From the IMG/VR virus record IMGVR_UViG_3300024503_000485, positions 1 to 64,000 of that record: 64,000 nucleotides of DNA, one strand, 5' to 3'. Numbering within the stretch: the stretch's first letter is position 1; each line of letters starts with the position of its first letter. Both the position numbers and the translations under genes were made by a program. Shown in pieces: positions 1 to 64,000 of this stretch. The notes beneath the pieces are model-generated. The model made no database searches and was not told where the DNA came from. It was given only the letters and a program-made list of their open reading frames with translations.

Positions 1-513
1 CATGTCGCGAGCAAACTCTTCGTAGGTCTTACCTTTTGAATTATGCTTAACATAAATCTCAGTAAGATTCTTTTTCATTTTTAAAATCTCTTCTGCTTGA
101 ATTTGAATATCTGTAGCTTGACCACGGGCGCCGCCGCTGGGTTGATGAATCATGTGACGAGCGTTTGGCAACATATAACGTTTACCTTCTGCTCCTGCTT
201 GTGCTAACAAACTTCCCATTGAACAAGCCTGTCCCATAACGTAGGTAGCCACAGGGCATTTAATAAACTGCATTGTGTCATAAATGCTCATGCCTGCTGT
301 AACAACACCACCTGGGCTATTAATAAACAGACTAATTTCTTTATCTGGATTTTCGCTTTCTAAAAATAATAGTTGTGCAACTACAATATTTGCCATGTGG
401 TCTTCAACTTCACCTGTTAACATGACAATACGCTCTTTAAGTAATCTGCTATAGATATCGTATGCACGTTCGCCTTTTGATGTAGACTCAACTACCATTG
501 GTACTAAACTCAT
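1..513 (-). CDS. clpP: ATP-dependent Clp protease proteolytic subunit (3' end runs off window)
   Basis: Manual translation from ATG at 513: [32 protein letters not shown]...[22 protein letters not shown]...[10 protein letters not shown]...[10 protein letters not shown]; catalytic Ser and His motifs present. Confidence 0.95.
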
Positions 514-1449
514 TTATGCTTCCTTAATGTTAGAAATATTTTTTAGTTTAAGCTCTTCCATTAGGTCCGTCAACCATCGTAATACCTTTACATTTGGTTT
601 ATAACCCAGTTCGGCTAATCTTGTAATATCTGCTTCTGTATTTGCTACTGCTCCAACACGTGGCGGAACAACTATTTGTCTATGACTAATAATGTCTGCC
701 AATTGTTTGATACTTACAGATTGGCCTGATCCTAAATTGAATACGTCTCCGTGTTCACCGTACTCTAGAACAATCATAAGACCTTTGATAACATCACTAA
801 CATGAACAAAGTCTCTGCGTTGATCACCACCGCCGTGTAACAACAACGGTTGATTGGTTTCCCAGGCAGAAATAAACTTTGGAATCACTAATGCGTTTTT
901 GCCAAAGTCCATAAAGTCTCCGTACATGGTAAAAGGTCTTATTATTATTAATTCTGTATCCCCAACAAGACTCTGCACGTGAAGTGCCCATTCTGCAGAC
1001 ATCTTGCTCACAGCATAAGGATTGGTTGGCATCAATTGGCTATCTTCTCGTTGTTTGATTGTACCGTTGTTTCCATACACTGAGCTAGAACTTATATAAA
1101 CAAATTTCCTTACACCCATAGTTTGGCATAAACTAAAAAATTTATGTGTTGCTGTTATGTTTACATTATAGTATTCAGCGTACTCATTCCAACTAGGATC
1201 AATCCTAGATCGATTGGCCATATGAACAACAACATCAACTTCTTTAAGATGTTCTTTTAAAACTGGAATATCTTCTGTTATATCGCAATAATGTATTTGA
1301 TTATTGTGCGACCACCCTTCTCGAACACTTTGGTCCCATAAGAACGGAGGTTTATCAATCAATACCGTTTCGTCAAACATTTGTTTTAAGAATGGGGTAG
1401 CATTGCGTCCAAGAAACCCATTTGCTCCAGTGATCATTAATTTGCTCAT
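514..1449 (-). CDS. NAD-dependent epimerase/dehydratase (extended SDR)
   Basis: TGANGFLG Rossmann motif, SSSSVYG, YAVSK (YxxxK). Confidence 0.9.
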   Translation of the reverse strand: MSKLMITGANGFLGRNATPFLKQMFDETVLIDKPPFLWDQSVREGWSHNNQIHYCDITEDIPVLKEHLKEVDVVVHMANRSRIDPSWNEYAEYYNVNITATHKFFSLCQTMGVRKFVYISSSSVYGNNGTIKQREDSQLMPTNPYAVSKMSAEWALHVQSLVGDTELIIIRPFTMYGDFMDFGKNALVIPKFISAWETNQPLLLHGGGDQRRDFVHVSDVIKGLMIVLEYGEHGDVFNLGSGQSVSIKQLADIISHRQIVVPPRVGAVANTEADITRLAELGYKPNVKVLRWLTDLMEELKLKNISNIKEA

Positions 1450-1545
1450 ATATTAATTTATTTGTCAATGACTTGATTTTTTAGTAATCTGAGCATATAA
1501 TACATTCTCGGCGTTAAATACACTTTGTTAACCAAAAGTAAAAAA

Positions 1546-2064
1546 ATGAGTACCCTACTATTAAATGCAGACATGCAACCAATTAGCCTACTTCCGCTAT
1601 CTTGTGTAGATTGGCAGGAAGCCATTCGCTATATGGTTTTGGACAAGGCCGAAGTCCTTGAGTGGTATGACGACTGGATTGTTCATTCAGCTCGTTGGGA
1701 AACTAAAGTTCCTGCTGTACTAATGCTCAAGGAATATCAAAAGCCTAAGAACACAATGCGCTTATCTAAGCGTAATGTATTCTTGCGAGACCAATATACT
1801 TGCCAATACTGCGGTACAGAAGTAACAGATCAAACTGCTACTTTGGACCATGTACATCCTGTGTCAAAAGGAGGTAAGACCACTTGGGAAAACTCTACAA
1901 CTGCATGTAAGCCTTGCAACTATAAAAAGGCTGCTCATGTAGGTAAGATGAAACCAAAATTGTCTCCATACAAACCCCACTTTTGGGATCTAGTTGAAAA
2001 GAGAAAACTAAAAGGTTTTCACTTACATCATCCAAGCTGGGCATCTTATTTGGGTGTTGAATGA
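1546..2064 (+). CDS. HNH endonuclease (McrA-like)
   Basis: RDQYTCQYCG...TLDHVHPVSKGGKTTWENSTTACKPCNYKK; ATG at 1546 preferred over TTG at 1525. Confidence 0.9.
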   Translation: MSTLLLNADMQPISLLPLSCVDWQEAIRYMVLDKAEVLEWYDDWIVHSARWETKVPAVLMLKEYQKPKNTMRLSKRNVFLRDQYTCQYCGTEVTDQTATLDHVHPVSKGGKTTWENSTTACKPCNYKKAAHVGKMKPKLSPYKPHFWDLVEKRKLKGFHLHHPSWASYLGVE

Positions 2065-2651
2065 CTCCGATCAGTCTATCTCCAGCGGTTGTATGGAAAG
2101 GCCATTATTCTGGTGACCTAAGTGAGTTGGTTAAACGAGCTTCTCATAAACTCAAAACTGGATCACAACTTAATAACAGAGTAGAACGGGACGGAGGGAT
2201 AAGTTCTTCCTCCGATCCCGATGCGCCTCACTACTGGGAAGAATCAAACGATTTTCTTGTTTGGGCGGGACCAATGATAGAAAAAGTTTGGGCTGAATGG
2301 CAACTTCCAAAATGTGACTTATCAATAAGCTCTAGTTGGGTTAACCTTCATCCTTTTAACGGATGGACTGACGAACACACTCACGGTAGTGTTCCGTTGG
2401 TCTGCGTTTTATATGTTGAACAACCTGCCAACGGTGGAAACTTAGAAATTTTTGATCCAATGTTTCATATTTGGAGCGGAAGTCTTAGAGTTGAGCTTCC
2501 TTGGAAAGAAGTTGAAGTCCAAACGGGAGATGTATTAATGTTCCCAGGTTGGATGCTACATAAAACTCAAAAAAACAACTCAAACGATGATCGGATCGTT
2601 ATGAGTATAAACATTAGCCCAAATCCTCACACATTCCATAGAACATTTTAG
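2061..2651 (+). CDS. putative 2OG-Fe(II) oxygenase (TIGR02466-like)
   Basis: SWVN...HTHG...VLYV...GNLEI...GDVLMFPGWMLH...RIVMSINI. Confidence 0.8.
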   Translation: MTPISLSPAVVWKGHYSGDLSELVKRASHKLKTGSQLNNRVERDGGISSSSDPDAPHYWEESNDFLVWAGPMIEKVWAEWQLPKCDLSISSSWVNLHPFNGWTDEHTHGSVPLVCVLYVEQPANGGNLEIFDPMFHIWSGSLRVELPWKEVEVQTGDVLMFPGWMLHKTQKNNSNDDRIVMSINISPNPHTFHRTF

Positions 2652-2652
2652 G

Positions 2653-2681
2653 TTGACATCTGTATTTTCCTGTGTTATACT
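2653..2681 (+). promoter_or_regulatory. sigma70-type promoter
   Basis: TTGACA-17-TATACT with extended TG. Confidence 0.8.
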
Positions 2682-2713
2682 AGTAACATAGTAAACTTCG
2701 TATAGGGAGATAT

Positions 2714-2890
2714 ATGGATACACTTTTAATGTTATGGGTTTTGGCTTGGGGCAACAATGCTTATAATGAGTTGACAGAACCTCCGCCCGAAGTTATAATA
2801 ACAAAGTTACCTGTATCGCCTGAATTGTATTACCCAGACCTCACAAATGAAGATATGTGGGACCCAAACTGGATCAACAAGAAAGTTTAA
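2714..2890 (+). CDS. small hypothetical protein (58 aa, not in ORF track)
   Basis: GGGAGA RBS then ATG 2714; MDTLLMLWVLAWG... Confidence 0.6.
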   Translation: MDTLLMLWVLAWGNNAYNELTEPPPEVIITKLPVSPELYYPDLTNEDMWDPNWINKKV

Positions 2891-2891
2891 A

Positions 2892-3245
2892 ATGCGTTAT
2901 ATATTAGCATCTTGGGATCGCGAAGGATTCGAATGTTTAGAAGACATTACTTCTAAGCATCCGGACATTTGGGAAAAAAACCAAATCATCGAAGTGCTCA
3001 AAGGCAACGAACTCCGAACAAATCCGTTGGCACAACAAATCGGACACATGACTCTTCGTGCTCGTTTCAATTCGCAACGTTGTTATGAAATCTATGTGTT
3101 CACCACAGAAGATGATATAGAATTTAAAGATGTAGAAGATTGGATGATTGCTGATCCACAAAGTTTAGTTAATTGGATTCGTGTTAATCACTATGCCAAA
3201 ATCTACTCGGACTATCACCCCAACCACAAACCTGTAATTGTTTAA
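2892..3245 (+). CDS. hypothetical phage protein
   Basis: ORF packs directly after upstream stop; start reassigned to ATG 2892. Confidence 0.65.
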   Translation: MRYILASWDREGFECLEDITSKHPDIWEKNQIIEVLKGNELRTNPLAQQIGHMTLRARFNSQRCYEIYVFTTEDDIEFKDVEDWMIADPQSLVNWIRVNHYAKIYSDYHPNHKPVIV

Positions 3246-3253
3246 GGACTTAT

Positions 3254-4576
3254 ATGCGAACACAACCACAAGTTATTATTCAGCGTCTTGAAGCAGACAA
3301 TAGCCGTCTAGCTAAAGAAGCTGTTATTGCTGATGCTATGACCGAAGGCTTAGATGAGTTCTTCGAAGGCGTAAAAATGGCGTTAGACAATCTTTATACA
3401 TTTGGTGTTAAACAGGTCCCTACATCAGACAAAGATGGACAGGGACTAAGTTGGGATAACTTTAAACAACTGGCAGAGAGTTTATATCGTCGTGAGCTCA
3501 CCGGTCATGCCGCACGTGATGCTATCCAATTGGCTATGGATGTGGCAACCAAAGATCAATGGAATGATTTTTATCGTCGTATTCTTATTAAAGATCTGCG
3601 CTGTGGTGTTAGCGAAAAGACCGTTAACTCTGTAGCAAAGAAACAAAAGAAATTAGAATATGCTGTGCCAGTATTTGAATGCCAGCTTAGCCACGATAGT
3701 GCTAATCACGAAAGCAAACTTACAGGTAAGAAAATTGTAGAGCGTAAGTTAGATGGTGTTCGTTGTTTAACGGTAATTGATTATGAACAACGCACCGTGA
3801 CACAATATACACGTAATGGTAAAGTCCTTGAAAACTTTAAACACATTACCGATTATCTGCAAAATTATATTGACGAGTTTGGTCGTTCATATGTATTAGA
3901 CGGCGAAATTATGAGCAATTCGTTTCAAGATTTAATGAAACAAGTTCATCGTAAAGACAATGTAAATGCGTCTGATGCTGTTCTCAATTTGTTTGATATT
4001 GTACCATTAGTGGAATTCAAACAAGGCAAGAGTACATTAGGTCAACGTCGTCGTAGTGCTTTCCTAAAAAATTGGGAAAACATCTTTAATGATTCGGGTT
4101 TTATAACCATTGTGCCTCAACGAGAATTCAATCTTGATGTGTTCACAGACGAAATTGATTTCAAAGACTACATGAAAGAAATGGTCGAGGCAGGCTATGA
4201 AGGCGTAATGATCAAAGATCCTGATGCCAAATATGAATGTAAACGTAGTACCTCTTGGCTTAAGATGAAACCGTTTATTGAAGTTAGTCTATCAGTTACG
4301 TCAGTAGAAGAAGGAACAGGACGTAATGTAGGCAAGTTAGGTGCTATTGTTTGTGAAGGTGTAGATGATGGTAAAAGGATTGTGGTCAATTGTGGTTCGG
4401 GTTTTACAGACGAACAAAGAGCAGAATTCTGGGAAGCTAAGGATACGCTCATTGGGCAGGTCGTGGAAGTCCGTGCAGATGCAGCGACTCGGAGCCAGGA
4501 TAGCGAAGATACGTGGTCGCTACGTTTTCCACGATTCCTCCGGTTCCGTGGATTTACAAAAGGTGAAAAACTCTAA
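3254..4576 (+). CDS. ATP-dependent DNA ligase
   Basis: KLDGVR (motif I), LDGEI, FDI, EGVMIK, WLKMKP, SLRFPRF; T4 gp30-like layout. Confidence 0.95.
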   Translation: MRTQPQVIIQRLEADNSRLAKEAVIADAMTEGLDEFFEGVKMALDNLYTFGVKQVPTSDKDGQGLSWDNFKQLAESLYRRELTGHAARDAIQLAMDVATKDQWNDFYRRILIKDLRCGVSEKTVNSVAKKQKKLEYAVPVFECQLSHDSANHESKLTGKKIVERKLDGVRCLTVIDYEQRTVTQYTRNGKVLENFKHITDYLQNYIDEFGRSYVLDGEIMSNSFQDLMKQVHRKDNVNASDAVLNLFDIVPLVEFKQGKSTLGQRRRSAFLKNWENIFNDSGFITIVPQREFNLDVFTDEIDFKDYMKEMVEAGYEGVMIKDPDAKYECKRSTSWLKMKPFIEVSLSVTSVEEGTGRNVGKLGAIVCEGVDDGKRIVVNCGSGFTDEQRAEFWEAKDTLIGQVVEVRADAATRSQDSEDTWSLRFPRFLRFRGFTKGEKL

Positions 4577-4577
4577 G

Positions 4578-4817
4578 ATGCAAAAAGGTGCTATTAAAGA
4601 TCTAATCTATGGTGGTTTGGAAGAGATCTTAAACAACAGAAACTACTACTATCACTCCAGTGTGGGTGCTGCCTACAGCCATTTAACCGAGGACGGTAAA
4701 GTGGCAGTCGTTGAGTTTATGGACTTGATGTCGTGGAAGATCAAAGAAGCCAACGAAGCAGATCTAGAACGTAGAGCCAAACAACAAGTATTAGATCAAC
4801 TTAAAAAGAAAGATTAA
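4578..4817 (+). CDS. hypothetical protein
   Basis: ATG immediately after ligase stop, translationally coupled to next gene. Confidence 0.6.
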   Translation: MQKGAIKDLIYGGLEEILNNRNYYYHSSVGAAYSHLTEDGKVAVVEFMDLMSWKIKEANEADLERRAKQQVLDQLKKKD

Positions 4818-5488
4818 TGGACATAAAATTTTACTGCACCGATCCTGCCGTTGTAGAACATTTTTCTCCGCAGCCGGCAAATAAAGTTATACCACAATGG
4901 TATAAAGACCTGCCTGTTGACATTTTAGATCGTTGGGGGAAACTTGATGTGCCTAGTGCAAAACAATGTGTTCCTTTGCAGGATATGATTACCTCTGGGT
5001 ATATTTTATTCAATAGTTTTGATATAGAATTATATCCTAATATGATCGAAGGGATTGAAGATTACAAAGTTCGAACACCATCTAGAGAACACGTAAGCAG
5101 TCATCCGCACAAACAATGTCCTGTTCACATTGACGGGAAAAAGAAAAACTATATTAAAATTGTAAACGAATGGCTTGTTCGGACGCCTCCGGGCTATAGC
5201 TGTTTGTTTATACAACCATTTTACCATTTTGAAGAAAACTTCAAATTGTTGCCTGCTATTGTTGATACAGATACATTTGATATTCCAGTTCAATTTCCGG
5301 GATATCTAACAGGTAAACATGAGTGCTATACTATCAAATCAGGTACTCCGTTAATGCAGGTTATTCCTTTTAAAAGAGAAGATTGGAATATGAGTGTTGA
5401 GCTTAAACAACCTCAAAAAAGTTTCTTAGAATTTTCTTTTTCAAATACTTATAGAAGTATTTTTCATCGTAAGAAACATTACAAATGA
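4817..5488 (+). CDS. hypothetical protein (beta-rich, KxCxPxxD...GY family seen in aquatic T4-like phages)
   Basis: SAKQCVPLQDMITSGY, WLVRTPPGYSCLFIQPF, GTPLMQVIPFKRE. Confidence 0.6.
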   Translation: MDIKFYCTDPAVVEHFSPQPANKVIPQWYKDLPVDILDRWGKLDVPSAKQCVPLQDMITSGYILFNSFDIELYPNMIEGIEDYKVRTPSREHVSSHPHKQCPVHIDGKKKNYIKIVNEWLVRTPPGYSCLFIQPFYHFEENFKLLPAIVDTDTFDIPVQFPGYLTGKHECYTIKSGTPLMQVIPFKREDWNMSVELKQPQKSFLEFSFSNTYRSIFHRKKHYK

Positions 5489-5715
5489 CAATTAGCTACA
5501 TTCCAAATTACACTATAGAAAACACTACTATCAGTGTAAACGAGAACGCATATAATACCATTCAATGCTATGCTGGCGGTGCTGAAATGCTTCGTGTTGC
5601 TAAAGATGGATTTTATGTTCGTGGAGTAAAAGTGCCACAGGATGATAAAGAAGCAGAAACCGTGTACAATGCATTCAAGGCATTTTTAATGTGGTCAGAA
5701 CTTAATAGGAGATGA
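5485..5715 (+). CDS. hypothetical protein
   Basis: ATGA overlap with upstream gene. Confidence 0.6.
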   Translation: MTISYIPNYTIENTTISVNENAYNTIQCYAGGAEMLRVAKDGFYVRGVKVPQDDKEAETVYNAFKAFLMWSELNRR

Positions 5716-5716
5716 T

Positions 5717-5896
5717 ATGAGTGGACGTGGATTTATTGCAGAAGAACTGCCAACCGTTTGTGAAATGTGCGGAAAGATAGACGAATGTCGTCCCTATGGT
5801 CCAAACGATGAGCAAATTTGTTTTGAGTGTGCTATGAAAGACGAAGAAACAACTCAAAAGAAAATGGCTGCTTATATTTTCGGAGTTGAAGAATGA
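5717..5896 (+). CDS. small zinc-ribbon protein (not in ORF track)
   Basis: CEMCG...CFEC motifs; AGGAG RBS. Confidence 0.65.
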   Translation: MSGRGFIAEELPTVCEMCGKIDECRPYGPNDEQICFECAMKDEETTQKKMAAYIFGVEE

Positions 5897-6069
5897 TTAG
5901 ACTAGTATTGGTATTTGCTTTTTTGGCAGCAGTCATCCATTTTACCATTACAACTTGGAGAAACATGACCGGAAAGGAACGTTGGTCGTTGACAAAAACT
6001 CTAGGTTATAGTATAATTGTTTCACTGCTAGCAATAGTGGTAATGATGTTTATCGTAGTTTTATTTTAA
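5893..6069 (+). CDS. small two-TM membrane protein (not in ORF track)
   Basis: MIRLVLVFAFLAAVIHF...IIVSLLAIVVMMFIVVLF; ATGA overlap. Confidence 0.6.
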   Translation: MIRLVLVFAFLAAVIHFTITTWRNMTGKERWSLTKTLGYSIIVSLLAIVVMMFIVVLF

Positions 6070-6080
6070 GGACACACACA

Positions 6081-6875
6081 ATGAAGCGTATTGCAACTCT
6101 TTCTATCCTTGCCGCGGCTATTTTGGCCACTGGCTGTACTCGTATTGAAACTGGTGAAGTTGGTCTGCGGGTCGGCTTTGACAAACAAGTTAAGAATGAT
6201 GAGCTCTTGCCTGGCAGTTTTAATCAAACCATTATTGGAGATGTTCTTACATTCCCGGTTAAGGATGTTAACGTCAAACTGGATGACATGACTCCTATTG
6301 CCAAAGATAACAGCACAATGAAAGACTTTGATGCTATTGTTATCTATAGTTTGAACCAAGCACAGGTAGCAGAACTTTACAATACAAAAAGCAAAGCATT
6401 TCACGTTAAACATGACGGTGATACTTATCTAATGTTTAATTACATTTACAATGCTGCTCGTAATGCTATCTACAAAGAAGCACGTAAGTATGAAGCATTG
6501 GACATGGCGGACAATCGTCAGCAAATGGAAACTGCTATTAAAGAACAAATCCAAAAAACTCTTGTAGAAGAAAAATTGGATGGTTCAATTACTATTACAC
6601 AAGTTCTTGTTCGTAATGTTGTGCCAGCAGACTCCGTTGTAGAATCAGCCAATGCTCTTGTTCGTGCAAAGAATGAGTTCAAACAAAAAGAAGTTGAAGT
6701 GGCTACTGCTAAGAAAGAAGCAGAGCGTATGCAAGCTCTGAGCAATCAAGGCGCCCAATCAATTGCTTACATGAACGCACAGGCCGCACTTAATATCTCA
6801 GAAGGTATTAAGAACGGTAAGGTACAGACAATTGTTGTTCCTAGCAACATGACTGGTTTGATGATTAACAAGTAA
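6081..6875 (+). CDS. SPFH/band-7 (prohibitin/HflC-like) lipoprotein
   Basis: Lipobox LATGC; IETGEVGLRVGF; C-terminal Ala/Glu coiled coil AKKEAERMQAL; AAGGA RBS. Confidence 0.85.
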   Translation: MKRIATLSILAAAILATGCTRIETGEVGLRVGFDKQVKNDELLPGSFNQTIIGDVLTFPVKDVNVKLDDMTPIAKDNSTMKDFDAIVIYSLNQAQVAELYNTKSKAFHVKHDGDTYLMFNYIYNAARNAIYKEARKYEALDMADNRQQMETAIKEQIQKTLVEEKLDGSITITQVLVRNVVPADSVVESANALVRAKNEFKQKEVEVATAKKEAERMQALSNQGAQSIAYMNAQAALNISEGIKNGKVQTIVVPSNMTGLMINK

Positions 6876-7393
6876 TGAAGATCTTCGGACGCTCAGGGGG
6901 CTACTACTTATTTTGGTGTAGTGCCCTCTACCTAGTGATAGGTATGCTAGATATATTTTTTATCGAAGCAGACCTATCACCGCAAATACAGATAGCATGG
7001 TTATCTGTTCTAGTTGCTCCCTTTGTGTTTCCACCCTGGGGGCGTTGGTTTAATTTAGATATAAATTGGGATAAGAAAATGTTCAATTTGTTTGGCAAAA
7101 AAGATAAAGGCAATGTTGTAGACTTTCCTAAACTGGTAGAGCCTACAGAACCTAAACCAGAACCCAAAAAAGAAGAACCTGCTAAGATTTTTTATCGCCT
7201 GGGCCTAACTGACAACAACCGTGTTAGTTTCCAAATGGGCTACAGCGAGATTACCATGAATAAGGCAGGTTGTCAACAAATGATTGATCAACTTGAATTC
7301 TTTAAAGGTCAACTCTACGACGACAACGACACAACCCCGCCCGATCCAGACGGCGGTGAACCAGTTCCAGTTCCAGAACAAAAGGCTGCGTGA
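6875..7393 (+). CDS. membrane-anchored hypothetical protein
   Basis: Two hydrophobic N-terminal segments, Pro-rich linker. Confidence 0.6.
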   Translation: MKIFGRSGGYYLFWCSALYLVIGMLDIFFIEADLSPQIQIAWLSVLVAPFVFPPWGRWFNLDINWDKKMFNLFGKKDKGNVVDFPKLVEPTEPKPEPKKEEPAKIFYRLGLTDNNRVSFQMGYSEITMNKAGCQQMIDQLEFFKGQLYDDNDTTPPDPDGGEPVPVPEQKAA

Positions 7394-7507
7394 TGGTTAT
7401 TGAAATCGTGATGTGGGGATTCCTATCAGCTTTTGGCTGGTGGGGAGCCAACCATTATGTAATTGAACCTTACTTTCCTCCACCTATCGAAAAAAAGAAA
7501 GAAGACA

Positions 7508-8182
7508 ATGGGATCGATTCTAAGTGATATTTTTGATGATTGGAGAAACGATGCGTCTTATTACAAGCCGCAACATAAAAACTACAATCAGCCTGTAAAG
7601 ATTATTAGGGTTCCGTGTTGTCACAATGACGATCAAGAACCTGTGTCTATCATTTGTCCAGACATGAAAAACGGGCCATGGATCGCCGGTGGTGCATGTC
7701 TACGCTGGTATCAAGGTCTTCCTGTAGGAGATGCTGATATTGATGTGTTCTGTTCATCTCCTGAACAGGCACAACAAATTATCGATGAGATTAAAAGCTA
7801 CGGTCGTTATTCTACAAAATTTGAAAGTGAAAATGCCACCACGTTAAGCTATCATAGTAAAGATAGTAAGTATTGGACTTTACAGATCATTAAGCGTAGG
7901 TATTTTAAAAACTTACAAGAAGTTATTGATAATTTTGATATTAGTGTTTGTCAAATTGGCACAGGAGGTCAAGAGTGGTTAATGGGTAAAACTACTGCTC
8001 GAGATATTCGTGAGAAAAATCTAAGAATGAACATGCCATTGCAACCAGATGCTGCTAAACGTCTTGCAAAATATTGGACTTATGGTTATCGTCCTGTAGA
8101 CGGTTTGCTTGATTCTGTTCGAAATAATCCTGTAGCAAAACAAGAATTCCAAGTAGATGGAGATTACGAAAATGCGTTCTGA
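7508..8182 (+). CDS. nucleotidyltransferase (CCA/poly(A) polymerase head-like)
   Basis: WIAGGACLRW...DADIDVF, FDISVCQI; start moved to ATG 7508. Confidence 0.65.
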   Translation: MGSILSDIFDDWRNDASYYKPQHKNYNQPVKIIRVPCCHNDDQEPVSIICPDMKNGPWIAGGACLRWYQGLPVGDADIDVFCSSPEQAQQIIDEIKSYGRYSTKFESENATTLSYHSKDSKYWTLQIIKRRYFKNLQEVIDNFDISVCQIGTGGQEWLMGKTTARDIREKNLRMNMPLQPDAAKRLAKYWTYGYRPVDGLLDSVRNNPVAKQEFQVDGDYENAF

Positions 8183-8552
8183 ACTAAGTTGGAGTGTACT
8201 AGATCCAAAACCGGTTCTATTGTATATTAGAAATTCTGACGAATATATATGTTATTGGAACGGCATTGCTATGACACATACTATGGCTATGAATATGGCT
8301 TTAGAACCGTTTGGTATCTTTGCTACTCCAGAAATGAAAACATCTATGGAACAGGACTATCGAAGAATCTATTATGCAGGAGGTTTCGATACTCGTGCTT
8401 GGGATTTTAAAGTTTCAGAAAGCCCAATATATCCATATGTAAAACGTTTAATGGCTGAACATATTAAAAAGACCATTGCTGAACAAAAACGTCCTATTGC
8501 AGAAGTATTAGGATGGTTTGATTATAGTAGGGCTCGAACAGATAATGATTGA
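8172..8552 (+). CDS. hypothetical protein
   Basis: Coupled ORF, GGAGA RBS. Confidence 0.6.
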   Translation: MRSELSWSVLDPKPVLLYIRNSDEYICYWNGIAMTHTMAMNMALEPFGIFATPEMKTSMEQDYRRIYYAGGFDTRAWDFKVSESPIYPYVKRLMAEHIKKTIAEQKRPIAEVLGWFDYSRARTDND

Positions 8553-9141
8553 AGATATATTTGCTATTTCAATATATAGAACAAAATATAAAGATAACAT
8601 TGTTGAATTACAAAACAATGTTATCCCCCTTCTTGAGCCTGTCTTTGCTGAAACAATTAAAGACAATCAAGGTTCAATGAGGAACGGTGGATTATGCTCT
8701 TATAATGTTGTACGCAATTTACAATCAATGCCCGAACTACAAGGGTTATTAGAATTTTTAACAGAACATGTTAATGCATATTGGCAACATTTAAATTATT
8801 CAGGAAAACCTGCTATTGTTGAGATGTGGGCCAATCGATATGCTCCAGGGTCATTTATCGATACGCACAATCATAGTCCAGTTCCGTTAACATCAAGTTT
8901 TTATCTTAAGAAAAATAAAGATTCGGGCAATCTTGTTTTTGAACACCCAAATGAAGTAATACTTAAACATCAACCATATTCATTTAACAATAGAAGTTCA
9001 TATCACCAGTTGTTTGATTACGAAGTGCCTGTTGAAGAAGGAGACCTTGTTATCTTTCCTTCATATCTAAGACACAAGACTATGCCCAATCAATCTACAG
9101 AAGATAGAATTATTATTGGTACAAACATATTCGCTGTATGA
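8545..9141 (+). CDS. putative 2OG-Fe(II) oxygenase (TIGR02466-like)
   Basis: MWAN...HNH...SSFYL...GNLVF...GDLVIFPSYLRH...RIIIG. Confidence 0.8.
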   Translation: MIEDIFAISIYRTKYKDNIVELQNNVIPLLEPVFAETIKDNQGSMRNGGLCSYNVVRNLQSMPELQGLLEFLTEHVNAYWQHLNYSGKPAIVEMWANRYAPGSFIDTHNHSPVPLTSSFYLKKNKDSGNLVFEHPNEVILKHQPYSFNNRSSYHQLFDYEVPVEEGDLVIFPSYLRHKTMPNQSTEDRIIIGTNIFAV

Positions 9142-9788
9142 TAAGAACTATTGAACCGGATATATTAATGCTCGATCCTGATCAGTGTATGGAATTTTAT
9201 TCTGCACATAGAGAAGGGTTAAGAGAGTTTTTCATTAGTCAGATAGCCACTCACAAAGTACAAGGTGATGTTGCTGATTTAGGATGTGGTCCTGCAGACT
9301 ATTCTTTTGCATTATCTAGAGAATTTAGAAACATTCATATTGATTGTTATGACGGTTCCCCTGCTATGATAGATCTTGCTAGAGAATTTGTTGTTGCAGA
9401 TAATAGACAAATTACATTATACAACAAAATGTTTAGCGATATTGATAAAAAGTATGACTGGATTATATCTACAAATACTCTACATCATTTTCACAACCCA
9501 AATGATTTTTGGAACGTTGTAAAAAACATTTCGAAACCAGGATCGAATGTTTTTGTATTGGATCTAGCTCGACCCGACAGCGAAGATACAATTGAGTATT
9601 ACATAAACACATTTTCTTTTTTAGATGGCGAGAAATTTAAAGAAGATTTTAGAAACTCTTTAAGAGCCGCTTTTACCAAAACCGAATTAGAAGAACAATT
9701 AAAACTAAATGGGCTGACAGGCCTATCTGTACAATCATTTTCATTCCCTTTGGAAGTGTTAATTGTACAAGGAAAGATTGACAACTAA
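9138..9788 (+). CDS. class I SAM-dependent methyltransferase
   Basis: VADLGCGPA, YDGSPAMI, YDWIISTNTLHHF. Confidence 0.9.
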   Translation: MIRTIEPDILMLDPDQCMEFYSAHREGLREFFISQIATHKVQGDVADLGCGPADYSFALSREFRNIHIDCYDGSPAMIDLAREFVVADNRQITLYNKMFSDIDKKYDWIISTNTLHHFHNPNDFWNVVKNISKPGSNVFVLDLARPDSEDTIEYYINTFSFLDGEKFKEDFRNSLRAAFTKTELEEQLKLNGLTGLSVQSFSFPLEVLIVQGKIDN

Positions 9789-9806
9789 TAATAATTCACG
9801 TATAAT
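9778..9806 (+). promoter_or_regulatory. sigma70-type promoter
   Basis: TTGACA-17-TATAAT. Confidence 0.8.
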
Positions 9807-9827
9807 GTAGTTAGAAAGGACACAAAG

Positions 9828-10067
9828 ATGGACATGGATCAAGCAGCAGTTTTTTTGGCTGGATCAATTTTGACGGCTATAGGATTTTTAGTTATACTAG
9901 GAGCAATCTTAATTGCTAATAACCTTATAGCCAAGTACTGGAAGTCTTGGGGTTGGCATTGGATGCCGTGGTGGGCAGGCGAGCCTCAAAGATTTATGAC
10001 TCAAGAAGAAGTAGAGAAAATTGCACCAACATTAAATGACACAAACGACATTAAGGTGAATAAATGA
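9828..10067 (+). CDS. small membrane protein
   Basis: AAGGA RBS; one TM helix. Confidence 0.65.
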   Translation: MDMDQAAVFLAGSILTAIGFLVILGAILIANNLIAKYWKSWGWHWMPWWAGEPQRFMTQEEVEKIAPTLNDTNDIKVNK

Positions 10068-10606
10068 TTACTCTAAAGCAATTTATGGAAACTTGTAACT
10101 ATCGTATTACTGAAGGTAGTGAATACGGTTGGCAATGTTTTGGGCGTGATGCTTATCGCTTAGATTCTTGGAATGGCGATATTGAAGGACACACAATTAC
10201 CATTGTGTTTGATACCAAAACACAGGTTGTCTATGAAGTAGAAGCATTTGACTATAAACGTGAACGTGCTTATCGTATGATCAATCTTGCGTTCAAACCT
10301 GCCTTTGATGCAGAAGTTGAGGATCGAGAAATCCTTGATATGGCTTGGGAAAAAGATGACGGTACACCCGTTAAGTATGTTGACATTGATGTAGATGAAG
10401 ACTTTCTTGAAAAGGCCTATGCTATCTGCAACGATCAAGAATATGATACTCGTGTACAGGTTCAAGTAGAGTTCTCAGACGAAGAACTTTTAAATTACAT
10501 GAAGATTGCTCACGAACGCGATATTACTTTTAATCAACTTGTAGAACAAGCATTAAAGGCTGCAATCGATCTTAATGCTTCTATTAAGAATCTTAGATTA
10601 GACTAA
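10064..10606 (+). CDS. hypothetical phage protein
   Basis: YRITEGSEYGWQCFG motif; coupled ORF. Confidence 0.7.
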   Translation: MITLKQFMETCNYRITEGSEYGWQCFGRDAYRLDSWNGDIEGHTITIVFDTKTQVVYEVEAFDYKRERAYRMINLAFKPAFDAEVEDREILDMAWEKDDGTPVKYVDIDVDEDFLEKAYAICNDQEYDTRVQVQVEFSDEELLNYMKIAHERDITFNQLVEQALKAAIDLNASIKNLRLD

Positions 10607-11155
10607 CCAAGTATTCACTGCCTGTGTTCCTGCAAGTTCACAGCAGTGACTCCATAGGTCTCTTGGTGGTATTGTAAATAGATCTTCTGGGCCTGGAGCA
10701 CGGGCAACTATCCAGCTAGAATCAATGGTCCACGGACCTTCACCGTCCATTTCCATTTCAAGTTGTCCTGGTGCCCAACTGCTTAGACCAATCATAACTC
10801 TAAACCATTTTGGTCTATCGCCATCGATGATCTTGTGAAACATATTCATTGAACTGGTCATTGACCAATGTGTTCCAATTCTTAAGGTATTGTCTGCTGT
10901 CCAGCTTGGGTCATGCAACATCCATACCGTGTTAACTCCAACTGGCCCACCCCAATATAAAGGAATGTCTTGTTCCAGAGATATTTCAATTGGTTTTATT
11001 ATTTCATTAACGGTATGACCGGACGGTCTGTTAATGCACAAGCCCTGACTACCCTGATTTGTATCCTGGGTCAATAATATTACGGTTTGTTTAAATCTTG
11101 GGTCTGCCATTGCTGGCGGAGATATCAATAAATCTCCAGGGCGGTATTGAGTCAT
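10598..11155 (-). CDS. yqgE: YqgE/AlgH family protein (DUF179)
   Basis: LLISPPAMADPRFKQTVILL, GLCINRP, LYWGGPV, GLSSWAPGQLEME...SW. Confidence 0.9.
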   Translation of the reverse strand: MTQYRPGDLLISPPAMADPRFKQTVILLTQDTNQGSQGLCINRPSGHTVNEIIKPIEISLEQDIPLYWGGPVGVNTVWMLHDPSWTADNTLRIGTHWSMTSSMNMFHKIIDGDRPKWFRVMIGLSSWAPGQLEMEMDGEGPWTIDSSWIVARAPGPEDLFTIPPRDLWSHCCELAGTQAVNTWLV

Positions 11156-11158
11156 TGT

Positions 11159-11647
11159 TTAACTCCAATCAGGTAAAGGGCCTCCGTATTTTTTGCCTTT
11201 GATCTTTTTGCCTCTAACTTTAACACGTTCGCTGCCTACCTTGTGTGATTTGCCGCCTTCTCTTGATCTGTACCCTTGACTCTTGCATGAAGCAAGCTGG
11301 CTGGCTCCAAGGGCACTATCGGGCTTTCCCGATGTACATAAGGCACGCGATGCAGGTTCTTCTGCAACTGCTTCATCGTCTGTGCCACCTCCAAACATAA
11401 CATCATCGTTGATTGGAAAATCTAAATCCATAAAACGCTCAGGTAATTGAGCTGTGCTGATAATCATTTCAAGCTCTTCTTCTGTTGGATGTACTTTCAA
11501 AAGAACTTTGGCAGCTTCATCGTGAGCATCGCCATTTTCCCAAATATTAATATCATAGTGTTCTTTGTAAAGTTCAGCCACGGCCTGCATGACCTTATGA
11601 TAATCTGTGGTGAATATATTTTCTGTAATAATATCTTTTATTTTCAT
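11159..11647 (-). CDS. putative internal head protein
   Basis: N-terminus MKIKDIITE resembles T4 capsid-targeting peptide; basic Cys-containing C-terminus. Confidence 0.5.
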   Translation of the reverse strand: MKIKDIITENIFTTDYHKVMQAVAELYKEHYDINIWENGDAHDEAAKVLLKVHPTEEELEMIISTAQLPERFMDLDFPINDDVMFGGGTDDEAVAEEPASRALCTSGKPDSALGASQLASCKSQGYRSREGGKSHKVGSERVKVRGKKIKGKKYGGPLPDWS

Positions 11648-11648
11648 A

Positions 11649-11882
11649 TTAAGCTACCTGAGCAACTGCGTAGATCGCGTTGACTAAAAGTGTTTTAGTA
11701 TCTAGGTCAGTGGCTTCTGCATCAAGTCTATCTGCTCGAACTAGGTCTAACATTAGTTCTCGATATTCATCCGCTGATATACCACCCTGTTGATATTGGC
11801 CAGCAATTTCCAAGGCCATTTGAGCTCTTTGTGCTGCCCAACTTGGGCCATTGGCTGCTAGATGTTGTAGGTGTTCAAACAT
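11649..11882 (-). CDS. hypothetical protein
   Basis: Coupled to lipoprotein gene. Confidence 0.6.
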   Translation of the reverse strand: MFEHLQHLAANGPSWAAQRAQMALEIAGQYQQGGISADEYRELMLDLVRADRLDAEATDLDTKTLLVNAIYAVAQVA

Positions 11883-12271
11883 TAGAATCTCCCAAGGATA
11901 CTAGCTGCGGCACGCTCTGCTTGTGCTGCCATTAGTTTCTTTTTAATTTCACAATAGACCTTAGAACCCTGTTGTGTCTGTGCTCGAGTAACCATGTCTC
12001 CTACGGTTTCCTGTAAGGGTTTGATAATGTTAATAACATCCTGATGTCTACGACCAGCGGATTGGCTGTATAATTCAAACCAACGTAGATCCTGTTGTAT
12101 CTTTAGTACCTGTGGTAACTGCTCTTGAGAGCAGTCCAAACGATCAATGTCTGCACGAACATCGATTATTCTAGAACTTTGATTAGGATCCGAAAAACTA
12201 GGAATCATGCCTACTAGGCTTGAGCAGCCAGAAAGCATGAAAACACATACTAGAGCAATTAGTCTATTCAT
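11882..12271 (-). CDS. lipoprotein
   Basis: Signal peptide with lipobox MLSGC; TAAATA 5 nt upstream of ATG. Confidence 0.7.
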   Translation of the reverse strand: MNRLIALVCVFMLSGCSSLVGMIPSFSDPNQSSRIIDVRADIDRLDCSQEQLPQVLKIQQDLRWFELYSQSAGRRHQDVINIIKPLQETVGDMVTRAQTQQGSKVYCEIKKKLMAAQAERAAASILGRF

Positions 12272-12286
12272 AAAAATATTTAGTTC

Positions 12287-12868
12287 TTAGGCTAGATTAA
12301 ATGCTATGCTGACTCGCTGTTTATCTGTGCGGTTAACTCCTACCTTGTGTGTTAACCAACTAGGAAACATGATCAAAGTTCCTGTTTTTGGCTGTATATG
12401 ATGGCTCTGACGTTGTGGCAGTAGATCTGCGGGCCATAGTCTAAGATGATCTACAGGGTTAGGGCTTTTAAAGGTTAAATTACCCTCATCACCATCTGCT
12501 TGATAATAGTAGCAGCCCGAAATAGCTCGTTCCGGATGTACATGATCGTACATGAAGTTTTTGGGCTCGTAGATATTGACCCAGCTGTCTGTGAGCCTAA
12601 AGGGTCTAACTGGATATTTGATAAAATTACACCAATCACGTAGACTTTCAAATATAGAGTCAGTTAGGTGGTTCATGCCCAGGTCCACAATATCGTTGGA
12701 GCCGTCAAATTTAAAGCTGGAACTAACTTCGTCGTCCCAGGGATTATCCTTGACTTCCAACTGGTCTAATGCTTGTTTGATCTGTGCCTGTACTCGATCT
12801 AGTTCTTCGCCCTCTAGTTCACGTACATAAACAGGAGCATAAAATAAGTGTAGTTTTTGTGATTTCAT
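12287..12868 (-). CDS. putative 2OG-Fe(II) oxygenase (TIGR02466-like)
   Basis: SWVNIY...HVH...ISGCYY...GTLIMFPSWLTH...RVSIAFN; start at ATG 12868 (ATGA overlap). Confidence 0.8.
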   Translation of the reverse strand: MKSQKLHLFYAPVYVRELEGEELDRVQAQIKQALDQLEVKDNPWDDEVSSSFKFDGSNDIVDLGMNHLTDSIFESLRDWCNFIKYPVRPFRLTDSWVNIYEPKNFMYDHVHPERAISGCYYYQADGDEGNLTFKSPNPVDHLRLWPADLLPQRQSHHIQPKTGTLIMFPSWLTHKVGVNRTDKQRVSIAFNLA

Positions 12869-13476
12869 TTGAATACCAAGTAAGTTGAAAGAATGTATTT
12901 GGTTTGTCCGTCTTGGGGCATAAGCCCTGCATGAGGAAAATGCCAAGTGGGTGTGAATATACAGAGCCGACCTCGACGAGCAGCCACGGTCATGTTTTCC
13001 AAAGGAAACTCTGTGCCAGCGTCCGAATCGTTGAGATAAAACAAACAGGCCAAAAATCTAGATGAAGTTTCTAGGGTAGTATTATCAGCGTGTAGTTTAA
13101 ACTCATGACGACCATTGGGTCTATAGCATTTGATTCTAAAACCCTCTAGGGCAAAGTCATAGGGCAAGATGTTTAGAGTGTCCCAATCACGCTTATAGTC
13201 ACTGACCAAGGGTATGACCCTAGCTGAGAGTTGATCGCAGGTCTCAGTCCAATCATAGGCCCAGTGGCTGCTTTTCTTATAAAGATCCCAGGGATTACGA
13301 GCCTGAGGGTGGCGTGTAGAGTGTAGATCTAATTCAATTAATTTGGCCCACTCGCCCGGACGTTCCTTATGGAATCGAGCGCAGAGTTCAAAGGCCTTGA
13401 CCATTTCATCGCAGAATTCTGGGTCAAGGGCAGCGTCAATGACCCGTATGTAGTTTTTGTCGTAGACTATTTCCAT
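12865..13476 (-). CDS. prolyl-4-hydroxylase-like 2OG-Fe(II) oxygenase
   Basis: FKLHAD, RFLACLFYLND, GTEF, GRLCIF...FPHAG, KYILSTY. Confidence 0.85.
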   Translation of the reverse strand: MEIVYDKNYIRVIDAALDPEFCDEMVKAFELCARFHKERPGEWAKLIELDLHSTRHPQARNPWDLYKKSSHWAYDWTETCDQLSARVIPLVSDYKRDWDTLNILPYDFALEGFRIKCYRPNGRHEFKLHADNTTLETSSRFLACLFYLNDSDAGTEFPLENMTVAARRGRLCIFTPTWHFPHAGLMPQDGQTKYILSTYLVFK

Positions 13477-13496
13477 GCAGTATTTACTGCTGGGGC

Positions 13497-14339
13497 CTAG
13501 CTGCCAAATACGATTGTGAATGCTGTTTGTCTAAGGGCCAGGTTATCCACATAGGCCTTGGTAGTGGCCTGAAGGGGTTCTGTTACTGCTTCTGTTAGGC
13601 TAAGGGTACCCAGGGTAGTTATGTGTAGCCATTGGGGGTCTGTGTATTCTTGAGTTTCTAAAACAGCACCCTCTTGATAGGGCCCTGTTTCAAGCTCAAA
13701 GTTTAAGACATAGTCAGGGCCAGTGCCTTCAATGGTCACTGAGCTGCCCGAGCCCGAGGGTCTAGTTGTAACAGAGCCTATGCTGATCTCAGGTGCAGGG
13801 CCTGCGACATAGCCAGCTACCTGTTCACGCCCATCCGACCAGCGATATATGAGATTGCCCGTGGCTGTGTCTACTCTAAGACTTTCTATTTGCTGAGCTG
13901 CGGCCGAAGTTTGTACCACTTCTGTAGTGATCAGCTGTGCCCTAGGCGTTTGAGCAGTTTCATCGCTGACCAAGCCTGAGGTAGTCAAAGCCCAGGTTAG
14001 GCTAAGATTTTCAGCTGTGACAATGTTGTCTGTGGTTAATAGTTCAAGGGGAAACTGAGTGCCCAGAACTGATCTGCCCTTGCGAATGTTCTGTTGATAA
14101 TGATCAAACCAAGCACGTGACCAATCAATTCTATTCTTATACTCTTCACGGTCTATGGTGATGCTGACAATGGTCTGTCCTAGCAGATCCGAGCTAGGCG
14201 GGTTAGCTGTGCGTATTTCCTTACTGGTAAATTTAAGCGCAACTTCTCGAATGGCTCTAGCATTGGCCCTAGTGGGTGTAACTCCTGAGCGTATCAAGGA
14301 GTCTGTGAGCACACGATGTTGATTTTTGGTAAGAGCCAT
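13497..14339 (-). CDS. putative virion structural/fibre-like protein
   Basis: ISIGSVTT...SVTIEGTG...LNF and PLQATTKAYVD segments typical of fibre repeats; late-type TAAATA upstream. Confidence 0.45.
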   Translation of the reverse strand: MALTKNQHRVLTDSLIRSGVTPTRANARAIREVALKFTSKEIRTANPPSSDLLGQTIVSITIDREEYKNRIDWSRAWFDHYQQNIRKGRSVLGTQFPLELLTTDNIVTAENLSLTWALTTSGLVSDETAQTPRAQLITTEVVQTSAAAQQIESLRVDTATGNLIYRWSDGREQVAGYVAGPAPEISIGSVTTRPSGSGSSVTIEGTGPDYVLNFELETGPYQEGAVLETQEYTDPQWLHITTLGTLSLTEAVTEPLQATTKAYVDNLALRQTAFTIVFGS

Positions 14340-14351
14340 ACTAGTATTTAA

Positions 14352-14567
14352 TTAAACCCAGCTGCGACTATGACTTCTAGATAATTCTGGGTATTTGATT
14401 TCAAAGAACACACGATTACGATCAGGCACAAAAAAGTCTATGTCGCCCCCAGGTTGTATACTGAGAAAGCCACCCCACGCTTGTACATCACGCCAAATCT
14501 GTTCAGGATCTAACCCATGTCGAAAGTGATGATATCTATAACAATGATCTGTGATCTGAATCGCCAT
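14352..14567 (-). CDS. small hypothetical protein
   Basis: Probable start at ATG 14567 within track ORF 14352..14702. Confidence 0.45.
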   Translation of the reverse strand: MAIQITDHCYRYHHFRHGLDPEQIWRDVQAWGGFLSIQPGGDIDFFVPDRNRVFFEIKYPELSRSHSRSWV

Positions 14568-14754
14568 CCTGTACTTATCCAAAATGGCCGAGCATAATTC
14601 TATAAGCCGCGAAGCGGCAGCGGTAGCGCCATAAATATCAAATGAGGAAATTGCTGTTAATTTTAACTCTAGGCCTAGAGGCATGCTCACAGCTTTGCCC
14701 ACAGGGCCTTACAGAAGATCCACATAGAGTGTGTGTGCAGATAAGGATACAGGT

Positions 14755-15012
14755 ATGAAACAACAGGTTTGGTATCTGGTGCATAAAGACACCCAAAGAC
14801 GCTTAAAGTACTACAGGTCTCTTGCGGGTGCTCGTATAGCACAAAGAGCACGTAATCATAGACTGGGCTTTATTGAGCGTGTAGAGCGTGTAGAGATATG
14901 GGATAACTGGGAAGTGGAAAGGTGCAAAAATAAAGCGGGTCTTATCTTAGAAGCAACTTGGTGTATAGTAGAAGACACCGTGGACATTGAGGATTTATAT
15001 GCAGAAGAATGA
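14755..15012 (+). CDS. hypothetical protein
   Basis: ATG 14755 after AAGGATACAGGT. Confidence 0.55.
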   Translation: MKQQVWYLVHKDTQRRLKYYRSLAGARIAQRARNHRLGFIERVERVEIWDNWEVERCKNKAGLILEATWCIVEDTVDIEDLYAEE

Positions 15013-15128
15013 TACGAAACTACAAGCATTACTAGCAAGTATAGTCTTAGTCTTGGTCTACTGGCTGTTTTGGATCATAACACATTAAATACTTGTATAA
15101 CAACAAACAACTACGCAGGAGCGTGTAT

Positions 15129-15332
15129 ATGCGTAATCCAGAAGAAATTTCTAAATGGGTAAGAACAGAACTGGCTAGAGTAAATCCCTATACAGATAAA
15201 CTTAGAGCACATCTTTGGGCAGTGGGTTTTCTAAGTTCAATTATAGCTAGTCTAATATGGGCAGACTCTAAGAACTTGACGAGTTTTAGACTGGCTGTGG
15301 CTGCTAAACTCAAAGAACAAGATAGACTATGA
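15129..15332 (+). CDS. hypothetical protein
   Basis: GGAGCG RBS at 15118-15123. Confidence 0.6.
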   Translation: MRNPEEISKWVRTELARVNPYTDKLRAHLWAVGFLSSIIASLIWADSKNLTSFRLAVAAKLKEQDRL

Positions 15333-15340
15333 CCTATAAT

Positions 15341-15779
15341 GGCCCCGCTGTAGAATCAACGTGTACATATATGTAGTATAGGCCTAAAGGCCGAGGGAAC
15401 TATATATACATTCTTACTGAAGGATAAGAATCAAAGATTCTTACTGAGCTGTAGACGTTGATTTTACTGGGGTTTTGCAGCTGGGTCAGTAAGTAGCAAA
15501 AAGTGTGATTTACTGAGCCTAGACTCGCGTACAGGCCCCGCTGCGTAGGGTGTGCGCAAGGAAAAAGTGCAGAAAAGTGTGATAAAGTGTGAAATTGTGT
15601 GGTATTTGAACTATGCCTCATAACCAATTCACCACGGTAGAGTCTACACTAAAAGATTCTAGCCTAGACTCTGCTCAAACGATTCAGAATCCACCATTTC
15701 TCAGGGAGAATCCACCGTGAATCCACCGTGAACTAGTGCTCTTAAACCAGTCTACGGTAGGCGCAAAGTGGCCCCGCTG
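15341..15779. repeat. non-coding spacer with several short repeat families (iteron-like)
   Basis: GGCCCCGCTG x3; CTTACTGA x2 plus an inverted copy; four 10-bp phased AAAGTGTGA-like units 15563-15602; GCCTAGACTC x2; GAATCCACC x3. Confidence 0.8.
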
Positions 15780-15828
15780 CTGTAGATTGTGGTTGACATA
15801 CTCACGTAATGACTATATAATATCGCAT

Positions 15829-16083
15829 ATGACACAAAGAGAAGTATTTGAATATAACAATGAAGAAGAAGCCGAAATGGCTCAGATTCATAGTCTACAC
15901 ATTAATCAGAACGCTATAGATTCTGTACAAGCAGAGTTGGCTCGTCAAAGATCACAGCCTAGTCTAGAGGAATGTGAAGACTGCGGTGAAGCTATTCCAC
16001 AGGCTAGACAGCAAATGGTCCCAGGTTGTACACGCTGCGTATACTGCCAAGGCTTATTTGAGCGTCGTAGAGCTGGATACTAA
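15829..16083 (+). CDS. TraR/DksA C4-type zinc-finger protein
   Basis: CEDCGEAIPQARQQMVPGCTRCVYCQ; N-terminal acidic coiled coil; ATG 7 nt after -10. Confidence 0.85.
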   Translation: MTQREVFEYNNEEEAEMAQIHSLHINQNAIDSVQAELARQRSQPSLEECEDCGEAIPQARQQMVPGCTRCVYCQGLFERRRAGY

Positions 16084-16152
16084 TAGGCCCCGCTGCTATA
16101 CACACGTACATGTATGCAAAAGAAAAGACTATTATCTAAAAGCAGAGACTCT

Positions 16153-16452
16153 ATGACCCTACCTGATGAACGTTATCGCGCTGTAGAGCAAACACAGCGT
16201 TTTCTAGAATCACTATTAGATTCTGCACAAACTCCCAGAGTACCCAAAAAGATCCGAGATTCAGCAAGAAGTCTGCTGCGCCACTATCCCTCACGTTGGG
16301 ATCTAGATCGTGCAGCAGCAGCTAGTCCTGATGTTTTTATACGTAGACTTGATCCCTTGTACAAGATGGTCAAGACTCATGACATGCAGCAGCGTATGGC
16401 CGAGGATGTGGAAGAAGATCTACGTGAAGCTAAGAATAGAGGTGAACTATGA
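16153..16452 (+). CDS. hypothetical phage protein (MTLPDERYRAV family)
   Basis: TPRVPKKIR...LLRHYPS motif. Confidence 0.7.
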   Translation: MTLPDERYRAVEQTQRFLESLLDSAQTPRVPKKIRDSARSLLRHYPSRWDLDRAAAASPDVFIRRLDPLYKMVKTHDMQQRMAEDVEEDLREAKNRGEL

Positions 16453-16631
16453 CTAGGATAAAGATTGTTCAACCGGTGGAAGCGGACGGGGAAGTGGCTA
16501 TGACTCCAGAAGAACTAGCACTAGCACAGGCTCGTCAACGTGCTGCGCTGGTGCCTAAATACGGGGAACCTGGCTGGAATCCTGATGCTCGCGACCCCGA
16601 CACTGACACCTTACCCAATCAATAATTAATT

Positions 16632-16708
16632 CACGCATTAGCTCAGTTGGATAGAGCAACAGCCTTCTAAGCTGTGGGTCAGGGGTTCGAATCCCTTATG
16701 CGTGGCCA
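16632..16708 (+). tRNA. tRNA-Arg (anticodon UCU)
   Basis: Cloverleaf: acceptor CACGCAT/ATGCGTG, anticodon arm ACAGC-CTTCTAA-GCTGT, TTCGAAT T-loop, encoded CCA. Confidence 0.95.
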
Positions 16709-16712
16709 GTTA

Positions 16713-16790
<78 letters not shown>

Positions 16791-16796
16791 CTTGAG

Positions 16797-16832
16797 AAAC
16801 CCTATAGTCAACTCAGCTATAGGGTTTTTTCT
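16797..16832 (+). terminator. intrinsic terminator after tRNAs
   Basis: AAACCCTATAG/CTATAGGGTTT stem plus T-run. Confidence 0.85.
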
Positions 16833-17097
16833 TGTCCAAACGGCTGTGATCGTGTACAATATGCATTTAAACAAGGACAGCAATGACAGCACTACAGCAA
16901 AAGTTCTACGCTGCGTTAGCCTCGCTACAGCAGCACACAAATTTAGATGACGAAGAACAGCAAGACGCAATTGCTGCACTCGCGCAGCTAATCGAGGATC
17001 ACGTCAAATAACCCTAGGCCCTCTAGGGTCTTAGACAAAATTGGTTGACATTTTGGCGCAGAGATCGTACAATATACATATGTTGAAGGAGCGGCGA

Positions 17098-17418
17098 ATG
17101 CGAGCAAAGAGATCAGATCGTAATCACATCATCTATGAACTACGTGTTAACGGTGAGAACTACATTGGTGTCACAGCCAAGACTGAATCAACTATTAATA
17201 AGAGTGTTCGCGCTCGTGCTGCCAAGCACTTCTATCGTGCCAAAACAGAAACTAAGAATTGGCTGCTTTGCTCAGCTCTACGCAAGCTCAACAGCAAAGA
17301 AGAAATTGAAATCATTGTTCACGAGATTGTTCGTGGCAAAGCCCTGGCCCATAAGCGCGAAGTAGAAATCCGCAGACTGGTAGGCCCTACACTAAACACA
17401 GACACACGAGGAGACTAA
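17098..17418 (+). CDS. GIY-YIG-like protein
   Basis: HIIYEL...YIGVT; GGAGCG RBS. Confidence 0.55.
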   Translation: MRAKRSDRNHIIYELRVNGENYIGVTAKTESTINKSVRARAAKHFYRAKTETKNWLLCSALRKLNSKEEIEIIVHEIVRGKALAHKREVEIRRLVGPTLNTDTRGD

Positions 17419-17419
17419 C

Positions 17420-17674
17420 ATGGACTTGACCGTAGAAATGTATCGTATAGATCGTCGCTGCAAAGCGGGCCGAGTACTAGTAATGAAGCAGGACTACACA
17501 GACGTGAGCTGGGCCCAAATGGAGCGCATGTACCCACGTCGTCCACGCTACATCGTAGAGTTTCACGAGACTTGGGTTACAAAGACTAACCTTATGACGG
17601 GCTTGCCCTATCAGGAACGTTACGATACCCCACATTGCTGTTCAGCAGCCAGCGAGACCTACTGGAGCATGTAG
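17420..17674 (+). CDS. hypothetical protein
   Basis: GAGGAGA RBS. Confidence 0.65.
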   Translation: MDLTVEMYRIDRRCKAGRVLVMKQDYTDVSWAQMERMYPRRPRYIVEFHETWVTKTNLMTGLPYQERYDTPHCCSAASETYWSM

Positions 17675-17734
17675 GGGTTGACAACTAGGAATTTTGGCAG
17701 TATAATACAGGCTTACAACGTTAAGGAGCGACCT

Positions 17735-17911
17735 ATGACTAACCCAATCCCTTCTAGCAACATTTGGCACACACCCGCAGATCTCAACGAGCTGCAGGAT
17801 ATGATCAATCAGTTCACAGGCCAGGAAGCTGCGCTGGCTGCACACGTGATGATGTTGACCCTGAACACCTGCCACAAATTAGTCGATGAAGCTATCAAGG
17901 AGGCCGCATGA
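17735..17911 (+). CDS. small early protein
   Basis: Own promoter plus AAGGAGCGACCT RBS. Confidence 0.7.
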   Translation: MTNPIPSSNIWHTPADLNELQDMINQFTGQEAALAAHVMMLTLNTCHKLVDEAIKEAA

Positions 17912-18273
17912 GGTACTGGGACGAACTGCTGCGCGAGCAGCGTAATGGTCTAACCGTGATCGTGGACAAGACCTGGGAAGACTGCTCTATTCGCGATCTC
18001 TTTGATGAAAGCTGCTGTGATGTAGAGGACCTGGAACGTAAGGTTAACAGGGGCGATTTGGATTGGTTTATGCTCAGAGCTCGCGTCATGTACAATGATC
18101 TGGAACTGGGCTCAGAGATCTGTGGAGGGTTCCTCTACGAAGATGCTCGCGATGTGCTGCGTGATGGTATGGCTGACGAGATGATCTGGCAAGCAGAGGA
18201 AGAAGCCAAACGACAATTACCCGGCCTTATTGAAGGGTTATTGCGTGTAGAGGTTGACAAATTGGCTGCGTGA
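17908..18273 (+). CDS. hypothetical early protein
   Basis: GGAGG RBS, ATGA overlap. Confidence 0.65.
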   Translation: MRYWDELLREQRNGLTVIVDKTWEDCSIRDLFDESCCDVEDLERKVNRGDLDWFMLRARVMYNDLELGSEICGGFLYEDARDVLRDGMADEMIWQAEEEAKRQLPGLIEGLLRVEVDKLAA

Positions 18274-18309
18274 GCATACAATAGAGACTTAGCAACAAAG
18301 GAGCGCGAT

Positions 18310-18648
18310 ATGCAGACACTTTTTAGCACAGCAGGCGACGGCTTGTGGAGCAACGTAGCAAAGCCTGTACACATTGTAGACATGCAACTTGCCTACATTA
18401 ACGACGAGAGAGATTTTGGCGAGCTGCGTGTTTACTTTAACACTAAGTTTTGGGACGTTAACAAAGACGGTCTCATTTACACAGACAGCAACTTTATTGA
18501 AGAACTGCGCAATTTTTTAATTGCACAAGAACTAACTGACGACTGCGACTACAGCGAGCAAGGCATGCAGGGAGACAACTACGTTAGCTTAGACGTGGGA
18601 GAGGGCTTTATTGCTGCGTGGGATGCAAAGTTTAACTTGTTTGCATAA
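18310..18648 (+). CDS. hypothetical early protein
   Basis: Own promoter plus GGAGCG RBS. Confidence 0.7.
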   Translation: MQTLFSTAGDGLWSNVAKPVHIVDMQLAYINDERDFGELRVYFNTKFWDVNKDGLIYTDSNFIEELRNFLIAQELTDDCDYSEQGMQGDNYVSLDVGEGFIAAWDAKFNLFA

Positions 18649-18720
18649 GCACAAAACGGGGGTTGACAACAGCCCCCGTTTATAGTACAATAGACACACA
18701 TTAACACAAAGGAGCGTGAA

Positions 18721-19143
18721 ATGGCTACTCGAAGCACTATTGCAATGGAGCAACCCGACGGTCGCGTAATGCAGATCTACTGCCACTGGGACGGTTACCT
18801 TGATCACAACGGAGAGATCCTTCAGGAGCACTATCGTGATCGCGCTAAGGTTTTGGCACTCATGTATCTGGGCGATATCAGCTCCTTAGCTCCTAGCATC
18901 GGAGAACCGCACGATTGGGACAACTGCCCTGAGGGTGTCTGCAACGCCTACGGACGCGATCGTGGCGAATCGGGCTGTGAAGCTCGTGTGTTCAAGGACT
19001 TTGAGGACTACAAGGCCAACCACCAGTACGAAGAATACGAGTATATCTTCCGTTCGGACGATCAGTGGTATGTTTCCGAATACAGCCGAGCCTACCGCGC
19101 ACTTGAGCAGGTGCTGGCAGAAGCAGAAACCCTAGAGGATTAA
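18721..19143 (+). CDS. hypothetical early protein (MATRSTI...IYCHWDGY family)
   Basis: Own promoter plus GGAGCG RBS. Confidence 0.7.
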   Translation: MATRSTIAMEQPDGRVMQIYCHWDGYLDHNGEILQEHYRDRAKVLALMYLGDISSLAPSIGEPHDWDNCPEGVCNAYGRDRGESGCEARVFKDFEDYKANHQYEEYEYIFRSDDQWYVSEYSRAYRALEQVLAEAETLED

Positions 19144-19224
19144 GGGTTATTACTGAATGGGGTTGACAACAGCCTCATTTGGTAATATAATAGAGGTATG
19201 TTCAACAAATGCATAGGAGCGAAA

Positions 19225-20298
19225 ATGCCAGCAGTAATTGAGATTCGTGAGGGTTCGTATAAGATCCGTGGCTCAGATGTGAGCATGGCCGGTAACCGTT
19301 TCGAACTAGTAGAGCAATACAAAGAAGGTGCTCAGGGTGGTTATGTAACCGTAGAAGGTGGCTCTGTACAGCCTGCTAACCCTGGCATTCCAGATCGTAA
19401 GATCCGTATTCGTTGCAGTTCAGCACAAAGTTACATGATTGTCGCCGGTGAAGTGCCAGCAATGCCCGCAGGTGATAAAAGTTTGGAGCAGATTAAAATT
19501 TCAGATAATGCCGTAGCACACGAAACGGACGAGCAGATCATCGAACGTCTTCGTAACCGTTTTGACGTGCTCAAAGATATGACCAAAGCAGTCAAAGAAG
19601 GTACCGTGCGAGCTATGATCGTCACAGGCCCTCCAGGCGTGGGCAAGAGCTTTGGTGTAGAAGAAGTACTAAGCAAGGACGATCTCTTTGATATGATGGG
19701 TCAGCGCAAGCCCAAATATGAGATTGTCAAAGGCGCAATGTCAGCAGTGGGTCTGTACAGCAAGCTCTATCACTACAGCGAAAAAGGCAATGTTATCGTG
19801 TTTGATGACTGCGACTCTGTGCTGTTGGATGACCTTAGCCTTAATATTTTGAAGGCTGCTCTGGACTCTAGCAAGAAGCGTACTATCTCTTGGAACACTG
19901 ACAGCCGTGTTCTGCGTTCAGAAGGAGTGCCAGATCGCTTTGAATTTAAAGCAGGCGCTATCTTTATCACTAACATCAAGTTTGAGAATGTGCGTTCTAA
20001 GAAACTGCAGGATCACCTTGCCGCTCTTGAAAGCCGTTGCCACTACATTGATCTTCAAATGGACACAGATCGCGAAAAGGTCTTGCGCATTAAGCAGATC
20101 ACCCAAGATGGCATGTTGGACAGCTACGAGTTTGAAGACTGCGTTAAGGATGAGATCATTGATTACATTCTTGAAAAACGAGCACAAATGCGTGAGCTGA
20201 GCCTGCGTACGGTACTCAAGGTAGCAGACCTGCGCAAGAGCTTTCCTACAAATTGGAAGAGCATGGCAGAAGTTACCGTTATGAAGCGAGGTGCCTAA
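19225..20298 (+). CDS. AAA+ ATPase
   Basis: Walker A GPPGVGKS, Walker B IVFDDCD, ALESR arginine finger; start at ATG 19225 after GGAGCG. Confidence 0.85.
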   Translation: MPAVIEIREGSYKIRGSDVSMAGNRFELVEQYKEGAQGGYVTVEGGSVQPANPGIPDRKIRIRCSSAQSYMIVAGEVPAMPAGDKSLEQIKISDNAVAHETDEQIIERLRNRFDVLKDMTKAVKEGTVRAMIVTGPPGVGKSFGVEEVLSKDDLFDMMGQRKPKYEIVKGAMSAVGLYSKLYHYSEKGNVIVFDDCDSVLLDDLSLNILKAALDSSKKRTISWNTDSRVLRSEGVPDRFEFKAGAIFITNIKFENVRSKKLQDHLAALESRCHYIDLQMDTDREKVLRIKQITQDGMLDSYEFEDCVKDEIIDYILEKRAQMRELSLRTVLKVADLRKSFPTNWKSMAEVTVMKRGA

Positions 20299-20540
20299 TG
20301 GAAGGCCCGTCTAAGACCTGTACTTGGATTGGGCCCGAGCAGGACCCTTTGAAGCACTGGCCCATTCATTACTGCGGGTGTCCTAGTGTTCAAGGGTCTA
20401 GCTACTGCGCTGATCACTACTGGAAGGTCTATGCTCGAGGCACTTCAGTTAACGGCCGTCGACGTGAACGTGCCATAGAGCAAGAGATTCAACAACTTAA
20501 ACAAGCACAAGAGCTTGAGGAGTATGAAAATGAAAACTAA
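20298..20540 (+). CDS. GcrA C-terminal-like Cys-rich protein
   Basis: TCTWIG...HYCG...GSSYCADH resembles the GcrA pattern CxWPIG...FCG...GxxYCxxH. Confidence 0.55.
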   Translation: MEGPSKTCTWIGPEQDPLKHWPIHYCGCPSVQGSSYCADHYWKVYARGTSVNGRRRERAIEQEIQQLKQAQELEEYENEN

Positions 20541-20810
20541 CATCTTTACAATTGCCCTGCTGGCGCTTGTAATCGTATTCTTTTTTGCCGTAGGTCCTAT
20601 CCTGGTAATTTGGAGTATGAATACACTATTCCCCGTGTTGGCCATTCCGTATACGTTTTGGACATGGTTAAGCGTGGTCTTGCTCGGCGCATTCTTTCGA
20701 GCAAATGTTTCCATTAAACGGAAAGATTGAGGTTGCTATTTTACAACAAGAATGCTACTATATTGACACGCTGTGGAACACAGCCATATAACATAAAGGA
20801 AAACACAGAC

Positions 20811-21086
20811 ATGAAACGTATCTCTAAAGACTCAAAGACTTTTAAGATTTTTACTGCACTACAAAATGGTGACAAACTAACTGCAAGCCAAGCTGAGAAG
20901 CGTTTTGGCGTAAAGAACCTGGCTGCTGAAGCAAGCCGTCTCCGCCAAGCTGGTTATGCTGTTTATGCTAACTCTCGCAAGGCAGGTAATGGTGTTACCG
21001 TTACTGAGTATGAACTAGGCCGTCCTTCACGCGAGATCGTTGCTCTAGGCTACTTAGCTCGTAACATGGGCATGACATTGGCTTAA
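20811..21086 (+). CDS. winged helix-turn-helix DNA-binding protein
   Basis: LQNGDKLTASQAEKRFGVKNLAAEASRLRQAGYAVY...YELG; AAGGA RBS. Confidence 0.75.
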   Translation: MKRISKDSKTFKIFTALQNGDKLTASQAEKRFGVKNLAAEASRLRQAGYAVYANSRKAGNGVTVTEYELGRPSREIVALGYLARNMGMTLA

Positions 21087-21162
21087 TAGGTCGCTCCACA
21101 AAACCAAGCCGATTCGCTCCCGGGGCGGTTTTGGAATAGGGTCCTAAGGGCCCTATTTTTTT
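21086..21162 (+). ncRNA. candidate 3'UTR anti-RBS sRNA A
   Basis: Seed ATAGGTCGCTCC; hairpin CAAAACC/GGTTTTG enclosing CCG-ATTCGCTCC-CGG; terminator AATAGGGTCC-TAA-GGGCCCTATT plus T-run. Confidence 0.55.
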
Positions 21163-21257
21163 GGCCGTTTGTTGCAAAAAAGCCACAGGCCGGCACTCTC
21201 CAAAATGGTTGACAGAACTGCTGTTTGATGGTATAATAGAGTTATTGTTAAGGAGCG

Positions 21258-21905
21258 ATGATGAGCACATTTACAGCAGATCAAGTTTGGGGCCTAGCTG
21301 TTAGGGCTGATACACAGAATGGCGGCTACTGCAAAGAGCCTGTATTCGCTGCTACCGCTACACACGGGATCGATTACAATAACGTGATCAAACAAGCCAA
21401 CAAGGTTCTGGTCAAGAACTGGCTCAGAGAGAATGCTCAGCCTACAGCAGAAGAGATCACTCTTGGCCAAGAGTATCGTAACTATTTCAAAACATTCACC
21501 CTCAAAGCACTCACTGGCAAGATCAATGACTTTGAGACCACAGCTATGAAGATTGCAGCCAAAGACGAGTTCACTGGCCGTGATATGTTGGACTTTGCTG
21601 TTGTCAGCTGTTTACCCAGCGTAGCTCGTCGTGATAAGGCCCAAACAGAGCTCAAGCGAGAGATCTATCAAAGCGAGCAACTCTCCGGCGCTGTAGGTGA
21701 TGAGATCGTAGGGGAGATCGAAGTGATCCGCACACGATTCAACCCTGAATACAACAAGTATCGCATCACTGCTCGTATGGGTGAGAGCTTTATTGATTTT
21801 TGGTACAAGGATGATGTCAAAGGCACTATCCGTATCAAGGGCAAGATCAAGAATGTTCGTGGCGATAAAACAACACAGCTCAACTATGTTAAAAAAGTTG
21901 GTTGA
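21258..21905 (+). CDS. hypothetical early protein (possible C-terminal OB fold)
   Basis: Own promoter plus GGAGCG RBS; ends KGKIK...TQLNYVK. Confidence 0.7.
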   Translation: MMSTFTADQVWGLAVRADTQNGGYCKEPVFAATATHGIDYNNVIKQANKVLVKNWLRENAQPTAEEITLGQEYRNYFKTFTLKALTGKINDFETTAMKIAAKDEFTGRDMLDFAVVSCLPSVARRDKAQTELKREIYQSEQLSGAVGDEIVGEIEVIRTRFNPEYNKYRITARMGESFIDFWYKDDVKGTIRIKGKIKNVRGDKTTQLNYVKKVG

Positions 21906-21982
21906 CAACTGCACCAAGAGGTGCTACAATAATGATACTGGGAAAGTAATTGTTTTAACTCTTTTTATTAGCGAGGTCTAGA

Positions 21983-23068
21983 ATGGCAAAAGCACAAGAC
22001 GTTTCCGTCCGTCAAGTTGGCCCTAAGGGTGCCAAAAAAGCAATCCGTCACGCAATTAAAATGCGTCGTCCTGTATTCCTGTGGGGCCCTCCAGGTATTG
22101 GTAAGTCCGATCTCGTGAAGCAGATCGGTGATGATTCCAACCGTGAGGTTATTGATGTGCGCCTAGCACTTTGGGAACCCACCGACATCAAAGGTATTCC
22201 GTATTACAACGCAGACCAGGGCAAGATGGTTTGGGCTCCTCCCGCAGAACTGCCCATTGACCCAGAGTCCACTGCTATCATCTTCTTGGATGAATTGAAC
22301 TCTGCTCCTCCTGCTGTTCAGGCCGCGGCCTATCAGTTGGTGCTGAACCGTCGTGTTGGTACCTATGTTCTGCCTAAGGGTGTTGACGTAGTCGCCGCTG
22401 GTAACCGTGAAGGTGACCGTGGTGTTACCTATCGTATGCCTGCTCCGTTGGCTAACCGCTTCCTGCACTTGGAAATGAAGGTGGACTTTGATGACTGGCA
22501 AGATTGGGCTACCCTTAACAAGGTGCATCCTGAGGTTGTAGGTTATGTGGGTTTTGCCAAGCAAGACTTGTATGACTTCGATCCTAAGAGCCCTAGCAAG
22601 TCATTTGCTACTCCTCGTTCTTGGAGTTTCGTCAGCGACCTGTTAGGTGATGACGGTGTTGACGAAGATACTTTGTCTACATTGGTAAGTGGTGCTATTG
22701 GTGACGGCTTGGCTGTTAAGTTTATGGCTCACCGTAAGATTGCTGGCAAATTGCCTAAGGCAGAAGACATCCTTATTGGCAAGGTCAAGGACCTTCAGAT
22801 CAAGGAAGTGTCAGCGATGTATTCTTTGACCGTTTCATTGTGCTACGAGTTGAAAGACCGTGCAGAGAAAAAGGTTAAAGATTGGGATGCTCAGGCAGAC
22901 AACTTCTTCCGCTACATGATGGACAATTTCCCAACTGAGATTGTGGTCATGGGTGCTAAGACTGCTCTTACCAACTACGACTTGCCGTTGGACGCTACAA
23001 AGATGAAGAGCTTTGACGAGTTCCACAAGCGTTTTGGTAAGTATGTTTTGAAAGCGATGGAGAATTAA
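21983..23068 (+). CDS. MoxR-like AAA+ ATPase
   Basis: GPPGIGKS, IIFLDE, AAGNR, PLANRF, TPRSW. Confidence 0.9.
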   Translation: MAKAQDVSVRQVGPKGAKKAIRHAIKMRRPVFLWGPPGIGKSDLVKQIGDDSNREVIDVRLALWEPTDIKGIPYYNADQGKMVWAPPAELPIDPESTAIIFLDELNSAPPAVQAAAYQLVLNRRVGTYVLPKGVDVVAAGNREGDRGVTYRMPAPLANRFLHLEMKVDFDDWQDWATLNKVHPEVVGYVGFAKQDLYDFDPKSPSKSFATPRSWSFVSDLLGDDGVDEDTLSTLVSGAIGDGLAVKFMAHRKIAGKLPKAEDILIGKVKDLQIKEVSAMYSLTVSLCYELKDRAEKKVKDWDAQADNFFRYMMDNFPTEIVVMGAKTALTNYDLPLDATKMKSFDEFHKRFGKYVLKAMEN

Positions 23069-23225
23069 GACCTCGCCCATCGCCGGGCGGGGGCTCACCC
23101 AGGGCTTCCGCCCACCTTTTGGAGTGCCGGGCGGTGTTGTAAATACGCAACATCGTCCGGTTTCTTTTTGGTTGACAAACCCGGATCCTGGTGCTATAAT
23201 ATACACATACTAAGGAGAGCGACTA

Positions 23226-24434
23226 ATGTCTACAAACATCGTTGATAAATTAACTACTGCACGGGTCGGTCTATTGCTCAAAGCACCGTTCTTTGGCAAC
23301 ATGGCAACTCGTATGCGTTTAGTCTGTGCTGACGACTGGTGCCCTACTGCGGCGACCAATGGCCGTGACTTTTATTACAACACAAAGTTCATCGAAAAAC
23401 TTTCAGAGAAAAAACTAGAGTTCCTGTTTGGTCACGAGATCCTTCACTGCGTGTTTGATCACTTTGGCCGTGTAGGTAGCCGTGATCGTCAACTTTCTAA
23501 CATCGCACAGGACTTTGCTGTAAACCAAATCCTTGTAGACGAGCGTATTGGTGAGAAGATCACTGAGGTTAAGATCTGTTATGATCCTAAGTTCCGTGGA
23601 CTTGCTTGGGAAGAAATCTACGATATTCTGTATGAAAAAGCAGAGAAGATTCCTATGGATCAACTGATGAAAGAGTTGGGCGATCTGTTGGACGAGCACA
23701 TTAAGGAACAAGAGGGTGCTGGCTCAGAAGATGACAAGACCAAAGACGGTAAGAGCAAGCCTAGCCTTAGCAAAGAAGAAGCAGAACGCATCAAGCAAGA
23801 GATCAAAGAAGCAATGATCCAAAGTGCCGCGGCCGCTGGTGCAGGCAAGACTCCTGCAGGCATTATGCGTATGATTAAGTCTATGACTGAGCCTAAGATG
23901 GACTGGCGTCAGTTGGTGCAACAAGAGATCCAAAGCATTGTTCGCAACGACTACTCCTTCCAGCGTGTTAATCGCAAGAGTATGCACTCAGGCGCAATCT
24001 TGCCAGGCATGAAAGAAGCAACTACCATTGACGTGGCTATTGCTGTTGACATGAGTGGTAGTATTGGTGAAGAAGATGCCAGCACATTCCTTTCGGAGAT
24101 CAAAGGCATCATGGACCAATACGAGGACTTCAAGATCAACCTGTGGTGCTTTGACACAGAGATCTATAACCCACAAGAGATCACTCATGACAACTCACAT
24201 GACTTGCTTGAGTATGAACCTCAAGGTGGCGGTGGCACAGACTTTGATGTCAACTTTACCTACATGGAAGAGAATGACATTCGCCCTAAGAAGTTCATTA
24301 TGTTCACAGACGGCTATCCCTGTGGTAGTTGGGGTCCTGAGGACTACTGCGACACAATCTTTATCGTTAAGGGCAATACACAAGCAGAGGCGCCCTTTGG
24401 TCAAACGGTGATCTACGAAAAAGAGGCGGGCTAG
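23226..24434 (+). CDS. putative metallopeptidase plus VWA domain protein (DUF2201-like)
   Basis: TAATNG, HEILH (HExxH), DMSGS MIDAS, GGGGTDF, MFTDG. Confidence 0.9.
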   Translation: MSTNIVDKLTTARVGLLLKAPFFGNMATRMRLVCADDWCPTAATNGRDFYYNTKFIEKLSEKKLEFLFGHEILHCVFDHFGRVGSRDRQLSNIAQDFAVNQILVDERIGEKITEVKICYDPKFRGLAWEEIYDILYEKAEKIPMDQLMKELGDLLDEHIKEQEGAGSEDDKTKDGKSKPSLSKEEAERIKQEIKEAMIQSAAAAGAGKTPAGIMRMIKSMTEPKMDWRQLVQQEIQSIVRNDYSFQRVNRKSMHSGAILPGMKEATTIDVAIAVDMSGSIGEEDASTFLSEIKGIMDQYEDFKINLWCFDTEIYNPQEITHDNSHDLLEYEPQGGGGTDFDVNFTYMEENDIRPKKFIMFTDGYPCGSWGPEDYCDTIFIVKGNTQAEAPFGQTVIYEKEAG

Positions 24435-25550
24435 GAGAGTGCCGGGGGGTGTGGCTAAAAAGCCACACTTCCACCAAAGGCCCCGCTGCTACACGTATGC
24501 ACGTATATAGATTATGGTTGACAGATAGATAATTTGGCCTTATAATACATATACACAGACACAGAAAGGGGCGGTAAATGGAACTAGTAATTGCATTTGT
24601 CCTTGGGCTCATAGTAATGGACTTAATGTGGGCCTGGCGCTTGGGCATCCCTCAGATGCTTTGGGCACGTTGGAAGTATCGCAAAGTCCTTAAACAAATG
24701 TCAGAACAGGAGCAATCATGAAAGTATTCATCGCAGGTACAATCTTTGGTCTCGTAGTGGCTACCGTAGGATTATCGGGCATCGCTAAGATCTTCGATAA
24801 TGGGGTTGCCAAAGTCCAGGAAGTATCTAAAGAAGCTGCGAAGTAATGCCTAGATACACGTTCTGGCGCAATTCTATAATCTGCGAAGTCTACGAACTTG
24901 AAGCAGGTTCAGAAGAGGAAGCACGTGAAAAGCTCATGAATGGAGAAGTGGACCCAATGACCGAAGAATGGGTTGATTGGGCCACTGACAACTTCGAGCT
25001 GGAAGACGTGGAAGATGAATTGGTAACATTCTTAAAATCAAAGGAAACAACATGACTTTTGGTATGATCGTTGAAGATCCCTTTTATGATGAAGATGGTG
25101 TACTCATTGACGAGGATGCTGATTGGGAAGATGTTGCAGACCCGGGCGACCTAGTCTACAACGAAGACATCGGCGAATGGTTGGACAAAGAGCTAGCTGC
25201 TCACGATCGCACCTACAGCCCATTCGATACAATCAACAGCTAACGTACATCATTTTGGTTGACAACTTGGCTTTTTGGTGTTAAACTATAGGCATAGTGA
25301 AAGGAGCCAGCTGTGAATCAAAATGAATTTGAATACCTGAAGCGAGCCGTTGATGCATTGGGATCGTCAGAGACAACTCCGATGGCCCGTGTCAAGATCT
25401 TAAGGACGATGGAGCAGATCGCCGGACGCTGTGCCGTGGTGATCGAGAGGGAGTTCCAAGACCGCGTAGATCAGAACTTGGCCAATGCACATTTGGTTGA
25501 CCTTTTGAGAAAATGATTGTATAATTTTAACACTAACTTAAGGAGCGAAT

Positions 25551-26177
25551 ATGCCTAATTGGTGCAACAACAACTTGACGCTGGAGCATGATGATCCAGC
25601 AATGATTACCCGTGCTAAAGAAGCACTTGATCGTGGAGAGTTCCTGCAGGAGTTTATTCCTGTGCCCAAAGAACTCACAGAGACCATGGCAGGATCCTAC
25701 GGGGATGATGCCAAACAAAAGGATCTGGAAGCACAGATGAAAGCCAATGTGGCCAAATATGGCTACAGCAACTGGTATGACTTCTGCGTGGGTGAATGGG
25801 GAACCAAATGGGATGTAGGCGGTGATGGACAAAGCGACATCCACCCAGACGGTAAGAGTCTATTCACTTCTTTTGATTCAGCATGGTCACCACCCGTGAA
25901 TGCTTATCAGAAGTTGGAACAACTTGGCTTCCGTGTGAACGCAATGTTCTACGAATCCGGTATGGCATTTGCTGGTATTTACGAAGATGGCAACTGCGAG
26001 GACTTTAGCCTAGAAGGCATGAGTGCCGATGAGATCGAGCAGAACTATCCAGAGTTGGACGAAGCATTCTGCATCGCCGAGGCTATCCGTGAATTCCAGG
26101 AAGAGGACGAAGAGCTCACAGAGTGGATCAAGGATGGTGTTGAGCAGAACAAGAAACTAGGACTTGTTTCAGAATGA
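25551..26177 (+). CDS. DUF1281/YubB ferredoxin-like protein
   Basis: MPNWCNN start, WYDFCVGEWGTKWD, FDSAWSPP, YESGMAFAG. Confidence 0.8.
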   Translation: MPNWCNNNLTLEHDDPAMITRAKEALDRGEFLQEFIPVPKELTETMAGSYGDDAKQKDLEAQMKANVAKYGYSNWYDFCVGEWGTKWDVGGDGQSDIHPDGKSLFTSFDSAWSPPVNAYQKLEQLGFRVNAMFYESGMAFAGIYEDGNCEDFSLEGMSADEIEQNYPELDEAFCIAEAIREFQEEDEELTEWIKDGVEQNKKLGLVSE

Positions 26178-26473
26178 TGCACATTGTTAAACTCGACAAG
26201 AGATACGATGGTTATGGAAGATTTAGCCATCGTGTCGAGTTTATCAGTTATGGCGCAGGTGCGAGGCTTACAGATCAAAAGAATTGGATTAAGTCTCGCA
26301 ACTACTTGTGGACGCAATTCGGTCCGAGTGCCGAATTGCACCTAGCTCGCCCAGAGTTATTCGATGGGGTCCAACCAAAATGGGCCTGGGATGATTCTAA
26401 GAGTGCTATATATTTGAAAGACGAATCTTACACAATGTTCGTTTTGAAATGGGAGTCATGGCAAAATGCCTAG
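26174..26473 (+). CDS. hypothetical protein
   Basis: Coupled ORF. Confidence 0.6.
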   Translation: MMHIVKLDKRYDGYGRFSHRVEFISYGAGARLTDQKNWIKSRNYLWTQFGPSAELHLARPELFDGVQPKWAWDDSKSAIYLKDESYTMFVLKWESWQNA

Positions 26474-26741
26474 AGAGTTTAACTTCAGTTTTCACGTGGT
26501 CTGCGCCGGGGACGGCAAGGCAGACGTGGGCCGAGTCGAAGAAATGATCGATTTGGCCATGCAGGATCTGGTCTACGACGACGAGTTCATCGCCGCCTTG
26601 GACGAGAAGGACAGCGTTACTATTCAAGTAATTCCGCAATTTGGACAAACAAATGGTTGACAAACTTGAATAGTGATGCTACATTATTAACATGCCCAAT
26701 AGGCATATCTTTAACACACACACTTTTTGGAGAACTTTAAA

Positions 26742-27044
26742 ATGGCTACAGATAAGAAATTTGCGGTTGCTGGTGTTTCGACACTGGAAGGTAAGACCAA
26801 GCTTCGTTTCGCTAACGATGTTATGCGCATCAAGATCTTGGCAAAGAACGGTCACAAGGATGTTGAGCTCGTTGAGCTGCCATCAGAGATGACCAAGGCT
26901 GAGGCTGTACAACACCTCAAGAGCGTTGGTTTCGGCTCAGGCAATGCTGCTGTACAAGCTGCGATCGCCTACGCTGAGAAGAAGAATCCAGCCCCTAAAG
27001 CTGTTAAGACTACTGCCGCGAAGGCAGAGGCTGTTACCGCTTAA
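26742..27044 (+). CDS. small basic phage protein with Ala/Lys-rich tail
   Basis: FAVAGVS...KLRFAND.MRIKILAKNGH; own promoter. Confidence 0.75.
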   Translation: MATDKKFAVAGVSTLEGKTKLRFANDVMRIKILAKNGHKDVELVELPSEMTKAEAVQHLKSVGFGSGNAAVQAAIAYAEKKNPAPKAVKTTAAKAEAVTA

Positions 27045-27113
27045 ATCCGATTCGCTCCCGGTAGCGGTAACCTTGGGCCCTAGTATGCACACGTATACTA
27101 GGGCGTTTTTTTT
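27033..27113 (+). ncRNA. candidate 3'UTR anti-RBS sRNA B
   Basis: GTTACCGCT/AGCGGTAAC stem enclosing CCG-ATTCGCTCC-CGG; terminator GCCCTAGTAT/ATACTAGGGC plus T8. Confidence 0.55.
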
Positions 27114-27189
27114 GACTTCGGTTGACAACTGGATTAACTGATCATATAATAGTATTAACGAATTGGAGCACAGGAGCTTAAATACACAC

Positions 27190-27516
27190 ATGAGCAAATT
27201 AGAATACCTTGCAAGACCTCTGGTAGCATTCGATGCTTATAACAAAGATCATAGGCGCTACTACGCAGAGTTCCTAGAATACGGTGGATGGGGGCGATGT
27301 CCAGTTCGCTTTATTTGTCCCAGTGATTCCGGTTCAGATCTAACACTAATGATCAAGAACCACCTAACTGAATACTACATTGATCGCGAGTTTGGGGGCG
27401 GCAAACTGCAACAGCTCAAAAGCGAAGAACTCAGCGAAACCGCAGACGAAATGTATCGAAGAGCAGGGAAACTTCGTAAGGAAGCAGCCGCCCTGTTGAA
27501 TCCCAGGAGAACCTAA
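27190..27516 (+). CDS. hypothetical phage protein
   Basis: RPLVAFDAYNKDHR...WGRCPVRF. Confidence 0.7.
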   Translation: MSKLEYLARPLVAFDAYNKDHRRYYAEFLEYGGWGRCPVRFICPSDSGSDLTLMIKNHLTEYYIDREFGGGKLQQLKSEELSETADEMYRRAGKLRKEAAALLNPRRT

Positions 27517-27902
27517 TGAGCGACCTTGATGTAACCATGATCATCCTTTACGGCCTTGGCCTACTTTCAGGCTGGTGGGCATCTAAGATCTTTCATCTGC
27601 ACCTACTACGCAGCATCCTGAAGGATCTTGGGGTGAGTCAGCAGGATCTACTCGCACTCCTTAACCGATCAGAAGAAGAATCATCCGATGATCCCGAGCT
27701 GGATCAGATCGATATCAAAGTTGAGAAGCATAGTAACACACTCTATGCGTTTCGTAAAGACAACGATCAGTTCCTAGGGCAGGGCAACAGCAAGGAGCAG
27801 CTGATCGAAGCCATGGCGCAGCGTATGAAGAATGTAAGGTTGATCGTGGTTGAGGGCCGTGAATACATGGAGTCCAAAACGGTTGACACGACCGCGGTTT
27901 GA
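27516..27902 (+). CDS. membrane-anchored hypothetical protein
   Basis: N-terminal TM helix, AGGAG RBS. Confidence 0.65.
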   Translation: MSDLDVTMIILYGLGLLSGWWASKIFHLHLLRSILKDLGVSQQDLLALLNRSEEESSDDPELDQIDIKVEKHSNTLYAFRKDNDQFLGQGNSKEQLIEAMAQRMKNVRLIVVEGREYMESKTVDTTAV

Positions 27903-27917
27903 GCTTACAATTGAGTT

Positions 27918-28469
27918 ATGAAAATTACAGAACTCCAGAACCTATACCGCGCAGGCCAGATCATCCGCAAGGCAGATCACGCAGACAAGTTGGACATCCA
28001 ATTGGATCCCACAATGACTCGCGAGCTGTTTCGACAAGAAGTTGGCCGTGTTTACTTCATCGTAGTCAACGGTGAAATCAAGAAGATTGGCGGCTCACAG
28101 GCCAAGGGCGGACTCAAGGGAACCTTAGGGGCCTACTTCACTGGTTTTGCCAAGGGCATGAGCGCCAGGACCTATTGCGTATGGAACTTCATGCGCCAGC
28201 AGATCGATCAAGGGCACACGGTTGAGATCTATGTTACATTTGCTCCCCTGGTTGAAGCAACCATTCCAGGTCCCCTGGGACATGTAACCGTACACATTCC
28301 TGTAGACTATCATACCATTGAGAAGAGCTACGTGGATCACTTCGTGCTGGTCGAGAGCAAGCATCCTTACTTGAACATGCAGGAAAGTGCGGGCCGTTGG
28401 GAAGATACGGGGCTTTTAGAAGGCTATCACGGGCTTTGGGTTCCACAACAAGAAACCCTAGCAGCCTAA
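27918..28469 (+). CDS. GIY-YIG family nuclease (restriction-enzyme/EndoII-like)
   Basis: GRVYFIVVNGEIKKIGGS...VEIYV...IEKSYV...PYLNMQE. Confidence 0.5.
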   Translation: MKITELQNLYRAGQIIRKADHADKLDIQLDPTMTRELFRQEVGRVYFIVVNGEIKKIGGSQAKGGLKGTLGAYFTGFAKGMSARTYCVWNFMRQQIDQGHTVEIYVTFAPLVEATIPGPLGHVTVHIPVDYHTIEKSYVDHFVLVESKHPYLNMQESAGRWEDTGLLEGYHGLWVPQQETLAA

Positions 28470-28548
28470 GGGTTATTCAAAAAAGTGGTTGACAACAGCC
28501 TCTAGATCGCATATAATACAAGCTCAACAAACAACTTAGGAGCGAAAC

Positions 28549-28902
28549 ATGGAAGCACAAGCACGTGAGTATTTTGTCCGTCGTCTTAACGAAGTAGCAC
28601 AAGAAAAAGTGCAGGCCAAAGCAGTAGAACTTTACGGCGCAAGTGGCCGTCCAGAACAGCCTACTTGGGGCATGGTGTTTGAGGGCATTAAATCCGGCGA
28701 GATTACCCTTAAAGCAGACAAGGTGGACTATACGGGTCCTTACCTCAACCCTACGGACGTGGAGTGGCCTGCTATGGAAGCCAAAAAGGCAGAGCTGGAA
28801 GCATATCGCAAGTTGGTAGCCGCTGAGAAGCAACGGGCTATGGACGCTGTCTATTTGGACGAGAGCGCACAAGAAGCCCTTAAGGCTTTTGAAGCAATTT
28901 AA
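28549..28902 (+). CDS. hypothetical early protein
   Basis: Own promoter plus GGAGCGAA RBS, followed by terminator 28911-28936. Confidence 0.7.
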   Translation: MEAQAREYFVRRLNEVAQEKVQAKAVELYGASGRPEQPTWGMVFEGIKSGEITLKADKVDYTGPYLNPTDVEWPAMEAKKAELEAYRKLVAAEKQRAMDAVYLDESAQEALKAFEAI

Positions 28903-30440
28903 ACAACAAAAGCCCTACACTCCGTAGGGCTTTTTCTTGACCTTTTGGCACTTTGGACATATAATACACTTACACAGAAGGAGAAGTGTATGAGAGTAGA
29001 AGTCAAAAGCCTATACAGAGTTCAATGCACAGAGTATGAAAGAGGCTATGGTCAAAGGGACATGGGTGTGGTGTTCTTTGACACAGAAGAAGAAGCCAAG
29101 CAGTTCTGCCTAGAATACGCCTCGGGTGATAGCGAATGCTACTTCCGAGCAAGCTACGAAAAGATCAACTAATTCTAGAAAGCCTAAAATGAAAAGCAAA
29201 GACACACAGATCTACAAGAACATTGGCTCTATCCAGGCAGTACAGGGTGACGAAGGCCGCTACTACTTCTACACTCACTTTGCTACAGGTAACACCTGCG
29301 ACGAAGACACTATCAAAGGTGCCAAAGAGATGTTGGATTGGGAAGAAAAGAACCATCAAGAAGTACAGGCTGCGATCCGTGTGCTTCAGGGTCGAGGTTA
29401 CAGAGTATTCAAAGAGGTTTGTTAATGGGATGGGTAGTCTACGATGCTCGTACGGGGCACATGCAAAAGTATTACAAGCTGGCCCGTACAGCCAAGAGTA
29501 TCGTCACGCAGCACAACACAGAACGAATCTATGAGGACTGGATCTATCGTCCTCAGAGCACTTGGGCCTGCTGCTCCTATGCAGACTACGAAGGGATCTT
29601 AATGGGTCTGCGTGGGGAAGCGTTTAAGATGTGGCAGTTTGTTAAGAATAACCCGCAGAGCTAAAGGGTCTTTCTTTTTGGTTGACCTTTGGGCCTTTTG
29701 GTGCTATACTATAGGTATAGTAAGGAGCGTGAAATGATAACAGAAAAACAACGTGTTGTAAATGCCCTAAAGGGTTGGCAGTTCATCCGTGGAACCCATG
29801 GTTGCTTGTATGATCGTGGCTCAGCAGATTCCTACTACGGCCGTCCACGTCAACCTCACTACGGTGGAGTGGGAGGCGATTCCGGCCGCCGAGTCTCGGT
29901 CAACGATGCTGCATCCGTGGCCGAATACTTGGCAGGCTACGACTACAACGAGCGTTATGGAGACAAAAAGAACTATGATTAATCATGGCCTACAATGGCT
30001 GGGCACAGCCGCTCTGATCTCTATGTATATTGTGATGAGCTTCTTTCCTGAGCGATATCCGCTGAATATCCTCTTAGGATTACTGGGAGGTCTATGCTAT
30101 TTTGCGTGGTCGTATCGTGTGGCAAATAAGCCACAGATGATCGTTAACTTCGCAGGAATAGCCGTGTGTGCCGCAGGGTTATTTCGTTATTTTGATTGAC
30201 ACTCAGGCACTTTGGCTATACAATTAACACATACGCTAAACAACTAGGAGCAGAAAATGGTTACACAAGCACAGGCAATGTTTGTATTTGTAGTAGGACT
30301 ACTAATCACAATGTTGGGCACAGGTGGTGTAGAAGCCAGCATCTCTAACCTAGAACTTCTACAAGGTCTAGCAGTGGCCATCACTGGCCTAGGCTGTATG
30401 GGCTGTGGTGTGCTCATGCTTAGGCAAGCCGAGGACTAAT

Positions 30441-30752
30441 ATGGAAGCCCTAGTTGAAACAACTGGGGGCCAGTTCCCCGCGCACACATATCTACTAGAC
30501 GGTACTACCCTAGTAGCCTATGTAAAGGTCAACGAAACTACGCCCGTCTATTTCAAAAGCGGTATCAAGGGCTTTGATAAGCGTGGTAGGCAGTTCGTTA
30601 AGGGTAACATCAACTTATTCAAAGTAAAGGCAACTAATGACACAAGATCTGTCCAAGGCTCAAAAGGCCAAGTCTACTCAGTCAACGACGCAGAGAAAAC
30701 CTGTACCTGTCCAGGATTTACATTTAGAGGTACCTGCAAACACTTGGGCTAA
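30441..30752 (+). CDS. SWIM zinc-finger protein
   Basis: CTCPGFTFRGTCKH; GAGGA RBS. Confidence 0.8.
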   Translation: MEALVETTGGQFPAHTYLLDGTTLVAYVKVNETTPVYFKSGIKGFDKRGRQFVKGNINLFKVKATNDTRSVQGSKGQVYSVNDAEKTCTCPGFTFRGTCKHLG

Positions 30753-31835
30753 CATGATAAAGGTATTGATGCAATGAGCATACAACTACACGGACTGACC
30801 CGCCAGCAGTATCAGATCGCTGACATGATCTGGAGCTGTGAATCACAAGAGGATGTTCAACGCTTGATCAATAACCTGCCCGCAGAGTATAAGAAGGACG
30901 CTGTGGTCATACACGATCTAATGATAGCAGCAGTCATGGACCAACATATGGAGATCACTGAAGATGTTCGTGCGCTTATTCATAGTATTGCTAGCCGCTA
31001 GCTTAACAGCCTGCACAGCCTTTAGGGATCCACGTGATGCTGCGTGGGATCCTAGGCAGGATCAAGGTCGTTACCTTCACGAACAGATTCCAAATTGGCA
31101 GCATGAAGCCCTCAGAGTCTGTGGTGGTGGTGACCGAGTGAGGAGACCTGGTATGACCGATCGGTGTTGATGGTCGGTCGGTGGTCGGTGGTGAGGGGTA
31201 ACATATGTTAGTAAGTACTAACAAGCTAGTAAGGGGTAGCAAATCACCACCCTGAAAAGAAAAGTACTGCCCTTAAAAATTTTGCGCGGCCAATTTTTTC
31301 CCCTGTAGACCCATTTTGCTGTAAATACACTCATGAAAGATCAAATTGAACGTAACGGGCGACTCTATGAGTACTCAGCCACTGACGATTGTTGGTATCC
31401 TGTGCCCACTGAAGACCAGTATGATTTTCAACGTTTTGTTATTTTTATCAGCACAATTCTAGTTATTTGTTATCTAGCCTATGCAACACTCACATAATTA
31501 TATTGGCCCACATTGGCGTAGTAGTCTGCCATTTTACCCATGGACCATACTTGCTCGTAGGCCCGAATTTGTCGCTGATCCCTTGTTGAATCAAAAGAGC
31601 TCATGGGAGTTCAAGCCCGATCCTGTTATACATCCTAAACTATGATAGAATACGCTGTACTCACACGGGATCCTGATTTTTTGAAGTTTGCGGAATTTAT
31701 ACAAGCACACAATCTCAGCCACGAAATACATCTTAATCGTACTCGTGTACACCTAGTTGAAAACTCTAGTCTACACCTAGAGTTTTTATTGAGATTTCCC
31801 AGTGCTTTTCCCATAACCACTTTCACGGAGTCGCT

Positions 31836-32390
31836 ATGACTGAACCTAGAATAATACCTAATTTATTAGGCCCCAGCACATTTGAATATGCACAATCACG
31901 TTTTACGGATCTAGGCATACACTGGTACTACATGCCCGTGACCAGCTGTGAAAAAGATCAAATGCAGTATGCAGGCAGCTTTAGTCATTTGATCTATAAA
32001 AATGGAGAACCCATTAGTCCCTTATGGGATCTTAGTCTACAGATACTCTTAGCTGCCTGTGATCATCACGGTGAACGACTAGCAGAAATTGCTCGTGTTA
32101 GACTGGGCTTTTGTACTCGTACACCCTATGCTGTGGAGCATACACCGCATCAAGATTTTCAAGGACCGCATCGTACGGGCATATATTACCCTATTACCGC
32201 TGACGGCCCTACTACTATCTACGCAGAGAAAACAGAACAACTTGATGGTGCGTATACTCTGTTGGCTAGTCAACAGCCTAGGGCTAACCTTTGGATGGAC
32301 TTTGACGGCGAACATTTTCACAGCAGCACTACTCCCGTAGATCACGAAAATCGCTTGGTTTTGACCCTAAACTACAGAATACAAGAATAA
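31836..32390 (+). CDS. 2OG-Fe(II) oxygenase-like protein
   Basis: HTPHQDF, IYYPITADGPT, FDGEHFHSS, RLVLTLN. Confidence 0.7.
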   Translation: MTEPRIIPNLLGPSTFEYAQSRFTDLGIHWYYMPVTSCEKDQMQYAGSFSHLIYKNGEPISPLWDLSLQILLAACDHHGERLAEIARVRLGFCTRTPYAVEHTPHQDFQGPHRTGIYYPITADGPTTIYAEKTEQLDGAYTLLASQQPRANLWMDFDGEHFHSSTTPVDHENRLVLTLNYRIQE

Positions 32391-32915
32391 TGTCGTAAAT
32401 ACAAGATATGCTTCTAGTGTATCTTGAACCTTTTGTTCGTGAGCAAGAGGACCTACTACAATCCTGGCGGGATCTAGTACACTATTGGCCTCGTAGTTAT
32501 GCGCACACAGATGCTTATAACTCTGCTATACCTACAGATTGGTGGCTCTTGTTTAGGGATGCTCGTTACTCTAGTATATGGTTGATCAAATACCCTGAAC
32601 ACTCAAGAATTATGCTGACCTTATTCGACTAAAAAATCTTGCGCTTGGCGCTTCGCGCTAAAAAATTGCGCTGCGGCTTCGCCGATCTTGATAAATATTC
32701 GAAACAGGAGCAATCATGCCACAGGCCTATAAAATCATGGCACGTAACACTAGAACAGGTGTCAGAATACAAAAACAATTTCTAGATGGAGCCACCGTCA
32801 CAAACTATGATATGGCTCTAGAACACGCTCAAGATCTAGCTCAGCGTCAAAGTTCACGCAGTCGCGAAACTTGGGTGGGCGAAGTAGAAATCTACACCGT
32901 GGGCAACAAGCCCGG

Positions 32916-33350
32916 TCAGTGATACATATAGTTCACTGAATCTTCATTTTCCCTAAATGTCTCGGCCCCGTTTTTATGATGAAAACGTCGGGCCATTTCT
33001 GTCTTTGGACTTAGAGTAACAAAGGTCTTGACTTCGGGGCTGTTTTCTTTGATGTCTGCCTGTGCTTGTGTGATCAACTCACGACCTGCACCTGCGGCAT
33101 AGCTCCAAATGGTATAGAACACAGCAGTGGTAGAGTTTACTGCTAGATTGGCTAGATCATCAACATTCTTAGGAATGTCTGCTAGAAACTTAACACAGGT
33201 CACAGCCAAAGGACGGTTTTCTTCATCTTTGAGTACATAGACCTTGCCGTGTTCGTCAACTCGAAAGTCCGCAGGAATTTCTGGACGCACAGGATCGTCT
33301 TTGAGTAGGCTCAATAGTTCTTCGTTGATGGTGGTGATTTTTTCTAGCAT
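32916..33350 (-). CDS. GNAT-fold protein resembling the malonyl-CoA decarboxylase catalytic domain
   Basis: TAVFYTIWS...GAGRELI...KTFVTLSP; own sigma70 promoter (TTGACA ending near 33383). Confidence 0.5.
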   Translation of the reverse strand: MLEKITTINEELLSLLKDDPVRPEIPADFRVDEHGKVYVLKDEENRPLAVTCVKFLADIPKNVDDLANLAVNSTTAVFYTIWSYAAGAGRELITQAQADIKENSPEVKTFVTLSPKTEMARRFHHKNGAETFRENEDSVNYMYH

Positions 33351-33405
33351 GATGTTAATGATTATATAACATTACTTATCATCTTGTCAATAAAACTAGC
33401 AGATA

Positions 33406-34299
33406 ATGTTTTACCAGATAAGTATGCTTATGACAGAACCGAGATTATTCATTACCGGCGATAGCTTTGCCATATTTCCCAAAGATCCTGATCCAGTGAA
33501 AAATTGGGGACTGCTCTTAGCTGACCTGTTGGGTCAGGAATTAGGACAGACCCTACAGGTGGTCAATAACAGCCTTATGGGCTGTGCTCAAGATTGGAAT
33601 TGGCTGAGTCTTCAAAATTGGTACGAACATACAATCACAGAACATGACTATGTGGTCATAGCTCTAACTCATCCTAGCCGTCAGTGGTTCTTTGAAAACA
33701 GCCCTGAAATTGCCAATGCTAATCTAATTGATCTAGATCGTTGGGTCACTCGAGAGCAGGCCAAGACCGTAGAGCTGTTTATCAAATACATGCAACGTCC
33801 TAGTTTAGATCTAATAGCAGTTCAAAATCGTTTGGCCTATTTGGCCTATATGACTAGACTTAAGGGTCTAAGGCCGCCTGTGATTATGAAATGTTTTACA
33901 CAGGAATTTGGACAGGCCAATACGTGGCCAGATCTTAAGATTGCTCAGGGTGATCTAATGAACATACAACGTTATGAGTTTGAGGACATAGACATAGATA
34001 TTCGTTCGGATTTTTGGAAAGGACTAGACAGCAGGTACAATCATCTGTGTAGATCCAATCACACCATCCTAGCTCAAAAGGTCTTTGACACCCTAACCAA
34101 AGGCGCAGAGTTAGATCTTACCACAGGGTTTATTCAAGGTCTGCTTAAAAACAATACTCTTGATGACCTAGACTTTGTTCAACGAGAATTGGATTATCCT
34201 ACGTTTCTAAAAAATCGTGAAAAGCTCAAAAAGAGCCGTGGTCCAATACTGCCGTGGAAAACCAGAGTTAATATCCAAACCGGACAGGATGATGCTTGA
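33406..34299 (+). CDS. SGNH/GDSL hydrolase-like protein
   Basis: FITGDSF block I; NHL...NH near C-terminus. Confidence 0.55.
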   Translation: MFYQISMLMTEPRLFITGDSFAIFPKDPDPVKNWGLLLADLLGQELGQTLQVVNNSLMGCAQDWNWLSLQNWYEHTITEHDYVVIALTHPSRQWFFENSPEIANANLIDLDRWVTREQAKTVELFIKYMQRPSLDLIAVQNRLAYLAYMTRLKGLRPPVIMKCFTQEFGQANTWPDLKIAQGDLMNIQRYEFEDIDIDIRSDFWKGLDSRYNHLCRSNHTILAQKVFDTLTKGAELDLTTGFIQGLLKNNTLDDLDFVQRELDYPTFLKNREKLKKSRGPILPWKTRVNIQTGQDDA

Positions 34300-34344
34300 C
34301 ACCTGCTGTTAATCTTAGTATAATACATAGACAAGGAGACCACA

Positions 34345-35025
34345 ATGTTTGATTCAATTACAACTTATCGTTCAGCTGAAGCTATCAATAGTGCCATGGC
34401 CAGTGTTTATAAACACATGGGTCTAGCAGTATTGACCAGTATGATCGTTTCATTGTTTGTAGGAACCAATCCTGCACTATTGGCCTTTTTCTTTACAGGC
34501 TTTATAAAATGGATTGTTATATTTGCACCGCTGGTAGCTATTATTGCTCTTAGTATGAATATGGATTCTATGAGCAAGGGCACAGCACAACTAGCTCTAC
34601 ATGGCTTTGCCGCGCTAATGGGCTTGAGCTTTGCTACTATCTTTGCTGTCTACACTATGGGCAGTATTTTTTCAGCTTTTATGAGTGCCGCAGTATTGTT
34701 TGGCGTTATGAGCTTTTATGGTTATTTTACCAAGAAGAGTTTAGATAGCCTAGGCCAGTTTATGTTCATAGGCCTAATTGCCATTATCATTGCTAGTCTA
34801 ATCAATATCTTTATTGGCAGCACCTTAATGCAAATGGTTATTTCGGCTATTGCTGTTATTATCTTTCTAGGCCTTACTGCCTACGACACACAAAAGATTC
34901 GAGAAATGGTCAGCTATGATACAGCGGAAGGCAATGCTGAAATTGTTGGCGCACTAACTCTGTATCTTGATTTTATTAATCTTTTCCTAAATCTTCTACA
35001 ACTATTTGGCGGTAGAAAAGATTGA
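34345..35025 (+). CDS. yccA: Bax inhibitor-1/YccA family membrane protein
   Basis: Seven hydrophobic segments; AYDTQKI, GALTLYLDFINLF; promoter TTGACA 34296-17-TATAAT. Confidence 0.9.
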   Translation: MFDSITTYRSAEAINSAMASVYKHMGLAVLTSMIVSLFVGTNPALLAFFFTGFIKWIVIFAPLVAIIALSMNMDSMSKGTAQLALHGFAALMGLSFATIFAVYTMGSIFSAFMSAAVLFGVMSFYGYFTKKSLDSLGQFMFIGLIAIIIASLINIFIGSTLMQMVISAIAVIIFLGLTAYDTQKIREMVSYDTAEGNAEIVGALTLYLDFINLFLNLLQLFGGRKD

Positions 35026-35585
35026 ACGAATATGTTTTATTCCCTACAATAGTTAGGGAATACGATTTCAGCAAGGACCCAGATTTTCATGTCCTTGCTG
35101 ATTTTGTTTCTAAACAAAAAACAGAACCACATAGACTAGTAGGCTGGGCAGAAAGCAGTTACGGTGTAGGCCGTAGTCTTTTTGATAATTTTATTCTCAA
35201 AGGCATACGACAAAAACTACAGGCCGCTGTTGATGCATATATCATTGAACTTGGTATAGCACCAGTTAAAATAACCAATAGTTGGTTTAATAAACTAGGT
35301 CAACATCAACGTGTAGAAACTCATAGACATGAATTAAGTGTTGTGTCAGGAGCATTCTATGTTCATGCAGATCCCGGTAGTGTGGGACTAAAATTATTCA
35401 GTCCTTTGGCACAACTTCGTATGTACGAACAGATTGTAAATCACAATGCTGTTAATGCTAATTTTATTGAAATGGAATGTTGTACAGGTCAGCTAATTTT
35501 ATTTCCTAGCTGGATAGAACACGGAACCGATAATAATCAAACCGATAGTAGAATTACGGTTAGTTTTAATACAGAATATTGTTAG
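35022..35585 (+). CDS. putative 2OG-Fe(II) oxygenase (TIGR02466-like)
   Basis: SWFN...HRH...VSGAFYV...GQLILFPSWIEH...RITVSFN. Confidence 0.8.
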   Translation: MNEYVLFPTIVREYDFSKDPDFHVLADFVSKQKTEPHRLVGWAESSYGVGRSLFDNFILKGIRQKLQAAVDAYIIELGIAPVKITNSWFNKLGQHQRVETHRHELSVVSGAFYVHADPGSVGLKLFSPLAQLRMYEQIVNHNAVNANFIEMECCTGQLILFPSWIEHGTDNNQTDSRITVSFNTEYC

Positions 35586-36276
35586 TCTGTTCTAGACTAA
35601 GTTCTTGATCTTCTAATTCACGAATCTTTTCAGTAATCTCGTCAATAAGACCTAGGTTACGTAGAATCTTAAAAACTAGATTTTCCACAGACCATTCTCC
35701 GGCACGCTCAAGTCCGGCCTTTCTCATAGTAGTAATTTTTTCTTTTACTGCTCTAAGTTTTTCTAGATCCTTAGAAACCATCGCTTCTTCAATGGCTTTC
35801 ATTATACCATCTTTCTTTGCTTCCACGGCAGCATCGTCTACTTCCGGCTTGACCTTCTTTGGTTCTACCAGCCATTGACCTTTAGCTATGCTATACACTC
35901 CTGTGCTGTGGTGCGGCTCATCTTCTCCTTGAACATAACATTCAACTGGAAGACCTTTGATAGTGATAGTGTGTTGTTCTGCCCAAAGTGCCTTTTTGGC
36001 GCTGTATAATTCTCGTTCGTCGTCCGTTGGAGAACCTTTGACAATGACATGAAGATCTAGGTCAGAATGTTTAGTCCAGGTATAATTTGCATTAGATCCT
36101 GTTATGGTATAATCAACAATATCTAGATCCACTCCAACAAAATCTACAAAGGCTTTGGCAATGTCCATTAGTTTGGCTTCAACTTCTAGATCTAATGAAT
36201 CACCGTCCCATATTCTAGGATTTAATCTTTTATTGACCGTAACAACAGAAGATGCTGTAAACTCACGTAACTTCAT
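35566..36276 (-). CDS. Pol-beta-superfamily nucleotidyltransferase with capsid-targeting-like N-terminus
   Basis: TGSNANY...SDLDLHV, VECYVQ; starts MKLREFT. Confidence 0.75.
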   Translation of the reverse strand: MKLREFTASSVVTVNKRLNPRIWDGDSLDLEVEAKLMDIAKAFVDFVGVDLDIVDYTITGSNANYTWTKHSDLDLHVIVKGSPTDDERELYSAKKALWAEQHTITIKGLPVECYVQGEDEPHHSTGVYSIAKGQWLVEPKKVKPEVDDAAVEAKKDGIMKAIEEAMVSKDLEKLRAVKEKITTMRKAGLERAGEWSVENLVFKILRNLGLIDEITEKIRELEDQELSLEQTNNILY

Positions 36277-36675
36277 TTAAACTCCAAATCGATTACGTTT
36301 TTTTGTTGCAACAGGACTGCTCTTATTGACGTCTTTGGTTTCATGACTACCTGTTGATGTAATTTGTTTTTTAGCACTAGAACTTAAACCAATTTGATTT
36401 AATGCATCATCAATAATATCTTTGGTTGTGTTAGTATAACTAATAACAATAGCGTTTTCACCCCAAGGACTTTTTGCTTGAAACGTATCTCTTTTAATAA
36501 CGTCGTCTTTGGCTTTATTTGCTCGAGCATTTGCTAAAGCAACACCAAATCGGTATTGCTTATATGGGTCTTGATTAGGTAGAGCAGGAATAACAAATGC
36601 GCTTGGAATCGCTTCCGCGACATCGTCTTCCATGCCATTCTCTCTAGACTCTTGAATAAATTCTTTAGCTCTCAT
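36277..36675 (-). CDS. putative internal head protein
   Basis: Start MRAKEFIQE at 36675 (TAATG overlap). Confidence 0.55.
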   Translation of the reverse strand: MRAKEFIQESRENGMEDDVAEAIPSAFVIPALPNQDPYKQYRFGVALANARANKAKDDVIKRDTFQAKSPWGENAIVISYTNTTKDIIDDALNQIGLSSSAKKQITSTGSHETKDVNKSSPVATKKRNRFGV

Positions 36676-37301
36676 TAGCAGTTCCAACGTCTACGTGCTT
36701 TACAGATTGCCTTATCTGGAGTTTTCGAACAATCAATGTGATGCATTTTCTTTTGACCGGCTGATCTTGAGCAATAGCTCTTACGACGTTTGCTGGCCTT
36801 AGAACCTTTTTTAAGTTTACTTGGTTTGGTAGTTACAGCAGTTTTTAATTTGCTGCCTGGATGTTCTCTACGATAAGCATTAACAGCTTTTTTGCTCATG
36901 CCATCGGTTTTGTCTTTCTTGTTGACTTTTTGCCAATCTTCTAATACAGGTTGTGTAACTGCAAACACATATAATTCGTCATCAGTTAGAGATTCTAAAT
37001 CTTCCCATACTAGATCAACATCAACTTGATTATGTTCTGCAATTCTAGAAATGATAGATTCGATTAAATCAAATTCTTGTTCTAGACTTTCATTTTTAGG
37101 TTTTTTGCCTTGCTTTTTCATATTGACAGCAATAGCTGCCTGTTGTGCCGGGCTACCTGCTTCATCGACACTTTCGTTAGGAACGCAATTATTAACACGA
37201 ACACCACCTTTAATTTTGGTGCCCTCTTTGTGCTTGCCTTTCCAACATTTAGCGTCTAAACGTTGTTTTATAGCTTCTGTAATAAATTCTTGTGCTCGCA
37301 T
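36675..37301 (-). CDS. putative internal head protein
   Basis: MRAQEFITE; CWKG...NNCVP, AYRREHPGSKLKTAVT, SYCSRS...RRRWNC. Confidence 0.6.
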   Translation of the reverse strand: MRAQEFITEAIKQRLDAKCWKGKHKEGTKIKGGVRVNNCVPNESVDEAGSPAQQAAIAVNMKKQGKKPKNESLEQEFDLIESIISRIAEHNQVDVDLVWEDLESLTDDELYVFAVTQPVLEDWQKVNKKDKTDGMSKKAVNAYRREHPGSKLKTAVTTKPSKLKKGSKASKRRKSYCSRSAGQKKMHHIDCSKTPDKAICKARRRWNC

Positions 37302-37322
37302 AGTGTAAATCCGATTAATACA

Positions 37323-37568
37323 CTATTTAGCCCATCTTAGGTGATACTCTACTTCTATTTTAGAATCGTAAAATTCTACTACAAGTGCAAGATTTTCAGC
37401 TATTTTTTCAACAACTAATTGACACTTTGTTTTGGGCTGAGCTAAAATCCATTCTAAATGATCTACACCAATCAGCTTTTGTATTTTAGGCCAATCTATA
37501 TCAATGTTGCCAACAACTTCAATATCTGGGGACGACCACTCTGCTAGAGTAACTTTAGTATGTTTCAT
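37323..37568 (-). CDS. hypothetical protein
   Basis: Overlaps helicase stop. Confidence 0.55.
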   Translation of the reverse strand: MKHTKVTLAEWSSPDIEVVGNIDIDWPKIQKLIGVDHLEWILAQPKTKCQLVVEKIAENLALVVEFYDSKIEVEYHLRWAK

Positions 37569-39000
37569 CTTCAGAGCTCATCGAATTTAAAATCTCACGC
37601 AATTTTGTAGATTCGACATTAGCTCTTACTTTACCCAAACTTGCACCTTGTGTAGGATCTGTAATAACTCCATCACTATCTACGTTCTTTGGTGCTTGTA
37701 CGGTTGTTCTTGATTTGATAGATTCGATAATACTAGAACTTCCTCTACTTGCCCCTGCGTGTTCTTGTTCGTCTTCTGGTAGATCAGAAATCTTTAAACT
37801 TTCTAGATTAAATTCTAAATCTACCTTCATACCAACACCGCTAGAACTACGTGTTTTCATAAGTTGAATTTGATAGCGTCCACGTTCACGCATAGCACGT
37901 GATGTAAAAATACCAAACACATTATCTGCGGTTTGAATTTTACTTAAACCACCTGAAATATGTGAATGATCAAATTCTACTTCTTCAACAGCGCCACGAT
38001 TCAACTGACTCGCAGTTACAAGTATACAATTCTTTTCTACTGCTAGATTACGCAATTCTTCCGATACATATTTGTCTTTAATAAACAAATCTGCTGGACT
38101 AATTTTCTTACTCATAGGCATTAATAAGTCTAGATAGTCAACTAACAATACATCAACTTTTCTGCCTGTTTTAATTTCAAATTCTTTTAGATATGCTCTC
38201 AGATCGTTTGCAGTTTTACCAGAAGGCATATATTTGATTTGCAATGCTCCAGATTTCTTTCCAATGATCTTAACTTTCATTTCAACATCGTCAAGATCTT
38301 TAAAAATTTCTTTTGTTGGAATTCCAGTTGTCATTGCATCAATACGCATAGCAACTAAATCTTCCGAAAGTTCTAATGTTAGGTACACGACGTTAAGTCC
38401 TTGCAAACACCAATTAACACCTAAGTTTGCCAAGAACAAAGATTTACCTGCACCCGAACCACCGGCAAAAATATTCAACTCTCCGCGGTTCATTCCACCA
38501 AACAATTTACGATCAAGACTTGGCCAACCTGTGCTAATTTGTCCGTTCTTATCTTTAATTTTTAATAAACGAGCTCTCGGGTCTGCAAAATAATCAGTGC
38601 CCATATCTTTAGTTAAAGATATTTGAACTGCTTCTTTAATCTTCGTTTCAACCTGACCGTAGTCTTTCTTTTCTAATAAATCTGCTGAGTCAATGATTGC
38701 ACGTTCAAGCGCCTTGTGCCTAGTAAAAGACTCGAATTCATCCATTAGCCATTCGTTGTGACCTTCTTTTATATCTTCAGGTTTTTTAAGATCTATCCTG
38801 CAACTTGCATTAACCATTTCATAGTCAGGCAATACAGCATATTCTTTTGCATACACATTGATAAATTCTGCTGCATCTTGTAACTTTCGATCAAACAATG
38901 TGTGATCAAAGATACCTTGACAACGAACAAATACTTCTGCATCTGCAAGCATCAACTCGAGATATAATTTTTGTACTTCGTAATCGTATGTTTTTATCAT
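37555..39000 (-). CDS. replicative DnaB-like helicase (T4 gp41-like)
   Basis: GGSGAGKS, TLELSE, LVDYLDL, TASQLNR, MKTR. Confidence 0.95.
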   Translation of the reverse strand: MIKTYDYEVQKLYLELMLADAEVFVRCQGIFDHTLFDRKLQDAAEFINVYAKEYAVLPDYEMVNASCRIDLKKPEDIKEGHNEWLMDEFESFTRHKALERAIIDSADLLEKKDYGQVETKIKEAVQISLTKDMGTDYFADPRARLLKIKDKNGQISTGWPSLDRKLFGGMNRGELNIFAGGSGAGKSLFLANLGVNWCLQGLNVVYLTLELSEDLVAMRIDAMTTGIPTKEIFKDLDDVEMKVKIIGKKSGALQIKYMPSGKTANDLRAYLKEFEIKTGRKVDVLLVDYLDLLMPMSKKISPADLFIKDKYVSEELRNLAVEKNCILVTASQLNRGAVEEVEFDHSHISGGLSKIQTADNVFGIFTSRAMRERGRYQIQLMKTRSSSGVGMKVDLEFNLESLKISDLPEDEQEHAGASRGSSSIIESIKSRTTVQAPKNVDSDGVITDPTQGASLGKVRANVESTKLREILNSMSSEDETY

Positions 39001-39617
39001 CTTATAATTTTATAATCTACAACAATGCATCGTCTCGGTGTTGACTTTACCGGATATACACCATGTAAGACACTTCCTGTCATTAAAATACAACGCCCTT
39101 CTTTAGGCATTAATGTTTTATAAATCGTTTCCTCACCACCTGCTATTACAGCAAAAATAGAACCCCACGCTGATTCTTTTGGCGGATCTTGCGGTTTATA
39201 ATGATATAAATTATCAAGATAAATGACCTGCGTAACACAATCGCTATCATGATTATGCATACTTTGCCATCCGTTTTCTTGATAGTCCATATACCACGCA
39301 ATAGTTGGCTGAATATTTAAATTCAACTCGTGATCAAATAATGTCTTTTTAGTCCATTCAAAAAGTTTTTCCTGAATGTTTTGCCAATTATTATGTGGTT
39401 TAAAATTGCCTGAAAATTGCCTATGATAAAATGTTTCTGATAATTTATTATCGCACCAAAGTGGATACTGCCTGGCATTGACTGCTACGGTTTCTTTGCT
39501 ATATTCTTTTGTTTCATCTAAATCTGTTGTTAATACAAATAGTTCTTTGTAATTGGGATAAAATGAATCAACAAGCCATTGTGTTCCACTAACATATTTC
39601 ATAACTTTATTATACAC
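38997..39617 (-). CDS. 2OG-Fe(II) oxygenase-like protein
   Basis: AWYMDY...HNHD...VIYL...LHGVYP...RRCIVVD. Confidence 0.65.
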   Translation of the reverse strand: MYNKVMKYVSGTQWLVDSFYPNYKELFVLTTDLDETKEYSKETVAVNARQYPLWCDNKLSETFYHRQFSGNFKPHNNWQNIQEKLFEWTKKTLFDHELNLNIQPTIAWYMDYQENGWQSMHNHDSDCVTQVIYLDNLYHYKPQDPPKESAWGSIFAVIAGGEETIYKTLMPKEGRCILMTGSVLHGVYPVKSTPRRCIVVDYKIIR

Positions 39618-40554
39618 GAACCTCTATGTGTTTTACAACCCCAAGGTTAGCATTCCAGACTCGTTGCTTGGTATGATATAATACAGCACCGATACTACTA
39701 CTAGGATCACCAGGTTGTGGCAGGCTCCAAATATAGTTAAACTTTGGCTCTACTACTGATTTATTTGTTTTACTATTCATCGCGCAACCGCCCATGTATA
39801 CTAGACAATCAGTACCTGTTAGATCTTTGGCTTTTTTCATAACCATATCAACTTGTTCAGTAAACACTTCTTGAACAGCGGCAGCTATGTGATATTTGTT
39901 TTCTTCTGTAACTTCAAACGGCCAATCCCAAATACCTTTATGCATGTTTTTATATGCAGTTACTAAAGTTCCCATATATTCTTTTACAGCAAAATAATAT
40001 TTGTTAGGATCTCCCTTATCGGAATCTTGTTGTAATAAAAATTCATCTTGAACCGGTTTGTAACCAATAAGTTCTGTGAATGCAGAATAAAATAATCCTA
40101 GGCTATTAGGATAATCTTTATGCCAAACTTTTTTAATTTCTCCGTGCTTACCTTCCCAGATACTAGCACATTCCCACTCACCTATAGCATCAAGGACTAC
40201 AATTGCACAATGATTAAAGGGACTGGTATAATATCCGGCAGCAGCATGGCTAGCATGATGTGGGGTATAATGAATCTTTGCATAGTCGGCTCTAATTTGT
40301 CTAATATAATTTGATGGTAATGCAGAAAAATCAAACACTCTATTCCATTGACCTGCATAGGCCTGGCGTGTTTTCTTAACCCAGGGGCGTTCATACCAAA
40401 AAATATTATCCGGAGTCCCTACATCAAGAGCCTTCCTGATAGTGCTACTTTCTAGTGTATCAGATTTATCGAATGTGTTCGAAACAAATTCGTTATTTTT
40501 AAACACGGCTAGACTCGAGCCGTGATTGAGTGCGTTAATTCCCCAATTAATCAT
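39610..40554 (-). CDS. carbamoyltransferase N-terminal (NodU/CmcH, Kae1-like) domain
   Basis: HHASHAAAGYY, VLDAIGE, SLGLFYS, GGCAMNS, PGDPSSSIGA. Confidence 0.85.
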   Translation of the reverse strand: MINWGINALNHGSSLAVFKNNEFVSNTFDKSDTLESSTIRKALDVGTPDNIFWYERPWVKKTRQAYAGQWNRVFDFSALPSNYIRQIRADYAKIHYTPHHASHAAAGYYTSPFNHCAIVVLDAIGEWECASIWEGKHGEIKKVWHKDYPNSLGLFYSAFTELIGYKPVQDEFLLQQDSDKGDPNKYYFAVKEYMGTLVTAYKNMHKGIWDWPFEVTEENKYHIAAAVQEVFTEQVDMVMKKAKDLTGTDCLVYMGGCAMNSKTNKSVVEPKFNYIWSLPQPGDPSSSIGAVLYHTKQRVWNANLGVVKHIEVRV

Positions 40555-40647
40555 TTGTAGATAAACGGATCACGTTTTCTCAGTTCAGCAAGACGTTTTT
40601 TCCATGCCTTGTGTTCTTGATATTTCCTCCAGGGAAATGTAATAAAA

Positions 40648-41676
40648 TCAATTATTGTTTTCAGCATTTTTTAATATCTCTAATTTAGTTTGAAGGTTAC
40701 GTTTAGCAATTTCAATTTTAATAGGACCTTCTTGTGCTGTTTTAATAGCATCGACAATGACAAATAATTTTCCATATTTTTGTACTGCATCGGCAGTATC
40801 TTTTACATCATTGTCCCACGTTGGAAAAGCTACCTTCCATCCTAATTCTTTGGCCTGTTCTATCAAAATTAAACCTGCTTTGTCTTGGTCAGGAATCACA
40901 ATAACTTCCTTGCCTAGACTATTAATTATCCTACTTTGTTGTTCAGAAACTTCATTAGTGAGAAGTGCAACACCGCCTACAGCTAATGCATCAAATGGTC
41001 CTTCGCATACAAATACATATTTGTGATCTTCAGATTGTTCGTCAACATTAAAGACAAAAAACGGATGTTGATCTGATAGATATTTTGGTTTTCCGTCGGT
41101 GACTTTTCTGGCAGTATTGCCAACGATTTTTCCTTGATAGAAAAACGGAATAATGACTCGAGTTTCGTAACCGGCAGCAGGACTCCAATAAAAATGATTA
41201 TCTAATGGATCAAATCCTCTCAAAGATATGTATTCTATAACAGGATCTAACCAAAGAGCAGTCATGTCGTCATACATGTCAAGCCATTTGGCTATTGGCA
41301 TTGCGCCTTCTGGAAGCTCTTTTTCTGTAAAGTCTACTTTAGGTTGGTATTGTTCAGGCTTGTACTCTTCGCTTTCTGTTTTAAGAGCTTCAAAGATCAT
41401 TTCTTTAACTATATCATCGCTGGCGCCCATCCATCGAACCAACGTTTTCATTTTTTCGCCAATTGGACTTCCTGGTTGCCATCCGGTGGTAAATTTGCAG
41501 TTAAAGCAGTTATAGACTATTCCGTTACCGTCGAAGCGAACGCCTGCCCGTTTACGAGTATCCGGACTATGTCCGCGATGCTGGCAACAAGGTGCGTTGA
41601 AACTGAGCCAACCAGAAGGGCTCGGTTTAGTTTTAACAGGAAGCAATCTACGAAATAAGTCTACGACCATAGTCAT
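40648..41676 (-). CDS. DNA primase (T4 gp61-like)
   Basis: Zn-binding APCC...CFNC; TOPRIM VCEGPFDA and PDQD. Confidence 0.9.
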   Translation of the reverse strand: MTMVVDLFRRLLPVKTKPSPSGWLSFNAPCCQHRGHSPDTRKRAGVRFDGNGIVYNCFNCKFTTGWQPGSPIGEKMKTLVRWMGASDDIVKEMIFEALKTESEEYKPEQYQPKVDFTEKELPEGAMPIAKWLDMYDDMTALWLDPVIEYISLRGFDPLDNHFYWSPAAGYETRVIIPFFYQGKIVGNTARKVTDGKPKYLSDQHPFFVFNVDEQSEDHKYVFVCEGPFDALAVGGVALLTNEVSEQQSRIINSLGKEVIVIPDQDKAGLILIEQAKELGWKVAFPTWDNDVKDTADAVQKYGKLFVIVDAIKTAQEGPIKIEIAKRNLQTKLEILKNAENNN

Positions 41677-41688
41677 AAACTTATTATA

Positions 41689-42519
41689 CTATCTGTATAG
41701 TATCTTGTCAAATGTTCCTGTATTAGGAATTGCCGGTTTGTGTTTGACTCTTAACCATTTCCATTTTCCTTCAATATTTGAATAGGAAAGATTATTAGTG
41801 GTAAAGGTCAGTGTGTCCAATGTGGTCCAGGATGTTGGAGTTCCACCTTCAAACATACTACCTTCTATAGTAACTTCGCCGGAATAATTGGTCATATAAA
41901 AAGCAAAGGTATGTGTGCTTTTTGATGTTGATAATTCATAACTAGCGTCAATTAAACTGCTATAATAAATTGGATTTCCGGTGTCACCTGTTACGCTAGG
42001 CTGTAATAATAAAAACTTTGTTATTTCAATACTATCTAACGGATCGCCTTGGGCATCTCCTTTAATCTCAATAACAGCTTCGGTGCCGTATTGGCTATCA
42101 ATGTATACCGGAGTTTTTTTGGCAACGTATTTGGTTGTATCTGCACTATCTAAAGTACGTTCTTCTTTATAGATGCTATATTGATAAAAACCAGGTCGTA
42201 AATCATAAAGTTCGCTGGCGGTTAACTCGACATTGAGTTTACCAGACGACAGCGTAACTACGGTACAATCTTTGGATAATACAAGTTCTCGATTTTCACG
42301 ATTAACAAGATTAAAAACAAATGAATAGTTTTTGTTTGTTAAATCAATTGCTTTTTCGTCTGAATTTCTAACCTGTATATCTATAGGATTATCAATACCG
42401 CGATAAATTTTTATATTTCTATTATACACTCTACGATACCTCTCTGTTGTCCAAGATCCGGGAACATTTGTATAGACATCGATTCTATTTGGATATAAAT
42501 AAACTGGATTTAGTTGCAT
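41689..42519 (-). CDS. hypothetical protein (possibly structural)
   Basis: beta-rich; YRGIDNPIDIQVRNSDEK; late-type TAAATA upstream. Confidence 0.6.
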   Translation of the reverse strand: MQLNPVYLYPNRIDVYTNVPGSWTTERYRRVYNRNIKIYRGIDNPIDIQVRNSDEKAIDLTNKNYSFVFNLVNRENRELVLSKDCTVVTLSSGKLNVELTASELYDLRPGFYQYSIYKEERTLDSADTTKYVAKKTPVYIDSQYGTEAVIEIKGDAQGDPLDSIEITKFLLLQPSVTGDTGNPIYYSSLIDASYELSTSKSTHTFAFYMTNYSGEVTIEGSMFEGGTPTSWTTLDTLTFTTNNLSYSNIEGKWKWLRVKHKPAIPNTGTFDKILYR

Positions 42520-42548
42520 ACACTAGTGAGCCCTTTAGCATATTTAGT

Positions 42549-42920
42549 ATGAGAATAACAGAAAATTTACAACAAAACTTTCCTTTTATAAGTGTTATAA
42601 ACCACGTAAATCAAGAATACGTGGGTATTATCATTAATCAGGATGCGCAGGTAACCAGCTTTTACGATTACGTAGCATTACGGAGCGAAGAAGAAAAATC
42701 TAAGTTTTTAGAGCTTGGAGAAGCATGGTGGTGGGAATCAAATAGACAAATTCCTATCAACATATTCCTAGCTAAAGAAATACAGGTATTTAGATACGCT
42801 ATTAAAAATTTTGCAACTAAAGATGTAAGGGTAATGTTTGGACCGTGTACTAGTTTAAATGATATTATCACAAAAAGAATTAAGCGTAAATCAATTACAC
42901 TAGTTAGGCGAAGTACTTAA
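42549..42920 (+). CDS. hypothetical phage protein
   Basis: FPFIS...WWWESNRQIPINIFL; start ATG 42549. Confidence 0.7.
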   Translation: MRITENLQQNFPFISVINHVNQEYVGIIINQDAQVTSFYDYVALRSEEEKSKFLELGEAWWWESNRQIPINIFLAKEIQVFRYAIKNFATKDVRVMFGPCTSLNDIITKRIKRKSITLVRRST

Positions 42921-43495
42921 CTAAATCCGTAACTAACACCTTCGCAGATTAGATTCATCTGAACAACAATAGCCATGGCATATGCTGTAGCATGGCTTTT
43001 CTTAAAATAGTATTCGTCATTCTCCGGTTTCGTCCATACTTCCGTCATCACCGTAGTCCAATCTTTGCCAATCAGATAACGTTTCGCTGGGCGTATCATT
43101 GCTAGAATGGCCGCCAGTTGTTCCACACTCTTTGGCTTCATTTGTCTTAATATAGAACCATGCCCGTTTACGTGAAAGAGTAAGTTGACGAAATCGTCTT
43201 GCTCTAAAAGATCCCATAGTGGCTCCGTATTCATTAGTTGGATAAGATGTTCTTCATTACGTACACCTTTGTATATGTGAACATTTAAAAAATCTATCTT
43301 AAAATAACCTAAATCCTCTGCCTGATCGTAAGGAATAGAACAAAGTCCAGAAACGGCATCAACAGGAACATCGTGTAGGTATATTCCTGTATTATGTTTG
43401 ACTAATTTAGTATCTTCAAGTCTACTTGCAGATGTAGTCTTAAAAAATTTAAGAGCCTCGTCTCTGTTAACAAAGTCTATATCGATATCTGGCAT
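42917..43495 (-). CDS. miniature DNA polymerase III alpha (DnaE)-like catalytic fragment
   Basis: PDIDIDF, KHNTGIYL, GYFKIDFL, KPKSVEQLAAILAMIRP, FKKSHATAYA. Confidence 0.85.
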   Translation of the reverse strand: MPDIDIDFVNRDEALKFFKTTSASRLEDTKLVKHNTGIYLHDVPVDAVSGLCSIPYDQAEDLGYFKIDFLNVHIYKGVRNEEHLIQLMNTEPLWDLLEQDDFVNLLFHVNGHGSILRQMKPKSVEQLAAILAMIRPAKRYLIGKDWTTVMTEVWTKPENDEYYFKKSHATAYAMAIVVQMNLICEGVSYGFS

Positions 43496-43719
43496 TACTG
43501 CAACCTAGTGCTTTCAAATAATAATAAAGGTAGTGTGTCTGCTAAGAATTGTGCATATTCTTCGGCATCTTCTTCGTCGTCAAACCCGCTAAATTTAACA
43601 TAAACATCGGGCGAATCAGAACCAACCACTACCTCAATATCAATGTCATCCCTTGAAATAAATTCCTCGTTTTCTTTAAGTTCTTCTTCTACTATCTCTT
43701 CTTTTTGTCGTTTTGGCAT
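43495..43719 (-). CDS. small acidic protein
   Basis: Coupled to the DnaE-like gene. Confidence 0.6.
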   Translation of the reverse strand: MPKRQKEEIVEEELKENEEFISRDDIDIEVVVGSDSPDVYVKFSGFDDEEDAEEYAQFLADTLPLLLFESTRLQ

Positions 43720-44402
43720 TATTGTATCTTCGCCTCCTTGATGACATCTTTAACTAATTCAATATCGGCGGGCAGTGATTTAAAACGTCTAAGCCAGAAC
43801 TGAGGATCAATAACTGGACCAACTATTTCTAACTGCTCGTCGTTCATGCGTGTAAGCATGTCTTTACCAGACTTGCTATTTAACAATATCCATGGACTAA
43901 TTAATCCTTCTCGAATATCGTGAGCAGCTCTATTTAAATTAACAAATGCAAAATAATGTTCCCACGGAGCATTGTTTTTTTCACCCCAATCCATCATAGT
44001 TGATATAGTTCTTTGAATTGCTCCGTCTGCAGGTTCTTTCTTAATCATCTCGGTGATATAAGTTTCGTACAATTCATCTCTACACCAGTGGTCTAATTTC
44101 ACCCCACTTCGTAAAACGTAGTCTATAAACATTTCCGGATAAATGGGGGCGGTGTTAACTAAAAAACTTCCAAATTTTACAAATGCTGTGTAATAAGGAC
44201 TTGATGCAAATTCGTCAAAGGTTTTTTGAACTTTTCCTTTGCTAGACAATTCATAAAATTTCTGAAATGTTAAAAGTCCTGCCTGAACATGTTTTTCATT
44301 TTTGGCTAGGTATCGACGTTTTTGTTCACAAATATGCACGGTCAAAGTTTTTTCTTTGACAAATTCCTTACCGCAATGCTCGCATTTAAAATTTGATTGC
44401 AT
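43719..44402 (-). CDS. C2H2-type zinc-finger protein
   Basis: CEHCGKEF...HIC. Confidence 0.7.
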   Translation of the reverse strand: MQSNFKCEHCGKEFVKEKTLTVHICEQKRRYLAKNEKHVQAGLLTFQKFYELSSKGKVQKTFDEFASSPYYTAFVKFGSFLVNTAPIYPEMFIDYVLRSGVKLDHWCRDELYETYITEMIKKEPADGAIQRTISTMMDWGEKNNAPWEHYFAFVNLNRAAHDIREGLISPWILLNSKSGKDMLTRMNDEQLEIVGPVIDPQFWLRRFKSLPADIELVKDVIKEAKIQ

Positions 44403-44865
44403 TGATTTCTTTTTTATCCCAACCAAGTGACGCACAATATTCCTTAATTTCTTTATCGGTAGATATCATGGCAAGAGTCTCGACATCCGACCATTTCATG
44501 TTTGGAAATAAATTTGCTAAAAACTCTTCTTTTTTGTTTTTCTCACGTTTTAAAGGAAGCCATTCGTGAAAATATGTTTTCTTAGTTTCGTGAGAGCATA
44601 AACACAAAGACTGCCATAAAAGTTTAGGATGTTTTTGTATTCCTGCCCAATTCTTGTTATAAAATTCATTTACGGTTAATACAAAATGTTCTTGTAATTC
44701 TCGATTACTCGATTTTACATTACTAATATAACGTGTAAGATTCCACAAGTCGCCTTTGATTTCTTTACGACCATCTTCTGTAGCAGCATCCCAAAGTTCT
44801 TTTAATCCCATGTCCACTGCTGGGATCATATCTTTAAAAAGGTCTACGTGTTTATTCTTGCCCAT
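44386..44865 (-). CDS. possible clamp-loader small subunit (gp62-like)
   Basis: LTRYISNV...NEFYNKNW...KHPKLLWQ; located in replication cluster. Confidence 0.45.
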   Translation of the reverse strand: MGKNKHVDLFKDMIPAVDMGLKELWDAATEDGRKEIKGDLWNLTRYISNVKSSNRELQEHFVLTVNEFYNKNWAGIQKHPKLLWQSLCLCSHETKKTYFHEWLPLKREKNKKEEFLANLFPNMKWSDVETLAMISTDKEIKEYCASLGWDKKEINAIKF

Positions 44866-45199
44866 TATTTTTACTCAGGTAATACAACATTTTAACACGA
44901 TTAAGCGCCTCGTGTAAAGCAGGATTAGTCTTCGCGGCCTGCCGAATATTGTACCAAAGTTGATTTTCTAAAATGCTTTCTCTTGAAGCACCGCGAACTC
45001 TTGACGGATTATCTTCGGGTATCCAGTCCCACCCTATTGGCATTCTTTCTTCAACCGGTGCACCTTTTTCTCGAGCATATACAACACCTTCTTGGCGTTC
45101 ATAGATATACTCGGCACCTGGTTTAAGACTGCCCATGATTATATCCCACCGTTTCTCTTTCAATGTCGTCATGATCAAATTCTGCCCAATACAATTCAA
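44852..45199 (-). CDS. hypothetical protein
   Basis: LKPGAEYIYER...VYAR. Confidence 0.6.
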   Translation of the reverse strand: MNCIGQNLIMTTLKEKRWDIIMGSLKPGAEYIYERQEGVVYAREKGAPVEERMPIGWDWIPEDNPSRVRGASRESILENQLWYNIRQAAKTNPALHEALNRVKMLYYLSKNNGQE

Positions 45200-45479
45200 A
45201 TGCTACCGTATCTTCAAGGGCTTCAAATTGATGATATTCGCCAGGCATCACTTTAGTAAAATCGCCTGCTTCTAAGATAGTCTCATCGACAAGATCGTAG
45301 TTGTTTTTCCAAACACGAATAATAAGTTTACCTGATTCAACAAAAAATCCATTCCACTTATATTTGTGTTTATGCTTTGAACAGACGCCGCCTTTCCGGG
45401 CTTCAATACGGTGAAACTCTAATACACCATTGGCTTCAAGGAGTTCTGTTTGACCCCACACTTTACCTGCTTTCATCAT
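45123..45479 (-). CDS. cupin-domain protein
   Basis: KVWGQTE, CSKHKH, PGEYHQFEA. Confidence 0.8.
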   Translation of the reverse strand: MMKAGKVWGQTELLEANGVLEFHRIEARKGGVCSKHKHKYKWNGFFVESGKLIIRVWKNNYDLVDETILEAGDFTKVMPGEYHQFEALEDTVAFELYWAEFDHDDIERETVGYNHGQS

Positions 45480-45486
45480 AATCCTT

Positions 45487-45993
45487 TTAAATGACCTTAT
45501 CGAGTTGAAGTATCTCGCATTGTCTACTTACTTCTTTAACAAAAAATGCACACGGAGGATTATCTCCGTCGTGCAATGGAACCGTGAGCATATGTCCGTT
45601 TTTCATTTTAGGAAAATACCAACGAACATCTTGATAGATATTAATAATTTCAATAGGAAAATATTCTGCCTTAAATCCTTTAATAGGATTAAAAATAAGA
45701 GCATCAAATCCCCGTTCATTGATGCTAGTTAACGGCAATACTTCTGGATCTAATCCGCAGTCTTTATCCCCTACTACCATACACCAATCCAAAGGCATTT
45801 GTACTTCATACCCGCCAATGTTTAATAAAATGGCTGGGCTATTAAATGACTCTAAAAATATTAGAGGCATAAAATAAAAATCTGGTTCGCTAGGGTTAGA
45901 ATTATCTAATACACTAAATCTCGTATCTTCATCTACCTCTTCTGGTAAATCATTTAAATCAAATGATTTATTGTTTAATGTTAAAATTCTCAT
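45487..45993 (-). CDS. hypothetical phage protein
   Basis: PDFYFMPLIFLESFNSPA. Confidence 0.7.
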   Translation of the reverse strand: MRILTLNNKSFDLNDLPEEVDEDTRFSVLDNSNPSEPDFYFMPLIFLESFNSPAILLNIGGYEVQMPLDWCMVVGDKDCGLDPEVLPLTSINERGFDALIFNPIKGFKAEYFPIEIINIYQDVRWYFPKMKNGHMLTVPLHDGDNPPCAFFVKEVSRQCEILQLDKVI

Positions 45994-47444
45994 GTTGTTA
46001 CCTTTGTAATTGTGAAAGGATATTTTGCTTCTTTATAATATTTTTTCCTTTCAGTTAAATGCCGTTTGGCATATTTGCATGTAGAGGTAATATCCCAAAT
46101 CTCTACATGGTCTTTGTCTTCTGCTTTTCTAATGCCTCGTCCAATAGATTGGATAACGCGGACAAAGCTCTTTCCGGGCTCAATAAGAACCAGATTAAAA
46201 ATCCTTGGAATATTAATACCCACAGCGGCCACACCGTAAGTCGCCACAATAATCTTGTCATCACTTGTTTTAACATCATCGTATTCTTCTTTCCTGTCAT
46301 CTAATTTAACAGAGCCGTTGATAAAGACCGCACCGGGTAGTAGGTTAATTAACTTGTCTCCTGTGTCAATCCTGTTGACTAAGACAAGTGTATTTCCTGA
46401 AGTGGAAATATCTTTAACCTTATTTGCAATCCAACTAATTCTAGTAGGATCGGTAACTAACCATGAATATTCTTCGGCGTAACTTCTGAATACTTCTATG
46501 TTGTTAGTTTGTAAAATATTAATATTGAGTTGAGCAAGAACATCTTTTTGTTGTAAATCATAAGCAGATACACGATTAATAACTGGACCTATACTTGCAA
46601 GTATGCCTTGAAACTCCCAAGCTTCTTTAGGTATGGTGCCTGTTAATCCCCAACGTATAGCGCAGTTTTTAAAATTTTGAGTCAATAATTTTGTTAAAAC
46701 ATCTGCTTTGGCCTGATGAACTTCGTCAACAATAATAGCCACAACCCCTTCGCAAAATTCTGCAAGGCTAAGACTTTCTTCATCATAGCTTTTTTTGTCT
46801 AATACATTAAGACTTTGCCATGTACAGATAGTGTGTGTTCGATTTAATTCTTTTCGATCACCGAAATACACACCAACATCTAAACCTAGGTTTTTGTAGT
46901 CTTCTTCAGTCTGGACAACAAGCGATTTGTTCGGAACAATAACCATCGTACGACCATACGGTTCACAAAGATGCGACAACGTCGCTGTAGTAATCGTTTT
47001 ACCTGCACCTGTTGCTACCTCCTGTAAGGCTTGTTGATTTTCTAAAAATTTATTAACAACATCGTATTGATAATCTCTCAATATGATAGGTTTACCTGCT
47101 TCTGGATGACCTTTTGGCCATGTCTTGCCTTTGTCAGCCCAATAGTTTTCATTTATTTGCTTAAAGTCAAACGCATGAGGTTGTCTTAGATCCTCTACAT
47201 CAATATCAAATCCTGATTCTTCAATAATAGGTAATATAACATCTAAGTGTGCTAGATATCCATTGCCGCCAATACCAAAATATGTTTTAGTACCGTCCCA
47301 TCTACCTAGTTTGTAAGCGGGCATATGACGTGCATAGGGAAGGTCATACTTGAGTTTGTTTGCTAGCTTTCTTCGAACTTCAACAGGCAAACCGTCAAGT
47401 TTAATATTAACCTCATCCTTAATTATTAATTTACAAGTCGACAA
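45990..47444 (-). CDS. uvsW: SF2 DNA helicase UvsW-like
   Basis: LRDYQ, ATGAGKT, DEVH, GLTGT, QSIGRGIR. Confidence 0.9.
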   Translation of the reverse strand: MSTCKLIIKDEVNIKLDGLPVEVRRKLANKLKYDLPYARHMPAYKLGRWDGTKTYFGIGGNGYLAHLDVILPIIEESGFDIDVEDLRQPHAFDFKQINENYWADKGKTWPKGHPEAGKPIILRDYQYDVVNKFLENQQALQEVATGAGKTITTATLSHLCEPYGRTMVIVPNKSLVVQTEEDYKNLGLDVGVYFGDRKELNRTHTICTWQSLNVLDKKSYDEESLSLAEFCEGVVAIIVDEVHQAKADVLTKLLTQNFKNCAIRWGLTGTIPKEAWEFQGILASIGPVINRVSAYDLQQKDVLAQLNINILQTNNIEVFRSYAEEYSWLVTDPTRISWIANKVKDISTSGNTLVLVNRIDTGDKLINLLPGAVFINGSVKLDDRKEEYDDVKTSDDKIIVATYGVAAVGINIPRIFNLVLIEPGKSFVRVIQSIGRGIRKAEDKDHVEIWDITSTCKYAKRHLTERKKYYKEAKYPFTITKVTT

Positions 47445-48612
47445 TATTCCTATCCTTTTGAACAGCTGGTTTTACATCGCTTAGATATAAAACACAATAG
47501 TGGTTATCAATCCACGTTTGAGACATATTGCTCATAGGAGGAAAAGATTTGTTCACTACTATAATACTAACATCGTCTTCTTCTTTAATCAACCACTTTG
47601 CAGGCTTTTTAAAGATTAGTAATCTACCTTCAGACAAATCTCCACCGAGACCCGAAGCTCTAACCCATTCGTTGAACTTTGGATCTTCGTCGTTCCTACT
47701 TCGAAAACAAATTTTTATTTCCTCTTTGCTAACTCCATTGTTAATGGCGGAGATAACAAACGACTCTAACCAACTTTTTAAATGATTATCTTCACTGACT
47801 ATTAAAATAACTTTTTTCTTTACGGTTTTATACAAATTAAAAAATTTACTAAAATCGTCGGTCCAAAAATAATTTGTATTATATGAGGCTACTCTATGAA
47901 TAAGATTTTTTGATGTAGACCCGTACAATACATAACCCATACGCTTTGCCAGCATTAGGTCGTGATCTAATTCTTTTAATTTTCTAGAATCAAAATACTC
48001 TTGTGCAGACGAAGTTGCGTTTTGTAATACTACTTCATCGTTTACAATTTTGCAGGCTGGAGCATAATACTCTGCGTCGTTCCAAATCTGTTCAACATCT
48101 GCTAGTGCATGATTAAATGATTCGTCAATATTAAATCCGTGTCTAATTGCAAATTCATTTACTAAAATTAAATTTAAATCGTAGATGTTATATTTTCTAA
48201 CTTTATCGTCTGGATTCCAAAGAGATCGATCTTCTCTGTTATTTTTAAGAACTTCTTTTTCAAAAACTTCTTTAAGAGAATAAGGATGTTTTAAGCATAA
48301 CCAAAGTTTATCATTTTTGTCTTTTTCAACAAAAATGCTTTTAGTCATATCTAAATTTCTAAAAGGATTTTTCCATGTTGCGTTTTGTAATCTAAAATTT
48401 AAATTTAATTGTCGTGTACTAAAATGATTTTTATATTTTTCCATTAACTTGATAACATAGTTTGCCTGCGCTTGGGTAAGATTTTTGTTATCTGCAATTA
48501 AATTGAAAAAATTTGTCAATACGACAATGTCCTGATTATTCAAGAAATTTGTAGATATAACCGAAGTATAAAATTCGGTAAAGATGTCTTCGAAATATTC
48601 ATTCGCCGCCAT
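47431..48612 (-). CDS. hypothetical protein
   Basis: 393-aa ORF overlapping uvsW start. Confidence 0.65.
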   Translation of the reverse strand: MAANEYFEDIFTEFYTSVISTNFLNNQDIVVLTNFFNLIADNKNLTQAQANYVIKLMEKYKNHFSTRQLNLNFRLQNATWKNPFRNLDMTKSIFVEKDKNDKLWLCLKHPYSLKEVFEKEVLKNNREDRSLWNPDDKVRKYNIYDLNLILVNEFAIRHGFNIDESFNHALADVEQIWNDAEYYAPACKIVNDEVVLQNATSSAQEYFDSRKLKELDHDLMLAKRMGYVLYGSTSKNLIHRVASYNTNYFWTDDFSKFFNLYKTVKKKVILIVSEDNHLKSWLESFVISAINNGVSKEEIKICFRSRNDEDPKFNEWVRASGLGGDLSEGRLLIFKKPAKWLIKEEDDVSIIVVNKSFPPMSNMSQTWIDNHYCVLYLSDVKPAVQKDRNIVDL

Positions 48613-48642
48613 AATAATATTATAGCAGAAATAATTTAAAAA

Positions 48643-49482
48643 TCAAGACTTTTGTAAAATATTTACTAACCTTTTTTGAGGAATTCCGTCAACCATTTCT
48701 GATAATAACCACTCGGTATGACAAAGTTTTTTGAACCAGTCGCTCCGTTCAGGAATAATTGGGTTTTCTATATTTTCAAAGTTATTAGAAAGTTCGCCTG
48801 CAAGACTTGTTTGATCGCAAATTACAGGTACACCGTTAATTGATGCTTTAACTGCTGGACCACTATTAAAATTTACTACACAATGATAATTATAATCTAT
48901 ATCAAAATCATCGTAGGTATTTGCCACTAATCTTGGATATTGTACCAACACATTTGGAGAATTTACAACTACAGGCGACCGTGGATGTGGCCTTACAACA
49001 ATTAACCTATCAGTATATTTTCTTATTTCTGCTACGGTATTTTTTACCCAAACAGACATAGACGGTTGACCAACCCACTGGAGGCTTTTTTCATGCTGAC
49101 TAGCAATTAGTATTTCTTTTCGTCGTAGTGTATTTTCTGGTTTTAATTGAATATTTAATTTTTGTGGTCGTGCTTCGTCAATCTCATCTTGATTTCCAAA
49201 TTCACCTAGGCCGTTAATATTATTTAAACTAACCCTCCACGTTAATCCTCTAACCAAATTTCCAACTTCAATAATCATCACAGGAATATTAGCTGCTTGG
49301 CATTGTTCGTAAACAGATTTATTACTAAACATTCTTCCATGCCAAAGTACGCTCCAGATAACAGCTACATCTTCTTCCTTATCGACAATAGTATGTCCTA
49401 ATTTTTTTAGTCCAAGTTCAAAGGCATCAAATACAGGCCCACTATTCATGGCTCCATACTTTCTATACAATTTAAATTTCAT
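48643..49482 (-). CDS. GT-B-like glycosyltransferase (KpsS/KpsC-like)
   Basis: VRPHPR, VNFNSGPAVKASINGVPV. Confidence 0.65.
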   Translation of the reverse strand: MKFKLYRKYGAMNSGPVFDAFELGLKKLGHTIVDKEEDVAVIWSVLWHGRMFSNKSVYEQCQAANIPVMIIEVGNLVRGLTWRVSLNNINGLGEFGNQDEIDEARPQKLNIQLKPENTLRRKEILIASQHEKSLQWVGQPSMSVWVKNTVAEIRKYTDRLIVVRPHPRSPVVVNSPNVLVQYPRLVANTYDDFDIDYNYHCVVNFNSGPAVKASINGVPVICDQTSLAGELSNNFENIENPIIPERSDWFKKLCHTEWLLSEMVDGIPQKRLVNILQKS

Positions 49483-49525
49483 AGTTTTTTGAATTATAAA
49501 TAACAGAGTATTTAATTCTAATTCA

Positions 49526-49942
49526 ATGAGTAAATTTGAAAAAACGTTAAGAAAGAAAGTAGGAAAGCCCCAAAATACTATTCTATTGGGATTAGGGCCT
49601 AGCGAGATTGAAACAGCATCAAACGTTTTTCAATCTGTATTTGTATTTTCTTCTATAGATCAGTCGTTTAAAAATAGAAACGTAATCTATTTTGAAAACT
49701 TTAACGATATGGCCAAATTACCGGAAGTAAATTTTATACTTATTAATCCTGAAAATATTAAAGAAATGCCAAATATTACACCAATATTAAAAAATTCAAA
49801 ACCGCTGGTTATGATACTTTCAGGGGAATATATACATAAACGTTTTTCAAAGTGGCTAATTGAAGAAATGCATTATGAACTAGTTGAACTCGACACTCAT
49901 CGTCAACTATGGAAAAAGAAACGATTATTAGGACAATTATGA
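49526..49942 (+). CDS. hypothetical protein
   Basis: Coupled to gmd. Confidence 0.6.
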   Translation: MSKFEKTLRKKVGKPQNTILLGLGPSEIETASNVFQSVFVFSSIDQSFKNRNVIYFENFNDMAKLPEVNFILINPENIKEMPNITPILKNSKPLVMILSGEYIHKRFSKWLIEEMHYELVELDTHRQLWKKKRLLGQL

Positions 49943-50919
49943 AAAAGACAGCATTTGTAACAGGAATGACAGGACAAGACGGTCCATATCTTGCTAAACT
50001 TCTTCTAGAAAAAGATTATAAAGTATATGGTCTTGTAAAAAGATATTCTAATCCAAATTTAGATAATATCAAATATTTAGGTATTGAAAACGACATTGAG
50101 TTGATCACCGGCGATATTACAGACGACGGATGTATCAACCATTTAGTTAAAAGTCTTAAACCAAATGAATTTTATAATCTTGCCGCTCAAAGTTTTGTAG
50201 GAGCAAGCTGGGACCTTAATAAATTAACCACTGAAGTTAATGCTGTTGGCCCTTTAAATAATCTTAATGCTATTAAGCAGCATAGTCCAGAAACAAAATA
50301 TTATCAAGCAAGCACTTCCGAAATGTACGGTAATAGCATTGAAATTTCCGGAGGACACCAAGACGAAACAACACCGTTCTGGCCCCGTAGTCCATACGGA
50401 GTTGCAAAATTATATGCTTACTGGATCACCGTAAATTTTAGAGAAAGTTACGGAATTCATGCTTCAAATGGAATATTGTTTAATCACGAAAGTCCTATTC
50501 GAGGTAAAGAATTTGTTACAAGAAAAATTACAGATGGCGTAGCAAAAATTAAATGTGGCCTTGCTGACAAAATTACTTTAGGTAATTTAGATTCTAGAAG
50601 AGACTGGGGTTTTGCCGGTGATTTTGTTGAAGCTATGTGGTTAATGTTACAACAAGACGAACCGGGCGATTATGTTATTGCCACAGGAGTTCAATACACT
50701 ATTGGTGATTTATTAGAACGTGCATTTAGATATGCAGGCATCGAAGACTGGGAAAAATATATTGAATCAGATCCAAGATTTAAGAGACCGGCAGAGCTTT
50801 ATAGCCTTTGTGGAAACCCCGCTAAAGCAGAAAATGTCCTTGGGTGGAAACGTAAAACTAGTTTTGACGATCTAGTTAAAATGATGGTTGAAGCAGATAT
50901 CAAACGTTATACTAAATGA
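49939..50919 (+). CDS. gmd: GDP-mannose 4,6-dehydratase
   Basis: TGMTGQDG.YLA, NLAAQSFV, QASTSEMYG, PRSPYGVAK, LFNHESP, RDWG. Confidence 0.95.
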   Translation: MKKTAFVTGMTGQDGPYLAKLLLEKDYKVYGLVKRYSNPNLDNIKYLGIENDIELITGDITDDGCINHLVKSLKPNEFYNLAAQSFVGASWDLNKLTTEVNAVGPLNNLNAIKQHSPETKYYQASTSEMYGNSIEISGGHQDETTPFWPRSPYGVAKLYAYWITVNFRESYGIHASNGILFNHESPIRGKEFVTRKITDGVAKIKCGLADKITLGNLDSRRDWGFAGDFVEAMWLMLQQDEPGDYVIATGVQYTIGDLLERAFRYAGIEDWEKYIESDPRFKRPAELYSLCGNPAKAENVLGWKRKTSFDDLVKMMVEADIKRYTK

Positions 50920-51740
50920 CAACAAAATTTGCAGTAGTCACTACTTTTCATCAGGCTGGGTACGAAAAATACGGTCGAAGGATGATTCAAACCTTTTTAG
51001 AATCATGGCCTAAAGATGTAACCTTATATGTGTATCCTGAGAATTGTGCAGTAATTGAAACTGCTCCAAACCTCGTTGTGAGAGATTTACACTCGTCAAG
51101 TCCCGAACTAGTTGCATTTAAAGAAAAGTGGAAAAATGACCCAAAAGCCAGAGGGGAAGTAGCCATGGGACCTCCTGGACCTAAGGGAAAGATTCCCGGA
51201 ATTGGTTTTCGTTGGGATGCTATTAGATTTAGTCATAAAATTTATTCGGTATGTCATGCGGCAGAAAATACCGATGCCGATATACTGCTTTGGATGGATG
51301 CTGACATGGTTTGCCATACCACACTTCCGGTGCATTTTTTAGAAAAAATGGCAGGTACTCATGTGGGTTTGGGATTTTTAGGTAGAGAAAATAAATTTAC
51401 CGAATGTGGATTATATTCGATGAATTTAAGAAATCCTGCTACTCAAGAATTTTTAAAAGAATTTCAAAAGGCCTACGACACTGGCAGAATTTTCACCATG
51501 AAAGAGTGGAATGATTGTTGGGTTTTTGACGTTGTTCGAGAAGAAATTAAAAAACTTCATCCTGACTGGTATTGGTACAACTGGAGTAAGGGATTAATCA
51601 AAGGAGAAGGCCATCCGCTGGTTAATAGTCCTTGGGGTGCTTATCTCGATCACCTTAAAGGTAACCGAAAAAATACCGGAAAAAGCCTAAAAACAGATTT
51701 TATTCGTCAGCGTACTGAAAAATATTGGATTACTCAGTAA
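50916..51740 (+). CDS. GT-A-like glycosyltransferase
   Basis: VVTTF, RFSHK, WMDAD, WNDC. Confidence 0.65.
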   Translation: MTTKFAVVTTFHQAGYEKYGRRMIQTFLESWPKDVTLYVYPENCAVIETAPNLVVRDLHSSSPELVAFKEKWKNDPKARGEVAMGPPGPKGKIPGIGFRWDAIRFSHKIYSVCHAAENTDADILLWMDADMVCHTTLPVHFLEKMAGTHVGLGFLGRENKFTECGLYSMNLRNPATQEFLKEFQKAYDTGRIFTMKEWNDCWVFDVVREEIKKLHPDWYWYNWSKGLIKGEGHPLVNSPWGAYLDHLKGNRKNTGKSLKTDFIRQRTEKYWITQ

Positions 51741-52449
51741 TTTGATATTCGTGTTTTGAATGCTTGGCTTTGTAATGATCTAAATATTCCCCAAGCACGG
51801 TATGCTTCATTGGAGTTTTGTAAGGCTTTTTAAAATCTTTGCATAAATCATTGCCTTTTGCTCCGATTTTTTCAAAAACATAACCATATACATCGTTATC
51901 GTAAAATCTTCTTAAATTTTTTGAATCTTGTTCAACAAAGTGTCTACGATACTCATTTCTAAAATTAAAAAAGTTTGGATGTTTTGTGTTTACAGCAGAA
52001 AAACCAGTCTCAGGAACAAACCATCTACCAGGAGTTCCGTCTTTAGCTGACAAATATGTAACTCCCATGTGAGTGCTAAGAACATTGTCAGGTAAAACTG
52101 ATTTTAACAAGTCTAAAGGAAGTTTTTTCTTTGTAATAACATCGGCGTCTAACCAAATAATTCGATCAGCATCGCTGTTAAACATTGCGTGTATAAAACT
52201 AAAAGATTTTTTAGCAAATTTTCTTTCTTGACCGCCTATACCTTTAGTATTTTGAAAAATTTCATATGCAGGGTCTAATTCTTTAAAGTCTATTTGTTTA
52301 ATTCGGTTTATGTTTGGTAATTGAAACTCTTCGACATAGCAAGTCAGTGTTAATTCTTCTGGCCAATATGTTAACCAAGACTCTACAGAGTCTCTTCCGA
52401 TGAGATTATAATAATATTCGTTGAAACTTGTTATAACTTCTATTTTCAT
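51730..52449 (-). CDS. GT-A-like glycosyltransferase (paralog)
   Basis: VITSF, KFAKK, IWLDAD, ETGF, YDND. Confidence 0.65.
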   Translation of the reverse strand: MKIEVITSFNEYYYNLIGRDSVESWLTYWPEELTLTCYVEEFQLPNINRIKQIDFKELDPAYEIFQNTKGIGGQERKFAKKSFSFIHAMFNSDADRIIWLDADVITKKKLPLDLLKSVLPDNVLSTHMGVTYLSAKDGTPGRWFVPETGFSAVNTKHPNFFNFRNEYRRHFVEQDSKNLRRFYDNDVYGYVFEKIGAKGNDLCKDFKKPYKTPMKHTVLGEYLDHYKAKHSKHEYQITE

Positions 52450-53384
52450 ACATACTTTCTCATATGAGACCAACATTCCCCGTTGGTAATTTCTTCAAAG
52501 TTCCAATGGAACATAGCCAACCGTTCTACCCATTTTTGTCTGTCTGGTAAATTAGGATTTTCAATGTCAGATAAATTCATATTTGAAATTTCTGCACACT
52601 GACTTTTTTCAGGATCGGTGACAAAAATAGGATATCCTTCAATTGCGGCTCCTACGGTTGGACTTGAATTATAATTTACCACAGCCCAGCAATTTTTTAA
52701 ATCATGTTCTAGTGTTGTGCCTGGTTGTGATAACCTAATATTGTTATTTTTGTGACCAAGTTTTTTTATCAAGTTTTGAGGACTTAAATAATCTTTTGAG
52801 CCTTTGTCACCTGGATGTGCTCTTAATACAATTTCTCTATCAGTGTATTTTCTAATCTCTTTTAAGGTTGCTGCGGTCCATTCTACCACATCATATCCAC
52901 CCATCGACCATCCGCCATTTCGTTGTAAACAAAATAAAATGTGATTTCCTGTAGTGCGATAGTCTTTTAAAGATAAATTTAAATTTTTAGAAAGAGTTAT
53001 CCAACGTTGAGGATCAATTTCTTTATCGCAATACTCTCCTGTATTAGGAAATATTCCGTTAAAACTATATCTTAAATAATGTTTAGGATTTGTATTATCT
53101 TTATATAAAAATAAATTACTATCTGCCAATAAAACTTTTTTATTTGCATTAAGTTGATAATCAATGATTTTTCTTCTAAATTCTAAATGTGCAGTTCCTT
53201 TAGATCCTGCATGAACCCATCCTATGCTCATACCTACGTCAGCAGGAACAACTCGCATGTCGGTCACAAGTTCAACTTCGTCACCGTATTTTTGAACCCC
53301 AGTGGCATATAATTTTAAAATTTCTCCTTTTTCAACATTTTTGTTGTTAGGAGGAATACAAGCTAGGTATGCTGCAAATTTCAT
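52446..53384 (-). CDS. GT-B-like glycosyltransferase (KpsS/KpsC-like)
   Basis: LRAHPG, VNYNSSPTVGAAIEGYP. Confidence 0.65.
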   Translation of the reverse strand: MKFAAYLACIPPNNKNVEKGEILKLYATGVQKYGDEVELVTDMRVVPADVGMSIGWVHAGSKGTAHLEFRRKIIDYQLNANKKVLLADSNLFLYKDNTNPKHYLRYSFNGIFPNTGEYCDKEIDPQRWITLSKNLNLSLKDYRTTGNHILFCLQRNGGWSMGGYDVVEWTAATLKEIRKYTDREIVLRAHPGDKGSKDYLSPQNLIKKLGHKNNNIRLSQPGTTLEHDLKNCWAVVNYNSSPTVGAAIEGYPIFVTDPEKSQCAEISNMNLSDIENPNLPDRQKWVERLAMFHWNFEEITNGECWSHMRKYV

Positions 53385-54808
53385 TTATTAGTATTTTTAA
53401 TTAAAAGTTCTTTATTTAGAATACCAATGTGATGATGAAAATATTCATTCAACGGGCTGTACTTAATGGAAAATTCATTTTTTCGTTCATCGGCGCCATT
53501 GAGTTGCCACTTATCTGCTGTATCGCAATAAGAACCAATTCCATATTTTCCTATTAAAGACCCTAGCATATGATTATCGTATATTTGCCTTTGTTGATAA
53601 ATTTGTCCATTATACCAACCAGTAGAATATTCTCTAATAAATGCCGGAAATGCTTCGTGTTTTGTATTAAACGCAACAATTCCAGTTTCTAAATCTAACC
53701 CCGTACCAGGAATTAATGTTGCACATACTCGAGCGCCGGGGCTCAGTAATTCTTTTGCTTTTGAGAAAGATAAGGGACGTTTAACAGAAATATCAGCGTC
53801 TAACCAAACTACAAGACCACCAAATTTTCTTGCTGCCCATACCTGTACACGACTCTTTTTCCAGAATCTATCTGCTTTAGTTCCTCCCATTGCTTCTTGA
53901 ACCCAAGGGTCCTGTGTATTAGCAACATCTTTCCAGAACATAAAATTTTTACCAAATCCTAGATCTACAGGTTTGTCATCCCAAACAAAAACAACATCGC
54001 CCGGTAATGTATTTCTCCAAGATGCAAGTGTAATACTACCTACTTCGTTAAAATAATCTCTAGAAAGACTAGTAACAAACGTCAATGGAGGACGAGGCTT
54101 AGAACCAAATTCTAATCCCAACTCATTAGCATAATCAATTAAGTATTGATACCATACATTTTTATATAAACAATCCATGTAATGGGGGAACCAAGGTCCG
54201 CCCTCAGTCCAGTGGTATGCAACAGGCTTTCCGTCTTTTGTTTCATCATTCCATCCGACAAGAAAATTATATTTTGTTGAAACAGAACCAATCTCGTGAT
54301 CCTGTAACCATTGGAACCTATGTAAAAATTGTCCTGTTTGAGAATTTACCACCTCTGGTGTTAATGCTCTGTTTGATGGATGCTCACAATTCCATAAAAT
54401 CATCGAACTCCAGTTCTTTCTTGGATACTGGGCCTGTTGTTTGTTGTCCATCTTTACGGTATTTGTTGGTTGATGATTATGTTGAACAACCATTACAGCA
54501 TATTTTGGATCTGCTTGAGCAAATAATTCTGATATGTTACCGTCCCAAACAAAATCACAATCGCAGAATAAAGCCCAACCTTTGTATTTTTGTAAAGATG
54601 GCACTAAAAATCTAGTAAATGTAAATTCGGTGCTTCCTAAAGAATCGACATCTCTTGTATATAGACCGTCTCGTCTTAATTGGTCCTGTTTTAAAGGCTT
54701 AACAATAGCATCAGGTGTATTTTTATAGATTGAAAATTCGCATACCTTATATGCAATATCTTCTCTAGAATCGTAACCGATATAAACAGGTAAAAAATCA
54801 AAATTCAT
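53381..54808 (-). CDS. two-domain glycosyltransferase (GT8-like plus GT-A paralog)
   Basis: YIGYDSRE, STEFTFTRF, FCDCD, YPRKNWSS, HWTEGGPW; second domain WLDAD...ETG. Confidence 0.75.
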   Translation of the reverse strand: MNFDFLPVYIGYDSREDIAYKVCEFSIYKNTPDAIVKPLKQDQLRRDGLYTRDVDSLGSTEFTFTRFLVPSLQKYKGWALFCDCDFVWDGNISELFAQADPKYAVMVVQHNHQPTNTVKMDNKQQAQYPRKNWSSMILWNCEHPSNRALTPEVVNSQTGQFLHRFQWLQDHEIGSVSTKYNFLVGWNDETKDGKPVAYHWTEGGPWFPHYMDCLYKNVWYQYLIDYANELGLEFGSKPRPPLTFVTSLSRDYFNEVGSITLASWRNTLPGDVVFVWDDKPVDLGFGKNFMFWKDVANTQDPWVQEAMGGTKADRFWKKSRVQVWAARKFGGLVVWLDADISVKRPLSFSKAKELLSPGARVCATLIPGTGLDLETGIVAFNTKHEAFPAFIREYSTGWYNGQIYQQRQIYDNHMLGSLIGKYGIGSYCDTADKWQLNGADERKNEFSIKYSPLNEYFHHHIGILNKELLIKNTNK

Positions 54809-55613
54809 TTAACATTCTCCAGGCTGCGCCATTTTTTAATTCATCAATGTGATATTGTCCGTAGGCTAAATGGCAAGCCCATGCATATACTTTATCTTTG
54901 TCGGGATAGTACGGAGTTTCGATTTGACTCAAATCTTGTGATGCAACAGGAGAAGCTGCATGTGTAGGTGCTAGCGTAAATGCAGGATATCCGTATAAAA
55001 TTGCTTCGGTTGCTGAATTTGAATTATATGTAACTAACGCATGAACATCGTCATCAAGTGCTTCTTTTAACGTATTTGTAAGTACACGATCTGTTCTGCT
55101 TTTAACTCGTTGGCGTACAACAATTTCTCTATCTGTATATTGTTTAAGAGTATAGATAGTATCGTTGATCCATTCTTCTAAATCAATATTATAAAACTTA
55201 CAAGGTTTTTCATCAGGGGCTGCAATAAGAATTTTTTTGCCGCCTTTTTTCCAATTGTGAATAGGAATTCCTAATTTTCTAAATCTATCGTCTGGCCTTT
55301 GAATTATAGTATTTCCGTGTTGTATATCGTTTTTAACAATCCTATGCCAATATTTCCAACCCATGGGATTTAATGCACTTTTTTGATTACCCATATATCC
55401 GGTATCCATAAAATAAAAATCTCTATTATCAAACCAACAACGTTGCATGATTTTTTTCTTAAGAATACCTCTAAGGACAATGGGGTCTCTGCTGTGCTCA
55501 TATATAAAATCATCTGTGTTTATCACTCGACCATTAGCGCCAAGTGCAAACATGTTGATATATTCATCTTGTCCGTCTTTACTAAGAAAGATCCAATTGG
55601 TCATCTGTTTCAT
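54798..55613 (-). CDS. GT-B-like glycosyltransferase (KpsS/KpsC-like)
   Basis: YFMDTGY, VTYNSNSATEAILYGYP. Confidence 0.65.
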   Translation of the reverse strand: MKQMTNWIFLSKDGQDEYINMFALGANGRVINTDDFIYEHSRDPIVLRGILKKKIMQRCWFDNRDFYFMDTGYMGNQKSALNPMGWKYWHRIVKNDIQHGNTIIQRPDDRFRKLGIPIHNWKKGGKKILIAAPDEKPCKFYNIDLEEWINDTIYTLKQYTDREIVVRQRVKSRTDRVLTNTLKEALDDDVHALVTYNSNSATEAILYGYPAFTLAPTHAASPVASQDLSQIETPYYPDKDKVYAWACHLAYGQYHIDELKNGAAWRMLNEF

Positions 55614-56371
55614 TGTCTTTCTATATCATCTTCAATGCATTGTTCACCGTATTGAATTTCAACAACTTTCACAGGAACATCAAACGGATTAGTAAGTTGA
55701 TGCCACTCGTTAACTGGTACTTTGTACTCAACGTGCTTTCTTAAATGAACGCTAGGCATAGCGTAACCGCTGTTCATTAGTCTGTTTACTTCTGCTTCAC
55801 CGTCGCTGACTATCCAGTATTCTGCTCTTAATTTATGTCGTTGCATACTTAATTTTTTTCCAGGATCAACGGTTAGTTCTTTTACTTTCATTCCTGGTAC
55901 TTCGTGCAAGACACGATAATATCCCCACGGACGTTCGGTCTTTGGTGCTTTCCATTCTTGTAAAATCCATGAGCTAGAATTCATCTTATGTTCGCCGCCA
56001 ACTCCAAATACAAATTCTAAATTATCGTCTTTAATATCCATTTCGGGAATATTAGCATTTGTTCTATCACCGCCGTTAGCAAATATAATTTTATCGTTGG
56101 GATAAATTTCACGAACTTTTCTAATAGCATCTTTAGCTGAACCGTCGTCGTCGTTAAAATTAATAACTCGAGATACATTTGTTAAAGCGCCTAATATGCT
56201 TGAACGTTCTTCCCAAGGCATAAATTCTTGACCTTTTTTTCTTCTTAACCATGCATCGGAATTTGCACCAACAACTAGAACATCACCTAATTTTTTAGCT
56301 TCATTAATATAAGCAATATGGCCAGAATGAATAGGATCAAATCCTCCAGTAACTAACACTATATTTTTCAT
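55610..56371 (-). CDS. cytidylyltransferase fused to a mannose-6-phosphate isomerase-type cupin
   Basis: TGGFDPIHSGH, FANGGDR; ERPWGYY, LSMQRH, VEIQYG...EDDIER. Confidence 0.85.
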   Translation of the reverse strand: MKNIVLVTGGFDPIHSGHIAYINEAKKLGDVLVVGANSDAWLRRKKGQEFMPWEERSSILGALTNVSRVINFNDDDGSAKDAIRKVREIYPNDKIIFANGGDRTNANIPEMDIKDDNLEFVFGVGGEHKMNSSSWILQEWKAPKTERPWGYYRVLHEVPGMKVKELTVDPGKKLSMQRHKLRAEYWIVSDGEAEVNRLMNSGYAMPSVHLRKHVEYKVPVNEWHQLTNPFDVPVKVVEIQYGEQCIEDDIERQ

Positions 56372-57552
56372 TTTAGTCCTTTCAAAATAGTTTCTAGTAA
56401 TAGTAAATCGTTGTCATTAACAAAATGATTGTTTCCAATATAAACACCAACATCGTGTAATATGTCGGCATTATGAGGGCTGTCTGTTTCAATATTATAT
56501 TTTTTTAAAAATGGATGTTTTAATAAATTTCCACTTACTACAGGCCGATATTCGATGCCGTGTTTTTTAAATTCGTCTAATAGTGTTATATATGTTTCTT
56601 TACTTTTACAAATAAAAGGAAAACAGAAACTACTATTAGTTTCATCTTCTTTAGGAAAAAAGAATTTATCAGGATATTGTTTAATAATTTTTAAATATTT
56701 TTTAAAATTTTCTTTACGGATATGAATCATGCTATCCAATCTTTTTAGTTGTGACATACCTAAAATTGCAGGTAACTCATGATTTCTAAAATTATATCCG
56801 TCTGTCATAAACAGAAAACTAGGAGGCAAGTTTGGATATTCATCTTGATATTTTTTAAAATATTCGGGAGATCCTTCTCTAGCTAGACCGTGACTTCTTT
56901 TTAATCTCATCAATTCATATAATTCTTGATTGTTTGTGGAAATCATTCCTCCCTCAACGGTAGTCATGTGATGGCCGAAATAAAAGCTAAAAGTTGCCCC
57001 TAAAGAATCTGAACCTCTTTTTTTGTTATTAGGATCGCAAACACCGTGTGATTCGCAAATGTCTTCTAGTATGAGCGCATCTGGAAATATTTCTTTGTAT
57101 TTTTCTATTTCAGCATCTAAGCCCAACAGATGTGTGACAAATATTATTTTAATGTCTTTATGTTTATTTTTTAATTTTTTTAACTTTTCAACATCGTAAC
57201 TAAAAGTTGATAAATCAATATCTGCAAAGATTGGTTTAAATCCAGTTTGAATTACTGGGGCAACGTTTGTGACCCATGTACACGCAGGAACTAAAACTTT
57301 ATCCCCGTCTTTAAAATTATATAACTCTTTAATAGCAGATAATAATAATAAATTTGCTGTGCTGCCAGACGAAACAAATAAAGAATATTTAGAACCTAAC
57401 CATTCATTCCACTGAGCCTCAAATAATTTTACTTTTTCTCCGTTAGTGAATTTTTTTGAAGTTAAAATGAACTTGATCATTTTAAATTTGTCTGGCCAAG
57501 TAATTGTATCTTTCATTAAAGGCCATTTTAGTATTGGTGGTTTATTGATCAT
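56368..57552 (-). CDS. colD: ColD-like GDP-4-keto-6-deoxymannose 3-dehydratase (DegT/DnrJ fold)
   Basis: SSGSTAN, LEDICESHG, FSFYFGHHMTTVEGG (His at the usual Schiff-base Lys), GYNFR, EYRPVVSGN. Confidence 0.75.
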   Translation of the reverse strand: MINKPPILKWPLMKDTITWPDKFKMIKFILTSKKFTNGEKVKLFEAQWNEWLGSKYSLFVSSGSTANLLLLSAIKELYNFKDGDKVLVPACTWVTNVAPVIQTGFKPIFADIDLSTFSYDVEKLKKLKNKHKDIKIIFVTHLLGLDAEIEKYKEIFPDALILEDICESHGVCDPNNKKRGSDSLGATFSFYFGHHMTTVEGGMISTNNQELYELMRLKRSHGLAREGSPEYFKKYQDEYPNLPPSFLFMTDGYNFRNHELPAILGMSQLKRLDSMIHIRKENFKKYLKIIKQYPDKFFFPKEDETNSSFCFPFICKSKETYITLLDEFKKHGIEYRPVVSGNLLKHPFLKKYNIETDSPHNADILHDVGVYIGNNHFVNDNDLLLLETILKGLK

Positions 57553-58270
57553 GGTAACAAATTGCCGTATGGTTTATATAAATTTCCGAGTAGCCGCGAA
57601 GATGAAATTCTTCGCAAATAATTGAAGTATCGCAATCAAATTTTTTAAATCTTTCATTAAACCAGCCGTACCGTGCACCGTCCTGAAATGGTTTTGCATC
57701 AAATAAGCATACTCCGTTACATGTTGAATAATATTTTCCAAAAGGAGTAATATCCCAATCTTTATGTAATTTTCCTCTGTCTTCGTCGGCGTGTCTTCGT
57801 GTAGCCCAAACATCATATAATTTTCCGTTTGTTCCTTTTGAAACCATTGATACAATATCAACTTTTGTTAAATTATATGTTTCTTGAAAATTTAAAATTT
57901 TTTCAACATCTTGTAGATCAAATCTCATATCGGATTCAATATCTAATATATGATCTACATTGTTAAGAAAATTTTTTGCTTCGATTGCTTTATTTCTTGC
58001 TGCTGCTAAATTTTTTACACGCTGTTCATCTTTAACAGAATGAAAAAATTCTGTTCCTATATTTTCGCAGATAATAGAAAAATCTTTAGCGAAGGACCAA
58101 TCTAAATTATTCAATTTAATTTTGGTATCATCAGTTGAATCGTTTTCATACAAAGAAATATAAAAATTATAATTAGGAAAATGCTCAACTATTGATTTTA
58201 TTTGAGAATAATATTGTTCTATTTTTTGACTAGAATTTCTAAAAATAGTGTATATCAAAATGTTTTTCAT
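57542..58270 (-). CDS. glycosyltransferase-like protein (GT-A)
   Basis: YENDSTDDT, LAAARNKA, YDVWA. Confidence 0.65.
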   Translation of the reverse strand: MKNILIYTIFRNSSQKIEQYYSQIKSIVEHFPNYNFYISLYENDSTDDTKIKLNNLDWSFAKDFSIICENIGTEFFHSVKDEQRVKNLAAARNKAIEAKNFLNNVDHILDIESDMRFDLQDVEKILNFQETYNLTKVDIVSMVSKGTNGKLYDVWATRRHADEDRGKLHKDWDITPFGKYYSTCNGVCLFDAKPFQDGARYGWFNERFKKFDCDTSIICEEFHLRGYSEIYINHTAICYHDQ

Positions 58271-58314
58271 GAACTATTTATAAAATAAATATTTGGCATT
58301 TTAAGGATTAGAAT

Positions 58315-58962
58315 ATGTGGGTATTAGCAAGTCGCGGAAGACCAAAGAACCTAAAACGGTTTATTAAATGCTGGAAAGAAACTAAAGGATCAACTCCAGT
58401 TTATATTAGATTAGATGAATGCGATCCAGAAATTGAAAATTATAAAAAATTAAATTATCCAAAAGAATTTCATGTTGTAATAGAATCTCGAGCCAGGTTA
58501 GGACGGGCAATGAACGAGATGGTTGAAAGGTATCCAAACGAACCGTGGTATGGATTACTAGCAGACGATTTAATCCCACAAACTCAAAATTGGGATCAAA
58601 AACTTGTAATTGCTGCTTCTAATAATTTTATATCTCAATGTAATGATTTAACAAGAAAGCCACAAAACTGCTGTCATCCTTGTATAGGGGGAGATTTGAT
58701 AAGAAAAATTGGATGGTTTGCTTTACCTGTATGCACCCATTATTGTGTTGAACTTCCTTGGAAAGAGCTTACTAAAAGAAATCCAGAAATTTTAAAATAT
58801 CTTTCAGATGTAGTTGTTGAACATGCGCATTATCGATTTGACAAAGCTGAATTGGACAACACATACAAAGAGTTAAAAACTTTAAAACATCCTGACCACG
58901 AAATTTGGGATCAATGGAAATTACAACATCTTGACGAATTTTGTATCAAGGCGTTGAGCTAA
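58315..58962 (+). CDS. GT2-like glycosyltransferase
   Basis: SRGRP, LADD, WDQKL, EHAH. Confidence 0.6.
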   Translation: MWVLASRGRPKNLKRFIKCWKETKGSTPVYIRLDECDPEIENYKKLNYPKEFHVVIESRARLGRAMNEMVERYPNEPWYGLLADDLIPQTQNWDQKLVIAASNNFISQCNDLTRKPQNCCHPCIGGDLIRKIGWFALPVCTHYCVELPWKELTKRNPEILKYLSDVVVEHAHYRFDKAELDNTYKELKTLKHPDHEIWDQWKLQHLDEFCIKALS

Positions 58963-59755
58963 AAAACAACTCAATATTTCTATCTTTATTATTGATGTTG
59001 TTAACTTGTTTTAATAATTCTAAATCAATTCCTAGACTAGACGCTTCTGTTTGAATAGCACTAATATCTTTTGGAAAGCATATGCCACCCCAACCAAATT
59101 TTCCATCTGGTCCGGGAACATTTAAATGTGTATAACCAATTCGATCATCATAAATGGTTAGATCTTTTAACGATTCAAAACTTACATTCTCTGCCTTTGC
59201 TAACTTATAAAATTCATTCATAAATGTTACCTTAGTGGCAAGGTACGCATTCATCATATACTTGTATAAGGCAGCAGACTTAATATCAGTAACTAAAAAT
59301 TGCCTGTGGACTAGAGGAACACCTGATCGAATAACATCTCTAGCAGTAACACATAATTCTCCGTTACCGCCTAGAATAAAATATCTACTATTTTGATAAT
59401 CGGCGCTAGCATTAGCCGCAGTTAAAAATTCTGGGCAATGAATTATTGAAGGATATTCTTTTAAAAGTTGATTGTATATGCTAGGAGTTGCTGTCGATTT
59501 GCATATTAACGGTATTTTTTCGCTAATGCCTGCATTATATAATTCTTTTAAAACCTGTTCAAGAATAGAGGCATCACAACTACCATTGTCTAAAGCTGGA
59601 GTTGGAACACAAATAAAGATTCCGTCGCAATCTAAGAATTTTTCATAGTCGGCACTATCTTCAAATTTTGGATCTCGAACTACTCTTTCATCATTACGAT
59701 GTGCCCAATAAATTGCTTCTCCAACAAAACCTAGACCAATAATTCCTATTTTCAT
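58946..59755 (-). CDS. UDP-glucose/GDP-mannose dehydrogenase family (lacks C-terminal domain)
   Basis: GLGFVG, CVPTP, KST, PEFL, GWGGICFPKD. Confidence 0.85.
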   Translation of the reverse strand: MKIGIIGLGFVGEAIYWAHRNDERVVRDPKFEDSADYEKFLDCDGIFICVPTPALDNGSCDASILEQVLKELYNAGISEKIPLICKSTATPSIYNQLLKEYPSIIHCPEFLTAANASADYQNSRYFILGGNGELCVTARDVIRSGVPLVHRQFLVTDIKSAALYKYMMNAYLATKVTFMNEFYKLAKAENVSFESLKDLTIYDDRIGYTHLNVPGPDGKFGWGGICFPKDISAIQTEASSLGIDLELLKQVNNINNKDRNIELFFSSTP

Positions 59756-60207
59756 AGAGTAGCATCTTCCAGGCCAGCTGTTCTTAATTTAACAATGTTA
59801 GATAATTGCCATTGCTTGATGTCAAGACCTTTAATGATACCTAACCATTTGTTACGTAGCAAAGCAAAGTCATTGATAATTTTTTCAAAGTCTACAACGT
59901 CGGCTTCGCCCTCTACAAATTTTTCACAATCTCTAGAGGACAAAGCACGTTGATAGTTTTCAAGGTACTTACGAAAATGTTGACTTCGAAGTCTACGAAG
60001 TTCAATATTAAGATATTCGAGAATTGCTTCAATTTCTTGAAGCTGATTGAATCGATTTTCAACAATGCCGGGCATACTGGCAGCGGCCTTTTCAATATTT
60101 CCCGCTATGCGAGCATCATTCTTTGCTGCCAATAATTCAGCCTCATAGTATGCCACTGCATCAGGGATATTTGAGATGTCCTTTGAAACTCGATCATACC
60201 AATTCAT
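59752..60207 (-). CDS. uvsY: recombination mediator UvsY-like
   Basis: LSSRD.EKFVEGE, KGLDIKQWQLSNIVKLRTAG; downstream of uvsX. Confidence 0.8.
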   Translation of the reverse strand: MNWYDRVSKDISNIPDAVAYYEAELLAAKNDARIAGNIEKAAASMPGIVENRFNQLQEIEAILEYLNIELRRLRSQHFRKYLENYQRALSSRDCEKFVEGEADVVDFEKIINDFALLRNKWLGIIKGLDIKQWQLSNIVKLRTAGLEDATL

Positions 60208-60441
60208 TTAATCCTCATCTTCGTAATATTCATCTTCTTCTTCGATCTCTTCGCCATCAATAGCATATTCAATAGCTGTGTCTAAATATGGATCTACGCC
60301 TAGTAGACTATCTAAAACACTTTCTTTAATACCATAATCTAACAATGTGTTAACAAAGTCAGCGGCAACGTCTTTGCGTTGTTTTTCAGGAATATGCTCT
60401 ACAACAATTGACCATAAATCTGCAATTAAATCTTCTTTCAT
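60208..60441 (-). CDS. small acidic protein
   Basis: Between uvsX and uvsY. Confidence 0.65.
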   Translation of the reverse strand: MKEDLIADLWSIVVEHIPEKQRKDVAADFVNTLLDYGIKESVLDSLLGVDPYLDTAIEYAIDGEEIEEEDEYYEDED

Positions 60442-61517
60442 TCTACGCTCTCCGGTTGGGATTCAATATTTGTAGTTATCTCAGAAACGGATTTTTCACC
60501 GTTTTTGATGATGTCGGACATAATTGCATCTAGCCCACCGTTTTCGTTTCTTTCCCAAGCCTTGCGGAATTGTTTGATAATTTCGCCATCGGCTGTTGTG
60601 TATACAAGGCTATTTCCTTCTTTCTTTAGAAGACCTTTTTCTTCTGCCAGATCTACCATTCCGCTATACGGATTCATACCTGTTTCATAAGGAATCTTTA
60701 CCTGTACACTTTCAAAAGGTTTTGCATAACGTGTTTTCATAATCTTACAAGCTGCACGAATACCTTTAACTTCTGAAATCTTGTTGCCGTCTTCGTCTTC
60801 TTTCAACTTTAACTTACGCATAGCAACAACAATAGAGCTTGCGTAGATAAAACCTTGTCCTCCACTGATTTTGTCATCTGGATCAAACATATCTTGACTT
60901 GCGTATGTGTGGTTAGTAGCAACTAAACCAATGTTTAAACTACCAAACATATTAACACAATTACGAACAAGTGCTGTAAGTGCTTTAGGTTTACGGCCCA
61001 TGTCGCCTTTTAAATCGCCTGCTTCGAACTGATTAACATCTGTAGGAGTTAACAACATACCTAGTGAATCAAGTACAAACAGAACCTTAGGACGGCTATC
61101 TTCAGGCATTGCTTTATATTCAGCAACAAATTCTGTAATAGTTTTTGCTACATCGTCAATCATTGCCATATTAAGTTTAAGCAACTTATCTTCGCTAGTA
61201 TCAACACCAAGTGCTTTTAACCAATCTTCATCGAGAGCATTTTCTGTATCGATTAGGATTGGATAAATTCCTTGTGCCTGTGCTGCCTTAATAAGGTTAC
61301 CTGAACAGATATATGATTTACCTGCGCCAGATTCACCGGCGAATACCGTAACTTTACCTAGCGGTACACCTTTATTAAAATCACCGCTAATCAAATAATT
61401 GAGAGCGTAGTTACCTGTTGAGATCCAATCAGTAGGATCATTAAAGCCAATTGACAAGCCTTCAATAGACTTTGTAATTGACTTTCTAAATTTAGAAATA
61501 TCAAATGCTTTTGCCAT
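60438..61517 (-). CDS. uvsX: RecA-like recombinase UvsX
   Basis: GESGAGKS, DTENA, DSLG, NHTY, GGQG, KTRY; start MAKAF at 61517. Confidence 0.95.
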   Translation of the reverse strand: MAKAFDISKFRKSITKSIEGLSIGFNDPTDWISTGNYALNYLISGDFNKGVPLGKVTVFAGESGAGKSYICSGNLIKAAQAQGIYPILIDTENALDEDWLKALGVDTSEDKLLKLNMAMIDDVAKTITEFVAEYKAMPEDSRPKVLFVLDSLGMLLTPTDVNQFEAGDLKGDMGRKPKALTALVRNCVNMFGSLNIGLVATNHTYASQDMFDPDDKISGGQGFIYASSIVVAMRKLKLKEDEDGNKISEVKGIRAACKIMKTRYAKPFESVQVKIPYETGMNPYSGMVDLAEEKGLLKKEGNSLVYTTADGEIIKQFRKAWERNENGGLDAIMSDIIKNGEKSVSEITTNIESQPESVE

Positions 61518-61541
61518 ATTATGTTCCCTGTAGTGGTAAGA

Positions 61542-61564
61542 GAGTGCGGGTATTGCCCACACTC
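61542..61564 (-). terminator. hairpin between gp32 and uvsX
   Basis: GAGTGTGGG-CAATA-CCCGCACTC followed by TCTT. Confidence 0.6.
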
Positions 61565-61576
61565 TTTACTTTATTA

Positions 61577-62557
61577 TTATTGACTTTGACGAGCGCGAAT
61601 CTTGGCAAGAATGTCTTGCGCACGACTAGCACCTTCTGCTGCCGGAGCACTTGCTACAGGAGTAGACTGAGCTGCCGGAGCACTTGCTACAGGAGTAGGT
61701 TCTTCGTCAACTTCTTCAGCAGGAGCACTTGAGCGAGCTTTGTTAGGATCGCCTGTTGCAGCACCCATGCCTGCTGGTTTGAAGTATTGACCCCAACGGT
61801 CCATGTCATATGCTTCGCCATTAACTGATGCTTCAAACATTTCTTTCATAACCTTAAGCTCAACATCGGTTGGCTTCTTAGGCAAGAAGTCTGACAAGTT
61901 AAACAAACCATGGGTATCAACTGCGGATTTTTCTGCATCGGTTAGAGCACGTTCACGACGGCTCCACTTACTTGTAGAATAATCAGCAAAACCACCTTTG
62001 CTTGTTTTTGCGATACGGAAATCTACACCGCGGAGGTAATCAGTTGGTAGTTCTTCCAACTCTGGGTCCATTAGTGCTGAACGAATGATTTGATAGATTT
62101 GAGGACCGATGATGAATCTGCGAATTGGATTCTCTGGTGTTTTTTCTTCTTTGAGAGCATCTTCAACAACAAAGCCTTGGAAGATATATGAACGCTTTTT
62201 CCAATATTTACGACCCATATCCTCTAATGATTTGTCTTTAAACCAACCACGCACTTCTGAAAGGATTGGACATACGGAACCATCGTTATACATTTCAACA
62301 CAGGGAACCTGTACTTGAACTTTACGTGAATCGGTTTCGCCTTTAATTCCTGCGAATTCCAATTTGATCATTGCACGTTCAACCCAGAAAAATGTGTTGT
62401 TAGAATTGCCATCTGGTAGGAAACGAACTACGGCTTCCTTGCCTTCTTGCATGTTCCAATGTGGGTAAATTGCGTTGTCGCCGCCGCTTGATGTTTGTCC
62501 TGTGGACTTTGATTGTGCTTCTTGAAGTTTAGCACGAATTTCTGCTAATGTTGCCAT
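61577..62557 (-). CDS. single-stranded DNA-binding protein (T4 gp32-like)
   Basis: VVRFLPD, CPIL, KYWKKRSY, FIIGPQI, GFADYSTS; AGGAGG RBS; PVASAPAA duplicated (28-bp repeat at 61638 and 61671). Confidence 0.9.
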   Translation of the reverse strand: MATLAEIRAKLQEAQSKSTGQTSSGGDNAIYPHWNMQEGKEAVVRFLPDGNSNNTFFWVERAMIKLEFAGIKGETDSRKVQVQVPCVEMYNDGSVCPILSEVRGWFKDKSLEDMGRKYWKKRSYIFQGFVVEDALKEEKTPENPIRRFIIGPQIYQIIRSALMDPELEELPTDYLRGVDFRIAKTSKGGFADYSTSKWSRRERALTDAEKSAVDTHGLFNLSDFLPKKPTDVELKVMKEMFEASVNGEAYDMDRWGQYFKPAGMGAATGDPNKARSSAPAEEVDEEPTPVASAPAAQSTPVASAPAAEGASRAQDILAKIRARQSQ

Positions 62558-62669
62558 TTTATAGCCTCCTTATGCCTTTAATGTAAATGACTTTATGCCT
62601 ATCGCATAACAACTATTATGCGCTTTTTATTTAGCAAGATCAAGTCCTTTCTAAAAATTTATTTCACCA

Positions 62670-62697
62670 AAAAAAATCCACTCTATGAGTGGATTTG
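62670..62697. terminator. intrinsic terminator (minus-strand T-run)
   Basis: ATCCACTC-TAT-GAGTGGAT with an A-run on the plus side. Confidence 0.7.
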
Positions 62698-63087
62698 GTG
62701 ATAACGAATCATAGCCGCTGTTCTTGCTAAAAATAATTTCCACCGGATTTCTTCAGTAATTAAACCTTCAGGATCATCCGGTGTTGGGTCTGTTTGAATT
62801 CTTTGTAGATCTTTTCTTCGATAAGATGTAATGATATCGTCAACTTCAATAATGTTATCTTCGCTGTCATCTGCAAATAAAACAATTTTGTGAGGATTGC
62901 CTGTAAAAATTTTAGGTTTTTGTATTTTGATAGATCTTGCAAGGACCGGTCCTTTTTTGATCGCAATCTGAGCTGGTGACTCTATAGTTGTAGGTCTCCC
63001 AAAGAGTTCTTTCCCATTGAGACTCGTATTTGCCTGGCTTGTCCCAATTAAACTCATCGCAGCTAAGATTACTGCTAACCTTTTCAT
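62683..63087 (-). CDS. secreted hypothetical protein
   Basis: Signal peptide ending SQA. Confidence 0.65.
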   Translation of the reverse strand: MKRLAVILAAMSLIGTSQANTSLNGKELFGRPTTIESPAQIAIKKGPVLARSIKIQKPKIFTGNPHKIVLFADDSEDNIIEVDDIITSYRRKDLQRIQTDPTPDDPEGLITEEIRWKLFLARTAAMIRYHQIHS

Positions 63088-63105
63088 TTCTAGTCCTCAT
63101 TAACA

Positions 63106-63402
63106 TTATTGACAAGTCCTTGTAAGTGTTACACTACCGTCTGGATTGCGCACTTCAGTCCAAGGACTACATACTTGTTGTTGCGTATAAACGGGCGGTT
63201 GTTGAATAACCGCTGGCGGTTGTTGAACAACTACAGGACGAGTTGCGGCATATACCACAGCACCTCCAACTACAGCTGGAACTACCCAATTCCAACCTCT
63301 CCCATGATGCATATGGTGTCCGCCATGATAGCCATGATGTGGACCTGCTTGCGCACCAAAAGCAGATAAACCAATTAAACCTGCAATTAAGAGTTTTTTC
63401 AT
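63106..63402 (-). CDS. secreted His/Pro-rich protein
   Basis: Signal peptide AQA; PHHGYHGGHH; VVVQQPP. Confidence 0.7.
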   Translation of the reverse strand: MKKLLIAGLIGLSAFGAQAGPHHGYHGGHHMHHGRGWNWVVPAVVGGAVVYAATRPVVVQQPPAVIQQPPVYTQQQVCSPWTEVRNPDGSVTLTRTCQ

Positions 63403-63467
63403 AAAACCCTCCTTGATATTATAGTAACGCCCCAATGCCAACTTTCGTTGACAAGGGGCAACTAAAA

Positions 63468-63641
63468 TTACTTCTTAGCTTCTTCTTTCTTAGCAGGAGC
63501 TTTTGGAGCTTCCTTAGCAGCAGGTGCTGGCGCAGATGCAGCTGGTTTGGCTTCTGCTTTCTTTTCTTCTTTCTTAGGTGCATCTGCAGCGAAAGCGGAT
63601 ACTGCAAATAATGATGCTACTAAAGTTGCTACTAGTTTCAT
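63468..63641 (-). CDS. small secreted Ala/Lys/Pro-rich protein
   Basis: MKLVATLVASLFAVSAFA-ADAPKKEEKK... Confidence 0.7.
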   Translation of the reverse strand: MKLVATLVASLFAVSAFAADAPKKEEKKAEAKPAASAPAPAAKEAPKAPAKKEEAKK

Positions 63642-63788
63642 AGTAATTTCCTTTTTAAAAGCACAGACAATCAGTGCCTGTGTAATATTATAACGCATTA
63701 ATAGGACCGAACGTTGACTAAAAAGTTTAAATTATTTTGCCCAAAAGAAAGGGCACCTAAGTGCCCTAACTATTGTATTTTCTTTTTA

Positions 63789-64000
63789 TTATAGGCCTGC
63801 TAATTCTCTAACTCTTGCCAATTCTGCTAATTCAGGATTTTGTTCTGTTGATTGTTGTGGTGCCATTCTTTCTACAAATTTACGAGCAACTTGTTCTGCC
63901 TGCTCACCAAACTTCTTGCCTACCATTGTGCAAACACCCTCTGGGCCTTTAGGGAATGTATTAGATTCCTTATCATAGAAACTTGTGATAAACTCTGCAA
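63789..64000 (-). CDS. C-terminal part of a hypothetical protein (5' end off window)
   Basis: Open frame ...FPKGPEGVCTMVGKKFG...ELARVRELAGL*; terminator GGGCAC-TTAG-GTGCCC downstream. Confidence 0.65.
   Translation of the reverse strand, partial: AEFITSFYDKESNTFPKGPEGVCTMVGKKFGEQAEQVARKFVERMAPQQSTEQNPELAELARVRELAGL

What the first reader, a model, noticed from the sequence alone, without database searches (positions are those of the whole stretch)
15341..15779. Repeat-dense non-coding spacer at the left edge of the early block: origin or genome-end candidate
Seen: about 440 bp without a credible ORF containing CTTACTGA at 15413 and 15440 with an inverted copy at 15486, four 10-bp helically phased units (AAAAGTGCAG AAAAGTGTGA TAAAGTGTGA AATTGTGTGG, 15563-15602), GCCTAGACTC x2, and GAATCCACC at 15687, 15708 and 15719 (11-bp tandem). 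It sits where the dense promoter array begins. Inference: iteron-like replication origin, pac/terminase site or physical end.
Basis: partly seen in the sequence, partly recalled or inferred. Interest (0 to 1): 0.6.

Follow-up and report, generated by a model that had tools for sequence, protein, structure and literature searches.

The report
Conserved punctuation motif and iteron spacer
The repeat-dense spacer is real and is a conserved non-coding control region of an uncultured river jumbo phage, framed by three copies of an invariant, one-strand-only 11-letter motif that nobody has described and whose job (most likely marking early transcription-unit boundaries, less likely a replication origin) is still open.

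Summary
192 of 439 bases lie in repeated 8-mers, against 20±18 in shuffles. GGCCCCGCTG(C/T) sits at 15341, 15534 and 15770, which are exactly the finding's edges, and again at 16086 and 24479. These are the only copies in the 219-kb contig, and all are on the + strand. In related IMG/VR jumbo-phage contigs the same word (one variant, GACCCCGCTG) is invariant and always on one strand within a genome. It is confined to the early gene block, with 4 copies in a complete 362-kb relative and 19 in another. It is mostly intergenic, often abuts a stop codon, and in 41% of 200 contexts lies 0-60 nt upstream of a sigma70-type promoter. Between copies 2 and 3 lie 10-bp and 11-bp phased repeat arrays. Their position is conserved but their sequence is lineage-specific. 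I found no conserved ORF, RNA fold or Rfam hit. I also found no DnaA boxes and no GC-skew turn, and terminase lies 50 kb away. My best reading is an orientation-dependent boundary signal of early transcription units plus protein-binding arrays. An origin, a genome end or nick sites remain possible. Reads that would decide this were not available.

The parts
15341..15351 (+). Motif copy 1, GGCCCCGCTG-T, 9 nt after the stop codon of the upstream ORF (ends 15332)
   Evidence: two RNA-run contigs end at 15351 and 15367
15345..15472 (.). Unit 1: large imperfect inverted repeat (arms 15345-15367 / 15450-15472). It contains the palindromes TACATATATGTA, GGCCTAAAGGCC and TAAGAATCAAAGATTCTTA, the ATTCTTACTGA direct repeats, and the least stable 40-bp stretch of 14.0-17.5 kb (15400-15439).
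   Evidence: strong in this phage (z about -6), weaker in relatives (mean z -1.9)
15500..15515 (+). Box I, AAAGTGTGATTTACTG, near-invariant in 15 relatives, about 20-25 nt upstream of motif copy 2
15534..15544 (+). Motif copy 2, GGCCCCGCTG-C
15563..15602 (+). Array A: four 10-bp phased units (WWWAGTGYRN) with A-tracts. Its position is conserved and its sequence is lineage-specific.
15615..15627 (+). Box II, GCCTCATAACCA (consensus GCCTCATAA.CCAC), conserved
15671..15685 (+). Box III, CTGCTCAAACGATTC (consensus CTCAAACGGT.C), conserved
15687..15729 (+). Array B: GAATCCACC(A/G)T three times at 21- and 11-bp spacing (family consensus TTCCACCRT, 3-4 copies)
15770..15780 (+). Motif copy 3, preceded by the conserved CTACGGT...AGT, 13 nt upstream of the -35 hexamer
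15793..15821 (+). First perfect sigma70-type early promoter (TTGACA-17-TATAAT), driving the DksA/TraR-like zinc-finger gene
16086..16096 (+). Motif copy 4, 3 nt after the DksA-like gene's stop. No promoter lies before the next gene, and RNA contigs read through it.
24479..24489 (+). Motif copy 5, between a conserved hairpin (GTGTGGC-loop-GCCACAC) and a perfect promoter at 24518. A syntenic copy is present in relatives.

Best explanation
The spacer is a conserved, non-coding cis-acting control region at the head of the host-RNA-polymerase-transcribed early block of an uncultured freshwater jumbo phage. The contig is a 62%-complete fragment, and the phage is only distantly related to Pseudomonas phage PA5oct. 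The backbone of the spacer is a clade-wide 'punctuation' word, (A/T)(A/T)A-G(G/A)CCCCGCTG-(C/T). I propose that this word is read in one orientation as a boundary signal of early transcription units. It would be an asymmetric site at which elongating host RNA polymerase is paused, stopped or modified, either intrinsically or by a protein bound there. The closest model is the mycobacteriophage stoperator. The two helically phased repeat arrays between copies 2 and 3 would be binding platforms for a lineage-specific DNA-binding protein. Three boundary sites in a row, plus these arrays, would insulate and regulate the first strong early promoter at 15793. Shown: the anatomy, conservation, strand bias, restriction to the early block, intergenic placement and association with promoters.
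For: The motif has 5 copies in 219 kb, all on the + strand, against about 0.04 expected from base composition. In relatives it occurs 4, 19, 7, 10, 8, 5 and 4 times, always on one strand, with 0 hits for the reversed control pattern. It is confined to the early block of genomes up to 372 kb. It is invariant within diverged flanks in 112-200 distinct contexts, and the only recurrent variant is GACCCCGCTG, which is used at all four copies in L066. It is depleted inside same-strand ORFs (31% against 74% for random positions). It is enriched within 3 nt of a stop codon (14% against 3%), often as TAG overlapping the first G. In 41% of contexts a sigma70-type promoter starts 0-60 nt downstream (control 7.7%), but only 4% have one just upstream. 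This is the place that terminator hairpins occupy before the other early promoters. The word fits the consensus elemental pause g-11 G-10 t-3 g-2 Y-1 (PMC11077087) with the RNA 3' end at the final C/T. No NusG, sigma, T7-type or multisubunit RNA polymerase was detectable, so host polymerase must read the region, as in PA5oct (PMC7318152). Two RNA-run contigs end 1 and 17 nt after copy 1. The unit has no conserved RNA structure (consensus energy -4 kcal/mol over about 300 columns), no Rfam or tRNA hit and no conserved ORF.
Against: No binding protein is identified, and no transcript ends could be mapped. RNA contigs read through copies 2, 3 and 4, so the site is at best a partial stop. The +1 G of the pause consensus is not conserved, and the tolerated variant changes the key -10 G. 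The distance to the -35 hexamer varies from 1 to 51 nt. In locus L107 the motif cluster lies between genes on the opposite strand. Stoperators are single sites, so they do not explain why tandem repeat arrays so often sit beside the motif. Those arrays are what an origin or a centromere-like site would look like. The invariance is partly by construction, because exact words were searched, although the near-match scan limits that concern.
Confidence: 0.38

Rival explanations
1. Replication origin. The phased arrays would be iterons for a phage initiator, unit 1 (inverted repeat plus AT-rich patch) would be the unwinding or cruciform element, and the flanking early promoter would supply activating or priming transcription, as at T4 oriE/oriF or lambda ori. 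The co-oriented motifs might act as polar fork barriers that make replication unidirectional.
For: There are two arrays of 10-11-bp phased direct repeats, conserved in place and lineage-specific in sequence. Array orientation is independent of the motif, which points to DNA-level binding. The least stable 40 bp of the neighbourhood lies in unit 1, and a strong inverted repeat is present. The phage has DnaB-type helicase, primase and a UvsX-like recombinase but no recognised initiator. RNA coverage over the spacer is low.
Against: There is no skew inflection in this contig or in a complete relative, though this is weak evidence because skew tracks transcription. There are no DnaA boxes. No initiator gene is adjacent. 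The complete relative G004 lacks the GTGTGA array, and G008 carries several different arrays beside different motif copies. The AT-rich patch is modest.
Confidence: 0.2
2. RNA-level signal. The motif would be a linear RNA site in polycistronic early mRNA, either a cleavage site of a phage or host endoribonuclease or a shared translational operator. T4 RegB/RegA sites and the cluster K mycobacteriophage start-associated sequence are the models.
For: All copies are co-oriented within a genome. In G008 and G011 the motif sits in very short gaps between same-strand genes, as stop, 0-8 nt, motif, about 8-30 nt, Shine-Dalgarno and ATG, with no room for a promoter or terminator. Copy 4 lies between co-transcribed genes.
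Against: Copies 1-3 and many others precede no gene. Many copies lie upstream of promoters, where transcription is not assured. The distance to the start codon is not fixed. The L107 cluster is antisense to its neighbours.
Confidence: 0.15
3. Packaging site, physical genome end or T5-like injection-stop region. The spacer would mark the edge of a long terminal repeat that carries the early genes, as in PA5oct, T5 and SPO1. The repeats would be bound by terminase or would hold the entering DNA.
For: The distant relative PA5oct has a 39-kb terminal repeat full of early genes (PMC7318152). The T5 iss region is likewise a large untranslated stretch of repeats, inverted repeats and palindromes inside the pre-early terminal repeat, conserved across 25 phages (bioRxiv 10.1101/866236). 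The early block here has a distinct composition (GC +10%). A single distal motif copy recurs about 7.5-8.7 kb downstream in most relatives.
Against: Terminase lies 50 kb away. There are no DnaA boxes, the hallmark of the T5 iss region. Complete relatives assemble as circles broken elsewhere. Contig ends are not enriched at the site. PA5oct has no copy of the motif. Nineteen dispersed copies in G008 do not fit a unique site.
Confidence: 0.1
4. Site- and strand-specific nicks in packaged DNA, as in T5 and BF23, with the motif as the nickase recognition sequence.
For: The copies are few (4-19 per genome), lie strictly on one strand and form a sequence-specific set. T5-like phages carry multiple nicks in one strand (PMC10644984).
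Against: No nickase was identified. The neighbour labelled 'HNH endonuclease' by PHROGs is a DUF2201 metallopeptidase/VWA protein by Pfam. Confinement to the early block and placement at gene boundaries are not expected for nicks.
Confidence: 0.07

Closest known systems
Stoperators of mycobacteriophage L5 and cluster A phages (repressor gp71 sites; from my own knowledge: Brown et al. 1997 EMBO J)
   Same: Both are asymmetric sites of about 13 bp. Both occur in many copies, lie in short intergenic gaps that often touch stop or start codons, keep one orientation with respect to transcription, and include a site next to the early promoter.
   Different: Here there are only 4-19 copies and they are restricted to the early block of a lytic jumbo phage. 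No repressor is known. The sites sit mostly 1-50 nt upstream of -35 rather than over it, and they are often accompanied by tandem repeat arrays.
T5 injection-stop (iss) untranslated region in the left terminal repeat (Davison, bioRxiv 10.1101/866236)
   Same: Both are large untranslated stretches inside the earliest-expressed block, dense in repeats, inverted repeats and palindromes, with an architecture conserved across the family.
   Different: The T5 region is defined by eight ordered DnaA boxes, and none is found here. A terminal repeat and two-step injection are not shown for this phage.
PeSL (promoter-early stem-loop) cassettes of T4-type phages (from my own knowledge: Arbiol et al. 2010 Genome Biol Evol)
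   Same: Both are blocks of small early genes, each preceded by a stem-loop and a near-consensus sigma70 promoter, with conserved short intergenic sequence amid variable genes.
   Different: The conserved word here is not the promoter or the hairpin. It is an extra hairpin-less 11-mer found at only a subset of the boundaries.
ops element / consensus elemental pause (RfaH recruitment site; pause consensus in PMC11077087, PMC6336406)
   Same: Both are near-invariant words of 11-12 nt that start with GGC, occur in few copies and are strand-specific. The motif fits g-11 G-10 t-3 g-2 Y-1.
   Different: ops lies in transcribed leaders downstream of promoters, whereas here only 4% of copies have a promoter just upstream. 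No NusG/RfaH-like gene is present in the phage. The +1 G is not conserved.
Iteron origins (lambda ori, T4 oriE, P4 ori/crr; from my own knowledge)
   Same: Both have arrays of 3-5 helically phased direct repeats, lineage-specific, in an early region beside promoters. The P4 octamer TGTTCACC resembles the TTC(C/T)ACC units.
   Different: The units here are short (10-11 bp) and contiguous. There is no adjacent initiator gene, no skew signal and no demonstrated unwinding element. The arrays are variable or absent in some relatives.

Membership tests
Iteron-type replication origin | Three or more helically phased direct repeats | tested here: met
   There are four 10-bp units at 15563-15602 plus one at 15500, and three 11-bp-type units at 15687-15729. 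The array positions are conserved in 15 relatives.
Iteron-type replication origin | Adjacent AT-rich unwinding element | tested here: inconclusive
   The least stable 40 bp of 14.0-17.5 kb is at 15400-15439, but it is only modestly below the genome mean (-1.09 against -1.28 kcal per step).
Iteron-type replication origin | Initiator gene next to or around the iterons | tested here: not met
   The neighbours are small ORFs without family hits and a DksA/TraR zinc-finger protein. The AAA protein 3.4 kb downstream has no Orc, DnaA or Rep match.
Iteron-type replication origin | Strand-composition (GC skew) turning point | tested here: not met
   The cumulative skew extremes lie at about 0 and 31 kb in G000 and at 331.5 and 5.9 kb in the complete relative G004, whose motif cluster is at 349.2 kb. 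Skew follows gene direction, so this test is weak.
Iteron-type replication origin | Origin activity | not testable with these tools
   This needs marker-frequency analysis, 2D gels or a plasmid assay.
T5-like injection-stop region / oriC-like DnaA array | Ordered DnaA boxes (TTATCCACA) | tested here: not met
   The spacer of G000 and of G004 has no site with one mismatch or fewer, and the density of two-mismatch sites equals background.
pac site / physical terminus | Read-start pile-up or depth step | not testable with these tools
   All runs holding the sequence were served as assembled contigs.
pac site / physical terminus | Proximity to terminase genes | tested here: not met
   The Terminase_6N match is at 66,238-66,870 of the contig, 50 kb away.
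Stoperator-like elongation block | Asymmetric site, multiple copies, single orientation | tested here: met
   There were no reverse-strand copies in the 12 related records or genomes (including this contig) that were pattern-scanned whole, and 0 hits for the reversed control pattern.
Stoperator-like elongation block | Placement in short intergenic gaps at gene ends | tested here: met
   14% of copies lie within 3 nt of a same-strand stop, against 3% for random positions, and copies are depleted within ORFs.
Stoperator-like elongation block | Orientation tied to the direction of transcription | tested here: inconclusive
   This holds for the early blocks of G000, G004, G008 and G011, but the L107 cluster is flanked by opposite-strand genes.
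Stoperator-like elongation block | Cognate DNA-binding repressor | tested here: inconclusive
   The candidates are circumstantial only: a winged-HTH protein at 20727-21086 and a clade-specific 100-aa protein at 26742-27044 that has no fold match.
ops / RfaH-type recruitment site | Location in the transcribed leader downstream of a promoter | tested here: not met
   Only 7 of 200 contexts have a promoter ending 0-60 nt upstream, against 6.9% in controls.
ops / RfaH-type recruitment site | NusG-family reader | tested here: not met
   The phage genomes have no PF02357 match. A host paralogue cannot be tested because the host is unknown.
Structured non-coding RNA | Conserved secondary structure or covariation, or a known family | tested here: not met
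   The consensus fold energy is -4 kcal/mol over about 300 columns on either strand. Rfam gives nothing even at E<=1. Unit z-scores in relatives average -0.9.

The most novel reading that the evidence does not exclude
The 11-mer is a hairpin-independent signal written into the early DNA of a whole clade of 200-370-kb phages that have no polymerase of their own. It would be a consensus-pause-type site at which host RNA polymerase is halted and handed to a still unknown phage or host factor, for termination, antitermination or silencing. The adjacent phased arrays would be the factor's loading platform. This would be a new elongation-control code for jumbo phages. The alternative novel reading is a T5-like injection-stop or origin hub.
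Probability: 0.15. Interest if true: 0.8.

Novelty: new variant of a known kind. Interest (0 to 1): 0.6.

Why it matters
Jumbo phages that lack their own RNA polymerase must steer the host enzyme through hundreds of genes, and how they time early expression is largely unknown. A short, invariant, strictly oriented word confined to the early block of a widespread uncultured freshwater clade is a concrete handle on that problem. The promoters are E. coli-type consensus, so the word can be synthesised and tested with standard holoenzyme in vitro without culturing the host. If the neighbouring arrays instead prove to be the origin, they would be the first origin candidate for this clade. In either case the motif is a precise marker for finding and orienting the early region in fragmentary metagenomic contigs.

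Tried and rejected
- **Known RNA:** ARAGORN and Rfam at gathering threshold, and Rfam at E<=1, gave nothing in the spacer.
- **Conserved RNA fold:** RNAalifold on 15 aligned units gave nothing on either strand. The strong fold of this phage's unit 1 (z about -6) is not general.
- **Small protein:** The + strand 35-aa and - strand 75-aa ORFs are not conserved. The apparent - strand peptide MRHNKNSH... is a translation of the iteron DNA and is truncated to 5-26 aa in several relatives.
- **DnaA boxes:** None found.
- **GC skew:** No inflection in the contig or in a complete relative.
- **Phage-encoded readers:** NusG, sigma70 region 2, T7-type RNA polymerase and Rpb1/Rpb2 domains all gave no match.
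- **Nickase idea:** The 'HNH endonuclease' label from PHROGs on the gene before copy 5 is contradicted by Pfam, which calls it DUF2201.
- **Candidate partner protein (26742-27044):** It is clade-specific and duplicated in relatives. The AlphaFold model (pLDDT 75.5) has no Foldseek match in the PDB. This remains a lead only.
- **PA5oct comparison:** Its two early 'lncRNA' regions have no similar anatomy, and its genome has no motif copy.
- **Literature:** A search for the motif returned only primer hits.
- **Isolate phages:** DNA search of isolate phages found no match.
- **Contig-end hot spot as a sign of a physical end:** About 14 of 66 upstream contig ends lie within 333 nt of a motif copy, which is what the zone's size predicts (my tally). 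The whole early region fragments in assemblies.
- **Motif as sigma54, sigma32 or extended -10 promoter:** Rejected. The spacing does not fit, and no -10 lies at a fixed distance (information content about 0 beyond position 12).
- **Type I-E CRISPR repeat resemblance (shared CAGCGGGG):** Rejected, because the other hairpin arm is missing.
- **Pattern-scan false positives:** Many hits of the motif-pair scan in viral contigs are 15-nt coding tandem repeats and are irrelevant.

Full report
**Context**

The window is the first 64 kb of a single 219,444-bp virus record with 37.8% GC. CheckV rates the record 62% complete. Its replicative helicase is 51% identical to that of Pseudomonas phage PA5oct, and no closer isolate exists. 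Nearly identical DNA occurs in about 20 river-water metagenome and metatranscriptome runs.

The spacer lies between a small + strand ORF that ends at 15332 and a DksA/TraR-type zinc-finger gene. That gene is driven by the first of a long series of perfect or near-perfect sigma70 promoters on the + strand. No sigma factor, NusG, T7-type or multisubunit RNA polymerase is detectable in this contig or in a complete relative. The block is therefore presumably read by host polymerase, as reported for PA5oct (PMC7318152).

**The observation**

Of the 439 bases, 192 lie in 8-mers repeated inside the region, against 20 ± 18 in dinucleotide shuffles. Only 0.27% of equal windows in the contig reach this value. 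The ORFs in the spacer are mechanical and are not conserved.

GGCCCCGCTG occurs at 15341, 15534 and 15770, which are exactly the start, middle and end of the finding, and again at 16086 and 24479. These are the only copies in the whole contig on either strand. Base composition predicts about 0.04 copies.

I fetched 80 related loci through a conserved AAA ATPase 3.4 kb downstream, at 73-100% protein identity. The same 10-mer was present in 3-5 clustered copies at the homologous place, plus one copy about 7.5-8.7 kb further on, always on the sense strand of the block. In 112 distinct contexts the ten letters and the following C/T are fixed while the flanks drift. Only the three preceding positions (A, T/A, A) carry weak information.

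A scan for near matches found one recurrent variant, GACCCCGCTG. Locus L066 uses it at all four positions.

Whole-record scans gave these counts:

| Record | Size | Motif copies | Note |
|---|---|---|---|
| G004 | 363,943 bp, complete | 4 | Effectively circular |
| G008 | 372,016 bp, complete | 19 | All within one 52-kb stretch |
| Five large fragments | — | 7, 10, 8, 5 and 4 | |
| PA5oct | 286,783 bp | 0 | |

No copy lay on the opposite strand in any of these records, and the reversed control pattern never matched.

**Placement of the motif**

Over 177-200 distinct contexts the motif avoids same-strand ORFs: 31% lie inside one, against 74% for random positions. It is enriched directly behind stop codons, with 14% within 3 nt against 3% for random positions. 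Often the G of a TAG stop is the motif's first letter.

In 41% of contexts a sigma70-type promoter begins 0-60 nt downstream, against 7.7% for controls. The distance is broadly spread, with a mode at 7-9 nt. Only 4% have a promoter just upstream.

In the relatives G008 and G011 many copies sit in very short gaps between same-strand genes, a few nucleotides after the stop and 8-30 nt before the ribosome-binding site. In this window the other early promoters are preceded by terminator-like hairpins. The motif occupies that same slot at a subset of boundaries, and copy 5 follows a conserved hairpin.

**Anatomy between the motifs**

I aligned 15 relatives from 60 nt upstream of copy 2 to copy 3. 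The alignment shows a conserved architecture in this order:

- Box I (AAAGTGTGATTTACTG)
- a variable 22 nt
- TGCGTATA followed by the motif
- four 10-bp phased units
- Box II (GCCTCATAA.CCAC)
- Box III (CTCAAACGGT.C)
- three or four TTCCACCRT units at about 11-bp spacing
- ACGGTTCT.TACAGT followed by the motif

More distant relatives keep the layout but change the repeat words. L078 has ATTATAGTGA four times, CTGTAGAAAA four times and GAGAATGGTGG three times. The complete relative G004 lacks array A. In L146 array A is inverted relative to the motif. In G008 and L107 other 10-11-bp tandem arrays flank other motif copies. Position-conserved, sequence-variable, helically phased repeats are what sites of a co-evolving DNA-binding protein look like.

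**Is it RNA?**

- Rfam and ARAGORN are silent on the spacer.
- The consensus fold of the aligned unit is trivial on both strands, at -4 kcal/mol.
- This phage's spacer does fold far better than shuffles (z = -5.0). That comes from a 23-nt-arm inverted repeat and small palindromes in unit 1. Relatives share this only weakly (mean z -1.9 for unit 1 and -0.9 for unit 2).

The four metatranscriptome runs were available only as assembled contigs. The stretch 15368-15486 is never covered, and 15487-15751 is covered only in the deepest run. Two contigs end at 15351 and 15367, just after copy 1. Contigs run through copies 2, 3 and 4. Depths are low (2-10), so gaps are weak evidence. An abundant small RNA is unlikely. 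Some transcription crosses the motifs, and the motif is not an efficient terminator.

**Origin, pac or end?**

- Cumulative GC skew has no turning point at the spacer here, nor at the cluster in the complete relative. Skew follows gene direction.
- There are no DnaA boxes.
- The large terminase gene is 50 kb away.
- Contig ends in related assemblies are frequent throughout the early region and not specifically at the motifs.
- PA5oct has a 39-kb terminal repeat full of early genes (PMC7318152).
- T5 has a repeat-dense untranslated injection-stop region in its terminal repeat (bioRxiv 10.1101/866236).

The last two points keep a terminal-repeat edge conceivable. The read-depth and read-start tests could not be run.

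**Reading**

The motif is a clade-wide, single-orientation, early-block, gene-boundary word. The closest known pattern is the stoperator of cluster A mycobacteriophages. The word also fits the consensus elemental pause g-11 G-10 t-3 g-2 Y-1 (PMC11077087) in the same register as the ops element.

I therefore favour an orientation-dependent boundary signal acting on elongating host polymerase, with the arrays as protein platforms (confidence 0.38). The rivals are:

| Rival | Confidence |
|---|---|
| Iteron origin | 0.20 |
| RNA processing site or translational operator | 0.15 |
| pac site, genome end or injection stop | 0.10 |
| One-strand nick sites | 0.07 |

Four points weaken the favoured reading: the unconserved +1 base, the tolerated G-to-A change at -10, read-through in RNA contigs, and one locus (L107) where the cluster is antisense to its neighbours.

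**Search for the reader protein**

Only four early proteins are shared with the most distant motif-bearing genomes. One is a 100-aa protein at 26742-27044. It is extremely conserved, duplicated in two lineages and absent from 50,697 isolate phage records. It has no Pfam or PHROG family. Its AlphaFold model (pLDDT 75.5) has no PDB fold match. A winged-helix protein at 20727-21086 is another candidate. Neither is linked to the motif by more than co-occurrence.

**Verdict**

The origin/end interpretation is neither shown nor excluded. The more remarkable object is the undescribed invariant motif that frames the spacer.

Noticed in passing
window 12000-35600 (and G004 342-362 kb plus 1-6 kb): The early + strand block has 44-48% GC, against 31-40% in the rest of the contig. 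The complete relative shows the same contrast (about 50% against 40%). This is a sharp compositional island that coincides with the host-polymerase-read genes.
   Followed up: partly
window 16632-16790: tRNA-Arg(TCT) and tRNA-Met(CAT) lie inside the early block. Every RNA-run contig breaks there and apparent depth jumps about 30-fold, probably because of k-mers shared with other organisms.
   Followed up: no
window 15829-16083: The DksA/TraR-type zinc-finger gene lies directly behind the first perfect promoter. The in-frame ATG at 15829 sits at the predicted transcription start, so the mRNA may be leaderless. An alternative start is at 15877.
   Followed up: no
window 21983-24434: This is a MoxR-like AAA ATPase followed by a DUF2201 metallopeptidase/VWA protein. 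PHROGs labels the latter family (phrog_1314) 'HNH endonuclease', which Pfam does not support.
   Followed up: partly
window 26742-27044: This is a highly conserved 100-aa early protein (35 invariant residues in 20 relatives). It is specific to the clade and duplicated in G008 and L107. It has no family or fold match and is a candidate nucleic-acid binder.
   Followed up: partly
window 17045-34296: The early promoters share an extended form, (t)GG-TTGACA-17-TA(T/C)AAT. Most are preceded by a terminator-like hairpin and followed by the ribosome site AAGGAGCG. This layout resembles the PeSL cassettes of T4-type phages.
   Followed up: partly
window 12287-13476 (- strand): Two adjacent 2OG-Fe(II) oxygenase genes lie just left of the early block.
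   Followed up: no
G004 1-127 and 361945-362071; G008 ends: Both 'linear' or 'DTR' complete relatives are circular assemblies. G004 carries a 2-kb strain-variant tail after a 127-nt exact overlap, and G008 has a 128-nt overlap.
   Followed up: yes
L107 1700-2600; L082 (PA5oct) 460-485: GCAAGCATTT tandem units sit directly upstream of motif copies in L107. They resemble the GCATTT(G/A)CATTTT repeats upstream of PA5oct ncRNA001, although PA5oct lacks the motif.
   Followed up: no
L116, L154, L162, L165: GGCCCCGCTG also occurs as part of 15-nt coding tandem repeats (pentapeptide-type) in unrelated viral contigs. These are false positives for any motif-based search.
   Followed up: yes

What the first reader, a model, noticed from the sequence alone, without database searches (positions are those of the whole stretch)
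20731..24467. wHTH gene with a palindromic operator over its own -35 and three more copies nearby: a local regulon
Seen: the 18-bp dyad TGTKGY-(A/T-rich N6)-RCMACA occurs at 20731 (overlapping the -35 of the wHTH promoter), 21170, 23135 and 24450. The last three are each flanked by GGAG(A)GTGCCGG (inverted at 21188-21201; 23121; 24434) and lie upstream of sigma70 promoters. Inference: the 20811 wHTH protein autorepresses and controls the 21258 gene, the peptidase-VWA gene and the 24.6-kb genes. Its transcript also yields sRNA A, which would couple transcriptional and translational control in one locus.
Basis: partly seen in the sequence, partly recalled or inferred. Interest (0 to 1): 0.7.

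Follow-up and report, generated by a model that had tools for sequence, protein, structure and literature searches.

The report
Conserved dyad upstream of early phage promoters

Summary
The dyad TGTKGY-N6-RCMACA is real. There are 4 exact copies in the whole 219-kb phage record (0.08 expected per 64 kb): 21170, 23135, 24450 and an unlisted one at 30118. All lie in a GC-rich early-gene island full of consensus sigma70 promoters.

About 70 related IMG/VR loci hold 244 copies at the same and other places, confined to that island. The commonest layout is the dyad, 8-11 nt, then TTGACA.

About a quarter are the tips of longer hairpins; 23135 tops a clear intrinsic terminator. The rest have no stem extension, a third have non-pairing half-sites, 30% lie inside ORF ends, and other phages carry tandem copies 20 bp apart. 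That fits a DNA site for a dimeric protein built into PeSL-like terminator-promoter cassettes.

The 20731 "operator over its own -35" fails: one mismatch, chance level, absent in all relatives.

The winged-helix protein (HTH_39, 20811-21086) is the only recognisable DNA binder in the island. The link is unproven. Three relatives keep the gene but have no dyads, one has a very different recognition helix yet keeps dyads, and a different phage has dyads but no such gene.

Verdict: partly supported; a new variant of a known kind.

The parts
20731..20748 (.). Near-dyad GGTTGCTATTTTACAACA claimed as the autoregulatory operator; rejected
   Evidence: It has one mismatch, which is the number chance gives. 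No relative has a dyad here; the sequence is just the -35 plus spacer of the wHTH promoter.
20733..20761 (+). Weak sigma70-type promoter of the wHTH gene (TTGCTA-17-TACTAT)
   Evidence: Read. Relatives have TTGACC/TTGCAT-17-TAtTAT at the same position. The consensus scan did not find it.
20768..20785 (+). 5' leader hairpin of the wHTH mRNA (GCUGUG-GAA-CACAGC, preceded by conserved ACGCTG)
   Evidence: Folds at -7.6 kcal/mol, z -2.4. It is present in every relative, with compensating changes and variable loop length.
20811..21086 (+). Winged-helix gene (91 aa, Pfam HTH_39)
   Evidence: Pfam E 1.4e-7 and phrog_4973. The AF2 model has pLDDT 87 with H1-H2-H3-wing-H4. The best PDB match is Stf76 of pSSVx. 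More than 2,300 unnamed homologs exist.
21099..21133 (+). Conserved structured RNA in the wHTH 3'UTR ('sRNA A'): invariant CCGAUUCGCUCCCGG on a covarying basal stem
   Evidence: Fold. There are 77 distinct copies in relatives, all on the + strand, with an invariant apex and a covarying base. The loop UUCGCUCC is complementary to the island's RBS AGGAGCGA (read).
21134..21165 (+). Intrinsic terminator of the wHTH/sRNA transcript (11-bp stem plus U7)
   Evidence: Fold.
21170..21187 (.). Dyad 1, TGTTGCAAAAAAGCCACA, with non-pairing half-sites; 21 nt upstream of the -35 of P21209
   Evidence: Located. It folds poorly as RNA (z -0.9). The orthologous site in 11 relatives keeps TGT.G./.C.ACA while the flanks and the pairing vary.
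21190..21201 (-). Flank motif GGAGAGTGCCGG (inverted copy)
   Evidence: In relatives it sits at a fixed offset from the dyad, in either orientation.
21209..21237 (+). Consensus sigma70 promoter of gene 21261-21905
   Evidence: 12/12 match with an extended -10 TG.
23121..23130 (+). Flank motif GGAGTGCCGG
   Evidence: Read; repeat family D17.
23126..23170 (+). Intrinsic terminator of the AAA-ATPase gene: 15-bp stem whose tip is dyad 2 (23135-23152), then TTTCTTTTT
   Evidence: Found. Folds at -29.4 kcal/mol, z -6.2.
23172..23200 (+). Consensus sigma70 promoter of the DUF2201 metallopeptidase-VWA gene (23226-24434)
24434..24490 (+). Conserved module after the DUF2201 gene: GGAGAGTGCCGG, then hairpin 24445-24472 with dyad 3 (24450-24467) at its tip, then GGCCCCGCTGCT (24479-24490); no U-run
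   Evidence: Located. Folds with z -2.2. The module is conserved in about 35 relatives, and flank covariation extends the stem.
24518..24546 (+). Consensus sigma70 promoter of the small ORFs from 24578
30118..30135 (.).
   Evidence: Located. It is conserved in the 88%-identity relatives L012-L015 and L076.

Best explanation
The 18-bp dyad is a double-stranded DNA recognition site for a dimeric, sequence-specific protein. Its half-site is TGTKGY and its spacer is 6 bp and A/T-rich.

The site is attached to a subset of the near-consensus sigma70 early promoters in the hyperplastic early-gene island of a T4-type jumbo phage family. It is built into PeSL-like terminator-promoter cassettes. Where a gene or the 3'UTR RNA ends just before the next promoter, the same dyad also forms the tip of the terminator stem, with G-run/C-run extensions and a U-run added. 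Elsewhere it stands alone, most often exactly 8-11 nt upstream of TTGACA, which centres it at about -54 in the UP-element/alpha-CTD zone. From there a bound dimer would modulate initiation at strong early promoters. I infer this is feedback damping or timed shut-off of a subset of early genes; the sign of the effect is not shown.

The ligand is not identified. The island's only recognisable DNA-binding protein, the HTH_39 winged-helix protein (20811-21086), is the leading candidate at about 0.3. A host factor or another small island protein is about as likely.

The wHTH does not autoregulate through 20731. What is conserved at its own promoter is a 5' leader hairpin.
For: Real and specific:
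- 4 copies against 0.08 expected in the window.
- 244 copies in 910 kb of related loci.
- 7-9 copies per genome against 0-2 for the reversed control pattern, clustered within 10-15 kb of 280-364-kb genomes.
- It is the top palindrome in dyad-bearing loci.

Acts on DNA, not RNA:
- 111 of 160 distinct sites have fewer than 3 extra flanking pairs, and 39 of these have non-complementary position-4 bases.
- Closing-pair combinations that would be G.U on the + strand (13) are no commoner than C.A (22) at plain sites. At hairpin-type sites they are 16 against 5.
- In the orthologous series of the 21170 site the two halves switch among TGTGGC, TGTTGC and TGTTGT independently while the flanks drift.
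- 48 of 160 sites lie in ORF 3' ends.
- The spacer flips TAAAAA to TTTTTA in place.
- The flank motif occurs in both orientations.
- There are tandem arrays at 20/28-bp spacing in G012 and 20 bp in G013.

In register with promoters:
- 144 of 160 sites have a promoter within 140 nt downstream.
- There is a sharp peak at a 10-nt gap.
- 46 sites with 8-11-nt gaps lie upstream of at least 25 different genes.

Dual use as a terminator:
- 23126-23161 folds at -29.4 kcal/mol, z -6.2, and is followed by a U-run.
- In many relatives the RNA after the wHTH gene ends in GGGG-dyad-CCCC-TTTCTTTT.

PeSL setting:
- The record encodes a T4 gp23 capsid protein, E 3e-98.
- The island holds about 20 consensus promoters.
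- PeSLs are defined in PMC4122927.

wHTH as candidate:
- It has a winged-helix fold.
- No other DNA binder was found among 30 island proteins.
- The best-conserved site is 84 nt downstream of its stop codon.
- L062/G003 lacks both the gene and the dyads.
Against: - No binding data exist. The one complex-prediction job was not folded.
- About a quarter of the sites are genuine extended hairpins, and the module after DUF2201 shows flank covariation, so an RNA role is real for some copies.
- The spacer is A-rich on the coding strand in 122 sites against 32. That is odd for a symmetric dimer.
- Against the wHTH as ligand: L073/G001 (50 kb), L054/G002 and L051 keep a 68-76% identical wHTH (helix N[LI]RAEATRIR) and the island, but have no dyads and no replacement palindrome.
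- L052 has a very different helix (NPTATISDIRQ) yet keeps 2 dyads.
- G011 is a different phage, 69% complete, sharing only PhoH, a 2OG oxygenase and a 5'-3' exonuclease with this one. It has 6 dyads and no HTH_39.
- G007, G012 and G013 also have dyads and no HTH_39, but they are fragments.
- Five small island genes (17098, 25313, 29425, 29734, 30257) track dyad presence better than the wHTH across 8 genomes. This is confounded by shared ancestry.
Confidence: 0.55

Rival explanations
1. One reading: the wHTH is an autorepressor that binds the dyad over its own -35 and at three nearby promoters, forming a wHTH-controlled local regulon.
For: - The wHTH fold is confirmed.
- It is the only recognisable DNA binder in the island.
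- Dyads cluster around it, and the most conserved one lies directly after the gene.
- Complete genomes G004 and G016 have both the wHTH and clustered dyads.
Against: - 20731 has a mismatch, is at chance level and is absent from about 40 relatives.
- The sites lie upstream of the -35, not over the core promoter.
- Co-occurrence breaks down both ways: L051, L073 and L054 have the gene without dyads, while G011 and G007 have dyads without the gene. L052 has a divergent recognition helix but retains dyads.
Confidence: 0.2
2. The dyads are only RNA/DNA hairpins, that is, the stem-loop halves of PeSL-type terminator-promoter cassettes. Their sequence similarity is kept by recombination and cassette shuffling, and no sequence-specific protein is involved.
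For: - 23126-23161 is a textbook terminator.
- 49 of 160 sites have stem extensions of 3 or more pairs, and 47 of those 49 have matched arms.
- Flank covariation is seen after DUF2201.
- G011 carries GGGG-dyad-CCCC hairpins at gene ends inside repeated cassettes.
- Extra ORF cassettes in L025, L046, L047, L060 and L063 are bracketed by dyads.
- PeSLs are known in T4-type phages (PMC4122927).
Against: - Most sites cannot form a stable hairpin: there is no extension, and 35% have mismatched arms.
- There is no + strand G.U bias at plain sites.
- The arm sequence is conserved while the immediate flanks diverge, which 18-bp-limited gene conversion would have to explain.
- The sites hold a fixed 8-11-nt register to the -35.
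- Some sites lie inside ORFs, and there are tandem copies 20 bp apart.
- Published PeSL stems are low-information G-run/C-run sequences.
Confidence: 0.2
3. The dyad is the site of a host transcription factor or nucleoid protein that several unrelated phages of the same freshwater host have recruited to their early promoters.
For: - The same dyad, with variants TGTTGC/GCAACA and TGTGGC/GCCACA, occurs in G011. That phage shares no regulator with this one.
- About half of the IMG/VR hits to one dyad variant lie in loci with no gene of this island.
- The early promoters use the host sigma70 holoenzyme.
- Lineages keep the wHTH but drop all dyads.
Against: - A scan of 185,579 species genomes for TGTGGCNAAAANGCCACA gave only scattered single hits and no genome with a cluster.
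- The host is unknown.
- No known factor with this site turned up in the paper search.
Confidence: 0.2

Closest known systems
PeSLs (promoter-early stem-loops) of T4-type phages (Arbiol et al. 2010, PMC2839356; Comeau et al. 2014, PMC4122927)
   Same: - This is a T4-type phage, with a gp23 capsid gene.
- It has a hyperplastic region of small ORFs.
- Each ORF is preceded by a stem-loop or terminator followed by a near-perfect TTGACA-N17-TATAAT early promoter.
- Cassette indels between relatives are bracketed by the elements.
   Different: - Published PeSL stems are generic (G-run, loop, C-run). Here a specific 18-bp dyad is conserved across non-orthologous sites and diverged phages.
- The arms often do not pair.
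- Some copies lie inside ORFs, at a fixed 8-11-nt register to the -35, or in tandem.
- Only about 4 of the roughly 20 island promoters carry it.
Dyad operators of small viral winged-helix regulators, e.g. Stf76 of Sulfolobus plasmid-virus pSSVx (PDB 2mlg)
   Same: The protein is a small winged-helix protein of about 90 aa, encoded next to palindromic sites. Stf76 is its best structural match.
   Different: - Structural similarity is weak (Foldseek E 8.5e-3, 28% identity).
- Binding of this wHTH to the dyad is untested, and the phyletic link is imperfect.
- No site overlaps its own promoter.
Upstream (class I-type) activator sites and UP-element-zone operators at sigma70 promoters, e.g. CRP at -61.5 (from my own knowledge, not tested here)
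   Same: It is a dyad with a 6-bp A/T spacer, centred at about -54 to -66 upstream of sigma70 promoters in a fixed register.
   Different: - The half-site and arm spacing differ from CRP (TGTGA-N6-TCACA).
- The promoters here are already consensus, so activation seems unnecessary.
- No effector or protein is known.
Rho-independent (intrinsic) terminators
   Same: 23126-23170 has a 15-bp G+C-rich stem and a U-run. Many relatives have GGGG-dyad-CCCC-TTTCTTTT after the 3'UTR RNA.
   Different: 21170, 24450 and 30118 lack a U-run, a stable stem, or both. Terminators do not conserve stem sequence across unrelated sites.

Membership tests
DNA operator of a dimeric transcription factor | Dyad symmetry with fixed arm spacing, conserved in sequence rather than only in pairing | tested here: met
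   The 6+6+6 layout is used throughout; spacers of 4, 5, 7 or 8 gave only background counts. The arms keep TGT.G./.C.ACA while 35% of plain sites do not pair. The orthologous series is shown.
DNA operator of a dimeric transcription factor | Fixed position relative to the regulated promoter | tested here: met
   There is a peak at a 10-nt gap to the -35. 46 sites with 8-11-nt gaps lie upstream of at least 25 different genes. The window's own sites have gaps of 21, 19, 50 and 60 nt.
DNA operator of a dimeric transcription factor | Demonstrated protein binding | not testable with these tools
   The complex-prediction job with DNA was not folded. This needs EMSA or footprinting.
   20731 has one mismatch and is absent from about 40 relatives whose promoter is conserved.
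   They co-occur in G000, G004, G005, G009, G010 and G016-G019. L062/G003 lacks both. L051, L073 and L054 have the gene without dyads. G011, G007, G012 and G013 have dyads without HTH_39, but these are fragments.
   Pfam HTH_39, E 1.4e-7. AF2 pLDDT 87 with an H-H-H-wing-H layout. PDB matches are winged-helix regulators.
PeSL terminator-promoter cassette of T4-type phages | T4-type phage; element lies in a hyperplastic region of small ORFs | tested here: met
   gp23, E 3e-98. The 12-34-kb island holds about 40 small ORFs and about 20 promoters.
PeSL terminator-promoter cassette of T4-type phages | Stem-loop/terminator directly followed by a near-consensus sigma70 early promoter | tested here: met
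   23126-23200 fits fully. 24445-24546 is a hairpin without a U-run. 21170 is not a stable hairpin.
PeSL terminator-promoter cassette of T4-type phages | Associated with gene indels between close relatives | tested here: met
   An extra ORF between the wHTH gene and the 21261 homolog is bracketed by two dyads in L025, L046, L047, L060 and L063.
Intrinsic terminator | Stable G+C-rich stem followed by a U-run | tested here: inconclusive
   Met at 23126-23170. Not met at 21170 (z -0.9), 24450 (no U-run) or 30118 (inside an ORF). Only 17 of 160 sites in relatives have a T-run.
Host transcription-factor regulon | Site enriched in promoter regions of a bacterial genome | tested here: inconclusive
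   One dyad variant was scanned over GTDB species genomes.

The most novel reading that the evidence does not exclude
A T4-type jumbo phage family runs a self-contained early-gene control module. One early transcript gives a winged-helix protein that binds a dyad at about -54 of a subset of early promoters. It also gives a 3'UTR RNA whose invariant loop is antisense to the island's Shine-Dalgarno sequence. The same 18-bp dyad works both as the protein's DNA operator and as the RNA's terminator stem, so one sequence is read on DNA and on RNA.
Probability: 0.2. Interest if true: 0.7.

Novelty: new variant of a known kind. Interest (0 to 1): 0.45.

Why it matters
Early-gene control in T4-type phages outside T4 itself is poorly known. 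Their hyperplastic regions are usually described only as strings of generic promoter and stem-loop cassettes.

Here a subset of those cassettes carries a specific, strongly conserved dyad in fixed register with the promoter. This points to an unrecognised regulator, phage or host, acting on early promoters in a very abundant group of uncultivated freshwater jumbo phages. The wHTH family alone has more than 2,300 members, and this 4-kb stretch is held in 24 riverine metatranscriptome libraries.

If the ligand is found, it gives a handle on early-gene timing. It would also be a clean case of one sequence serving as both operator and terminator. The site-to-promoter rule (dyad, 10 nt, TTGACA) can be tested directly in vitro with E. 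coli-type RNA polymerase.

Tried and rejected
- **Complex prediction** (wHTH x2 plus a 26-bp dyad DNA): not folded, so it gives no evidence either way.
- **Megablast against GenBank phages:** no match. tblastn of the wHTH found only Pelagibacter phage HTVC008M at 34% identity.
- **PDB by sequence:** nothing relevant.
- **Papers on HTH_39, and on TGTGGC/GCCACA operators:** nothing useful.
- **Rfam over 12-35 kb:** only two tRNAs, nothing at the dyads or the 3'UTR RNA.
- **GTDB scan for one dyad variant:** scattered single hits with no candidate host regulon. Many hits are in Acidobacteriaceae, probably one conserved locus.
- **Metatranscriptomes:** 24 riverine RNA libraries hold the region, but they are kept as assembled contigs. 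No transcript ends could be read, contig breaks reflect strain variants, and DNA carry-over cannot be excluded.
- **Replacement palindrome in the dyad-less lineage (G001, G002, L051):** none found.
- **Shared DNA-binding protein between G011 and this phage:** they share only PhoH, a 2OG-Fe(II) oxygenase and a 5'-3' exonuclease. The ORFs beside G011's dyads have no HTH.
- **Resemblances considered and dropped:**
  - sigma54 -24/-12 element in GGCAC: the spacing is wrong.
  - CIRCE (GCACTC-N9-GAGTGC): only one half is present.
  - CRP, Fis, TyrR and NifA boxes: the half-site or spacing differs.
  - REP/RAYT-like mobile hairpins: plain dyads lack the flank.
- **A window artefact corrected:** 17 loci with a wHTH but no dyads in 20 kb looked like counter-examples. 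The four of these checked as whole records do hold dyads 10-70 kb away; a fifth, a 41-kb fragment, has none.

Full report
**Setting**

The window is the first 64 kb of a 219,444-bp IMG/VR virus record that CheckV rates 62% complete. The record encodes a T4-type gp23 capsid protein, E 3e-98.

The genome has 37.8% G+C, but 12-34 kb has 44-48%. That island holds about 40 small + strand ORFs and two tRNA genes. It also holds about 20 near-perfect sigma70 promoters of the form ggTTGACA-17-TAyAAT with AGGAGCG ribosome sites. This is the layout of the hyperplastic early regions of T4-type phages, whose composite terminator/promoter cassettes are called PeSLs (PMC4122927).

**The observation**

TGTKGY-N6-RCMACA matches exactly at four places:
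- 21170-21187
- 23135-23152
- 24450-24467

Shuffles of the window give 0.08 matches on average. There are no further copies in the other 155 kb of the record.

The claimed site at 20731 reads GGTTGC...ACAACA and has one mismatch. The window has two one-mismatch sites. I estimate about two from chance alone.

The flank GGAG(A)GTGCCGG is at 24434 (+), 21190-21201 (-) and 23121. The three downstream promoters match the consensus 12/12. The 91-aa protein is a winged helix:
- Pfam HTH_39, E 1.4e-7
- AF2 model with pLDDT 87 and an H1-H2-H3-wing-H4 layout
- best PDB match Stf76 of pSSVx, followed by generic winged-helix regulators

**Relatives**

The DUF2201 protein retrieved 80 IMG/VR loci at 44-100% identity. 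They hold 244 exact dyads in 910 kb, which is 168 distinct contexts.

The dyads recur at the three orthologous places: after the wHTH gene, before the DUF2201 gene and after it. They also occur at many non-orthologous places.

In large records the dyads cluster within the island:
- 7 of 8 in the complete 364-kb G004
- 7 of 7 in G005
- 8 of 8 in G009

The reversed control pattern gives only 0-2 per genome. TGTGG-N8-CCACA, GTGGC-N6-GCCAC and TGTTG-N8-CAACA are the most frequent palindromes in dyad-bearing loci.

**DNA site or RNA hairpin?**

Both occur.

*Hairpin class.* 49 of 160 distinct sites have at least 3 extra flanking pairs, and 47 of those have matched arms. G.U pairs outnumber C.A on the + strand 16 to 5. 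In the window, 23126-23161 is a 15-bp stem followed by UUUCUUUUU (-29.4 kcal/mol, z -6.2). In many relatives the RNA after the wHTH gene ends in GGGG-TGTTGTAGAAATACAACA-CCCC-TTTCTTTT. The module after DUF2201 is GAGTGCCrGGGG-dyad-GrCCCCGCTGCT, and flank covariation lengthens its stem.

*Plain class.* 111 of 160 sites have no such extension.
- 39 have non-complementary position-4 bases, and G.U is not favoured over C.A (13 against 22).
- In the orthologous series of the 21170 site, the left and right halves switch independently among TGTGGC, TGTTGC and TGTTGT. Nine of eleven combinations do not pair, and the immediate flanks drift. The window's own copy folds no better than shuffles (z -0.9).
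- 48 of 160 sites lie in ORF 3' ends.
- The spacer flips TAAAAA/TTTTTA in place.
- The flank motif occurs in both orientations at a fixed offset.
- G012 has three dyads within 66 bp and G013 has two at 20 bp.

These features fit recognition of double-stranded DNA by a dimer. One feature does not fit neatly: the spacer is A-rich on the coding strand in 122 sites and T-rich in 32.

**Relation to promoters**

144 of 160 sites have a promoter within 140 nt downstream. Plain sites peak at exactly 10 nt between the dyad and the -35 hexamer. Terminator-type sites peak at 13-14 nt and 34-35 nt.

With more loci, 46 sites have 8-11-nt gaps upstream of at least 25 different genes. That places the dyad centre near -54, in the UP-element zone.

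In the window the gaps are 21, 19, 50 and 60 nt, giving centres at about -66, -64, -95 and -105. None overlaps a core promoter.

**The wHTH's own promoter**

None has a dyad there.

What is conserved is a hairpin at the start of the transcript, ACGCTG...CAGC, with compensating changes and variable loop length. The autoregulatory operator is therefore not supported.

**Is the wHTH the ligand?**

For:
- It is the only recognisable DNA binder among 30 island proteins scanned.
- The most conserved dyad is 84 nt after its stop codon.
- L062/G003 lacks the gene and the dyads.
- Complete genomes G004 and G016 have both.

Against:
- L073/G001 (50 kb), L054/G002 and L051 keep the island and a 68-76% identical wHTH with helix N[LI]RAEATRIR. 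They have no dyads, no GAGTGCC flank and no replacement palindrome.
- L052 has a very different helix (NPTATISDIRQ) but two dyads.
- G006 is complete, has a 49% identical wHTH and no dyads.
- G011 is a different phage, 69% complete. It has six dyads as GGGG-dyad-CCCC hairpins at gene ends and no HTH_39. It shares only PhoH, a 2OG oxygenase and a 5'-3' exonuclease with this phage.
- Five small island genes (17098, 25313, 29425, 29734, 30257) match dyad presence across eight genomes better than the wHTH does. The dyad-less records are probably one lineage, so this carries little weight.

I put the wHTH at about 0.3 as the ligand. A host factor or another phage protein is comparably likely.

**Conclusion**

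The dyad is a real, conserved, promoter-linked cis-element of a local early-gene cluster. It is most likely a protein-binding DNA site built into PeSL-like cassettes, and it is sometimes re-used as a terminator stem.

Its specific mechanism, a wHTH autorepressor acting over its own -35, is not supported.

Noticed in passing
window 21099-21133 and 27041-27075: A conserved structured RNA motif. The apex CCGAUUCGCUCCCGG is invariant and sits on a basal stem that covaries. There are 77 distinct copies in relatives, all on the + strand. Its loop UUCGCUCC is complementary to the island's ribosome-binding site AGGAGCGA, so it could act as an anti-Shine-Dalgarno RNA. No Rfam family matches.
   Followed up: partly
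window 20768-20785: A hairpin at the 5' end of the wHTH mRNA (ACGCTG...CAGC). It is present in all relatives with compensating changes and variable loop length. It is more likely an mRNA-stabilising or autoregulatory RNA feature than an operator.
   Followed up: partly
window 12000-34000: A G+C-rich island (44-48% against 38% for the genome). It holds about 20 near-consensus sigma70 promoters and about 40 small ORFs on one strand. It looks like the early hyperplastic region of a T4-type jumbo phage; gp23 is at G000:117205-118188.
   Followed up: partly
window 18646-18690, 19154-19190; also L018, L073: Inverted repeats that enclose the -35 hexamer, e.g. AAACGGGGG-TTGACAACAG-CCCCCGTTT. The 3' arm of the upstream hairpin lies inside the next promoter.
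   Followed up: no
window about 15770, 16086-16097, 24479-24490: The motif GGCCCCGCTGCT occurs on the + strand only (60 against 0 in relatives), always shortly upstream of a promoter. It persists in lineages that have lost the dyads.
   Followed up: partly
window 16632-16790: Two adjacent tRNA genes, tRNA-Arg(TCT) and tRNA-Met(CAT), inside the early island.
   Followed up: yes
window 20298-20540, 17098-17418, 34345-35025: The 80-aa protein from 20298 has a weak, sub-threshold match to the C-terminal part of GcrA (E 0.008). The 106-aa protein from 17098 looks GIY-YIG-like by eye (IIYEL...YIGVT), has no Pfam hit, and tracks dyad presence. The protein from 34345 is a Bax1-I family membrane protein.
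   Followed up: no
G012:33051-33116; G013:67119-67156; G011:3721-10524: More distantly related phages carry the same dyad. G012 has three copies within 66 bp. G013 has two copies 20 bp apart. G011 has four identical GGGG-TGTTGCAAATTTGCAACA-CCCC hairpins in repeated roughly 100-bp intergenic cassettes.
   Followed up: partly
window 20400-25200: 24 riverine metatranscriptome libraries hold 77-94% of the sampled words of this 4-kb stretch (window 20700-24700), so the phage is abundant in the sampled river communities. Contigs branch at intergenic regions where strains differ.
   Followed up: partly
window 21858-21875: A one-mismatch dyad, CGTGGCGATAAAACAACA, lies in the 3' end of gene 21261-21905, 26 nt upstream of the -35 of P21902. 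It sits in conserved coding sequence, so its meaning is unclear.
   Followed up: no

Follow-up and report, generated by a model that had tools for sequence, protein, structure and literature searches.

Conserved hairpins complementary to an extended ribosome-site tag in the early mRNAs of uncultivated lake phages

A candidate anti-Shine-Dalgarno element in early transcripts

Two small RNA hairpins predicted at the ends of early phage messages carry a loop that is the exact antisense of an extended ribosome-binding "tag" shared by about ten early genes. Both the hairpin and the tag are conserved across a large family of uncultivated lake phages, and we therefore consider them a candidate for a so far undescribed RNA switch of phage early translation. 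The window we analysed is a 64,000-nucleotide stretch of DNA (positions 1 to 64,000 of IMG/VR record IMGVR_UViG_3300024503_000485), and the features discussed below are the following:

21092..21097 (+), an extra single-stranded CGCTCC just after the stop codon and 5' of hairpin 1, which may be a third anti-tag element; it is present only in a sub-clade and was also seen in the related loci L081 and L152.
21099..21133 (+), hairpin 1, with outer stem CAAAACC/GGTTTTG (21099-21105 / 21127-21133), internal loops, a 3-bp inner stem CCG/CGG, and the 9-nt loop ATTCGCTCC (21112-21120).
21134..21162 (+), predicted intrinsic terminator after hairpin 1 (11-bp stem, T7 tail).
27033..27071 (+), hairpin 2, with outer stem GTTACCGCT/AGCGGTAAC (27033-41 / 27063-71), whose 5' half is the last codons of the 100-aa gene; the TAA (27042-27044) lies in the internal loop, and the inner stem and loop (27050-27058) are identical to those of hairpin 1.
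27077..27113 (+), predicted intrinsic terminator after hairpin 2 (12-bp stem, T8 tail).
20811..21086 (+), winged-helix (HTH_39) gene that hosts hairpin 1 in its 3'UTR, with an untagged ribosome site (AAGGAAAA).
26742..27044 (+), very conserved 100-aa gene of unknown fold that hosts hairpin 2, with its own promoter at 26657-26685 and an untagged ribosome site (GGAGAA).
19216..19224 (+), tagged ribosome site GGAGCGAAA of the AAA ATPase (19225-20298), fed by promoter 19163-19191; first cistron of the operon inferred to end at hairpin 1.
25542..25550 (+), tagged ribosome site GGAGCGAAT, a 9/9 match to the loop, of gene 25551-26177, fed by promoter 25497-25525; first cistron of the unit inferred to end at hairpin 2.
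15118..29729 (+), span that holds the ten tagged GGAGCG ribosome sites (15118, 17088, 17725, 18300, 18711, 19216, 21252, 25542, 28539, and 29724).

The original prediction described two copies of a 15-mer, each forming a hairpin between a stop codon and a terminator, and this observation was correct at every coordinate and is not due to chance. The 15-mer CCGATTCGCTCCCGG is found at 21109-21123 and 27047-27061 on the + strand, and these are the only two hits in the window at up to 2 mismatches, against 0.02 expected from shuffled sequences. Copy 1 lies 22 nt after the TAA at 21084-21086, and both copies lie at a stop codon and directly before a strong intrinsic terminator, as would be expected of a 3'UTR-derived small RNA. 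The predicted folds were also as described, although the support from folding energy differs between the two copies, with the region of copy 2 having z = -3.6 to -4.35 and copy 1 being weaker at z = -1.36. The claimed matches to ribosome sites also held, as the site at 25542 matches the reverse complement of the loop at 9/9 positions and those at 19216 and 28539, both reading GGAGCGAAA, match at 8/9. GGAGCG occurs 13 times on the + strand, 11 of them in 15.1-29.7 kb, and 10 of those are ribosome sites. Nine of the ten lie 12-25 nt after a near-consensus sigma-70 -10 box, while the site at 15118 follows only a TAAATA-type box. The two host genes (starts 20811 and 26742) and the MoxR gene (start 21983) do lack GGAGCG, and the gene that follows hairpin 1 (start 21261) is itself tagged.

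Conservation of the hairpin and the tag in related phages

To examine whether the element is under selection, we compared it with loci from related IMG/VR phage contigs. In more than 100 distinct contexts the 9-nt loop and its closing G-C pair did not change, while the next two stem pairs, the outer stems, and the terminators vary and covary. Among loci that were retrieved through the MoxR gene rather than through the motif, 41 of 80 carry the motif unchanged while the flanks diverge. Of 42 loci found through the winged-helix gene, 40 carry G-ATTCGCTCC within 120 nt of the stop codon of that gene, and the one variant (locus L033) keeps UCGCUCC. Hairpin 2 is present after every homolog of the 100-aa gene at 68% identity or more, except that of locus L121 (72%). 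The same loop sits on CCG/CGG, TCG/CGA, CTG/CAG, GTG/CAC, TTG/CAA, CCTAGG, and CCTTGG stems, among others. In 15 chosen hairpins, 97.8% of cells pair, compared to 68% in shuffles (0 of 500 shuffles reach the observed value), with 14 double-sided changes. This test relies on the inner stem, as a swapped-flank control for pairing of the outer stem was too lax because many instances share the stem CAAAG/CTTTG. The hairpins occur in 1-3 copies, always on the transcribed strand and before or inside a terminator, and in many relatives the 15-mer forms the apex of the terminator hairpin itself. The host gene changes between lineages, which argues for a function that is independent of the host gene.

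The ribosome-site tag is conserved independently. About half of all GGAG-type ribosome sites in these phages read A-GGAGCGAA, where GGAGCGAA is the exact complement of loop positions 2-9. GGAGCG makes up 43% of GGAG-type ribosome sites in hairpin-bearing relatives and 49% in a more distant hairpin-bearing lineage, where the next bases are A (82%) and A (66%). In contrast, it makes up 10% in a sister clade without hairpins near MoxR, 0 of 15 in PA5oct, the nearest cultured relative, and 15%, with no AA extension, in GC-rich contigs that were hit by chance. Relatives that lack the hairpin largely lack the tag. Tag status is also conserved gene by gene, with 24 of 25 homologs tagged for the ATPase, 8 of 9 for gene g28549, and 6 of 6 for gene g18310, compared to 0 of 40 for the winged-helix gene, 0 of 19 for the 100-aa gene, and 0 of 39 for MoxR. 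The MoxR partner gene (DUF2201) lacks GGAGCG but carries the near-tag GGAGAGCGA. In related contigs, the exact reverse complement of the whole 15-mer serves as a leader and ribosome site directly before ATG. Out of 121 crude gene starts, duplexes of -10 kcal/mol or better between the loop and the start region occur only at genes of the early cluster, and the tagged sites are predicted to be mostly unpaired. By energy alone, however, the loop is not exceptional, as 8 of 400 of its own permutations and 136 of 1024 NNNNNCUCC loops reach as many targets; such threshold tests discriminate poorly because GC-rich loops score well on any Shine-Dalgarno (SD) sequence. Co-folding of whole hairpins with leaders in RNAcofold was uninformative, as it cannot place intermolecular pairs inside a closed loop.

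A possible role in early translation

The original prediction held that the hairpins are 3'UTR-derived small RNAs of 70-80 nt that silence an early regulon in trans, as an RNA analog of RegB, and this interpretation is only partly supported by our results. The comparative evidence supports a strongly selected RNA structure with a loop complementary to a conserved 8-nt tag, the co-occurrence of hairpin and tag by clade, and the conserved exemption of the host genes and MoxR, but release of a discrete small RNA, action in trans, and silencing were not shown by it. We believe that the two hairpins are best explained as anti-SD RNA elements built into the 3' ends of early transcripts, although we hold this reading to be only about as likely as not. 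In this view, each hairpin presents, on a short G-C-closed stem, a 9-nt loop whose positions 2-9 (UUCGCUCC) would pair with the tag that marks the promoter-proximal cistron of most early transcription units. Pairing would cover the GGAG that the 30S subunit needs, so the most likely effect is a block of initiation on tagged early mRNAs, while untagged genes with GAGG- or AAGG-type sites, including the two host genes and the MoxR gene, would escape. The loop also contains UUCG, a YUNR U-turn motif typical of fast-pairing antisense loops. The structure, the invariance of the loop, the complementarity, the clade-wise co-occurrence, and the tagged or untagged status of each gene rest on our analysis directly, whereas pairing in vivo, repression, and the dominant topology are inferred from sequence alone, without RNA or reporter data.

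The pairing could occur within one molecule or between molecules. Seven of the ten tagged sites in the window lie on transcripts that probably end at one of the two hairpins, and most tagged sites sit at the 5' end of nested, co-terminal transcripts, making intramolecular 5'-3' pairing an equally good topology. The inferred transcripts from the promoters at 19163 and 25497 begin with the best-matching tags and reach hairpin 1 and hairpin 2, respectively, with no strong terminator in between. Pairing in trans would rely on stable 3' fragments protected by the terminator, and because only 2-3 anti-tag loops face at least 10 tagged sites in the window, these fragments would need to accumulate. 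A conserved promoter about 400 nt upstream of hairpin 2 would give a short mRNA rather than a small RNA. Some observations fit this model less well. A 9-nt loop on a 3-bp stem can form only about 6-7 bp without opening, and no lineage was found in which loop and tag have changed together, so the complementarity rests on one fixed pair of sequences. Loop position 1 (A) and the closing G-C pair also never vary even though their would-be partners in the tag do, hinting at an extra constraint from loop geometry or a protein.

Several alternatives could account for parts of these results, though we consider each of them less likely. The hairpin may be a recognition site for a protein, such as a phage or host RNA-binding protein, a nuclease, or a termination/antitermination factor, with the complementarity to the tag being secondary or coincidental. 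This reading, which we regard as unlikely, would explain the invariance of loop position 1 and the closing pair, the consistent location at or in a terminator, and the tandem arrays of 2-3 identical loops, which resemble protein-titrating RNAs of the CsrB/RsmZ type. However, it leaves the conserved CGAA extension of about half the ribosome sites unexplained, along with its exact 8-nt complementarity and clade-wise co-occurrence. Moreover, no RNA-binding domain was found among about 30 early proteins scanned against Pfam, 10 of which were also scanned against PHROGs, and the 100-aa protein encoded next to hairpin 2 has no recognisable fold. The hairpin also lacks the features of a lambda-type nut site, in which a short boxB hairpin with a 5-nt loop lies near the promoter and is preceded by boxA; here the loop is 9 nt, no boxA-like partner is conserved, and the element lies at the 3' end of the transcript, directly before or inside a terminator. 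Still less likely is that the hairpin is merely an accessory of the terminator or a 3'-end stability cap that matches the ribosome site by chance. Its position at the apex of many terminator hairpins would be consistent with this, but structural caps do not need an invariant 9-nt loop over more than 100 contexts, and we estimate that a random conserved 9-nt loop would contain the complement of a given 8-nt consensus with a probability of about 3e-5; the co-occurrence of hairpin and tag by clade also speaks against it.

It is also possible, though unlikely, that loop and tag do pair but with a protective or activating outcome, such as closing the 5' and 3' ends of the mRNA to shield tagged leaders from a nuclease, or insulating read-through transcripts. 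The evidence for pairing is the same in this case, a tagged site often lies 100-150 nt downstream of hairpin 1, across the terminator and the next promoter, and pairing between the 5' and 3' UTRs is known to control mRNA stability in B. subtilis hbs (PMC5737220). Because the duplex would cover the GGAG core itself, and by our nearest-neighbour estimate is about twice as stable as the AAGGAG:anti-SD duplex (about -12.7 against -6.6 kcal/mol), blocking of the 30S subunit is the simplest outcome. Lastly, we find it very unlikely that the shared sequence acts on double-stranded DNA, as an operator for a factor such as the neighboring winged-helix protein or as a recombination or mobile cassette. 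The motif does occur in both orientations relative to genes, in promoter-terminator cassettes that look modular, and next to a winged-helix gene in the case of hairpin 1. However, the flanking stems covary without keeping their sequence, which a DNA site does not need, the orientation relative to the T-run is constant in the 3' contexts, and in the other orientation the motif sits exactly at SD distance from ATG. The element also moves between host genes and is not tied to the winged-helix gene in the more distant lineage.

A more far-reaching possibility, which we consider somewhat less likely than not, is that a large family of uncultivated freshwater phages, distant relatives of the jumbo phage PA5oct, runs a "tag/anti-tag" translational code. 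In this scenario GGAGCGAA marks a regulon of early genes, and one invariant loop at the 3' ends of untagged early mRNAs reads the tag and shuts the regulon off, either as a per-transcript timer in cis or as an accumulating 3' fragment in trans, which would be an all-RNA counterpart of T4 RegB/RegA. Collective shut-off of phage early genes after transcription is known mainly through these proteins, and an RNA that does this by reading a shared, extended ribosome-site tag would be a new way for a virus to time translation. It would also provide a compact, portable pair, an 8-nt tag and a 15-nt hairpin, for orthogonal control of sets of genes. As the element is conserved in hundreds of lake-metagenome contigs and absent from Rfam, it is also a candidate new RNA family, and it would show that ribosome-site "dialects" within one genome can carry regulatory information.

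Comparison with known systems

Antisense regulators that target SD sequences are already known. In S. aureus, RNAIII and RsaE-type regulators display an unpaired C-rich seed in a hairpin loop, sometimes in several copies, that is complementary to the SD of a set of mRNAs. The element described here likewise has a conserved C-rich loop complementary to the SD of multiple mRNAs, with initiation block as the predicted effect, but it is phage-encoded, sits at the 3' end of mRNAs or inside terminators, and faces targets that share an 8-nt extended tag rather than a generic G-rich SD; no separate small-RNA gene is evident, and there is no sequence or Rfam relationship. In the icaR mRNA of S. aureus, an anti-SD motif in the 3'UTR pairs with the SD of the same transcript (PMC3868564), and the inferred transcripts from 19163 and 25497 likewise start with a complementary SD and end with an anti-SD hairpin. 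icaR is a single-gene case, however, whereas here one loop sequence matches about ten sites per 15 kb and is conserved across a phage family. The c4 antisense RNA of phages P1/P7 is a phage-encoded structured RNA whose loops pair with a ribosome-binding region further along the same transcription unit, but it controls one target (icd/ant) in lysogenic immunity. The 3'UTR-derived small RNAs of enterobacteria (CpxQ, SroC, and DapZ type) share the terminator of the mRNA and have a seed just upstream of a terminator with a long U tail, which resembles the arrangement of the hairpins. In T4, a subset of early ribosome sites carries an extended tag that marks mRNAs for collective inactivation by RegB/S1, while other genes use a different SD type (PMC1702504, PMC3014915). 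The comparison holds only as an analogy, as RegB is a protein nuclease whose site is GGAGRAYARAA with C counter-selected at position 5 (PMC1702504), whereas the tag has C at that position, and no RegB-like Pfam hit was found in a non-exhaustive scan of about 30 early proteins.

Database searches

A search of the window against Rfam 15 covariance models returned only two tRNAs above the gathering threshold, and permissive searches of both hairpin regions gave only sub-threshold matches driven by the terminators, including the c4-2 model, which scored 12.7 bits against a gathering score of 41 on the terminator only. Literature searches found no description of the tag or the hairpin. Megablast of the region against cultured phages found nothing, and the nearest isolates are PA5oct-like, at 47-51% protein identity, and lack both hairpin and tag. 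Terminators in the sister clade showed no analogous hairpin, so that clade offers no test of covariation between loop and tag. The 100-aa protein has no PDB sequence hit, and its AF2 model (pLDDT 80) has no significant Foldseek match; the occasional JGI label "ribosome maturation protein Sdo1" is unsupported. Lastly, a scan of 185,579 bacterial and archaeal genomes (596 Gb) for a host-encoded copy showed that the element is essentially absent from them and gave no clue to the host. There were 10 hits, of which nine look like chance and the tenth (L204) is a phage-like contig that was binned into a MAG.

Proposed anti-Shine-Dalgarno hairpins and their genomic setting

The 15-mer CCGATTCGCTCCCGG was found exactly at the two predicted positions, and a search allowing up to two mismatches on either strand returned no other matches, against 0.02 expected. 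The observation behind the original prediction was confirmed, and the elements that it concerns are as follows.

21109-21123: copy 1 of the 15-mer, starting 22 nt after the TAA of a winged-helix gene and followed by a strong intrinsic terminator.
27047-27061: copy 2 of the 15-mer, starting 2 nt after the TAA of a 100-aa gene whose last codons form the 5' half of the outer stem, also followed by a strong intrinsic terminator.
21092-21097: a third CGCTCC, which had not been predicted.

The predicted folds agree with the original description, in that each has a 3-bp inner stem, a 9-nt loop, internal loops, and outer stems that are unrelated in sequence. The ten GGAGCG ribosome sites, the 9/9 and 8/9 matches of ribosome sites to the loop, and the untagged status of the two host genes and of MoxR had also been stated correctly.

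The window is phage DNA with a G+C content of 40%. Its early region (about 15-31 kb) is packed with perfect or near-perfect TTGACA-17-TATAAT promoters, and many of these (nine in the window) are followed 12-25 nt later by AAGGAGCG and an ATG. Several early promoters (at 18657-18678, and also those at 18254, 19163, 28489, and 30196) have their -35 box inside a G/C-clamped palindrome, for example CGGGGGTTGACAACAGCCCCCG, and the same sequence also scores as a minus-strand terminator. These promoters are preceded by a conserved AGGGTTAT box, and the arrangement, which resembles the promoter-early-stem-loop cassettes of T4-type phages, is conserved in relatives. The window also holds tRNA-Arg(TCT) and tRNA-Met genes (16632-16790), an ORF for a DksA/TraR-type zinc finger (15736-16083), and a MoxR AAA ATPase paired with a DUF2201 metallopeptidase-like/VWA protein (21983-24434). 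The nearest cultured relatives are PA5oct-like jumbo Pseudomonas phages, at only 47-51% protein identity, while close relatives are abundant in IMG/VR. One sample code is shared with a MAG that appears to come from a lake time series, and we infer from this that the family lives in freshwater.

Conservation of the hairpin

To examine conservation without selecting for the motif, we fetched 80 loci through MoxR, of which 41 carry the 15-mer, with outer stems, internal loops, and terminators that differ between them. Of 42 loci with a homolog of the winged-helix gene, 40 have G-ATTCGCTCC within 120 nt of its stop, and one of the two exceptions (locus L033) has the loop TAGTCGCTCC, which keeps UCGCUCC. 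An exact-match scan of IMG/VR added at least about 107 new distinct contexts. In a more distant lineage, whose ATPase is 64% identical to that of the window, two or three copies follow the ATPase gene, and the last copy forms the apex of the terminator hairpin itself. In this lineage (contigs L084, L098, L099, L108, L117, L131, L145, L170, and others), the terminators that contain the 15-mer are followed by repeated GGGGTCGGGG-like boxes and A/T-rich stretches, which may be a different promoter or regulatory motif.

The same loop occurs on at least eight different closing stems, and the innermost G-C pair never changes. In 15 hairpins that were hand-picked for diversity, the next two pairs show 14 double-sided changes, with 97.8% of cells paired against 68% in shuffles (0 of 500 reach it). 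The element matches no Rfam family, and it is essentially absent from one genome each of 185,579 bacterial and archaeal species, where the one convincing hit is a phage-like contig inside a MAG.

A conserved ribosome-site tag complementary to the loop

In hairpin-bearing relatives, 43% of GGAG-type ribosome sites before ORFs of at least 50 codons read GGAGCG. In the more distant hairpin-bearing lineage the figure is 49%, followed by A (82%) and A (66%). The consensus is therefore A-GGAGCGAA, while the leader upstream varies, and this consensus is the exact complement of loop positions 2-9. The extension CGAA cannot pair with the canonical 16S 3' end, whose natural extension would be GGAGGUGAUC. 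The 8-mer GGAGCGAA may also occur in the helix-24 segment of the 16S rRNA of many bacteria (...GGGGAGCGAACAGG...), which would probably be a coincidence. Where the hairpin is missing, the tag is rare: 10% in the sister clade around MoxR, 0 of 15 in 40 kb of PA5oct, and 15% without the AA extension in unrelated GC-rich contigs that matched the 15-mer by chance.

Tag status is a conserved property of each gene, as shown by the counts below, and the untagged genes use GAGG- or AAGG-type sites.

Table. Homologs with a tagged ribosome site, by gene (numbers in names and parentheses are start coordinates in the window)
Gene: homologs tagged
ATPase (19225): 24/25
g28549: 8/9
g25551: 8/11
g18310: 6/6
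Winged-helix host gene (20811): 0/40
100-aa host gene (26742): 0/19
MoxR (21983): 0/39

The ribosome site of the DUF2201/VWA gene, the partner of MoxR, reads GGAGAGCGA (23214-23225). This is a near-tag that gives a 6-7 nt match to the loop (GAGCGA in the window, GAGCGAA in some relatives), and it is conserved in relatives. Within the window, loop-to-leader duplexes of -10 kcal/mol or better occur only at early-cluster genes, although energy-based tests are not discriminating. The tagged leaders are short and predicted to be largely unpaired.

In contigs related to the hairpin-less sister clade (L102, L104, L105, L125, L126, and L180), the exact reverse complement of the whole 15-mer (CCGGGAGCGAATCGG) serves as a leader and ribosome site 0-2 nt before ATG, except in L126 and at one L180 site, where a second SD-like sequence and 13-14 nt separate it from the ATG. 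It lies 8-14 nt after a TAAATA(C/T)T box, and the SD would then sit in the loop of a mini-hairpin perfectly complementary to the 3' hairpin. TAAATA(C/T)T boxes also lie a few nucleotides before start codons in the window, on the minus strand near 12283, 13487, 14351, and 37330 and on the plus strand at 15085, and they look like T4-late-type promoters with very short leaders.

Proposed mechanism

Two independently conserved elements that are complementary over 8 nt, one at Shine-Dalgarno position and the other in an exposed loop, are best explained by RNA-RNA pairing, and they also co-occur by clade. By our nearest-neighbor estimate, the duplex GGAGCGAA/UUCGCUCC is worth about -12.7 kcal/mol, against about -6.6 for AAGGAG with the anti-SD, and a block of 30S binding is therefore the simplest outcome. 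The loop contains UUCG, a YUNR motif, and such a U-turn would present CGCUCC for fast nucleation, as in classical antisense RNAs. The original prediction, that these are 3'UTR-derived small RNAs that silence an early regulon through a shared ribosome site, is only partly supported by our analysis. The evidence supports the structure, the complementarity, and the regulon logic, whereas processing, action in trans, and silencing are not shown and remain inferences made from sequence alone.

The pairing may take place within one molecule or between molecules. Promoters between 15.8 and 21.1 kb have no strong terminator before 21134, and those between 23.2 and 27.0 kb have none before 27077, and seven of the ten tagged sites therefore probably sit at the 5' ends of nested transcripts that end in a hairpin. 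This would allow icaR-like pairing within one molecule, which would act as a per-transcript limiter, because translation of the first cistron would proceed only until the 3' end is made. The trans model needs the hairpin-terminator fragment to accumulate, which is plausible because the fragment is structured and has a T7-T8 tail, but the stoichiometry is unfavorable for simple titration. Two observations fit an element whose function does not depend on its host gene, namely that the untagged host genes have their own conserved promoter and that the hairpin moves between host genes in different lineages.

No lineage shows a co-varying loop and tag. It is also possible that a protein takes part, as loop position 1 and the closing pair are invariant without a pairing reason. 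However, no RNA-binding protein or RegB homolog was recognized among about 30 early proteins. The conserved 100-aa protein encoded next to hairpin 2 (26742-27044) has more than 1000 homolog clusters in metagenomes, the 120 best of which are 78-95% identical to it. It has a confident AF2 model (pLDDT 80), but no recognizable fold, with no Pfam, PHROG, PDB-sequence, or Foldseek match, and its C-terminal tail is rich in Lys and Ala.

Comparison with known systems

Anti-SD regulators of this general type have been described before, and on present evidence the element would work like the C-rich-loop regulators RNAIII and RsaE, like the icaR 3'UTR anti-SD (PMC3868564), and like phage c4 RNA, although it is a member of none of them. 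It parallels T4 RegB/S1 in using an extended ribosome-site tag to mark early mRNAs. The tag differs, however, in that it has C at position 5, which RegB avoids (PMC1702504), and the reader of the tag would be an RNA rather than a protein.
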